From Candidatus Nanohaloarchaea archaeon (lineage in GTDB: Archaea; Nanohalarchaeota; Nanosalinia; Nanosalinales; Nanosalinaceae), in contig JBDGSJ010000020.1 of NCBI GenBank assembly GCA_042217585.1, positions 1-30,691 of the forward strand: DNA of 30,691 nucleotides, written 5' to 3'. The notes below the pieces were generated by a model, which was not told the DNA's origin, ran no database searches, and worked only from the letters and a program-made list of their open reading frames with translations. Each line of letters begins with the position of its first letter. Position 1 is the first letter of the stretch. Shown here piece after piece: positions 1-30,691 of the stretch. The position numbers and the translations under genes are program-made.

Positions 1-1960
1 CGGACACAGGCACCACGAGAAGATGTTCAGGCGGAAGTTCTTCATCTCGACAGCCCTGTCCCTGCCGGTCCTTTACTTCAGCAACTTCGTCTCCGGGATG
101 CTGGGATATACACCCGTGGACGTGCCGGGAGGACAGCTGGTGGTCCCGGTCCTCTCCGTGGTGATATTCGGCTACGGAGGATTCCCGTTCCTGAGGATGG
201 CGCGGGACGAGTTCGAGGACCGCCAGCCCGGGATGATGATGCTGATCTCCCTCGCGATAACCGTCGCCTTCGTGTACAGCATGGCAGCGCTCTACCTCGG
301 AACCCAGGCCAGCTTCTTCTGGGAGCTCGTGACCCTGATAGACGTTATGCTCCTCGGCCACTGGATCGAGATGAGAAGCGTCAGGAAGGCCTCGGGCGCG
401 CTGGACGAACTCGCACAGCTGATGCCCGACACAGCCGAAAAGATAAACGAAGACGGAGAAACTGAGGAGGTCCCTGTCTCGGAACTCGAGGAAGGGGATA
501 AAGTGCTTGTGAGGCCGGGAAGCTCGGTTCCCGCCGACGGCGAGGTGATCGAGGGAGAGTCCTCGGTCGACGAATCCATGATAACGGGTGAATCCGAACC
601 GGTCGACAAGAAGCCTGGAGACGAGGTCGTCGGGGGCACCGTGAACAACGACGGAAGCCTCAGGGTGGAGATAACCGCGACAGGGGACGAGACAACCCTC
701 TCCGGAATAATGGACCTCGTCGAAGAGGCGCAGGAGAGCGAGTCGAGGACCCAGGCGCTTGCGGACCGCGCCGCCGGCTGGCTGTTCTACATCGCACTTG
801 CCTCCGGAGTACTGACCGGCATCGCGTGGACGGTCGCGACCGGCTTCAGCGTCACCGTGATCGAGAGAGTGGTCACGGTCCTCGTAATCGCATGTCCCCA
901 CGCACTGGGACTCGCGGTACCTCTCGTGGTCGCGATAAATACTTCCATGGCGGCTAAAAACGGCATACTGGTCCGGGACCGGATAGCGATGGAGACCGCC
1001 CGGGACCTCGACACAGTCGTCTTCGACAAGACAGGGACCCTGACAGAAGGAGAGATGGGAGTCGCGGAGATCAGGACCTCCGGGATAGAGGAGGAAGAGG
1101 CTCTCTCGCTGATGGCAGCTGTCGAAAAGGACTCGGAACACATGATAGCCGAGGCGATACGCAGCTCCGCCGAGGAGAAAGGCGTGGAGGTCCCGGACGC
1201 AGAGAACTTCAAGGCCATAAAGGGCAAGGGAGTGAGAGCCGAGGTGAACGGCGAGACGCTGTACGTTGGAGGACCTAACCTCGCCACCGCCCGAGACTTC
1301 ACCATACCCGAAGGACTCTCCACGTTCGCAGAGGAAGCCGCGGAGAGCGCGGAGACCGCAGTCTACCTGTTCAAGAACGGAGAAGCCGTCGCCGCGGTCG
1401 GTCTCGCCGACGTCATCAGGGACGAAAGCAGGGAGGCAGTGGAGAGCCTACACGGGAAAGGCGTCGAAGTGGCGATGCTGACAGGAGACTCAGAAGAAGT
1501 GGCCTCGGCTGTCGCCGACGAACTCGGGATCGACACCTACTTCGCCGAGGTCCTCCCCGATGAAAAAGACAGCAAGATACAGGAACTCCAGGACCGGCAC
1601 ATGAAAGTCGCGATGGTCGGCGACGGGGTCAACGACGCACCAGCACTGACACGCGCAGACGTCGGGATAGCGATAGGCTCGGGAACCGACGTCGCCGTGG
1701 AATCCGCCGATATAATACTCGTCAAGAACAACCCTCTCGACGTCGTCAAACTGCTGGACCTCAGCCAGCTGAACTACCGCAAGATGCTCCAGAACCTGTT
1801 CTGGGCCACCGGCTACAACGCCTTCGCCATACCGCTCGCCGCAGGAGTCCTCGCACCCATCGGTATAATGCTCTCACCCGCCGTCGGAGCCATCATAATG
1901 TCCCTCTCCACGGTCATAGTCGCTTTCAACGCCCAGCTGATGAAGAGAGCCGAGATATAG
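1..1960 (+). CDS. copB: Copper-translocating P1B-type ATPase (CopB, P1B-3 type); 5' end probably outside the window
   Basis: Motifs [34 protein letters not shown], plus TM GYN and MSLST. The frame is open upstream of ATG 23 (GHRHHEK), consistent with a His-rich N-terminus cut by the window edge. Confidence 0.93.
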
Positions 1961-2610
1961 TGGATGGACCGAAAACTTCTTCTCACTCAGAGAACCATAG
2001 GAAAACGGTGGTCCCCGTGAACTCCAACGAAGAACTCGTAAACCTGCTCGTGGACCGAGGCTACATCGAGTCGGAAGACGTAGAGGATGCGTTCCGCAAG
2101 GTGGACCGCGCCAACTTCATCCCGGAGGAATACCGCCACAGAGCGTACGCGGACCGGCCTCTCCCGATCGCAGAGGAGGCCACGATTTCCGCGCCCCATA
2201 TGGTGGCGAAGAACACGGAACTGCTGGAGGTCGAAGAGGACTCCTCAGTGGTAGAGATAGGCTCGGGCTCCGGCTACCAGCTCGCCATCCTCTCTGAACT
2301 CGCCGGGGAGGTCCTCGGAGTCGAGATAGAGGAAGAACTGGCGCAAAAGTCCCGGAAAAGTCTCTCGGACCGGGAAAACGTAACCGTTCTGGAGGGAAGC
2401 GGTTTCGGACCGGTGGATGACCGGCGGTTCGACAGGGTACTTTACTCCTGCGCCGTGGAATCCTTCGACGAAACCCGAAAATACCTGGAAGAAGGAGGGA
2501 TGGAGATCGCCCCTATCAAGACAGGGACCGGACAGGTCCTGAAGAAGCTCAGGGACGGAGAGGTTACAGACCACGGCAGGGTCAGGTTCGTCCCCTACAG
2601 AGATGGATAA
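1960..2610 (+). CDS. pcm: Protein-L-isoaspartate O-methyltransferase
   Basis: Motifs AFRKVDRANF, AYADRPLPI, TISAPHMVA, SAM-binding VVEIGSGSGY and C-terminal VRFVP. The true start may be a downstream GTG near 2008-2017. Confidence 0.9.
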   Translation: MDGPKTSSHSENHRKTVVPVNSNEELVNLLVDRGYIESEDVEDAFRKVDRANFIPEEYRHRAYADRPLPIAEEATISAPHMVAKNTELLEVEEDSSVVEIGSGSGYQLAILSELAGEVLGVEIEEELAQKSRKSLSDRENVTVLEGSGFGPVDDRRFDRVLYSCAVESFDETRKYLEEGGMEIAPIKTGTGQVLKKLRDGEVTDHGRVRFVPYRDG

Positions 2611-2684
2611 AAAAGGTTCCATGCCAGAAAACCTTCCTGAAAAAATCGGAGATATTTCTCGGAGCAGACAGACTTCTGAGAAGG

Positions 2685-2832
2685 ATGCGGCGTCCGGGAT
2701 ATCGAAAATCAGCTGATTTTTCTCAGGACCCGGAAGCCGTGCAATACACGGCTAATTGCGTATCAACTGAGCGTAACCAGATGCGGCGTCCGGGATTTCG
2801 AAAATCCAGAGGATTTTCTTGGAAGCCCGGGA
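2685..2832 (-). repeat. Two partial copies of the tRNA-Gly 3' end, each with a palindrome inserted in the T-loop
   Basis: ATGCGGCGTCCGGGAT occurs at 2685, 2781 and 2851 (the last is the tRNA itself). The copies carry GAAAATC-AGCT-GATTTTT and GAAAATCC-AGA-GGATTTTC. Confidence 0.85.
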
Positions 2833-2850
2833 CTTGCATCGCCGAAAGCG

Positions 2851-2923
<73 letters not shown>

Positions 2924-3034
2924 GTCCGACATCAAAGTGTTGAGGGTGTAAAGTTAAAAATCGTTCCGGGACCTGAGGAGGTTACCCTGAGGTACGCTGG
3001 AGGTTATTAATTCTTGGCGCGAAAAGTCTCTGTT

Positions 3035-3946
3035 ATGACTCGGGATCTTATAATCGTGGGCGGTGCTGCTTCGGCGCTCTCCGCGGCGATATACGCGGTG
3101 AGGTCGGGTATGGATGTCCTGGTAGTGACGGATGAGTACGGCGGACAGATAAACAATACTGACGTTGTGGAGAACTATCTCGGGATCAAGAGCATCAGCG
3201 GACCGGACCTGGCGGACCGTTACGTCGAGCACATGAGGGAGTACGGAGTCGACGAAGAGGTCGGAGAGAAAGTGGTCGATGTCAGGAAGGACGATGTCTT
3301 CGAGGTGGAGACGGAGTCCGGGGACGTATTCGAATCTCACGCGGTGATACTTGCGACGGGAGGCTCCCGGAGAAGGCTTGACGTCCCGGGCGAGGAAGAG
3401 CTCAGGAACAGAGGAGTAGCTTATTGCGCGGTCTGTGACGGACCTCTCTACCAGGGAGAGGAGGTCGCGGTTGTCGGCGGCGGCTACGCGGGGACCGAGG
3501 CCGCGGTCTACCTCTCCGATATCGCGGAGAAGGTCTACGTCCTGAACAGGTCCAGGGAGCTTTCAGGCGAGGAGATAACGATCGAGAAGTTGAAGGACGC
3601 GGAGAACGTGGAGGTCCTCAGTGAGGCCAGCACGACCGAGATACTCGGCGATGACCTGGTGGACGGCCTCAGGTACGAGCAGGACGGCGAGGAGAAGGAG
3701 CTCGAGGTCACAGGGGTCTTCATCGAGATAGGTACTGTTCCGAACTCGGACGTGACGGATCTCGTGGAGACCGATGACTCGGGTTACATACAGGTCGATG
3801 AGGATTTCAGGACCGGGACCGAGGGTCTCTATGCGGCGGGAGACGTGACCGATGTCGGTGCGCAGCAGCTCGTGGTCTCCGCAGGTCAGGGATGCCAGGC
3901 CGCCCTCAATGCTTCGGACTACGTGAAGGAGAAGAAGGCGGACTGA
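3035..3946 (+). CDS. trxB: Thioredoxin reductase (FAD-dependent pyridine nucleotide-disulfide oxidoreductase)
   Basis: Motifs IIVGG, ILATG, GVAYCAVCDG (redox CxxC), VAVVGGG and LYAAGDV. ATG 3035 chosen because a TATA-like TTATTAA lies about 25 nt upstream. Confidence 0.9.
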   Translation: MTRDLIIVGGAASALSAAIYAVRSGMDVLVVTDEYGGQINNTDVVENYLGIKSISGPDLADRYVEHMREYGVDEEVGEKVVDVRKDDVFEVETESGDVFESHAVILATGGSRRRLDVPGEEELRNRGVAYCAVCDGPLYQGEEVAVVGGGYAGTEAAVYLSDIAEKVYVLNRSRELSGEEITIEKLKDAENVEVLSEASTTEILGDDLVDGLRYEQDGEEKELEVTGVFIEIGTVPNSDVTDLVETDDSGYIQVDEDFRTGTEGLYAAGDVTDVGAQQLVVSAGQGCQAALNASDYVKEKKAD

Positions 3947-3985
3947 CGGCGAACACTTGATAAATTCTCCGGACCATCTTTACCC

Positions 3986-4243
3986 ATGCCCGGGAAAACC
4001 AGGTCCACCAAGTCGACGAAATGCGTGTTCTGCGGTCAGACAGCGACCAAGAAGAACGGTGAGGGCCAGCCCGTGTGCAAGGAGCACAGCGACAGAGAGC
4101 CGCGGGACGTGGCATGCCCGGACTGCGGGATGCCGATGAAGATAAAGGAGGGCCGCTACGGGTTTTTCTGGGGTTGCGAGGGCTATCCCCAGTGCGAGAA
4201 GACCTACCAGATAGAGGCCCTGGTGGACGATGAAGACGAGTGA
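3986..4243 (+). CDS. Small zinc-finger protein with a topoisomerase-type C4 zinc ribbon
   Basis: CVFC...CKEH followed by CPDCG-x-M-x4-GRYGFFWGC-x2-YPQC, the zf-C4_Topoisom pattern. Confidence 0.8.
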   Translation: MPGKTRSTKSTKCVFCGQTATKKNGEGQPVCKEHSDREPRDVACPDCGMPMKIKEGRYGFFWGCEGYPQCEKTYQIEALVDDEDE

Positions 4244-4316
4244 GCCTGTAGCTCAGCTTGGACAGAGCGACGGCTTCCTAAGCCGTAAGTCGAGGGTTCA
4301 AATCCCTCCAGGCTCG
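4242..4316 (+). tRNA. tRNA-Arg (CCT)
   Basis: Acceptor stem GAGCCTG/CAGGCTC, D arm TAGCTCAG, anticodon arm ACGGC-TTCCTAA-GCCGT, T arm GAGGG-TTCAAAT-CCCTC. Confidence 0.95.
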
Positions 4317-4331
4317 TAAAGGACTTCAACC

Positions 4332-4407
4332 GGGGGATTTGATGGCGCTCAAAAAAACCTGCGGTTTTCGGCGGGTTCAAATCCCTCCAGGCCCGTGAAG
4401 GACCTCA
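4332..4407 (+). repeat. Duplicated tRNA-Arg 3' end with inverted T-arm copy and inner hairpin
   Basis: 4294-4328 is repeated at 4373-4407 with 3 mismatches. GGGGGATTTGA (4332-4342) is inverted relative to TCAAATCCCTC (4377-4387). Inner palindrome AAAACC-TGC-GGTTTT. Confidence 0.85.
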
Positions 4408-4491
4408 CCCACAGACCTCAAGTAGAGGTCCCCCCAACCTTCCGTTCCGGGAGTTTGATTCAAAAGGTTGGGTCCTTTCAACTGTTGACAG

Positions 4492-4574
4492 GCGGAGGTT
4501 GCCGAGTGGTCAAAGGCGCAGCGTTCAGGGCGCTGTCCCTTAGGGGTTCGCAGGTTCGAATCCTGCCCTCCGCA
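4492..4574 (+). tRNA. tRNA-Leu (CAG)
   Basis: Acceptor stem GCGGAGG/CCTCCGC, anticodon arm CAGCG-TTCAGGG-CGCTG, long variable arm, T arm GCAGG-TTCGAAT-CCTGC. Confidence 0.95.
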
Positions 4575-4592
4575 TGCTTCTTCGTCCTCACA

Positions 4593-4649
4593 GCGGGATT
4601 CAATCCCAGAGAAGACCCGTCTTCGAAGTTCGAATCCTGCCCTCCGCAT
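4593..4649 (+). repeat. Duplicated tRNA-Leu 3' end with inverted T-arm copy and inner hairpin
   Basis: GTTCGAATCCTGCCCTCCGCAT is exact at 4554-4575 and 4628-4649. GCGGGATTC (4593-4601) is inverted relative to GAATCCTGC (4632-4640). Inner palindrome GAAGAC-CC-GTCTTC. Confidence 0.88.
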
Positions 4650-4725
4650 TTAACGTATCTCTATGGAGGGCGCCGGGTTGCTGACGGGGGAAACTGTTTT
4701 CAGTTTCGTGACCTCATCGGGGTCT

Positions 4726-5745
4726 ATGAGCGGTGATGGCCGGATAGGAGGTTTCGAGAGGGAGAGGCTTTTCCTGCTCGTGAGCTCTGTTATCGTGGGT
4801 TTCCTCTGTTTCCTGATGATATCCTCTCTTATCAGTTACCTTCTCGGCGGTCTTCTGCTTGCCTTTGTCACGCGCCCGGTATTCGAGAGGGTGTCGGGAA
4901 GGTTGGGGGATCGGTGGGCCGCCCTTCTGGTGGTTCTGCTGACGATATTCGCGGCGATCCTTCCTTTCACAGTTGTCCTGGGTGCTGCGGGAGATGATGC
5001 GGCGGACCTGGTGTCGGGGTTGAACGCGGACCGCGGTGAGGTACTGGACAGGCTGGATTCAGTGGTGAATGATCTGACGGGCCGGTCGGTGGATGTGGAG
5101 GAGAGGGCTGGTTACGCGCTGAAAAAGGTGGCCTCGGTTCTCCCGGAGGGTCTCTCTTCTGCGCTGGGTGTGGCCGCGGACGTCACGATAGGGGTTTCAG
5201 TCATGCTGTTCCTCCAGTTCTACGCCCTGAGGGACGGGCAGAGGTTCGTGGACTGGACCCGGGAGTTCGATTTCGTGACAGATGAGCGCCAGGAGATGCT
5301 TTACAGGTCCACCTACAGGTCCGTCTGGGCCGTGGTGAAGGGACATGTTCTTATCGCGGTGGCGCAGGGCCTGCTCGCGGGGCTTGGTCTGTTCCTCGTG
5401 GGTGTGCCGAACGCTTTCTTCTGGACGTTCATGATGGTCCTGCTCGGATTCATACCGATGATTGGTTCTGCCCTGATCTGGTTCCCGGCGGCTGTCTACC
5501 TCGCTTTCCAGGGAGATCTGCTGTCAGCCGGTTTCCTGGTAGTCTACGGTCTTGTGGTCGTGGGTGGTTCGGACAACCTTCTGAGGCCTCTGGCCGTTGA
5601 CGGCGACGCGGACATACATCCTTTCTTCATCCTTGTGGGGCTGATAGGCGGGGTGGGGCTTTTCGGTCCTGCCGGCATCTTCATAGGGCCGGTGGTATTC
5701 GGCGTGCTCAGGAACCTCCTGGAGATGGTGAAGGAGAAGCAGTAG
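4726..5745 (+). CDS. AI-2E family (PerM-like) transporter
   Basis: Multi-TM protein with FYALRDG, LGFIPMIGS, DNLLRP, IHP, GPAGIFIGPV. ATG 4726 preferred over 4663. Confidence 0.88.
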   Translation: MSGDGRIGGFERERLFLLVSSVIVGFLCFLMISSLISYLLGGLLLAFVTRPVFERVSGRLGDRWAALLVVLLTIFAAILPFTVVLGAAGDDAADLVSGLNADRGEVLDRLDSVVNDLTGRSVDVEERAGYALKKVASVLPEGLSSALGVAADVTIGVSVMLFLQFYALRDGQRFVDWTREFDFVTDERQEMLYRSTYRSVWAVVKGHVLIAVAQGLLAGLGLFLVGVPNAFFWTFMMVLLGFIPMIGSALIWFPAAVYLAFQGDLLSAGFLVVYGLVVVGGSDNLLRPLAVDGDADIHPFFILVGLIGGVGLFGPAGIFIGPVVFGVLRNLLEMVKEKQ

Positions 5746-5781
5746 GACAGAACTTTATTACTGGAGTACTGAATAGAAACC

Positions 5782-7041
5782 GTGTTCGGGATACCTGAGA
5801 TCTTGATGGAGGTCCTGATGGCGACAGCCATGGGCGGACTCATCGGTATGGAGAGGGAGAGGCGGCCGAACGACAAGTACGCCGGCATAAGGACCCTCTC
5901 GCTTCTCGGAGGTATCGCACCGGGAGTGGTAGCCGCGGCGCAGAAGACCGGCAACACAGGTTTCGTCCTGGTGTACCTCTTCCTGACATCCCTCATCTCG
6001 CTGGCCATCATACCGGTCAGGATGCAAGTGGAGGGGGACAAGATAGGTTTCACGACCTCCGTGGCAGTGTTCGTGGTCGCCACGCTGGGCGTACTGGTGG
6101 GCTACGACCTCTACTTCGAGGCCACATCACTGGCGATAATTTCCACTTTCCTGCTGGCGGAGAAGAAAACTCTCCACAGCTATGTGGACCGCGTCACGGA
6201 CCGCGAAATCACGAGCGCACTCCAGCTGGGTGCCCTGGGCTTCATATTTTTTCCTGTTCTACCTGCGACGGCTGTTGACCCTTTCGGCGCAGTGGTACCG
6301 CAGCAGATACTTCTGCTCGCAATATTCGTTCTTCTGATCGAGTTCGTGTCGTACGTCTCGATGAGACAGCTCTCCCCGTCCTCGGGACTTTACCTGACCG
6401 GGCTCCTGGGGGGTGGCGCGAGTTCCTTCGCCACCGTCGGGGTCCTGACCAGGATGGGGAAAAAATCAGGTCTCCGCGGTCCTGCCTCCGCCGCTGTCAT
6501 GATGGCCTCGATGTCGATGCTGGCCCGGAACGCAGGGCTTGCGGTCCTGCTTTTCAGCTCGCAGACCGGTCTCAGGCTGGCTCCTCTCCTCCCTCTCCTG
6601 GTCCCTTTCGCCGGGATGTTCATTTTCCTGGGCGCAGCCGCGGTCCTCCTGAGGGAGGAACCCGGCAGAAGTATAGAGATGCCGATAAAATCTCCTATAT
6701 CCCTCAGGACCGGTCTAAAGTTCGCGGTCGTCTTCACAGCGGTCTCCGTTTCTTCAGCCCTGAGCCAGGAGTTCATAGGGTCAGCGGGCACACTTTTGAC
6801 CTCTCTCCTGGGCGGCGCTGTGTCCTCGACGGCTGTGGTCGCCTCGGCCGCGACCTCCTTCACCTCGAGGGGGATGGCTGCGGAGATGGCTTCAACCATT
6901 ATACTCGTGTCCGTTGCCGGGAGCCTGGTCTCCAAGATAGCACTGATAGAGCTGGAGAACAGCGACATGAGGCGGACCGCCGCGGTCCCGCTGGCAGGCG
7001 CGGGGCTGGTAGGTCTCGGGCTCGTCCTGTTCATGCAGTGA
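5782..7041 (+). CDS. MgtC/SapB family membrane protein with DUF4010-like C-terminal region
   Basis: Motifs GGLIGMERE, AGIRT, GFTT, GLLGGGASS; about 420 aa and hydrophobic throughout. Confidence 0.85.
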   Translation: MFGIPEILMEVLMATAMGGLIGMERERRPNDKYAGIRTLSLLGGIAPGVVAAAQKTGNTGFVLVYLFLTSLISLAIIPVRMQVEGDKIGFTTSVAVFVVATLGVLVGYDLYFEATSLAIISTFLLAEKKTLHSYVDRVTDREITSALQLGALGFIFFPVLPATAVDPFGAVVPQQILLLAIFVLLIEFVSYVSMRQLSPSSGLYLTGLLGGGASSFATVGVLTRMGKKSGLRGPASAAVMMASMSMLARNAGLAVLLFSSQTGLRLAPLLPLLVPFAGMFIFLGAAAVLLREEPGRSIEMPIKSPISLRTGLKFAVVFTAVSVSSALSQEFIGSAGTLLTSLLGGAVSSTAVVASAATSFTSRGMAAEMASTIILVSVAGSLVSKIALIELENSDMRRTAAVPLAGAGLVGLGLVLFMQ

Positions 7042-7657
7042 TCAGCAGATGATGGGGTCCACGCACGCGCTGGCCGGACTGCTGATCGCCGCCAGCTCCC
7101 CGGTCCTGCCCTCCAGGTAACCGTGGAAGAATATACCCGCGAGCACGCCAGCGACCGTGGCCCCGGTGAACTCCCACATCAGGATGGTGGCGGAGGGCAG
7201 AAGCGAGAAAGACAGGTAAACATCCAGTAGCCAGCGGATGACAGCCCATGTGCCCGCCCATGCGACCGTGGAGACCGTCAGGAATATCACGGCGAAGTCA
7301 GGAGTCGCGGAGAACCCCGAGAACTCCTCCAGGTTCACGACCACCAGCAGCGACATCGCCGCCGCAGAAACATAGTTCACCGCCGAGGACCCCAGGATCT
7401 CTATCCCGAGGAAAGCCTGTATCTGGGGAAGGGAAGCTATCAGAAGTACCTCCCACGGCACCATCCTCGACGCATCGCGGAGGAGAAGAGGCGGCAGGAC
7501 CGCAGGGACGATGAGAGCTATGCACCAGATCGGAAGGACGACCTCGCCACGCAGAAAACCGCTCAAACCTCTCAAGGCAAGAATAAAGGACGAGGATCCA
7601 TGATACCACGGCGTTGACGGTGCGGTCCTCCAGGAGACCCTCAATGACTTCAGACAT
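7042..7657 (-). pseudogene. Membrane protein gene split by a frameshift near 7586
   Basis: ATG 7657 overlaps the upstream gene's end and reads MSEVIEGLLEDRTVNAVVSWILVL. The hydrophobic protein continues in another frame (FILALRG...VLPP...MVPWEVLLIASLP) to the stop at 7042. Confidence 0.6.
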
Positions 7658-8174
7658 CTGACTGGTCGATGACCTGCTGGATTGATTTGTGAGGTGCAAC
7701 AGTTCTCTCCCTCGCATCATCCATCTCGCCGAGGGCCGTGAGCAGTTCGCCGGGCGTGGATTCCATCTCGAAATCCGCCTTCGCCTTCAGGCCGTCGTGA
7801 AGATCGTCCGCCAGCATCTTCTTCAGGGTCGAGACCATGTTTTTCTGGAGGTAAGTGGTCACGTAGTCGTTGAAGAAGTCGGTCTCGACCGAGACATCTC
7901 CATCGTACTCCTCCTCCCAGAGATCCTCCATGTAGTCCTGGAGTCCTTTGCGGTCCAGCTGGTAACGCTTCCCGTCACTGGTTTCCTCCACATCCAGCAC
8001 CCCATGGTCCTCCAGACTGTCAAGTACTTCCTGGACCGAACCCATACCGAACCTTTCGTAATCCTCTACTATCTCCTCAAGGGAGTGCTGGTCCGTCGAG
8101 ACAGCCGCCGCCCGCAGTATCCTGTACGGAAGCTCCTCGATGTTCAGCCTGTGGTCGGTCCACTCTACGGACAT
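7650..8174 (-). CDS. Hypothetical acidic protein, possible N-terminal winged helix-turn-helix
   Basis: Acidic ORF with typical codon use. SLEEIVE...SVQEVLDSLEDHGVLDVEETSDGKRYQL resembles a wHTH recognition helix plus wing. Confidence 0.65.
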   Translation of the reverse strand: MSVEWTDHRLNIEELPYRILRAAAVSTDQHSLEEIVEDYERFGMGSVQEVLDSLEDHGVLDVEETSDGKRYQLDRKGLQDYMEDLWEEEYDGDVSVETDFFNDYVTTYLQKNMVSTLKKMLADDLHDGLKAKADFEMESTPGELLTALGEMDDARERTVAPHKSIQQVIDQSDV

Positions 8175-8266
8175 AACCCATAATTGCCGGAGGGCGCTAT
8201 TAATGGTTTCCAGAGGGAGTTCTCCTGAAGGATATAAAATTCTTCATGTAGAAACCTGTAGTGGAA

Positions 8267-8408
8267 GGGCCCGTAGCTCAGCCAGGACAGAGCGAGCGGC
8301 TTCGGCTCCCACCGTTCTCCGACAGAGGGAGGACAGGGATAGAGGAGGTCGGTTCCGATCTTCGAGCAAGATACCGCTAGGTCCAGGGTTCAAATCCCTG
8401 CGGGCTCG
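8267..8408 (+). tRNA. tRNA-Arg (TCG) with a 67-nt intron at position 37/38 (intron 8306-8372)
   Basis: Acceptor stem GGGCCCG/CGGGCTC, D arm TAGCTCAGCCAGGACAGAGC, anticodon arm AGCGG-CT-TCG-G[intron]A-CCGCT, T arm CAGGG-TTCAAAT-CCCTG. Confidence 0.88.
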
Positions 8409-8528
8409 TCCTACATATGAAACCTATGATAGGTCGAGCGAATCGACTGTCGTTCGGGGCCCTGAAATCCCCTGCGGGATCGTTCTCCTCACTGAAGCTA
8501 TTTTAAACAGAGGTCCGAAATCACTTTC

Positions 8529-9050
8529 ATGGGACCAGGGACAGGACTGAAGGCGGGAGTGAAGGCAGGGATGGCGACCGCGATGGTGGAGACCGTTCTC
8601 GGAGCGCTTGTGGTCCTCGTGATAGGTTCCTCGATGTCGGGCACGATCGGAGGTCTCTCCGCGGGTTTAGGGCTTATAGCACTGCTTTTTGCGCTTCCCG
8701 TGTTCTTCGTGTTCACGGTCATCGGCTGGACCTTCAAGGGAATAATACTGGGACTGATATACCCTGTGTACGGGCACTTCATGCCGGATGTCGGACCTCT
8801 TGCGGAGGGACTGGTTTACGGAGTGCTGTCGTGGCTCCTTATCTCGGTTTTCCGGCTGGTCGCGACTGAGACGGAACTCCTGAGCATATTCATCACGCTG
8901 ATATCGTACATCATCTTCGGAGTGGCGATCGGTCACTACGCGGATCGGTTCAGCGACGAAGAGGACGATGACAGGAGCCCTAAGCCCAGCCACCAGTACG
9001 GGACCGCAGGAGGTTACAAGTCCGGCGGTAACGGGCCGGGAAGCCATTAA
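8529..9050 (+). CDS. Hypothetical membrane protein (about 4-5 TM)
   Basis: Hydrophobic ORF with a TTTTAAA TATA-like box about 25 nt upstream. Confidence 0.7.
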   Translation: MGPGTGLKAGVKAGMATAMVETVLGALVVLVIGSSMSGTIGGLSAGLGLIALLFALPVFFVFTVIGWTFKGIILGLIYPVYGHFMPDVGPLAEGLVYGVLSWLLISVFRLVATETELLSIFITLISYIIFGVAIGHYADRFSDEEDDDRSPKPSHQYGTAGGYKSGGNGPGSH

Positions 9051-9154
9051 TTTGATTTATAAAGATAAGAACAAAACCCTGTCATAGGTTGGTGTTCTGA
9101 GTGAAGGATATCTTAAAGCGAATCTTCGCTCAGGTCCGACGCCTGGTGAGACAA

Positions 9155-10378
9155 ATGACAGACAAAGACGTGTCTGACAAAGTAGAGAACGAAGACGAGG
9201 AAAAGCGGGAGAAAAGAGAGAAGGAATCTCGCGACGGTGACGGGAAAAAACAGAAGGTCCAGTTCCCGCAGTACTTCCAGCAGAAAAAGAAGGATGATAA
9301 TCCTAACGGTACTAATCTCAAGACTCCTGTCCTCAGAGGAGTCGTTGTCTCAGAGTACGACGGCGAAAGGATCTGGGTGGAAGCTTCCGGAAACATGAAG
9401 GGGCGGTACGGTGTAGAGGTCCCCAAGGGATACGATGTTGAGGACTTCAGTCCGGGCACAGAGGTCGGACTGGACCCCAACACGTTCAAGGTTACCGATA
9501 TAGTGGAGAAGGGTAAGGACGCCGAATTCAGCCCCATCGACACGGACGTGACATTTCAGGACATCGGAGGCCTGAACCACATCATAAAGGCGCTCAAGTC
9601 GAACGTCGGCGCCCAGCTGGACCAGGAGAAGCAGAAAAAGATACAGGAATGGGATATGGACCTTGACAAGTCCATCCTGCTCATAGGAAAGCCGGGAACG
9701 GGGAAGACCCACCTCGTCAAGGCTTTGAGCAACGAGTACAACGCGGACATGTTCATGATAAACGGACCTCAGATGGTGGAGAAGTTCATCGGAGAGGGAG
9801 CCAAGAAGGTGAAGAGGCTGTACGAGCAGGCCCGCGCCTCCGACAGGCCCGCCATCGTCTTCATCGACGAGATAGACGCCATCGCGAAGAAACGGCTTGA
9901 CGACAGGCGTCACGGCGGCGAGGAGGTCGAGCGGACCATGAGTCAGCTTCTTTCAGAGCTTGATGGTCTTGACTCGGCGGAGGACAGCAACGTGATATCG
10001 ATCTTTGCGTCGAACACTCCGGATATAATGGATCCGGCGCTCCTGAGCAGGTGCAACGCCATAGAGGTGCCTGTGCCTGACAGGGAGGCCAAGAAGGAGA
10101 TTCTTCAGATCCACTGCAGGAAGATGGATCTCGCGGAGGAGATCGACCTGGGGGTCCTGGCGGAGGAACTCGATGAGGACTTCACAGGCAGAGATATCAA
10201 GCAGATATCCCGTCAGGCAGCGGTGAACGCACTGGAGAGGTCTGAAGATGTTCCGGAGGCCGAGATAAAGATGGTCGACTTCGAGGAATCCATCCAGGAA
10301 CTGAAGGAGGGCAACCTCGGAGTCGAGAAGGAGTTCCTGTCCGACGAGAACATCCATCCGGACGAGATGTTCGCGTGA
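9155..10378 (+). CDS. Divergent proteasome-activating nucleotidase (PAN)-like AAA+ ATPase
   Basis: OB-fold-like segment, TFQDIGGL, Walker A GKPGTGKT, pore loop KFIGEG, Walker B IVFIDEID, EVERTMSQLLSELDG, and C-terminal MFA (HbYX-like). GGTGAG SD-like sequence precedes ATG 9155. Confidence 0.8.
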   Translation: MTDKDVSDKVENEDEEKREKREKESRDGDGKKQKVQFPQYFQQKKKDDNPNGTNLKTPVLRGVVVSEYDGERIWVEASGNMKGRYGVEVPKGYDVEDFSPGTEVGLDPNTFKVTDIVEKGKDAEFSPIDTDVTFQDIGGLNHIIKALKSNVGAQLDQEKQKKIQEWDMDLDKSILLIGKPGTGKTHLVKALSNEYNADMFMINGPQMVEKFIGEGAKKVKRLYEQARASDRPAIVFIDEIDAIAKKRLDDRRHGGEEVERTMSQLLSELDGLDSAEDSNVISIFASNTPDIMDPALLSRCNAIEVPVPDREAKKEILQIHCRKMDLAEEIDLGVLAEELDEDFTGRDIKQISRQAAVNALERSEDVPEAEIKMVDFEESIQELKEGNLGVEKEFLSDENIHPDEMFA

Positions 10379-10384
10379 TAGTTC

Positions 10385-10591
10385 ATGGGAGAGGAAATTG
10401 AGAAGGAGTTCAGGCTTGACAGGGACTCCGCGGCGGATTTTCTCCGTGATATAGCGGGGTCGCTTGAGGAGGACGAGTCCCTGAACCTTGAGGGCGAGAA
10501 CTGGAAGATCCACCAGCCCATCGGGGACGACGTACCCCTCAGAGTCTTCTCCGGGGAGGACGGTCTGGAGATAGGACTGAAGATCAACTGA
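10385..10591 (+). CDS. Small amphi-Trp-domain-like protein
   Basis: Pattern E-x4-DRDSAADFLRDIAGSLE...LEIGL matches amphi-Trp proteins, but the terminal Trp is absent. Lies 6 nt after the ATPase. Confidence 0.6.
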   Translation: MGEEIEKEFRLDRDSAADFLRDIAGSLEEDESLNLEGENWKIHQPIGDDVPLRVFSGEDGLEIGLKIN

Positions 10592-10622
10592 ACCCCTTCA
10601 AATTTTTCCCCGTTTTTCAAAA

Positions 10623-11966
10623 TTATTCTGCTCTCGAAGTCGTGACATAGACACTCGGCCTGTCCAGGAGGAACTCCTCGACGAAGGAGATTATGTGGAC
10701 CACTCCCTGGAGGAAGAAGTATATCCAGAGGCTGAACGCCGCGAAGTACTCGAGGAACTGGTGGCTCTCTCCCTGCCTGTGGTCAAGCCCGAATATCGTG
10801 TAGGAAAGGACGGCAGGTGTCAGACCCATCAGGGTCCACAGGTAGCTGCCGTAGGGCAGGAAAACACCGGTATTGACTCCGAACTGCTGGATGAGGAAGA
10901 TGGGCAGTAGAAGGACCATGAACGCAGGGATGACCGCGTAGCCGAACGTGTAGATGGCGTCAAGTCTCTGCCCCGTGTCCATACTCGTGTCGCCCTTCAC
11001 CAGGGCTGGCAGATACCTGTCGGCGACCTGCATCCAGCCCCGGGACCACCTCTTCCTCTGGCTCCACCAGGCGTCCAGCGCGGCAGGGTTCTCCTCATAG
11101 GTAATTATCTCGTGGTCCACGGCGATCTCCTTCCCGTGCTCGTGTATCTTCATGGACATGTCGATATCCTCGACCAGTATCTCCTCATCGAACTCGCCGA
11201 GTTCATCGAAGACCTCCGACCGGAAGAACGCCTGTCCACCACCGAAGAACGTGAAGCCATTGAAAACGTGACGGGCGAATATGTCGATTCGCTCGGCTAT
11301 ATGGCGTTCAACCGTTGCGTGAAGAGCCAGAAGGGAGTCGTGGGCGTTCTCCCCGTAGCAACGACCCTTGACGCACCAGATCTCGTCGTCCGAGTGGAAC
11401 CACCGGACCGCTCTATCCAGAGCGTCCTCCTTGAACCGGTGGTCGGCGTCTATACTTGCGATTATGTCGCCCTCGGCGTACTGGAGGGCGTAGTTCGTCG
11501 CCTTCGCCTTCCCGCCGCCAGGTTCATCCCTTTCCACGGCCTTAACAAAGTCGAACTCGTCCGCGGCCTCCTCCGCTATCTTCGCCGTGTCATCCGTGGA
11601 GTCGGCCTCGTAGCAGACTATCGCCTCCATCCGGGTCCTGGGGTAGTCGAGGTCCGCACACGCCTCTATCGTCCCCCTGAGGACCTTTTCTTCGTTGTAA
11701 GCGGGTATGAGTATCGATACCTCAGGTTTCTCCTCAGGCATATCTTCAGGAGGTTCTGCGGTCCCCAAGGAGAAAAGGGTCGACAGGTACTCTCTGCCGA
11801 CCAGCAACAGGAGGAAGAGAAGCAGGACCGTGTTGACCCCTCTCACGTAGTCGTCTAGCAACACCTGCGGGGCAAGCATGAACAGTACCAGGGCCGCTGA
11901 AACGGCCGCTGAGCGTGCGAAAGAGCCCGAAAGTACTGTGTTCTCCTCCGCTGTTTCGACCTCCAT
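10623..11966 (-). CDS. Membrane-bound processive GT2 glycosyltransferase (cellulose/PNAG synthase-like)
   Basis: Motifs SILIPAYNEE, STDDT, GGKA, IDADH, VED and QRKRW (D,D,D,QxxRW), with flanking TM helices. Confidence 0.9.
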   Translation of the reverse strand: MEVETAEENTVLSGSFARSAAVSAALVLFMLAPQVLLDDYVRGVNTVLLLFLLLLVGREYLSTLFSLGTAEPPEDMPEEKPEVSILIPAYNEEKVLRGTIEACADLDYPRTRMEAIVCYEADSTDDTAKIAEEAADEFDFVKAVERDEPGGGKAKATNYALQYAEGDIIASIDADHRFKEDALDRAVRWFHSDDEIWCVKGRCYGENAHDSLLALHATVERHIAERIDIFARHVFNGFTFFGGGQAFFRSEVFDELGEFDEEILVEDIDMSMKIHEHGKEIAVDHEIITYEENPAALDAWWSQRKRWSRGWMQVADRYLPALVKGDTSMDTGQRLDAIYTFGYAVIPAFMVLLLPIFLIQQFGVNTGVFLPYGSYLWTLMGLTPAVLSYTIFGLDHRQGESHQFLEYFAAFSLWIYFFLQGVVHIISFVEEFLLDRPSVYVTTSRAE

Positions 11967-12012
11967 GGAGAGAAATCAGTCGCGGAAATTAAAAAAGTGG
12001 GTCCGGCCGAGC

Positions 12013-12450
12013 TTATTCCATCCCTATCGGACCGGTGATGCTTCCCCTGATCACTCTATCGCCAAGGACCTCGCCGCTCACCCTGACCTCTACGTCAAGG
12101 GTTCTGCAGCCTTCTGCCTGTTCGAACCCGGGCAGTGAGAACCTCTCCTCCTGTGTGACAGGTATCTCCTCTCTGGGTGTGATTGACCGGACCCGGGAAC
12201 CGGCGATGCGGACCTCCTCCACCACGAGCGTTTCGGAGTGGGCGTTCCTGAGAATCACCTGGAGCTCTCCCGAGGTCGTGACCCCGAAGTCTGTCAGCCG
12301 GATGTCCTCACCTCCGAAACCGGAGTCCGATTTCATGCATCTACCGGAGGTCAGTGCGTAGAAGGCAGCCATGGTCACAGCGAGGACCAGCAGCATCCAT
12401 CCGTAGGTACTTATGTACTCGATCGCCGCCTGGCCCCGGGATGCTGACAT
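12013..12450 (-). CDS. Class III signal peptide (type IV pilin-like) protein
   Basis: MSASRG/QAAIEYISTYGWMLLVL gives a prepilin cleavage site with E at +5 and the TYGW motif common in DPANN pilins. Start at ATG 12450. Confidence 0.82.
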   Translation of the reverse strand: MSASRGQAAIEYISTYGWMLLVLAVTMAAFYALTSGRCMKSDSGFGGEDIRLTDFGVTTSGELQVILRNAHSETLVVEEVRIAGSRVRSITPREEIPVTQEERFSLPGFEQAEGCRTLDVEVRVSGEVLGDRVIRGSITGPIGME

Positions 12451-12496
12451 ACCACTTACTTGCCATCCTCTCCTTAAAGAACCGTGCCTCAGGTCT

Positions 12497-13051
12497 CTAA
12501 TCCGGGCTCCGTTTCTCAACGTGCTTCCTTATCTTCTCCAGCTTCTCCTCCTTCTCCATGGTGCTGGAGGACATGAGGAACTCCTGACAGAGCTTGTAGA
12601 GATAGCCGTTCATACCTCTCAACTCGCGGACCTTCCTCTCCGGCGCAGGCGGTATCTCATCCTTCCCGGCGTAGTACCTGTCCAGAAGCCTCTCCAGGTT
12701 CCTGTACATCAGGAACCTCTTCTGACCGATATCTTCCTCGGCACCTACCTCGGGCACATCCATCCTCCTGAGTTCCTCCATCCTCTCCCCGGCTCTCCTC
12801 CTGGCGGTCTCTTCAAGCTCCTCAAGTCTACCCTCCGGGTCGTGGACGAACTCGGATTCAAGCACCATCCGCGCATACCTGTTCCAGCGGTCCGTCTCAA
12901 GCCTGTCCTCGATATCCTCTACCGAGGCATAGGCCCTGAGATCGCCTGAGCCGGACAGACCTGTACCCCACAGTATCTCCTCCTCCCCCCGCTCCAGGAC
13001 CGCCAGCGTCTCGGGGGAGTGCTCCTCGATTATCTCGGAGTAGTCACTCAT
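12497..13051 (-). CDS. Hypothetical acidic protein
   Basis: ATG 13051 overlaps the end of the upstream gene; acidic and helical-looking; no family recognised. Confidence 0.65.
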   Translation of the reverse strand: MSDYSEIIEEHSPETLAVLERGEEEILWGTGLSGSGDLRAYASVEDIEDRLETDRWNRYARMVLESEFVHDPEGRLEELEETARRRAGERMEELRRMDVPEVGAEEDIGQKRFLMYRNLERLLDRYYAGKDEIPPAPERKVRELRGMNGYLYKLCQEFLMSSSTMEKEEKLEKIRKHVEKRSPD

Positions 13052-13946
13052 CGAGTTCACTCCTGATGAGGTCCCGTGCCTCTCCGCCATCGGCGCGTCC
13101 ATCCGTCTTCTCCATCACCTGTCCCAGCAGGTAGTTTATCGCTGATTCCCGTCCATCCCGGTAGTCCTGGACCGCTTCAGGGTTTTCATCCAGCACCTCG
13201 GAGACCTTCTTCTCAAGGTCGAAACCTTCTCCCTCCTCCGGCAGATCCCCGGTCCTGGCGAGTTCCTCCGCCATCCTCTGGAGATGGGTCTCGTTCTCGG
13301 ACCGCTCAAGCAGTTTTTCGGCCGCTTCCACGTCCACACCTGCTTCCGCACGGCGCATCTCCTCGAGTACATCCACCACTTTCCCGGGCTCGTGATCCTC
13401 TGAAAGCTCGAAGAACACCGACCTCAGGCCCTTGTCGACGATGAAGCTCGCGGACTCCCGGTCCAGGCCTTTCTCCACGAGCTCTTCGATATCTTCATCC
13501 CTGGTGACGACTAAGTCATCGACCTCGTACTCAAAGCCTGCCTGGTCCAGAGCTTCCCTGAAGCCCCTGGAGTCGACCAGGACCCCTTCCGTGGCGCTTC
13601 CTGTGGTGAAGGACAGCCTGTCCCTCTCGAAGATCCTCTCATCCACGAAGTGCTTCAGTTCACTGGAGAAGGGGTGGACCGTGCCTGATTCCTGCCCGGT
13701 AAGCTCGCGGGACCTCTCCGGTTCGACCAGCGAGTGCTCGCCGAACTTCTTCTCCGAGAGCGACCTGTCGCCGGGGAGCAGGCAGTGGACCGTCTCGCCC
13801 TCCCTGTCGACTATCAGGCTCTTCACTATCTGGCCCTCATCGACCTCACGTACCTCGGCCGCCTCTCCGCAGCTGTGGACCTCGGCGTGCTCCACGGTCT
13901 CGTATTCGATCCCGAGGTCTTCAAGGAAGCTGTCGGCTCTCATCAT
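13044..13946 (-). CDS. YbaK/ProX-type aminoacyl-tRNA deacylase domain fused to a GatB/YqeY C-terminal domain
   Basis: N-terminal part has AAEVR...QIVKSL, TGQESGTVHPF and FVDE (INS/YbaK superfamily). C-terminal ENPEAVQDYRDG...NYLLGQVM...GRAD is YqeY-like. ATGA overlap with the gatB stop. Confidence 0.85.
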   Translation of the reverse strand: MMRADSFLEDLGIEYETVEHAEVHSCGEAAEVREVDEGQIVKSLIVDREGETVHCLLPGDRSLSEKKFGEHSLVEPERSRELTGQESGTVHPFSSELKHFVDERIFERDRLSFTTGSATEGVLVDSRGFREALDQAGFEYEVDDLVVTRDEDIEELVEKGLDRESASFIVDKGLRSVFFELSEDHEPGKVVDVLEEMRRAEAGVDVEAAEKLLERSENETHLQRMAEELARTGDLPEEGEGFDLEKKVSEVLDENPEAVQDYRDGRESAINYLLGQVMEKTDGRADGGEARDLIRSELDE

Positions 13947-15349
13947 ATCATCTCCTTTATCTTTTCCCGGGCTTCCTTCGCCTCCGCCTTTCCGCGGCTC
14001 TTCTGCATCACCTGCCCGACGAGGAAGTTCAGCGCTTCGTCCTTACCGTCCCGGTAGTCCTGGACGGCCTCCTCGTTCTCCTGGACCGCTTCCTCGACGA
14101 AGCTCTCTATCTCGTCATCCTCTGCCATGAGAAGGTCTCTTTCCTCCACTATCTCTTCGGGGTCGCGCGGGTCCTCGACCATCTCACGGAGGACCTGCTC
14201 TGCATTCCTGTCCGATATCCTCCCGTCCTCCAGCAGTCCTATCACGTACTCCAGCCAGTCGTACTTCAGCCCGGATTCCGCGTAATCCGTCTCGTTGTAG
14301 TTGAGCGTCTTCTTCAGCTCTCCGGTCATCCAGGAAGCGACGATCTCGGTGTCGTGGTCACCGGCGAGGCTCTCGAAGTCCTCGGCTATCTCAGGGTCCA
14401 CAACCAGCGACTCAGCCACCTTCTCCGGAAGGTCGTACTCACCCATGAACCTCTCCAGCTTCTCCTTCGGGAGCTCAGGTATCCCCTCTCTGATACCGGA
14501 CCTGAAGTCCTGGTCCAGCTCCTGCCTCGTGAGGTCAGGGTCGAATATGTAGCCGTAGTCCTCCTCTGTCTCCTTCTGACGGAGCTTCTCGGTTATCTCC
14601 TGCGCGGCGTTGTAGCTGCGCGTCTCCTGCTCGACCTCACGGCCTCTCTTCCTCAGCTGTTTCTGGCGGGATATCTCGTAGCTCAGGGCCTGCTGTATCC
14701 CCTTCATCCCGGTTATGTTTTTCACCTCTACGCGCTCTCCTCCCTCCAGAGAGATGTTGGCGTCGCTCTTTATCGAGAACTCGGATTCCGGACTGTAGAC
14801 GTCGAGGTACTCCAGCGTGCGGACCAGCTGCTGGAGGTACTCCCTAGCATCCCCCGGCGAGCTGAAATCCGGCTCGGTTACTATCTCGAGTAGCGGGGTG
14901 CCTGCCCGGTTGTAATCCACCTTGGTGTAGTCCGAGTCCGCGACAGATCCTCCGCTGTGCTTCAGTCTTGCCGGGTCCTCCTCGATGTGGAGGCGCTTGA
15001 TACCCACCTCCTTCCTATCGTCTCCTATCCTGACCTCTATACTGCCGTCCTCACCGACAGGGAGCTCGTACTGGGTTATCTGGTAGTTCTTCGACATGTC
15101 CGGATAGAAGTAGGTCTTCCGCGAGAAGAATATGTCCTCGTTGATATCACAACCAAGTGAAAGTGCGGTCTTCACTGCCCGCTCAAGCACGTTCCTGTTC
15201 AGCCTCGGCTTGCTTCCCGGATGCCCCAGACAGATCTCACAAACGTTCTCATTTGGCTCATCCGCCTCCTCGTTCGGACATCCGCAGAAAAGCTTCGTTT
15301 CAGTATCCAGCTGGACATGGGTCTCGAGCCCTATCTTTACCTCGGACAT
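13943..15349 (-). CDS. gatB: Asp/Glu-tRNA amidotransferase subunit B
   Basis: Motifs IGLETHVQL, TKLFC, RKTYFYPD, YQITQ, RLHIEEDP, DYNRAGTPLLEIVTEP, DANIS, RVEVKN; YqeY tail. Confidence 0.97.
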   Translation of the reverse strand: MSEVKIGLETHVQLDTETKLFCGCPNEEADEPNENVCEICLGHPGSKPRLNRNVLERAVKTALSLGCDINEDIFFSRKTYFYPDMSKNYQITQYELPVGEDGSIEVRIGDDRKEVGIKRLHIEEDPARLKHSGGSVADSDYTKVDYNRAGTPLLEIVTEPDFSSPGDAREYLQQLVRTLEYLDVYSPESEFSIKSDANISLEGGERVEVKNITGMKGIQQALSYEISRQKQLRKRGREVEQETRSYNAAQEITEKLRQKETEEDYGYIFDPDLTRQELDQDFRSGIREGIPELPKEKLERFMGEYDLPEKVAESLVVDPEIAEDFESLAGDHDTEIVASWMTGELKKTLNYNETDYAESGLKYDWLEYVIGLLEDGRISDRNAEQVLREMVEDPRDPEEIVEERDLLMAEDDEIESFVEEAVQENEEAVQDYRDGKDEALNFLVGQVMQKSRGKAEAKEAREKIKEMI

Positions 15350-15413
15350 ACCAGAGAATTCCCTCTAAATCCTTAAAAGTATGTCACTGGGTCCTCCCGT
15401 GACCCTGGACCGT

Positions 15414-16790
15414 TCAGTGGTCGGTCCTCTCCCGGTAGGTGTGGGCGACGTCCAGTACCGTCTGCTCGTCGAAGTGGTCACCGACTATATGGAGACCGGT
15501 CGGCATCCCCTCGCTCTCGCCGTTCGGGACCGATATCATCGGCATCCCCGCAAGGTTCGGACCAACCGTCAGCGTATCCATCGCGTATATCTCGGTCGGG
15601 CTCATCTCCTCCGCCTCCTCGATCTTCGGCGCTATGTTCGGCATCGAGGGAGATGCGAGAACATCGTACTCCTGGAAGGCCTCCCGGAACTGGCCGATTA
15701 TCTTCCTGCGGACCTTCGCCGCCTTTATGTAGTACTGGTCCCTGTAACCGGCCATCCGGGTGTAGGTCCCGACAAGTATCCTGCGCTTCGCCTCCTCGCC
15801 GAAGCCCTCGGACCTTATCTCGGAGAAGTACTCGTTGAAATCCTCGTAGTCCTCCGGGTCCTTCTCCATGCCGTACCTCATGCCGGACAGCTTCGCCAGG
15901 TTTGTGGAGGCTTCACCCATCGCAAGCACGTAGTAAGCCGGGACCGCGTACTCGGCGGAGAGCAGAGGCATGTCGACCTCCTCCACAGTGGCTCCCATCT
16001 CCTCCAGGTCCCTGAGAGACCGTTCGAAGTTCTCCCTGACGCCTTCCTGCAGTCCATCCAGCTCGCTGTACTGCTTCGGTACCCCTATCCTGAGGTCCTC
16101 CCGTTCCTCGAGTTCCTCGTCGTATTCAGGGACCGGCTTCTCCACCGTCGTCTGGTCGTTCTCGTCGTGTCCGGCGATGACCTTCAGGCCCTTCGCCGCG
16201 GACCTCACAGAGTCCGTTATCACCCCTATCTTGTCCAGAGAGTTGGCGTAGTCGATCAGTCCGTAACGGGAGACCCTTCCATAGGTCGGAGTTATCCCGA
16301 CGACGCCGTTGTAGGCGGCCGGGTTCGTTATCGAGCCGCCGGTCGACTCGCCGAGCGAGATGACGGGGCGGTCCATCGCCGCCACGATCGCTGCCGCACC
16401 TCCCGAGGACCCTCCGACAACTCTCTCCGGGTCGTGAGGGTTCTTCGGGATGTCGAAGGCGCAGTTCGTCGAGAAGGTCCCGAAGCCGAACTCGTCCTGC
16501 TGGGTCTTTCCGTAGAACCTGGCGCCCGCGTCCTTCATCCTCTCGATGACCGTTGCGTCGAATACCGGCCTGTAGTCCTCAAGTATCCGTGAACCGGCGG
16601 AGGAAGTCACTCCCTCGGTGCATATCGCGTCCTTGGCGACGAAGGGTACTCCGGAGAGCTCTCCTTCCCCGGGATCCAGGCGCTCTATCTCCCTCATGAA
16701 ACCGTACTTGGAGTCCTTCTCCTGGAGCTCCTGGTAGAACTTCCTGTGAAAACCCTGCGGCGTCTCGCCCGCAATTTTCTTGATATCCAT
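15414..16790 (-). CDS. gatA: Asp/Glu-tRNA amidotransferase subunit A
   Basis: Amidase signature KD, GGSSGG, ESTGGSI, PTYGRVSRYGL, RSEGFGEEAKRRILVGTY. ATG 16790 has a TATA-like box upstream. Confidence 0.96.
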   Translation of the reverse strand: MDIKKIAGETPQGFHRKFYQELQEKDSKYGFMREIERLDPGEGELSGVPFVAKDAICTEGVTSSAGSRILEDYRPVFDATVIERMKDAGARFYGKTQQDEFGFGTFSTNCAFDIPKNPHDPERVVGGSSGGAAAIVAAMDRPVISLGESTGGSITNPAAYNGVVGITPTYGRVSRYGLIDYANSLDKIGVITDSVRSAAKGLKVIAGHDENDQTTVEKPVPEYDEELEEREDLRIGVPKQYSELDGLQEGVRENFERSLRDLEEMGATVEEVDMPLLSAEYAVPAYYVLAMGEASTNLAKLSGMRYGMEKDPEDYEDFNEYFSEIRSEGFGEEAKRRILVGTYTRMAGYRDQYYIKAAKVRRKIIGQFREAFQEYDVLASPSMPNIAPKIEEAEEMSPTEIYAMDTLTVGPNLAGMPMISVPNGESEGMPTGLHIVGDHFDEQTVLDVAHTYRERTDH

Positions 16791-16854
16791 GGATAAACGG
16801 TTCGAGCAGAATCTTAAAAACTCCACCGGCCTTCACGCCGGTATCCCGTTCCTC

Positions 16855-16965
16855 TCATTCATCCGCCTCGTCGACGTGGAAGGTCTTTCCGCAGGACTCG
16901 CAGGTCCCGAAAAGCGGACGGTAACCTTTCCAGACCAGTTCTCCTCCACAGTCCGGGCATCTCAT
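16855..16965 (-). CDS. CPxCG-type zinc-finger microprotein (36 aa; not in the ORF track)
   Basis: Hand translation gives MRCPDCGGELVWKGYRPLFGTCESCGKTFHVDEADE*, with two CxxCG knuckles. Starts 2 nt after the upstream stop. Confidence 0.8.
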   Translation of the reverse strand: MRCPDCGGELVWKGYRPLFGTCESCGKTFHVDEADE

Positions 16966-16967
16966 CT

Positions 16968-17453
16968 TCAGACCTCGTGGAACTCCAGTTCGTCGGTCCT
17001 GGTATCCATGACTATAACGTGGATGGGTTCACCCGCGCCCTCTATCGCGATACCTCCAGGGTTCAGTTCGACGGTCTCCCCGTGCTCACGGACCTTTTTC
17101 TGGTGGGTGTGCCCCCTGAGGACGTAGTCGTACTTCCCGGACCGCGTCATCGCGTCGGCGATCTCCTCACGGGTGCCATGGTAGACACCGAACTTCACAC
17201 CATCGAATTCTATCTCGCCCGACTGACCGAGGTAGGTCCCGAACTCCTCCACGGTCTCCATGAGCTTCCACTCGCCGTCGTTGTTCCCGCGGACCGCATA
17301 GAAATCGAAATCTGCATCGAAGAGCTCCGCGGTGAATGGCGCTACCACGTCGCCACAGTGTATAACTTTCTCTACCCTGTCCTCGAGGAAATCGACTATC
17401 CTCTCCGTCTTTTCAAGGTTGTCGTGAGTGTCAGAAACTATACCTATCTTCAT
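16968..17453 (-). CDS. Metallophosphoesterase (YfcE/MJ0936 family)
   Basis: Motifs SDTHDN, HCGD, RGNND, HG, GHTH, NPG. Confidence 0.92.
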   Translation of the reverse strand: MKIGIVSDTHDNLEKTERIVDFLEDRVEKVIHCGDVVAPFTAELFDADFDFYAVRGNNDGEWKLMETVEEFGTYLGQSGEIEFDGVKFGVYHGTREEIADAMTRSGKYDYVLRGHTHQKKVREHGETVELNPGGIAIEGAGEPIHVIVMDTRTDELEFHEV

Positions 17454-17456
17454 GAG

Positions 17457-17735
17457 TCACGCACTGGGTCCCTTGAAGAATCCTTCTTCCTCGTTTTCGG
17501 TGTTAGAGAAGACCTCATCCTTTTCCAGGGTCTCCTCCTTCACATCGTCCCTGGCCTCAGGTTCAACATCCACAGGGTGGAAGGCGGGCTCCACTCCCTC
17601 GGTATCCACCTCTTCTATCTTCTCGAACATCTCAAGTATATCTTCGAACTCCTCCGCGAACTCCTCGGCCTCTTCTTCATCTATATCTATCCTCGCGTTC
17701 TCCGCGGTCCTCCTCACTTCCTCGACATCCACCAT
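17457..17735 (-). CDS. gatC: Asp/Glu-tRNA amidotransferase subunit C
   Basis: 92 aa with ARI, EVDTEGVEP, RDD and GFFKGP; sits in the gatA/gatB cluster. Confidence 0.92.
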   Translation of the reverse strand: MVDVEEVRRTAENARIDIDEEEAEEFAEEFEDILEMFEKIEEVDTEGVEPAFHPVDVEPEARDDVKEETLEKDEVFSNTENEEEGFFKGPSA

Positions 17736-17885
17736 GATCTAATTTTCCGGTCCAAGCTTTTTGAAATCTTCAGGTGGTGTGCCGGAAACAGTTTTCAGGT
17801 CTTTTACAGGCAGATTAGAGGGTCTGTGAACGGTCGTGAACAGTAGATGTTTGATTTCTACGAACAGTCTTTTCCCGTCAAAACC

Positions 17886-17902
17886 ACCAAACATTTATAA
17901 AG
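17886..17902 (+). promoter_or_regulatory. Putative archaeal promoter (TATA box TTTATAA) upstream of the hairpin array
   Basis: TTTATAA at 17894-17900 with an A-rich upstream element; expected transcription start around 17920-17926. Confidence 0.6.
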
Positions 17903-17924
17903 CACAGAATGAAATGTTAGAGTA

Positions 17925-18095
17925 ACAAGACTTGCCTTGTTCGTGTTGGGCCACGAACAGTAGATCCGACTCGTTTGGGCGCGAGTCTGGGTTGACGCGT
18001 TGGGCAACGCATCGTTCGATTCGAGTTGGGCCTCGAATCGGAGTCGAGCTGGGAAGCTCGCGATTCACGTGTGCAAGTTTGGGCTATTGGGCTAA
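17925..18095 (+). ncRNA. Candidate structured ncRNA or leader: multibranch hairpin array with repeated UUGGGC loops
   Basis: Five hairpins with unrelated stems; TTGGGC at 17946, 17975, 18000, 18026, 18079 and 18087; closing helix ACTTGC/GCAAGT; G-U pairs favour the + strand; no credible ORF. Confidence 0.7.
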
Positions 18096-18164
18096 GTTCT
18101 AAGGTAGAATTACCTATACCGACTTAAAAAGGTTAGGTGTACCTACGTCGCGGGCTGGACCACA

Positions 18165-19235
18165 ATGGAATCCATAATCGAAAACACGTCGCAAAACGAG
18201 CAAAAGGAGCAAAACCTTGACGACATAAAGGATGCTAAGATCCTGGTAGTCGGCACTGGTGGCGCCGGCAACAACCAGGTCACACGTATTCAGAAAAAGA
18301 ACGTTGAGGGTGCGGAGACTGTCGCGATCAACACCGACAAGCAGCACCTGAAGATGTCCTCTGCGGACAGAAAGATACTGGTAGGTAAAGAACTTACGAA
18401 GGGGCTCGGCGCCGGCGGCGACCCTGAGACCGGCGGACGGGCAGTCGAGGAAAACCGTGCCGAACTCCGGAGCCTGTTCAAGGACGCCGACATGGTGTTC
18501 CTGACAGCTGGCCTCGGAGGAGGAACCGGAACGGGAACTATCCCTGTCCTCGCGGAGATCGCGAAGAAGGAGGACTGCATAGTGATCGGAACGGTGACGA
18601 TGCCGTTCAGCATCGAGGGAGCACGGATGAGCAAGGCAGAGGACGGTCTCTACCAGCTCAGGCAGCACGTCGACACGGCGATAGTCATCGAGAACGACAG
18701 GCTGCTGGACATAGCGGGCGACATGCCGCTGGACCAGGCATTCGGCGTCGCGGACGAACTCATAACAACGATGATAAAGGGAATCACCGAGACGATCTCC
18801 AAGCCTTCCCTCGTCAACCTTGACTACGCGGACGTCGAGGCAGTGATGAACGAGGGAGGAGTCGCAGTAGTGGGATACGGAGAATCCAACACCAACAACA
18901 AGGGCGAGGAAGCCATACACGAGGCCCTCAGCAATCCGCTGCTCGACGTGGAGTTCGAGGGCGCGAACGGCGCACTCCTGCACGTCGCGGGAGGCGAGGA
19001 CCTCACCCTGAACGAGATCAACGACGTCGGCGAGACGGTAACCGACAAACTGAACCAGCAGGCCCAGGTGATCTGGGGCGCCCGGATCAGGGAAGAACTC
19101 CAGGGCAAACTGCGGGTCATCTCGATCATAACAGGTGTGAAATCCCCCTACGTGCTCGGCGAACTCGAGGAAGAGGAAGAAGCCGAGGTCAAGGGAGACG
19201 TGAACGACCTGGGACTCGAGGTGCTGAACAACTAA
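18165..19235 (+). CDS. ftsZ: Cell division protein FtsZ (FtsZ2-like clade)
   Basis: Motifs GTGGAGNN, AINTDKQHL, GLGAGGDP, GGGTGTG, PSLVNLDYAD, VIWGARI and a C-terminal LGLEVL tail. NTDKQHL and LDYAD resemble archaeal FtsZ2. Confidence 0.96.
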   Translation: MESIIENTSQNEQKEQNLDDIKDAKILVVGTGGAGNNQVTRIQKKNVEGAETVAINTDKQHLKMSSADRKILVGKELTKGLGAGGDPETGGRAVEENRAELRSLFKDADMVFLTAGLGGGTGTGTIPVLAEIAKKEDCIVIGTVTMPFSIEGARMSKAEDGLYQLRQHVDTAIVIENDRLLDIAGDMPLDQAFGVADELITTMIKGITETISKPSLVNLDYADVEAVMNEGGVAVVGYGESNTNNKGEEAIHEALSNPLLDVEFEGANGALLHVAGGEDLTLNEINDVGETVTDKLNQQAQVIWGARIREELQGKLRVISIITGVKSPYVLGELEEEEEAEVKGDVNDLGLEVLNN

Positions 19236-19245
19236 AACGATATTA

Positions 19246-19385
19246 TGGAGGAAGGCCTCTCAAAACACTCCCCTCCCCCCTACAGGCTTTCCTCCAAAAA
19301 TATATTTCAACAGGCGGACCTCCACACCACCACAAACTGAACTCCCCTCCCCCCCTCGGTGTGGAGGTCTTGCCGAACCTTTTTA
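19246..19385 (+). other. Twin long hairpins sharing a C-rich loop motif downstream of ftsZ, ending in a T-run (3' UTR, terminator or sRNA)
   Basis: Stems 19246-58/19284-96 (13 bp, one G-U) and 19317-28/19358-69 (12 bp, perfect). Both loops contain ACTCCCCTCCCCCC. Confidence 0.7.
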
Positions 19386-19425
19386 ATCCACAACTGACTT
19401 AACGTCGGGATAACAGAGTTCTCCT

Positions 19426-19929
19426 GTGAGAAAACCAGTCTTCCTTCTTTCGATAGCACCTCTGCTGGCGCTTTCAGCCTCGCTCGGGATACACAGAGCG
19501 GGACTTCCACCTTACCTGCCGGGGATCCTGGCAACGGCGGCCGCAGTCTCAATGGTTTACGGCAGGAAGATCTCAGGAGGTTACGAGAGGACCTACAGGC
19601 TTAGAGCTCTGGAAGCGGTCTCGCCAGTTATCACGGAGATCTCGCTTTACATAGGTATGCTGGGATCGGAGGTGGTCCCAGGACCTGTCGGAGTGACAGT
19701 CATGGGGCTTCTGCTGCTGAACGGGTCGGTTAGACGTAGGCTCGGAGAAGAGTTCAGGACCAGAACACCTGAAATAACCGGAAACCGGATGAAAGTGGTC
19801 CTTGTGGCTGCTGCTTTCCTAGCGGCGGGCTACGCCAGGTACTCGCTTTTCTACGGTGCGCTGGTCCTTGGCGGCCTCTCAGTATATGAACTCGCTGCCG
19901 TATCCCGGGACACGGCAAGGAATCTCTGA
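19426..19929 (+). CDS. Hypothetical membrane protein
   Basis: Hydrophobic ORF filling the gap between ftsZ and the NusA-like gene; GTG start. Confidence 0.6.
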   Translation: MRKPVFLLSIAPLLALSASLGIHRAGLPPYLPGILATAAAVSMVYGRKISGGYERTYRLRALEAVSPVITEISLYIGMLGSEVVPGPVGVTVMGLLLLNGSVRRRLGEEFRTRTPEITGNRMKVVLVAAAFLAAGYARYSLFYGALVLGGLSVYELAAVSRDTARNL

Positions 19930-19982
19930 AGGCAGGCGGTTCACTCCTCAGGTATTTAATTTTTCTCGAACCCTTTCTATAC

Positions 19983-20486
19983 ATGAAGGCTCCAATATGC
20001 AACGTTTGTCTCAAGAGTGACGTTCTCTGCTCCCACTGCGAGGAGAAACTGGAGAACGGGGAAATATCTGAAATCGAAATCCGGGTCTCGAGGATACTTA
20101 AGGAACTTAGCAACGAGTACGGCTCGCTGAGGGACTCGGAGATCCTGAAGGTCTTCGACACGGACAACGTGGTGATCATAGTCACCGCCGAGGGAGACGG
20201 CGCGAAGGTAGTCGGCAGAAGCGGAGAGATAGTGAAGAAGCTCGCGGACAGGATAGAGAAATCCATCCGGGTGGTCGAGAAGGCCTCGGACGACCGCGAC
20301 GTCATCAAGGGACTGCTTTCGCCGGCGGAGATAGAATCCATAAACACCGTGTTCAAGCCGGAGGGAGAGTCGAAGAAGGTAGTGGTCGACGAGTCCTACG
20401 AGGGCAAGATAAACCTCTCCACGGACGAGTTCGAGCAAGTCATCCAGGAAGTCACGGGCACCAGCTACGAGCTCTCCTTCGAGTGA
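19983..20486 (+). CDS. Archaeal NusA-like KH-domain protein with an N-terminal zinc finger
   Basis: MKAPICNVCLKSDVLCSHC, then a KH GxxG loop (VVGRSGEIVKKL) and IRVVE. Confidence 0.82.
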   Translation: MKAPICNVCLKSDVLCSHCEEKLENGEISEIEIRVSRILKELSNEYGSLRDSEILKVFDTDNVVIIVTAEGDGAKVVGRSGEIVKKLADRIEKSIRVVEKASDDRDVIKGLLSPAEIESINTVFKPEGESKKVVVDESYEGKINLSTDEFEQVIQEVTGTSYELSFE

Positions 20487-20599
20487 ACCACACCGTTCAT
20501 ACCTCCTCCATTATTTCTTTGAGACCTTTCCCGGCGACTACCAGACCCGAAGTAATACCATGTAATATTTAAACGCTTTCTGTATTACTCCGTATTACG

Positions 20600-22903
20600 A
20601 TGGAACGTTCTGCCCGGGCATCCGGGAAACTGACGGTGCCTCTAGAACAGCTGGAAAAAGCCGACAAGGGAAGAGTTGGTGGAAAGAGCGCCAACCTGGG
20701 AGAGCTGTCGAAAATCGGAGTACCGGTCCTACCCGGTTTCTCAACTACATCAAGGGCCTTCGACCGGTTCATGAAGTCAGAAGACCTGGAAAGCAGGATA
20801 AGAGAGATACTGAACGGAACGGACACCTCTGACATAAAGGAGCTGGGAAAGAAGAGCCATGAAATCCGGGAAGCTATAAGGACCGCTGACATGCCGGAGG
20901 ACCTGAGAGAAGATATCAGGGAGAGCTACCGCGAGCTCGCTGAAAGGACGGAGATGGAAGAGCCGGAGGTCGCGGTCCGGTCCTCGGCGACGGCAGAGGA
21001 CCTGCCGGATGCGTCTTTCGCAGGACAGCAGGACACCTTCCTGAACGTTTCCGGCGCCTCTGAAGTCATAGAGGCCGTCAAGAAGTGCTTCGCCTCGCTG
21101 TTCACGGACCGCGCCATCTCCTACCGGGAGGAGCACGACTTCCCTCACTTCGACGTCAAGCTGTCGTGCGCGGTCCAGAAGATGGCGGACCCCTCCGAGG
21201 GCGCCTCAGGCGTGATGTTTACCATGGACCCCGACTCGGGTTTCGAGAAGGTCGTGAGGATAGAGGCGGCCTACGGGCTCGGAGAGCCGGTCGTGGGAGG
21301 AGACGTCAACCCGGACCACTACACCTTCTTCAAGCAGACAGAGGGGATAATCGAGAAGGAGCTCGGCGAGAAGGAGAGGAAGATGATCTCCTCAGAGGAC
21401 GGTAACAGGATGGTGGAGGTCCCGGAGGAGAAGAGACAGCAGTATGTGCTTGACGATGAGGATATAGAGAGGCTCGGAAGGTACGCCAAGAGGATCGAGG
21501 ACCATTACGGGAATCCGATGGACATCGAGTGGGTCCTTGACGGCGAACTGGATGAACTTTTCATCGTCCAGGCAAGACCTGAGACGGTGCACTCCAACCG
21601 GGACGAGGACGTCGTAAGGAGTTACAGCCTTGAAGAGGGATCGGAGGTGCTGGTCGAGGGAGCAGGGATCGGCGACATGATAGGTTCCGGAAGCGTCAGG
21701 AGGCTTGACTCACCGGATGAGATGGAGGAGTTCAGCGAGGGCGAGGTGCTCGTCACGGAGAGGACCGACCCAGACTGGGAGCCTGTGATGAAGAAGGCCT
21801 CGGGGATAGTCACGGACCGGGGCGGAAAGACAAGCCACGCAGCGATAGTCTCCCGGGAACTGGGTGTGCCCGCGGTCGTGGGGACCGGCGACGGCACCAG
21901 CGAACTGGAGACCGGGGACGAGGTCACCGTGGACTGCTCCAGCGAGAACGGCAGGGTCCTCGACGGCGAACTCGAGTACAGCGTCTCCGAGGAGCAGGTG
22001 GACGAGATCCCGGAGACCGACACGGACGTGATGCTGATTATGGGAAGTCCTTCCTCGGCCTTCTACGCGGCGGACCTCCCGGTCAACGGCGTCGGACTGG
22101 CTCGGGAGGAGTTCATAATCTCATCTCAGGTGGGCGAACACCCTCTCAGCCTCATCGAGAAGGGAGAGGAGGACCGGTTCGTCGAGGAGCTCAGGTCCGG
22201 GATCTCGAAGATCGCCGCCGCCTTCTACCCCGATGACGTGATCGTCAGGCTGAGCGACTTCAAGTCCGATGAGTACCGTGGTCTGGAGGGCGGTGAGAAG
22301 TACGAGTCCGAGGAATCCAACCCGATGCTTGGCTGGAGAGGAGCCTCCCGGTACTACGATGAACGGTTCGAGGAGGCTTTCAGGCTGGAATGCGAGGCTC
22401 TTCGGCAGGTCCGTGAGGAGGCGGGTCTCGACAACATAGTGCTGATGGTGCCGTTTGTGAGGACCCCGGAGGAGGGAGAGAAGGTGAAGGAGATGATGGA
22501 CCAGCACGGTCTGGACACCGGAGAGTTCGAGGTCTACGTGATGACGGAGCTCCCGTCAAACGTGATGCTGGCGGACGAGCTCGGTGAGATGTTCGACGGC
22601 TTCTCCATAGGCTCCAACGACCTGACCCAGCTGACCCTTGGCGTGGACAGGAACGCGGGGGACCTCGCCCACCTGTTCGATGAGGACCACAGGGCGGTGA
22701 AGCGGGCGATCCGCCACCTGATACGCCAGGCGGACATGACCGATACGAAGATAGGTATCTGCGGGGACGCGCCGTCGACCATCGACGGCTACGCTGAGTT
22801 CCTGGTGGAGGAGGGTATCGACTCCATCTCAGTGTCTCCCGACGTGGCGCTGGAGACCAAGATGAGGGTCGCGGAGGCGGAGGACCGCCGTGAACTTAAG
22901 TAA
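20600..22903 (+). CDS. ppsA: Phosphoenolpyruvate synthase (pyruvate, water dikinase)
   Basis: Motifs VGGKSANLGEL, VAVRSSATAEDLPDASFAGQQDT, QARPETV, phospho-His TSHAAIVSRELG, NPMLGWRG, FSIGSNDLTQL. Confidence 0.97.
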   Translation: MERSARASGKLTVPLEQLEKADKGRVGGKSANLGELSKIGVPVLPGFSTTSRAFDRFMKSEDLESRIREILNGTDTSDIKELGKKSHEIREAIRTADMPEDLREDIRESYRELAERTEMEEPEVAVRSSATAEDLPDASFAGQQDTFLNVSGASEVIEAVKKCFASLFTDRAISYREEHDFPHFDVKLSCAVQKMADPSEGASGVMFTMDPDSGFEKVVRIEAAYGLGEPVVGGDVNPDHYTFFKQTEGIIEKELGEKERKMISSEDGNRMVEVPEEKRQQYVLDDEDIERLGRYAKRIEDHYGNPMDIEWVLDGELDELFIVQARPETVHSNRDEDVVRSYSLEEGSEVLVEGAGIGDMIGSGSVRRLDSPDEMEEFSEGEVLVTERTDPDWEPVMKKASGIVTDRGGKTSHAAIVSRELGVPAVVGTGDGTSELETGDEVTVDCSSENGRVLDGELEYSVSEEQVDEIPETDTDVMLIMGSPSSAFYAADLPVNGVGLAREEFIISSQVGEHPLSLIEKGEEDRFVEELRSGISKIAAAFYPDDVIVRLSDFKSDEYRGLEGGEKYESEESNPMLGWRGASRYYDERFEEAFRLECEALRQVREEAGLDNIVLMVPFVRTPEEGEKVKEMMDQHGLDTGEFEVYVMTELPSNVMLADELGEMFDGFSIGSNDLTQLTLGVDRNAGDLAHLFDEDHRAVKRAIRHLIRQADMTDTKIGICGDAPSTIDGYAEFLVEEGIDSISVSPDVALETKMRVAEAEDRRELK

Positions 22904-22930
22904 GTTTGCGGACCATCTCTTCCCAGTACG

Positions 22931-24712
22931 ATGGGTAAAAACTCGAAGAACTTCATAGTGGTCATCGACCAGGAGAAGATACGGCCCGACGAGGCTAAGA
23001 ACACCGTCATCAAGTACGACCCGCTGAACCGGGCGGGTAAGGACGGCGGCTTCCACCTCAACGAGGACAACGAGCTCCACATCGACAACGAGAAGGTGAT
23101 GGAGGCCCACAAGATGGCGATCAACAAGTACCCGTTCGACGGCATACAGCTGGTCCAGCTCGATCACGAGGAGGGCGACCAGATCCACCAGTTCGGGGAG
23201 AACGCCTTCCGGCTGTACAACCTTCCCGAGCCGCAGGAGGGCCGGGTGGTCGGCCTGCTCGGGAGGAACGGCATAGGTAAGTCGACCGCGCTAAAGATAC
23301 TTTCAGGCGACATAAAGCCGAACCTCGGGAGACCCAGGGAGGACGTTTCATGGGACGAGATAAAGGAGGAGTTCCGCGGGACCGGGCTCCAGACACATTT
23401 CAGGAAGCTTGCCGATGGAGAGATCGAATCAGCTTTCAAGCCACAGAAGGTCGAACAGATACCGGAGATATTCGAGGGAGAGGTCCGCGAACTTCTCGAA
23501 AAGGCGGACGAGCGAGATGTGCTCGATGAGGTCGCGGGGAAGACAGATATCGAGCACCTGCTGGACCGGGATATAGAGACCCTCTCGGGTGGAGAGCTCC
23601 AGAGGGTTGCGGTCGCATCGACGCTCGTCAAGGACGCCGACATGTACTTCTTCGACGAGCCATCCTCCTTCCTGGACGTCGGACAGAGGCTCAGGATCGG
23701 AAGAGCGATAAGGGAGCTCGGGGAGGAACGGAAGGTCTTCGTCGTTGAGCACGACCTCGCGACACTGGACCTGATCGCCTCGAACATCCACGTCTTCCAC
23801 GGCGAGGCAGGGGCTTACGGCATGGTCTCCGACGCGATGTCGGTAAAGGACGGGATAAACCAGTACCTCGACGGCTACCTGAAGACCCACAACATCCAGA
23901 TAAGGAGCGAATCCATAAGTTTCGACAGGAGCAAGAGGTCCCAGGTCGAGAACAAGCCAGTGACTCTGGATTTCCCCTCGATGAGGAAGAGGTTCCAGGA
24001 CGGCGGCTTCAGCCTTGAGACCGAGGCCGGGGACCTGCACGACGAGGAGATACTGGCGATCTTCGGGGAGAACGGGCTGGGAAAGACCACGTTCGCGAAG
24101 CTGATGGCCGGGGCCTACGAACCGGACGAGGGCGAATCACCGGACATCAACATATCCTACAAGCCGCAGTACCTTGACGAGAAGGACGAGACCGTCAGGG
24201 CCGCGCTTTCGAAGCACACCAACCCGGAAGGCAAGAGGTTCAAGGCACGAATCGGGAACCCCCTGGACCTCGAGGAGCTCTACGACCACAACCTCGAGGA
24301 CCTGTCCGGCGGAGAGCTCCAGAAGGTCGGGATCGCGATCTGCCTTGCGAGGGACGCCGACGTCTACCTGCTGGACGAGCCCTCGGCGTATCTCGACGTG
24401 GAGACCCGCGTCGAACTCGGTAAGGCGCTGAAGAGGTTCGCGAGGAAGACCGAGCAGCCGCTTATGGTCATCGACCACGACCTGCTTATACTCGACTACA
24501 TATCCGACCGGGGGATGGTGTTCACCGGCGAACCCGGCGTCGAGGGAAGATCGACCGCACCTGAGAGGATAGACGAGGCGATGAACGAGTTCCTGAAGGA
24601 GGTGGACCTGACCTTCAGGAAGGACCCTGACACGGGGAGGCCGCGAGCCAACAAGCCCGGCAGCCAGAAGGACCGCGAACTGCGGGAGAAAGACCAGTAC
24701 TACGAGAAGTGA
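22931..24712 (+). CDS. Ribosome recycling ATPase ABCE1/RLI with a cysteine-free N-terminal domain
   Basis: Two NBDs (GRNGIGKST, LSGGELQR, FFDEPSS; GENGLGKTT, LSGGELQK, LLDEPSAYLD) and the hinge-2 signature TFRKDPDTGRPRANKPGSQKD. Confidence 0.94.
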   Translation: MGKNSKNFIVVIDQEKIRPDEAKNTVIKYDPLNRAGKDGGFHLNEDNELHIDNEKVMEAHKMAINKYPFDGIQLVQLDHEEGDQIHQFGENAFRLYNLPEPQEGRVVGLLGRNGIGKSTALKILSGDIKPNLGRPREDVSWDEIKEEFRGTGLQTHFRKLADGEIESAFKPQKVEQIPEIFEGEVRELLEKADERDVLDEVAGKTDIEHLLDRDIETLSGGELQRVAVASTLVKDADMYFFDEPSSFLDVGQRLRIGRAIRELGEERKVFVVEHDLATLDLIASNIHVFHGEAGAYGMVSDAMSVKDGINQYLDGYLKTHNIQIRSESISFDRSKRSQVENKPVTLDFPSMRKRFQDGGFSLETEAGDLHDEEILAIFGENGLGKTTFAKLMAGAYEPDEGESPDINISYKPQYLDEKDETVRAALSKHTNPEGKRFKARIGNPLDLEELYDHNLEDLSGGELQKVGIAICLARDADVYLLDEPSAYLDVETRVELGKALKRFARKTEQPLMVIDHDLLILDYISDRGMVFTGEPGVEGRSTAPERIDEAMNEFLKEVDLTFRKDPDTGRPRANKPGSQKDRELREKDQYYEK

Positions 24713-24957
24713 TGGATGTGGAAAGAGACGCGATAGATTTCGAAAGGGGTGAGGAGGACGTCTTCTTCGTGGAGAGCCCGGTCGACACCGGGGAACTCGC
24801 TGAGAAGGACGACCCGAGGTCTGAGATCTTCAGGTTGCTTGAAGAGGAGGGACTGGAGATGGAGGACGTGGAACTCGTCGCATTGCTGAAGGACGAGTTC
24901 TGCTTCGAGAAAGGTGAGGACCCCGAGGTCCTGCTTGACGGCGAGAGGATCGAGTGA
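24709..24957 (+). CDS. Hypothetical small acidic protein
   Basis: Start overlaps the ABCE1 stop (GTGATG); acidic, with typical codon use. Confidence 0.65.
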   Translation: MMDVERDAIDFERGEEDVFFVESPVDTGELAEKDDPRSEIFRLLEEEGLEMEDVELVALLKDEFCFEKGEDPEVLLDGERIE

Positions 24958-24958
24958 A

Positions 24959-25078
24959 CTACAGGAGGTCGTCCCCGGACCGCTCGAGATCCCTTCTCTC
25001 CGGGTCCAGCTCCCTTCTCACGATGGAGAGCCGGTCCCGTAGCCCGTCCAGCAGACCAGTTTCCTCGTCGTACTCCAT
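24959..25078 (-). CDS. Putative 39-aa small protein (not in the ORF track)
   Basis: Hand translation gives MEYDEETGLLDGLRDRLSIVRRELDPERRDLERSGDDLL*. Starts 2 nt after the alaX stop and fills the intergenic gap. Confidence 0.5.
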   Translation of the reverse strand: MEYDEETGLLDGLRDRLSIVRRELDPERRDLERSGDDLL

Positions 25079-25080
25079 CT

Positions 25081-25803
25081 CTATCCCTCGTTGAGGACGA
25101 ACTCCAGTCTCTCCACGTCCGAGCCCTTGGACTTCCTGTTGACTATCTCGATCTCACCTATCTCGTCGAGGCTGTCGACGTGGGTTCCGCCGCAGGGACA
25201 GAGGTCCTCGTCTCCGATCACGACCACGCGCAGCGGATCGATGTGGTCTGGTATGATGTCGAGGTTGGTGCGGCCCTCCTGGACCCTCTCCTCGACCAGT
25301 TTACGGTCCATGTACTTCTTGTCGACCTCCAGCTCCTTCTCTATAAGGGAGTTGGCGGCTCTCTCGATCTTCTCCACGTCCTCCTCGTCGAACTCCACAG
25401 GCTCGAAATCTATACGGGACCTGTCGCTGTGTATCTGGTTCCCGGCCGTGGTGGCGTCGTACATGTTGAGGACCACCCATGAGACCACGTGCTGTGCGGT
25501 GTGCATCCTCATGTGCCTGTAACGGCGGTCCCAGTCTATCTCGCCGTGGACCTCCGTCCCCGGCTCCGGCAGGTCGCCCTCGAGGTAGTGGCGGACCTCG
25601 CCGCTCTCCCTCTGGACGTCCACCACCTCGGCGTTGCCTCCGTCCCATGAGAGCTCTCCGTGGTCCGCGGGCTGTCCGCCGCCCTCCTTGTAGAAAAGGG
25701 TCTCCTCGAGGCAGACATAGTTCCGGTCCTGTTTTACCTTCGTGACTTCTGCGTCGAACTCCTTCTGGTACTCGTTTTCCGGCAGATAAAGTTCGCCTGT
25801 CAT
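25081..25803 (-). CDS. alaX: Alanyl-tRNA editing protein AlaX (AlaX-M type)
   Basis: Motifs TLFYKEGGGQPADHG, IDWDRRYRHMRMHTAQH (HxxxH) and CGGTH (CxxxH). Confidence 0.93.
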   Translation of the reverse strand: MTGELYLPENEYQKEFDAEVTKVKQDRNYVCLEETLFYKEGGGQPADHGELSWDGGNAEVVDVQRESGEVRHYLEGDLPEPGTEVHGEIDWDRRYRHMRMHTAQHVVSWVVLNMYDATTAGNQIHSDRSRIDFEPVEFDEEDVEKIERAANSLIEKELEVDKKYMDRKLVEERVQEGRTNLDIIPDHIDPLRVVVIGDEDLCPCGGTHVDSLDEIGEIEIVNRKSKGSDVERLEFVLNEG

Positions 25804-25845
25804 ATGTTGGAAAGCTGCTGGGACTGTTAAGTCGGTTGCGGTGTT

Positions 25846-26424
25846 CTATCCCGGAAGGAAAATATTCAGTGCAGCGACAACCAGTCCCGCCATACACATC
25901 CTGAAACCGGCGACGTACCACCTCTGCCTCGATATATTCCCCATGTAGGCCCCGAACGCGAACAGGAGCGCCATGCCCATCACGACCGAGCCGACCGCGG
26001 CCTGGAACAGGGTTATCAGGCTACCGGCGAGAAGGAATGGTGATGCGGTGATCAAGACGCCCAGGACCGGTCCGAGCCCGCTCATCACGGCGTTGACCGC
26101 GCGGCCCTGCATCTTTTTCTCATGTATCTCAGTACCTTTCAGGTCGGTCAGCATGGAATCCTCCATGTCGTGGAGTTCAGAGAGTTTCTCGGCTCTCTCT
26201 ATCTCCCAGACGGACCAGACGCCCGAGGTTGCAAGACCTATCGCTGCGCCAAGCGCCACCTTGAACACGGTCAGACCGTTCCCGACGCCAGAGAGGTAGG
26301 AGCCAACGGTGACGCCGGTCGCGGTCAGTGTTCCATCAAAACCGTTGGATATGAAGTACCTGCGGGATATGGACCTGACCTCCTCCCGCTCCAGGGATTC
26401 GCGGAAGTCCTGTAAGAATGACAT
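25846..26424 (-). CDS. VIT1/CCC1 family membrane protein
   Basis: Motifs RRYFISNGFDG and EIERAE, multiple TM segments; coupled to a DUF211 gene. Confidence 0.85.
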   Translation of the reverse strand: MSFLQDFRESLEREEVRSISRRYFISNGFDGTLTATGVTVGSYLSGVGNGLTVFKVALGAAIGLATSGVWSVWEIERAEKLSELHDMEDSMLTDLKGTEIHEKKMQGRAVNAVMSGLGPVLGVLITASPFLLAGSLITLFQAAVGSVVMGMALLFAFGAYMGNISRQRWYVAGFRMCMAGLVVAALNIFLPG

Positions 26425-26708
26425 CAGTCCTGCGGGGTCTCGATCTTTTCGACCGTTTTTTCTCCCGCAACGACCTCGTCCACGCTGTGGACCGAGGCTC
26501 CCTTCTCCTTCACAGTTTTACGGACCTCATCCTCATCTATCTCTCCCTCCATGGTTATCTTGAGGTTCTTCACTTCCTCGTCGACCTCTATCAGCGTACT
26601 GTTCACGCCTGAAACTCCCTCCAGGTCCGCGAGCGCCTCGGTGACCTCGACCATCGGGGGTTCGTGAGGCTTCAGGATATCCAGAACAAGTCTTCTTATC
26701 GTCGCCAT
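26424..26708 (-). CDS. DUF211 family protein
   Basis: IRRLVLDILKPHEP...GASVHSVDEVVAG. Confidence 0.9.
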   Translation of the reverse strand: MATIRRLVLDILKPHEPPMVEVTEALADLEGVSGVNSTLIEVDEEVKNLKITMEGEIDEDEVRKTVKEKGASVHSVDEVVAGEKTVEKIETPQD

Positions 26709-26781
26709 ACTTCCTTCTTGTGCCTCCTGATTTAAATCGTGGGCAGTTGGTTTAAGAAACTTGACCCCAATTTCCCTCTTG

Positions 26782-26970
26782 ATGGGACGTGTAAGACAGA
26801 CTTACGTGAAAAGACTGGCAAAGGACCTCGTTGACTCAGATCCGGAAAGGTTCTCTGATGACTTCGATGAGAACAAGGAGGAACTGAAGGAGACCGGAGA
26901 GTTCAACTCCAAGAAGCTGAGAAACAGGGTCGCCGGTTACATAGTACGTGTGGTCCAGAACCGAAGGTAA
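26782..26970 (+). CDS. rps17e: 30S ribosomal protein S17e
   Basis: MGRVRQTYVKR...FSDDFDENK...SKKLRNRVAGY; start at ATG 26782. Confidence 0.95.
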   Translation: MGRVRQTYVKRLAKDLVDSDPERFSDDFDENKEELKETGEFNSKKLRNRVAGYIVRVVQNRR

Positions 26971-26996
26971 GAACTTCTTAGGGTCCTCGACCGAGT

Positions 26997-29900
26997 TCAG
27001 TATCTCCTGATGTAGACCATCGCGGCTGTCATCCCTATCAGGATCACGTAAAGGAGTCCGGGTCCAGGAACATCCCTGTTCAACGTGGTGCGTTTAGGCA
27101 GAACCAGCACCGGGAAGCTGAAGGTCTGTGAGTAGTTCAACTCCTGGTTGTTGACCGTGATATTAAGCCTTTTCTTCCCCGTGGAGGTGGCGTTTATCCT
27201 GATCTGGAGGGTCCTTGAATCCTTCGCCGGTAGTTCAAAGGTTATCGAGTCCATGCTGTTGTTCGTGAACTCGGCCTGGACCCCCGAGATACTCAACCTG
27301 AGGGTCTTGTTAAGTCTGAACCGGTTCCGGGCCGTGAATCCTACGTACTCGGGCTCTCCGACCTCCGTTATAACTGTACTGTAATCGTACTGGAATCCTC
27401 CTCTGGTCCGGTAGACACCTGTGGCCCGCCTGACGAAGCTGAAAGTCTTTGAACTGTTCTCGTAAGGGTCGGAAACCGTCGCTGTCCACGGGTAGACGTT
27501 CCCTATAGGGACTCCGTTCCAGACAGTGGAGACATTGTCGCCGTTGTCCACAGGCTCTTCGTGTAGGAGCTCTCCCGGCATGGCCTGGGTAGAGTTGAAG
27601 ACCCAGGCGTGGTCCACGTCGTCGGCGTAGTTCGGATCAGTGACGTTGAACTTGAGCTGGACCTGCCGGTTGTTCACTTTCGCCCCTTCCTCCGGTCTTA
27701 TCAGTTCGATCAGGGGCTCGGTGTTCGCCACCTCGTGTATATCGGTGGTCCAACCGTCTTCGCCGTGGACATCGAACGCTCTCACTGACACATTTATCTC
27801 CTCTGCAGGCTGGAAACCGGTCATGGAACCGTTCATGTTACTGTAACTGCAGAGGCCCTGGTCCTCAGTCCCGTAGGTCTTGTCGAAGTCCCCTGTCTTG
27901 TTGAACAGGTTGCCCTCTCCATCCCTCATGACCACGCGGCACCTGTTCTCCAGTTCAGTTCCCCCGACCCCGTAGGCGGTCTCGGAGCCTATGCTCGTCG
28001 TCGGGGTCGGCCGGGTGTACTTCCTGACGGTCAGGCTCCGGACCCAGTGATGGTTGTTGAGTCCGCCGGTCCTTCCGCTCCATCCGAACTGGTCTCCGGG
28101 CGGGAAGTTCGTGTTTGTCCACGAACCCTGTACGGTCCTGCCGATCGTGCTGAAATAGTACCTGAGCGTGTCGCCGTTCCTGATACCCCAGGCGGTCGCC
28201 GTTCTCCAGGAGGACTTGGCGGGGTTCTCGTACCATCCCTCTATATCTCCACACTGTGGATTGCCGGGGTTCCATGCCAGGCCACCGCAGTCATCATGGT
28301 CATTCAAGATGTAACCCACGCCGTTGCCTGACGGGTCTTCGAATTCGAAGTTCGTTCCCTCGTGCCAGGCCTTCAGGTTGTTGGAGTCGGCGCCCGTGCC
28401 GTCACCTGTGTACCACTCCCAGGTCGCATAGAATCCCGGGCTCGGAGTACCTGCGGGGTACCTGATGGACCCTGTCTGTCCATCGACCGTATCCGTGAGC
28501 TCGAGGAAGTTGGATCCGGAGTGGTAGTTCGCCGAACCGTACAGGTTACCGTCGTAACCCGACCCGTGCAGATCGTAGATGTACATCGTCTGCTCCGGAC
28601 TGGAGGCGGATGACGCCGAGGGATTTCCGTAGTACATGTATATATCCTTTGAGCCGGAAGCAGATATGCTCGGGACCTGGACCCATACAGTCGTCGAAGA
28701 TGTGTCGCAGCCGGACTTCAGCCAGTAATCCAGCGTACTGGAGTGCCCTGATCCGACGAAACGCATATCCGAGCAGTCCGGCTGCATCTTACCCGCCGAG
28801 ATAAGCGAAGCCGTATCAACCGTCACCTTCACCTGATAGTTGCTCAGGCTCCTACCCGAGTTCTCCTGGACCGTCACCGGTTTGCGGTACTGCCAGTTGC
28901 TGTTCCACCAGTTCGCAGGGCCCGAGCCGGTGGAGCCGGAGCCGTCACCATCGTAGACCACCGCAGATATATTCGTCCTGTGGTACCGGTAGTAGTCCTC
29001 GTAGCTGAGGCTGATCTGGGGCTCGTGGTTCGGGAACGAGTTCACGGCGGTTTCCACGTCGGTCTTGCCGTTCACATCGGTCACGTTGACCCTGATATTG
29101 GTACGCTGCAGGTGGGTCCACGCGTCGGTATCGTTGTAATGTACCCAACCCGACCTGCACCTCGCCTCTGTGGAGTTCCCGAAGCCCCGGTCCAGGGACA
29201 TCCTGTAGGTCCTCCCGACACCGGCACCGGTCACCCGGAGGTAGCACCTCTGTATCTTGTCGTCTCCATTACGGTGCCAGGCCGTGAACCCTACCCTGTA
29301 ACTGTGGTTAACCGAGCTGTTGTAAACGCTGAACGAGGTTATCCTGTTCGAGGTCGTCGTGACATTGAAGATGTGGGGGCCTGAAGTGGCCACCTGCTTC
29401 TGGTCCGTGACGTTGGCAGTCCAGTTGTACTGCTCCCCTACCTTCAGTCCACTCCACGTGACAGAGGCGGTCCCCGAACCTGAAACCGTGTCCCAACCGA
29501 TCAGTTTCTTTCCTCCTCCCGAGACCGGTTTCTCGACCTTCAGGTTGAACCGGTAGAGATTCGAGTCATCCCCCCCATCGTAACAGCAGTCGTCGTGCTC
29601 GGAGGCTATGTAGAACCTAGTGAGTTCGTTGGGAGCGTCCACTGTGAAGGTGCCGGTCCAGGTGAAGTCCGTTCCATCGGAGTAGCCACACGAGGCGCCG
29701 TCATCCAGTACCTCGCCGTCGTCCTCACACTTGAAGACATAGGTGTTCCCGGCGGAGTCCACCGCGTAGAACGTTATACCGGACGCCTCGTAGGACCGGG
29801 CGTGGAACCGCATCCTCAGCCTTGCCTTTCCCGTGTTTGAGAAGTTTATCTCCCTGTAGTACTTGAAATGGTCTGGATCTCCTGTGCCTGCCTCCGACCA

Positions 29901-30691
29901 CCTTATCTTGTTACCGTTGTTCTCCCACTCACCCATGCTGTTTCTGACCTGGGTCATCCTGTTCTCGAAATCAGTCAGCGTGTCGCCCTCATTCACGCGG
30001 TCCCAGTCAACCACGGTCTTCATCTTTGTCGCCTTGTGGTACATCCTCGATGAGGGTACTATTGAGAAGCTGGAGTCAGACGGTTTCTTCCAGGCCAGCT
30101 GGTAAACGTCTCCACCCCCTCGGTCGCTCATCCTGTAGACGAACGGGTGGTAACCCTTGCTGAGCGAGACCTGGCCGTTATGGCTCCAGCAGTTACACTG
30201 GCCGTGGCTCCCGTAGAAGGATGCCACCCTGTTGCCGGAGCTCACGCTGTCACAGTGCTCCAGAGAAGTGCTCGGGACGTTTATGAAGAAGTCCGAGGCA
30301 TCGTCCGAGTCCGTGGCGAAGCTGTAGGTCCCTGAACTCGGGGCGTAGATGTAACCTGTCACGCAGGTCCCGTAGGTATCCGAGGACACGAAAAGGTTGC
30401 ATTCTGTCGAGCCACCGCAGTTTATGTTGTTTATCATCGTCTCGCCGTCCTTGCCCGTAACCTCAGAACCGTCATCCACCCGCCTGGAAAGCTCCGAGAG
30501 CGAGTTGGCGCCATCCGTCTGGGAGTGGTCCCACTGGCCTATCCTGACGTCATGCCTGTAAAGAGTGCCTGAGGACGCGGTGGCGTTGTAGAAGCTGACG
30601 TTCATCGTGTCGCCGTCCGCGTCCGAAACATCCACCTTGAGGGATGGAGACCGGGTGTTCGCGGGACTGGTGCCGGTCGACTTCGCGGGCC
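26997..30691 (-). CDS. Large surface (glyco)protein: PA14, DUF2341, legume-lectin-like and Ig-like modules with a C-terminal TM anchor; 5'-truncated
   Basis: Frame is open to the window end. PA14-like GYIYAP..GTYSFATDSDD; DUF2341 WWNSNWQYRKP...IYMYYGNP; lectin-like LELT...GADS...FGWSGRTGG; tail VPGPG + TM + RRY; many N-x-S/T sequons. Confidence 0.85.
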   Translation of the reverse strand, partial: PAKSTGTSPANTRSPSLKVDVSDADGDTMNVSFYNATASSGTLYRHDVRIGQWDHSQTDGANSLSELSRRVDDGSEVTGKDGETMINNINCGGSTECNLFVSSDTYGTCVTGYIYAPSSGTYSFATDSDDASDFFINVPSTSLEHCDSVSSGNRVASFYGSHGQCNCWSHNGQVSLSKGYHPFVYRMSDRGGGDVYQLAWKKPSDSSFSIVPSSRMYHKATKMKTVVDWDRVNEGDTLTDFENRMTQVRNSMGEWENNGNKIRWSEAGTGDPDHFKYYREINFSNTGKARLRMRFHARSYEASGITFYAVDSAGNTYVFKCEDDGEVLDDGASCGYSDGTDFTWTGTFTVDAPNELTRFYIASEHDDCCYDGGDDSNLYRFNLKVEKPVSGGGKKLIGWDTVSGSGTASVTWSGLKVGEQYNWTANVTDQKQVATSGPHIFNVTTTSNRITSFSVYNSSVNHSYRVGFTAWHRNGDDKIQRCYLRVTGAGVGRTYRMSLDRGFGNSTEARCRSGWVHYNDTDAWTHLQRTNIRVNVTDVNGKTDVETAVNSFPNHEPQISLSYEDYYRYHRTNISAVVYDGDGSGSTGSGPANWWNSNWQYRKPVTVQENSGRSLSNYQVKVTVDTASLISAGKMQPDCSDMRFVGSGHSSTLDYWLKSGCDTSSTTVWVQVPSISASGSKDIYMYYGNPSASSASSPEQTMYIYDLHGSGYDGNLYGSANYHSGSNFLELTDTVDGQTGSIRYPAGTPSPGFYATWEWYTGDGTGADSNNLKAWHEGTNFEFEDPSGNGVGYILNDHDDCGGLAWNPGNPQCGDIEGWYENPAKSSWRTATAWGIRNGDTLRYYFSTIGRTVQGSWTNTNFPPGDQFGWSGRTGGLNNHHWVRSLTVRKYTRPTPTTSIGSETAYGVGGTELENRCRVVMRDGEGNLFNKTGDFDKTYGTEDQGLCSYSNMNGSMTGFQPAEEINVSVRAFDVHGEDGWTTDIHEVANTEPLIELIRPEEGAKVNNRQVQLKFNVTDPNYADDVDHAWVFNSTQAMPGELLHEEPVDNGDNVSTVWNGVPIGNVYPWTATVSDPYENSSKTFSFVRRATGVYRTRGGFQYDYSTVITEVGEPEYVGFTARNRFRLNKTLRLSISGVQAEFTNNSMDSITFELPAKDSRTLQIRINATSTGKKRLNITVNNQELNYSQTFSFPVLVLPKRTTLNRDVPGPGLLYVILIGMTAAMVYIRRY

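Follow-up and report, generated by a model that had tools for sequence, protein, structure and literature searches.

The INS superfamily of aminoacyl-tRNA editing domains is defined by a conserved Lys and a GXXXP motif (PMC11286415). In the INS families, the Lys steers A76 of the tRNA, and the 2′-OH is required for hydrolysis (PMC10164551). According to a 2024 review, all members apart from the ProRS domain consist of a single domain and generally have no RNA-binding domains, and three of the families have an unknown activity. ProXp-ST1 is a single-domain protein which hydrolyses Ser- and Thr-tRNAs over a broad range of tRNAs (PMC11295145). On the other side of the comparison stands the indirect route to Asn-tRNA(Asn), which deliberately makes a wrong aminoacyl-tRNA; the safeguards known for it are channelling, slow release, and discrimination by the elongation factor. 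In archaea, Asp-tRNA(Asn) is the substrate of GatCAB and Glu-tRNA(Gln) that of GatDE. The elements read by archaeal GatCAB are the D-loop, position 49, and the variable loop rather than base pair 1, and the tail domain of GatB is implicated (PMC2811023, PMC9499178). In S. aureus GatB, the cradle (residues 1-294), the helical domain (295-407), and the tail (412-475) have been delineated; the tail is required for tRNA binding, with M452, G457, A459, and P461 as D-loop pocket residues and with a Lys-rich KXGKXK motif (PMC2811023).

The window, meaning the whole stretch of DNA that was analysed (30,691 nucleotides of a Candidatus Nanohaloarchaea contig), contains a gat gene run that ends in an ORF joining an editing domain to a GatB-type arm. 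The features are as follows.

13044-13946, minus strand: fusion ORF of 300 aa, the last of a run after gatC, a metallophosphoesterase gene, gatA, and gatB
13503-13946, minus strand: INS/YbaK-fold editing domain, residues 1-148 (by PF04073, fold alignment, and conservation)
13227-13502, minus strand: GatB-type helical domain, about residues 149-240, diverged, with invariant R199 and H221 (by model and alignment)
13044-13226, minus strand: tail domain of the GatB type, about residues 241-300, which has the extra helix specific to GatB (by PF02637 and alignments)
13156-13172, no strand assigned: 17-base tract identical to gatB 14049-14065, within the tRNA-contacting motif, a possible short gene-conversion tract
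13943-15349, minus strand: gatB, complete with cradle, helical, and tail domains (TIGR00133, 507.9 bits, cut-off 314.8)
15414-16826, minus strand: gatA (PF01425; TIGR00132 465.8 bits, just below the cut-off of 481.1)
16968-17453, minus strand: metallophosphoesterase gene between gatC and gatA (PF12850, 138.3 bits)
17457-17735, minus strand: gatC (PF02686, 66.2 bits)
12497-13051, minus strand: conserved ORF of 184 aa coupled behind the fusion (by synteny and an ESM Atlas lead)

The first ATG of the fusion ORF overlaps the gatB stop codon as ATGA, just as the first-pass annotation had stated, and the second Met overlaps it as TGATG. The alignment places the start of the homologues at the second Met in 113 of 119 sequences. 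The 184-aa ORF had no match in Pfam or NCBIfam profile searches; its ESM Atlas feature score of 0.90 to PF01909 clusters is only a lead towards a nucleotidyltransferase-like protein. An AlphaFold2 model of the fusion, built from a 119-row alignment (the 120 listed matches minus the window's own record and one partial sequence, plus the query), has two parts, with a mean pLDDT of 93.2 and a pTM of 0.75.

I propose, with a probability of roughly 0.65, that the fusion is an independent aminoacyl-tRNA deacylase with tRNA(Asn) as its target. The two domains, their intact motifs, purifying selection, the gene position, the pathway inventory, and the recurrence of the domain with GatB and AspRS are observed and the module functions are taken from the literature, while the hydrolysis, the tRNA(Asn) selectivity, and the amino acid are inferred. 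The helical-plus-tail arm would grip the tRNA elbow (D-loop and variable loop) as in GatB and would hold the 3′ end at the INS active site, where Lys42 would steer A76 and the GxxxP loop and the A76 2′-OH would support ester hydrolysis. A non-discriminating AspRS would make the aminoacyl-tRNA(Asn), and the fusion would clear what GatCAB has not turned into Asn-tRNA(Asn).

The first-pass annotation had described a YbaK-type editing domain fused to a GatB_Yqey domain. Both Pfam profiles indeed score over their cut-offs: residues 20-127 match tRNA_edit (PF04073, 53.2 bits, cut-off 25.5) and residues 227-298 match GatB_Yqey (PF02637, 58.7 bits, cut-off 27). Residues 1-148 of the model align with 2cx5 (Z 19.6, rmsd 2.0, 143 residues aligned) and with two other INS folds, 1wdv (Z 18.8) and 1dbx (Z 18.6). 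The top match, 2cx5, is ProXp-x of T. thermophilus; it is tied with the others within 1 Z unit, and the trees below hold no ProXp-x reference sequence. The hallmarks noticed at first sight, K42 of IVKSL and G88 and P92 of the G88-T-V-H-P92 loop, are invariant in 119 of 119 aligned sequences. The same applies to C26, A30, R33, S43, L44, H54, G59, S64, T83, D102, S112, T114, and G116 of the editing part. K42 aligns to YbaK K46 and ProRS K279. By profile, fold, Lys, and GXXXP, the N-terminal domain is a member of the INS/YbaK superfamily (PF04073). "YbaK-type" holds for the fold but not for the family: YbaK proper was rejected by the YbaK equivalog TIGR00011 (29.3 bits, far below the cut-off of 153.25) and by the tree, where the editing domain lies apart from E. 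coli YbaK. Databases label the fusion family YbaK/EbsC. This genome also has a separate stand-alone INS gene of the ordinary type (G000:C19), which lies elsewhere in the tree. Candidate pocket residues of the fusion, assigned by alignment, are C26, A29, R33, H91, S112, and T114; H91, S112, and T114, together with H54, are the family-specific polar residues. C26, A29, and R33 align to ProRS I263, L266, and F270, of which I263 and L266 are presumably pocket residues.

In a BLAST comparison with three E. coli references, the fusion (P0001) matched YeaK alone (28% identity, E 6.7e-14), with no match to YbaK or the ProRS INS domain. YeaK, which I take to be ProXp-ST1, is recorded in the database as a mischarged aminoacyl-tRNA deacylase. 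The two proteins have C26/C36, R33/R43, Q39/Q49, and an F-N/T-x-G motif in common and differ at A29/V39, H91/P111, and S112/A135. In the tree, the editing domain of the fusion is sister to, and outside, the clade that holds YeaK, which is a long branch and the sole characterised member included. This kinship with ProXp-ST1 as the nearest characterised family (the match itself, the shared C26, R33, and F-N/T-x-G, and the sister clades) favours an alternative that I consider unlikely: the fusion may be a broad-specificity, ST1-like Ser/Thr deacylase whose GatB arm merely raises tRNA affinity, which would be useful in molar salt, and whose adjacency to gatB is history. Appended domains do likewise in plant ProXp-ala and Deinococcus GlnRS. 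One observation against the tRNA(Asn) reading is that Ser and Thr are removed from many tRNAs by ProXp-ST1, the nearest relative that has been characterised (PMC11295145).

As for the arm, BLAST against the neighbouring GatB found 28 of 53 residues identical over fusion residues 243-295, in agreement with the 28 of 55 counted by hand in the first-pass annotation; the resemblance is nevertheless not limited to the tail of about 55 residues claimed there but spans residues 148-300. In the model, residues 148-300 align with GatB 296-475 (9a6e, Z 11.6, rmsd 4.1, 153 residues aligned; 3ip4, Z 10.8), and residues 148-242 align with GatB 298-412 (3h0l, Z 5.2). For a bundle of helices, a Z score of about 11 is modest, though the sequence evidence agrees. 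The GatB-like part is the entire helical-plus-tail tRNA-binding module. Thus, the fusion is a GatB whose catalytic cradle has been replaced by an editing domain. The fusion has no match to the GatB cradle profile PF02934, and its TIGR00133 score is 44.7 bits against the cut-off of 314.8. Residues 148-300 also match, more weakly, the N-terminal domains of human and yeast GlnRS (4ye9 and 3tl4), which suits an arm that merely raises affinity; GatB-like arms act as affinity modules in GlnRS.

R199, H221, D261, G265, S268, G275, and G283 of the arm are invariant in the 119 sequences, and the tail carries a D-Y-x-x-G-[KRQ]-x-S motif. Fusion residues M278, G283, and A285 match the D-loop pocket of GatB (M in 32/32, G in 32/32, A in 30/32), and the position equivalent to P461 is mostly A or G, with P in 17 of 119. 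The counterpart of the Lys-rich motif, R-x-G-[KRQ]-x-S, is less basic than in S. aureus and more basic than in the resident GatBs: its variable position is K, R, or Q in 28 of 32 fusions versus D or E in 47 of 53 resident GatBs, and its last position is Ser in 31 of 32 fusions. Since the tail motif is unlike that of the resident GatB, the tRNA choice may differ, which counts against tRNA(Asn). This systematic difference, above all the last-position Ser, is one point for a second and less probable alternative, in which the fusion would edit Asn-tRNA(Asp) arising from GatCAB error, or D-Asp on tRNA(Asp) or tRNA(Asn), its tail having been retuned so that tRNA(Asp) is accepted. The family-specific polar residues H91, S112, T114, and H54 point the same way, as does the archaeal D-aminoacyl-tRNA deacylase profile PF04414, which matched none of the phylum's 70 genomes while it was detected in four control archaea. 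The unchanged pocket residues M278, G283, and A285 speak against a retuned tail.

The DNA-level identity noticed in the first pass is the 17-mer at 13156-13172 and 14049-14065. A tract of that length or more was reached in 1 of 28 comparisons with gatB tails of other genomes, so the sharing appears mildly above background. Over 29 genomes, the longest exact tract between gatB and fusion tails averaged 13.4 nt within a genome and 9.2 nt across genomes (p 0.08), and four of the 29 have exact tracts of 49, 36, 33, and 23 nt. Identical synonymous codons were also more frequent within than across genomes (0.52 vs 0.42, p 0.002), a comparison confounded by codon usage. These results suggest occasional gene conversion and exchangeable tails between gatB and the fusion; the four long tracts would thereby indicate the same tRNA for both and argue against a tail retuned to tRNA(Asp). 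A recent tandem duplication of the end of the resident gatB was rejected as a general origin, since the fusion arms form one clade. That clade (32 rows, support 98) falls with GatB and away from GatE, and by alignment the arm has no GatE-tail hallmarks (the GXXAXGX motif and a missing extra helix).

Is the fusion common in related archaea? A homologue search found 169 proteins at E up to 0.001 among 5698 candidates. Among the best 120 of the 169, which were listed, all 120 carry both Pfam domains, and those named by organism are all nanohaloarchaeal. Of the phylum's 70 genomes, 32 have a full-length fusion, and two more have a piece at a contig end. It lies directly behind gatB in 31 of the 32. 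With 119 other listed clusters carrying both domains and 32 genomes, an assembly artefact or one-off fusion was rejected; the fusion and its neighbourhood extend beyond this assembly. In the one exception, G005, the fusion is away from gatB, a point for the broad ST1-like deacylase. The start of the fusion lies -14 to +51 nt from the gatB stop codon in 20 of 29 loci measured, and in the other 9 an insert of 330-470 nt (one small gene) separates them. In seven fusion-less loci, gatB is followed by a homologue of the 184-aa downstream ORF with nothing between. The fusion is present in 17 of 28 genomes that are at least 90% complete and in 5 of 8 single-contig genomes; the other three single-contig genomes keep GatCAB and lack AsnRS. 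Related genomes are not independent in these counts, and incomplete genomes do not prove absence. The fusion gene is dispensable and patchy within genera. Its absence from 11 of the 28 near-complete genomes, with no correlate of loss found, is an observation against the tRNA(Asn) reading. Glutamine synthetase (4 of 70 genomes, one with the fusion) does not separate fusion-bearing from fusion-less genomes, and family I ProRS, present in 5 of 5 genomes tested with and without the fusion, is no correlate either.

In six close pairs of fusion genes, dN ranges over 0.02-0.20 in the INS part, 0.03-0.33 in the helical domain, and 0.05-0.21 in the tail, against a dS of 0.17-2.7 or saturated. Where dS could be computed, dN is far below dS in all three parts, and it is lowest in the INS part. 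These substitution rates show the fusion to be under purifying selection.

The inventory of this genome (89.7% complete) fits the indirect route. Its AspRS scores over the aspS_nondisc cut-off (467 vs 368.4), a model which alone does not prove non-discrimination, and it has His and Pro at the positions that I take to be non-discriminating markers. GatCAB and a GatE are present, and no AsnRS match was over the cut-off. By eye, its tRNA(Asn) has a short D-loop and a 5-base variable loop, and its tRNA(Asp) has a longer D-loop and a 4-base variable loop. Since AspRS and GatCAB serve Asn and a GatE-type enzyme serves Gln, the target of the fusion is likely tRNA(Asn) rather than tRNA(Gln). Glu-tRNA(Gln), which the first-pass annotation had offered as an example, is made unlikely in these archaea by the GatB-type motif and the presence of GatE. 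Five of the phylum's 70 genomes have an AsnRS over the cut-off; none of the five has the fusion, and GatA was found in one of them. In the AsnRS-bearing G006 (88% complete), no GatA or GatB was found, just a GatE-type match. Its sole INS gene joins the fusion clade (99/93) and ends where the INS domain ends; this tail-less orthologue has K42 changed to R and has lost C26, R33, and G88. The copy would fit decay after the indirect route was replaced, although this is one incomplete genome and a long branch. Such decay speaks against a general Ser/Thr deacylase.

The same domains are joined elsewhere. A search of cluster representatives revealed non-halophilic proteins of the same architecture (P0131, P0136, and P0137) as well as GatB proteins that carry an INS domain (INS-GatB). 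P0272 is a further non-halophilic homologue of this architecture. The lineage and gene context of P0131, P0272, and P0137 were not found in metagenome scans, which gave two unrelated stand-alone loci instead, or in a sample of 401 genomes from the phylum to which G073 belongs. That these three are non-halophilic yet have the same architecture argues against an arm kept for molar salt. The Atlas yielded one cluster of 83 members (Archaea 96%) in which the two Pfam families occur together. A search with alignment A1 gave no longer forms, a weak result contradicted by the searches with cluster representatives and with INS parts. With the INS part of INS-GatB, 22 proteins were found, all with PF04073, PF02934, and PF02637, in which the INS domain lies before the cradle or is inserted between N-terminal Cys pairs. 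Eleven INS-GatB loci are titled Iainarchaeum (4), Forterrea (1), Woesearchaeota (1), archaeon (4), and Chloroflexi (1), and several lie in aspS-gatC-gatA-gatB runs. In the phylum containing Iainarchaeum, INS-GatB matches at E up to 1e-54 occur in 15 of 215 genomes, 13 of them in frames of at least 522 aa. INS-GatB is the only GatB in 5 of 5 genomes tested, where a GatE-type gene is present and AsnRS is not over the cut-off. The cradle motifs are invariant in 16 aligned rows, and the model combines an intact GatB (3ip4, Z 28.7, 438 residues aligned) with an equally intact INS domain (2cx5, Z 22.1, rmsd 1.6).

In an INS tree of 49 rows (left from 68 gathered once near-duplicates were removed), a single clade (99/91) takes in all 21 INS domains that are linked to GatB; the YeaK-containing clade is its sister (97/91), and S112 marks the GatB-linked clade (14/15, 23/23, and 3/3). 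Thus the INS subclade of the fusion also sits in cis on a catalytic GatB, a further point against a broad ST1-like enzyme. In a tree of the C-terminal arms, the fusion arms group with GatBs of non-halophiles, not with the resident GatBs (99/99). This grouping, tentative in view of composition bias and a halophile outgroup, fits descent of the fusion from an INS-GatB that lost its cradle; it also suggests that the adjacency is no simple remnant of tandem duplication, a point against the broad ST1-like enzyme.

From the 401-genome sample of another DPANN phylum, 20 loci were fetched, and eight were picked for long frames. In all eight, a bacterial-type AspRS carries a C-terminal INS domain that belongs to the YeaK clade (in one, split over two frames); gat genes lie in the stretch in 6 of 8, and the AspRS cut-off was passed in 4 of 4 tested. 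The link of the editing domain to the Asp-to-Asn route is therefore recurrent, in the GatB fusions and, in a sister clade, on AspRS. L135 has a stand-alone INS gene, from another subclade, between its gatA and gatB. From the YeaK clade, stand-alone genes adjoin AsnRS in L137 and L139 and lie between AspRS and AsnRS in L140 and L146, both from genomes without a GatB-type match; these four contexts count against a purely transamidation reading. An idea as improbable as the tRNA(Asp) alternative, that the protein is a non-catalytic carrier binding Asp-tRNA(Asn) at both ends and shielding it from EF-1alpha until GatCAB is free, has in its favour the two binding elements, the non-editing roles of some INS folds (a match to SadB, 9qzk), and the atypical loop residue H91, but against it K42, G88, and P92, of a chemistry that depends on Lys, GXXXP, and the tRNA 2′-OH (PMC10164551), are invariant in 119/119, the INS part is the most constrained, and a carrier would not account for the insertion of INS into GatB itself.

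If the fusion is a deacylase aimed at tRNA(Asn), which amino acid does it remove? Two substrates are about equally likely. Unamidated Asp, a tentative choice, is placed slightly ahead. Asp-tRNA(Asn) is what AspRS and GatB have in common. The small residue 29 may open the pocket to the invariant Arg33, one helix turn away, which could pair with the carboxylate; Arg33 is common to YeaK, so that alone it is no marker of Asp. In 66 of 70 genomes, glutamine synthetase was not detected, and the amide donor may therefore run short, which favours clearance of Asp. Removal of a surplus intermediate has been described for H. pylori GluRS2, which removes excess Glu-tRNA(Gln) (PMC3241645). Hydrolysing Asp-tRNA(Asn) would, on the other side, compete with GatCAB and waste ATP. 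The second substrate, a non-cognate small polar or D-amino acid, taken by itself seems somewhat unlikely; it draws on the ST1 kinship, the Arg33 common to YeaK, the avoidance of a futile cycle, and the lack of PF04414 in the 70 genomes. Glu is less likely, as bacterial AspRS reportedly put no Glu on tRNA(Asn) or tRNA(Asp) (PMC6523644). The proposal of the first-pass annotation, trans-editing of transamidation tRNAs, is thus supported in part: the architecture, the conservation, and the tie to GatCAB have the backing of independent fusions and of decay in an AsnRS-bearing relative, while the trans-editing itself is a prediction and Glu-tRNA(Gln) an unlikely target. Its Asp-tRNA(Asn) survives as one of two candidate substrates of about equal likelihood; ProXp-ST1, the nearest characterised kin, removes Ser and Thr. 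On a wider scale, one might speculate that an INS subfamily hydrolysing unamidated Asp-tRNA(Asn) was recruited repeatedly in DPANN, on a GatB arm, inside GatB, and, as a sister clade, on AspRS.

The architecture is recorded in databases, with both domains, yet uncharacterised. In the main text of the freely accessible papers searched, I found neither a description of INS being joined to GatB, a GatB arm, or AspRS nor an editing domain assigned to the indirect Asn route. The fusion is probably an undescribed quality check on the two-step route to Asn-tRNA(Asn). Were Asp the substrate, tRNA-dependent transamidation would have an editing enzyme dedicated to it, whose INS domain would single out an acidic amino acid and which would act as a safety valve when a host-dependent cell lacks the amide donor. 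The family permits a direct test, in which the known tRNA-recognition arm is swapped or deleted to see which amino acid and tRNA are edited. It offers a modular, tRNA-addressable predicted deacylase, and the non-halophilic homologues are simpler to assay.

Among the known systems, ProXp-ST1 (E. coli YeaK) and FthB of the INS superfamily share the fold, the Lys, and GxxxP, and their clade is sister to that of the fusion (joint support 97/91). The fusion differs in its appended elbow-binding arm and in A/S29, H91, and S112 in place of YeaK V39, P111, and A135. YbaK (a Cys-tRNA(Pro) deacylase), ProXp-x (2cx5), and APE2540 (1wdv) are the best solved-structure matches, tied at Z 18-19.6, but they have other pocket and loop residues, and TIGR00011 is far below its cut-off. 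Compared with GatB of GatCAB, the fusion keeps the full helical-plus-tail module, the GatB-specific extra helix, and M278, G283, and A285 of the D-loop pocket, while the cradle is replaced by the editing domain, so that kinase and amidation activities are not expected. Deinococcus GlnRS-YqeY (2hz7) and the N-terminal domain of eukaryotic GlnRS bear the same GatB-like arm on another tRNA enzyme; these are synthetases and none is a deacylase, whereas the fusion is a predicted deacylase. Plant ProXp-ala is an INS deacylase with an appended C-terminal domain that raises tRNA binding (PMC11295145), but that domain is unrelated to the arm of the fusion, and the substrate is Ala-tRNA(Pro). Finally, H. 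pylori GluRS2 is a precedent for the removal of a surplus transamidation intermediate (PMC3241645), where the hydrolysis is carried out by the synthetase itself, without a dedicated editing domain.

The fusion does not always adjoin gatB. At 9 of 29 loci (L011, L015-L018, L024, L025, L028, and L029), the two genes are separated by an insert of 330-470 nt, which is mostly one small gene with a cupin-like or Nudix-like appearance by eye. On the other side, a further ORF is coupled 3′ of the fusion.

12497-13051, minus strand: conserved 184-aa ORF, nucleotidyltransferase-like lead

This ORF has no Pfam match, and its family keeps its place behind gatB where the fusion is missing.

Is the fusion intact in all relatives? 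The genome G006, which has an AsnRS, carries a fusion orthologue (L085:4415-4840) that is catalytically decayed and lacks the tail domain; GatA and GatB were not found in this genome. Eight other genomes (G062-G064, G013-G015, G019, and G020), none of which has the fusion, have a low-scoring AspRS-like frame of about 500-625 aa, probably a bacterial-type AspRS. In a single genus (G009:C48, G010:C39, and G011:C64), the fusion is absent and a second stand-alone INS gene is present, which may possibly substitute for it. The only one of these second genes to be tested (L053, in G011) belongs to the YeaK clade.

An additional editing factor is encoded in the window, among the remaining genes.

2852: tRNA-Gly
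4241: tRNA-Arg
4492: tRNA-Leu
9101-10378: AAA ATPase
12013-12423, minus strand: small protein, N-terminus similar to archaeal signal peptides of class III (pilin-like)
18165-19235: FtsZ
20600-22903: PEP synthase-like enzyme
22931-24712: ABC ATPase
25081-25803, minus strand: AlaX-M-like trans-editing protein (NF040865, 242.3 bits, below the cut-off of 300)
26997-30635: PA14/DUF2341 protein, 1212 aa

The small protein has no Pfam match; its N-terminus resembles the class III signal-peptide pattern. The archaeal D-aminoacyl-tRNA deacylase (PF04414) was found in none of the 70 genomes of the phylum, with all four control archaea positive.

Some INS homologues (P0273-P0281, P0153, P0165, and P0167) are eukaryote-like in appearance. 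They fall inside the GatB-linked INS clade of the tree, share the C26, R33, H91, and S112 signature, and have the helical domain without the tail domain. P0279 and P0281 have an extra N-terminal stretch resembling a signal plus organelle transit peptide. As a guess, these homologues might function with GatCAB in an organelle.

I found editing domains on other proteins as well. In Iainarchaeota (L089-L099, P0283-P0303), a complete GatB carries one in either of two geometries, before the cradle or inserted in it. At eight loci in G486, G590, G357, G466, G634, G531, G513, and G624 (L127-L134, respectively), in aspS-gatCAB clusters, of which that of L127 additionally encodes AsnRS, a bacterial-type AspRS has a C-terminal YeaK-like editing domain. 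All eight of these AspRSs have the R-D-H-G-G motif, which is associated with the non-discriminating type.

Follow-up and report, generated by a model that had tools for sequence, protein, structure and literature searches.

A Conserved Hairpin Array with a Shared G-Rich Loop Motif Upstream of an FtsZ2-like Gene in the Nanohaloarchaeota

In bacteria, hairpin leaders bound by proteins, such as those of PyrR, the RAT sites of LicT/SacY, and the TRAP sites, present protein sites within the 5' leader that decide the fate of the downstream message. We know of no archaeal counterparts of leaders of this type; few regulatory RNAs that act in cis or bind proteins are known in archaea at all, and, to our knowledge, none that controls cell division. 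A related architecture is found in CsrB/RsmZ, free-standing small RNAs with their own terminator, in which many stem-loops with mutually unrelated stems present one short G-rich loop motif, GGA, a multivalent display that suits a protein with several binding sites. With respect to the gene concerned, the closest described arrangement is the cdrS-ftsZ2 locus: The small regulator gene cdrS is described upstream of, and cotranscribed with, ftsZ2 in the Halobacteria and most archaea, and the pairing of the two genes is reported for every archaeal clade other than DPANN (Darnell et al. 2020, PMC7439475). With respect to the motif, the RNA-binding domain of the DEAD-box helicase Hera binds exposed single-stranded GGGC or GGGU beside a duplex (Steimer et al. 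2013, PMC3695512). The array of hairpins described here lies upstream of an ftsZ gene in a lineage of the DPANN, and bears on the timing of division in DPANN symbionts.

The window, by which we refer to the complete stretch of 30,691 nucleotides analyzed, belongs to a 980-kb, 89.7% complete genome of the Nanohaloarchaea, extreme halophiles by lineage, and the relatives of its FtsZ include sequences of Ca. Nanosalina J07AB43, Nanohaloarchaea archaeon SG9, and Ca. Nanohalobium MAGs. The neighboring genes are gatA, a phosphoesterase, gatC, ftsZ, a membrane protein, and a NusA-like protein, and the array is hosted by the 430-nt intergenic gap between the divergent gatC and ftsZ (table 1). The gene for the NusA-like protein was found downstream of ftsZ in 11/11 genomes checked, and the protein matches PRK06418 over its full length with 145 bits, under the cut-off of 175. 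Of the two FtsZ paralogues of the genome, the one in the window matches M. jannaschii FtsZ homolog 1 with 346 bits versus 405 bits for the other paralogue, and is also less similar to bacterial FtsZ; on the basis of being the more divergent of the two, it probably represents FtsZ2. The locus resembles cdrS-ftsZ2 (PMC7439475) in having a module directly upstream of an FtsZ2-like gene, in the same orientation, with an apparently regulated promoter further upstream. It differs in the nature of that module, which there encodes a small ribbon-helix-helix protein, whereas here the slot is taken by the hairpin array without a conserved open reading frame. No ribbon-helix-helix gene was detected at ftsZ, and the three RHH_1 matches of the genome are located on contigs C32, C12, and C7.

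Table 1. Coordinates of the genes, predicted promoter elements, and hairpins around the array (positions within the window)
Feature	Position	Strand	Description
gatC	17457-17735	-	
Operator-like direct repeats TGAAC[AG]G x3	17827-17867	+	TGAACGG 17827-33, TGAACAG 17837-43, CGAACAG 17861-67; upstream of P1
Distal TATA box P1	17894-17901	+	TTTATAAA, AAACA just before
Hairpin H1	17937-17960	+	TTGTTCGTG/TTGGGC/CACGAACAG; 9-bp stem including one U-G pair; UUGGGC loop 17946-51
Hairpin H2	17968-17987	+	GACUCGU/UUGGGC/GCGAGUC; CUCG..CGAG core, U-G closing pair
Hairpin H3	17997-18010	+	GCGTT/GGGC/AACGC; 5-bp stem, GGGC loop
Hairpin H4	18015-18042	+	TTCGATTCGAG/TTGGGC/CTCGAATCGGA; 11-bp stem, UUGGGC loop
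Hairpin H5	18045-18060	+	CGAGCT/GGGA/AGCTCG; 6-bp stem, GGGA loop; specific to window genome
Two UUGGGC motifs without strong stem	18079-18092	+	starts 18079 and 18087
Conserved 3' block	18097-18141	+	TTCTAAGGTAGAATTACCTATACCGaCTTAAAAAGGTTAGGTGTA; contains P2 box
Proximal TATA-like box P2	18124-18130	+	TTAAAAA
ftsZ	18165-19235	+	Pfam Tubulin + FtsZ_C, TIGR00065; FtsZ2-like; of the two paralogues in the genome, the more divergent one
NusA-like protein gene (zinc-ribbon + KH)	19983-20486	+	Pfam KH_5; synteny downstream of ftsZ

The original prediction had listed five hairpins with different stems and a shared loop motif, followed by two more copies of TTGGGC, and all of these were recovered from the sequence; the Watson-Crick core of H1 covers 17938-59. 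The 30.7-kb window contains six copies of TTGGGC, exclusively on the + strand and within 17946-18092, and of the 67 copies on both strands of the 980-kb genome only those of the array form a cluster. H2 is the most conserved hairpin, with near-invariant core pairs and a loop closed by U-G in 23 of 40 sequences. H4 is orthologous to a hairpin that in the relatives reads GAUUCGAA/UUGGGC/UUCGAAUC, H3 is an extra hairpin that is absent from most relatives and aligns as an insertion in the window genome, and in some genera a fourth hairpin replaces the two unpaired UUGGGC motifs. Fold energy alone gives weak support on the + strand, with -69.9 kcal/mol, a z-score of -2.6, and 3 of 200 shuffles folding as well; the - strand has a z-score of -5.9. 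The prediction further proposed that ACTTGC (17930-35) pairs with GCAAGT (18073-78) to enclose all five hairpins. Both segments are present, and paired in the minimum free energy (MFE) fold, but the helix is not a conserved feature: In MFE folds of the leaders some long-range pairing was observed in 29/44 and none in 15, and its positions differ.

A BLAST search with the region returned matches at E<1e-4 in 19 of 40 relatives, and all 20 loci fetched share the order of TTTATAAA box, three to five GGG-loop hairpins, and ftsZ; in the family of the window genome, a sequence-conserved block of approximately 45 nt with an invariant TTAAAAA is found between hairpins and ftsZ. A covariance model built on the three orthologous hairpins (R1) gave one match per genome in 31 of the 50 genomes of the family, and a broader model (R2) gave matches at E<=0.05 in 46 of 70 genomes, including 24 of the 28 high-quality genomes, again with one per genome except for two in G048. 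It should be noted that in the genome collection used the order and the whole phylum comprise the same 70 genomes, and that the comparison is confined to the phylum. Covariance models overlook diverged arrays, and inspection of ftsZ upstream regions in some of the genomes without a match revealed the array in eight of them (G001, G021, G012, G031, G033, G032, G025, and G028); with these included, all five families of the Nanohaloarchaeota have the array, which is a single-copy conserved element of this phylum. It is always located between the distal TATA box P1 and the FtsZ2-like ftsZ, and no array was found at the second ftsZ paralogue in 4/4 genomes.

Such hairpins occur more often than by chance. 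Within 327 nt before ftsZ, 47 distinct leaders from related genomes contain on average 3.6 GGG-loop hairpins (stem of at least 5) on the + strand, versus 0.06 on the opposite strand; the corresponding values for the first 327 nt of the ftsZ coding region are 0.19 and 0.09. In the window genome, 14 of the 807 hexamers of the form [T/G]TGGG[C/A] have a flanking stem of at least 5 bp; a stem of at least 6 bp surrounds six, three of them in the array. A genome-wide scan for UUGGGC hairpins returned the array only, with none elsewhere in the 980 kb, and the one other long GUGGGA hairpin of the genome was discarded as it lies inside an ORF. A scan of metagenomes for exact matches to an 18-mer of H2 gave 19 matches, 11 of which belong to arrays followed by ftsZ at a distance of 160-196 nt, and the other eight are single matches in other contexts. 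A single match to a 16-mer of H2 in a viral collection is located inside a coding region and was considered to be due to chance.

Selection on pairing combined with a constant loop motif had been proposed from the window sequence, and the comparison of related loci bears this out. In an alignment of 40 distinct sequences fitted to the model, 96.1% of cells pair, versus 73.1% with shuffled partners; compensatory changes occur in 19/22 pairs, both sides have changed in 193 cells versus 49 in the shuffled control, and sliding the partner by one to three columns reduces pairing to 21-49%. As this alignment is fitted to the model's structure and hence leans toward it, the count was repeated on an alignment of 11 sequences generated by MAFFT only, which gave 92.6% pairing versus 82.9% shuffled, compensatory changes in 10/22 pairs, and 20-47% pairing upon sliding. 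The shuffle controls overstate significance and independence because the genomes are related, but there is no doubt as to which way the result points. Compensatory changes affect 7/7 pairs of the helix orthologous to H1 and 8/8 pairs of that orthologous to H4, and the outer hairpins show four or five pair types per position, whereas the CUCG/CGAG core of H2 is nearly fixed. The array thus displays the generic feature of structured cis-regulatory RNA leaders, a structure maintained through compensatory changes, and comparative analysis makes a new structured RNA motif of the Nanohaloarchaeota, linked to ftsZ, a well-supported interpretation.

The same substitutions speak to whether the region encodes a small protein, as an ORF of 56 codons with a TTG start is open at 17932-18102. 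This we consider almost certainly wrong: The 56-aa ORF has no Pfam match, the TTGGGC motifs are spread over all three frames, the frames over the array in 46 relatives vary in frame, length (32-89 codons), and sequence, and the substitutions preserve base pairs and not codons. An archaeal replication origin with ORB repeats was also rejected, given that there is no orc1/cdc6 neighbor and no long A+T-rich stretch in 17740-18165.

No known family accounts for the array, as the original prediction had anticipated. At gathering thresholds, Rfam 15 returned only four tRNAs for the whole window, and cmscan of 17700-18250 at E<=10 returned one chance match to a miRNA (E 3.8) and nothing else; the array would be an added candidate family for RNA databases. 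We found no description of such an ftsZ-upstream array in the literature searched, a search whose coverage excludes most subscription journals.

The array is flanked by two putative promoters, both of which had been pointed out in the initial reading of the window. The distal box, P1, is invariant in 20/20 aligned loci, 225-330 nt before the ftsZ ATG, and lies approximately 40 nt before the first hairpin. TTWAWA boxes in the window genome peak 30-28 nt before the ATG, which means that these genes are leaderless; on this spacing the start of the P1 transcript was put approximately 30 nt downstream of the box, at about 17924 and some 12 nt before H1. Upstream of P1, the TGAAC[AG]G repeats likely represent a transcription-factor site, suggestive of regulation at P1. 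Among 44 related loci, 32 have two or more TGAAC[AG]/[CT]GTTCA motifs in the 110 nt that precede the P1 box. Copies of TGAAC[A/G]G upstream of P1 are often spaced about 10 nt apart.

The proximal box, P2, is embedded in the conserved 3' block, which the best BLAST matches span at 82-95% identity across genera, with TTAAAAA invariant among the 20 loci fetched. RNAalifold finds the block almost structureless (-1.38 kcal/mol), and two alternative hand-drawn short helices around the P2 box, which pair in 81% and 78% of cells, are suggestive only as RNA structure. Direct and inverted repeats surround the P2 box. The box itself is similar to the usual promoter box of the window genome and would give a leader of approximately 10 nt, and we consider the 3' block as probably a promoter/operator acting at the DNA level.

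The conservation of this adjacent block in sequence and not in RNA structure, together with the repeats that surround the P2 box, raises the question of whether the array as a whole is a DNA element as well, consisting of cruciform-forming or protein-bound sites upstream of P2 with no need for an RNA function. Complementary arms also permit cruciforms, and the TGAACAG repeats can be taken to indicate DNA-binding regulators acting nearby. Several observations nevertheless point to a + strand RNA that would read through into ftsZ, and make a DNA-level element improbable. A-C on one strand would read as G-U on the opposite strand; the original prediction had argued from G-U pairs for the + strand, and G-U indeed exceeds A-C by 70 to 23 in the paired columns. 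Without the two loop-closing pairs the numbers are 30 versus 11, a bias that is relevant to RNA and not to DNA. A CCC run is absent in 42/43 arrays, which leaves the G-rich loops without an internal complement. In addition, a reader of double-stranded TTGGGC would need no unrelated palindromic flanks, yet compensatory changes keep these paired, and an invariant P1 box is placed ahead of the first hairpin.

Oligo-T, the intrinsic termination signal of archaea, is avoided on the + strand. Between the predicted P1 start and the ftsZ ATG, runs of T5 or longer were found in 1/44 loci, versus 22 +/- 3 in 300 dinucleotide shuffles (minimum 14), and runs of T4 or longer in 8/44 predicted transcripts versus 39.7 +/- 1.9 in dinucleotide-preserving shuffles; the 150 nt upstream of P1, in comparison, contain T5+ runs in 26/44. 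The avoidance is restricted to the + strand, as the invariant A5 of the P2 box would read T5 on the opposite strand, and this again would not be expected of a DNA-level element. It fits a transcript that would need to reach ftsZ.

We infer that the array is transcribed from P1 and read through into ftsZ, and that a reader of the array affects ftsZ. In the interpretation we prefer, to which we assign a probability of roughly 55%, transcription of the + strand would start at the dedicated distal promoter P1, at about position 17924, and produce an array of three to six stem-loops, the stems of which are free to change as long as pairing is kept while the apical loops share one G-rich motif. The transcript would most likely pass the P2 region into the FtsZ2-like ftsZ, so that the array would form a leader of approximately 240 nt on a long isoform of the ftsZ mRNA. 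The repeated unpaired GGG loops would form a multivalent platform on which a single trans-acting reader docks, most likely an RNA-binding protein that is oligomeric or cooperative. This reader would determine the fate of the long isoform through its stability, translation, or processing, and P2 would supply an isoform with a short leader. As P2 looks like an ordinary promoter with a leader of only about 10 nt, the main ftsZ mRNA may be without the array. Direct occlusion of translation initiation by the array is unlikely, since the array ends approximately 70 nt before the start codon. The bacterial PyrR, LicT/SacY RAT, and TRAP leaders use intrinsic terminator/antiterminator alternatives, whereas the array shows no terminator-like signal.

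The original prediction had left the choice between a multivalent protein sponge or scaffold RNA and a structured leader controlling cell division. An independent small RNA would start from P1, end or be processed before P2, and act in trans as a sponge or scaffold like CsrB/RsmZ, with ftsZ transcribed from P2 only. The invariant TATA box of its own, the canonical-looking promoter P2 that separates the array from ftsZ, and the three to eight identical G-rich motifs per RNA are all in agreement with this, and the likeness to CsrB/RsmZ extends to the many stem-loops with unrelated stems around one short loop motif. The motif of the array is [U/G]UGGG[C/A], however, and GGA is present only in the GGGA-type lineages (10/47 loci). 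The array also differs in its archaeal host, in its fixed position upstream of one gene, and in lacking a terminator signal, CsrA, or other targets: By the T5+ counts, an oligo-T terminator is present in just 1 of the 44 predicted transcripts where 22 are expected, no other UUGGGC hairpin is encoded in the genome as a competing target, and CsrA (PF02599) gave no match in the 89.7%-complete window genome, with a positive control in three bacterial genomes. The Rfam models of CsrB/RsmZ have no match even at E<=10, and all arrays observed keep a fixed place directly upstream of one and the same ftsZ paralogue, which would be needless for a trans-acting gene. The likeness to CsrB/RsmZ is confined to the architecture, and the array does not belong to this group. 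We therefore consider a CsrB-like sponge unlikely, and the evidence leans to the structured leader.

Among approximately 170 hairpins, UUGGGC is the most frequent loop (83), followed by GGGC with U-A closing pairs (20), CGGGCA (11), and GUGGGA (9). The loci of GGGC type number 37 of 47, four of them with a single GGGA loop (including H5 of the window), and 10 of 47 are purely GGGA. Other families have CGGGCA/CUGGGCA loops throughout, or UUGGCG (G028), and the flanking U and C/A within the loop are also conserved. The loop type is all-or-none within a genome and changes in concert between lineages (UUGGGC, CGGGCA, GUGGGA/UUGGGA, and UUGGCG), which is what one expects if a single factor reads all loops in a cell. 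Mapped onto the FtsZ tree, the GGGA type requires three changes. Independent, convergent switches of the loop type were considered and not retained, as the well-supported branches of this tree are compatible with a single origin. For an uncultured group, the comparative support for the array is unusually strong, combining a single-copy element in five families with heavy covariation and a concerted loop motif.

The reader could in principle be a nucleic acid, either through K+-dependent G-quartets between at least four GGG loops, giving a salt-responsive fold, or through pairing of UUGGG with a CCCAA-containing RNA such as the anticodon loop of tRNA-Gly(CCC). At least four GGG runs, the sequence criterion for an RNA G-quadruplex, are present in 41/43 arrays, the quadruplex itself being a prediction, and the near-complete absence of a CCC run means that none would sequester them; the hosts are moreover extreme halophiles by lineage, and cells of extreme halophiles hold high internal K+. 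Quartets would not, however, explain the loops of family f5, which are UUGGCG and contain GG only, and have no need for the conserved flanking U and C/A within the loop. With respect to a complementary RNA, no second cluster of complementary motifs was found in the genome, and the only tRNA-Gly that aragorn detected in this incomplete genome is tRNA-Gly(GCC). We regard a nucleic-acid reader as having a very slim chance of being correct.

Going beyond the structured leader itself, the position of the array invites a comparison with the cdrS slot. It is conceivable, if doubtful, that in the Nanohaloarchaeota, as members of the DPANN, an RNA array with four to eight identical GGG loops and a dedicated reader, coevolved with the loops as their concerted switches between lineages suggest, fills the slot of the cdrS regulator, and that its bound state might follow the ionic milieu, through inter-loop G-quartets at molar K+, or contact with the host. 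If an RNA indeed stands in for cdrS, the array would be the first multivalent RNA switch of a cell-division gene in archaea, and if host contact sets its bound state, division of the symbiont would be tied to its host.

The array offers an RNA bait for a search for the reader as well as a mutable leader in existing nanohaloarchaeon cocultures. Hera, the substrates of which are rRNA and RNase P RNA, is a bacterial protein (PMC3695512), and its likeness to a putative reader is an analogy only; by this analogy, GGG-pyrimidine beside a stem, as displayed by the array, can be recognized specifically by a protein. The NusA-like KH protein encoded downstream of ftsZ was considered as a loop reader but finds no support in this role, as no column of its KH domain separates the five GGGA-type from the six GGGC-type genomes; the only columns of this protein that separate the two types are two at the C-terminus.

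The region upstream of P1, the distal TATA box ahead of ftsZ, carries TGAACAG-type direct repeats (table); 32 of 44 loci have two or more such copies within 110 nt of the P1 box on its 5' side. The copies are often spaced by approximately 10 nt, and in some cases an inverted TGTTCA partner is found; the repeats look like a conserved transcription-factor operator, acting either on P1 or on the divergent gatC gene. Sites matching TGAACAGT number 34 in the genome. An exact 11-nt repeat, GAACAGTAGAT, is common to the TGAACAG region and to the 3' arm of H1, the first hairpin of the array, which suggests that H1 could be in part derived from an operator copy, or double as one.

A second candidate regulatory block surrounds P2, the proximal TATA-like box. 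Between its two CTATRCCG copies lies a GGTATAG that can pair with either of them, in ~80% of the alignment cells each; this block may act as an operator built of direct repeats or as a small RNA switch.

Features located in the window.
Feature	Position	Remarks
RF00005 (Rfam) tRNA match	8267-8408	142 nt; 47.7 bits
(C/A)(G/A)TGAACAG(T) direct repeats	17827-17867	related loci have them too, within 110 nt 5' of P1
GAACAGTAGAT, TGAACAG region copy	17838-17848	
GAACAGTAGAT, H1 3' arm copy	17955-17965	
CTATRCCG motif	18097-18141	one copy either side of the P2 box
Small unannotated membrane protein	19426-19929	no Pfam match
"NusA-like" protein	19983-20486	zinc-ribbon and single KH; PRK06418 match full-length, below its cut-off

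Downstream of ftsZ, the zinc-ribbon/KH "NusA-like" gene was present in all 11 genomes checked, usually separated from ftsZ by the small membrane protein.

Two records among the relatives were unusual. G048 is the sole genome with two matches to the covariance model of the array, located on C63 and C12, two short contigs; strain heterogeneity within the metagenome-assembled genome (MAG) may account for this, rather than true duplication. In the other record, whose title names a Colwellia polaris MAG, the array precedes a gene for an FtsZ of Nanohaloarchaea type (85% identity) at locus L088, and the leader there is identical to that of locus L006; the title probably stems from an error in binning or labelling.

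The tRNA match presumably includes an intron; the aragorn tRNA sets of the genome differ with versus without intron search (18 vs. 25 genes).
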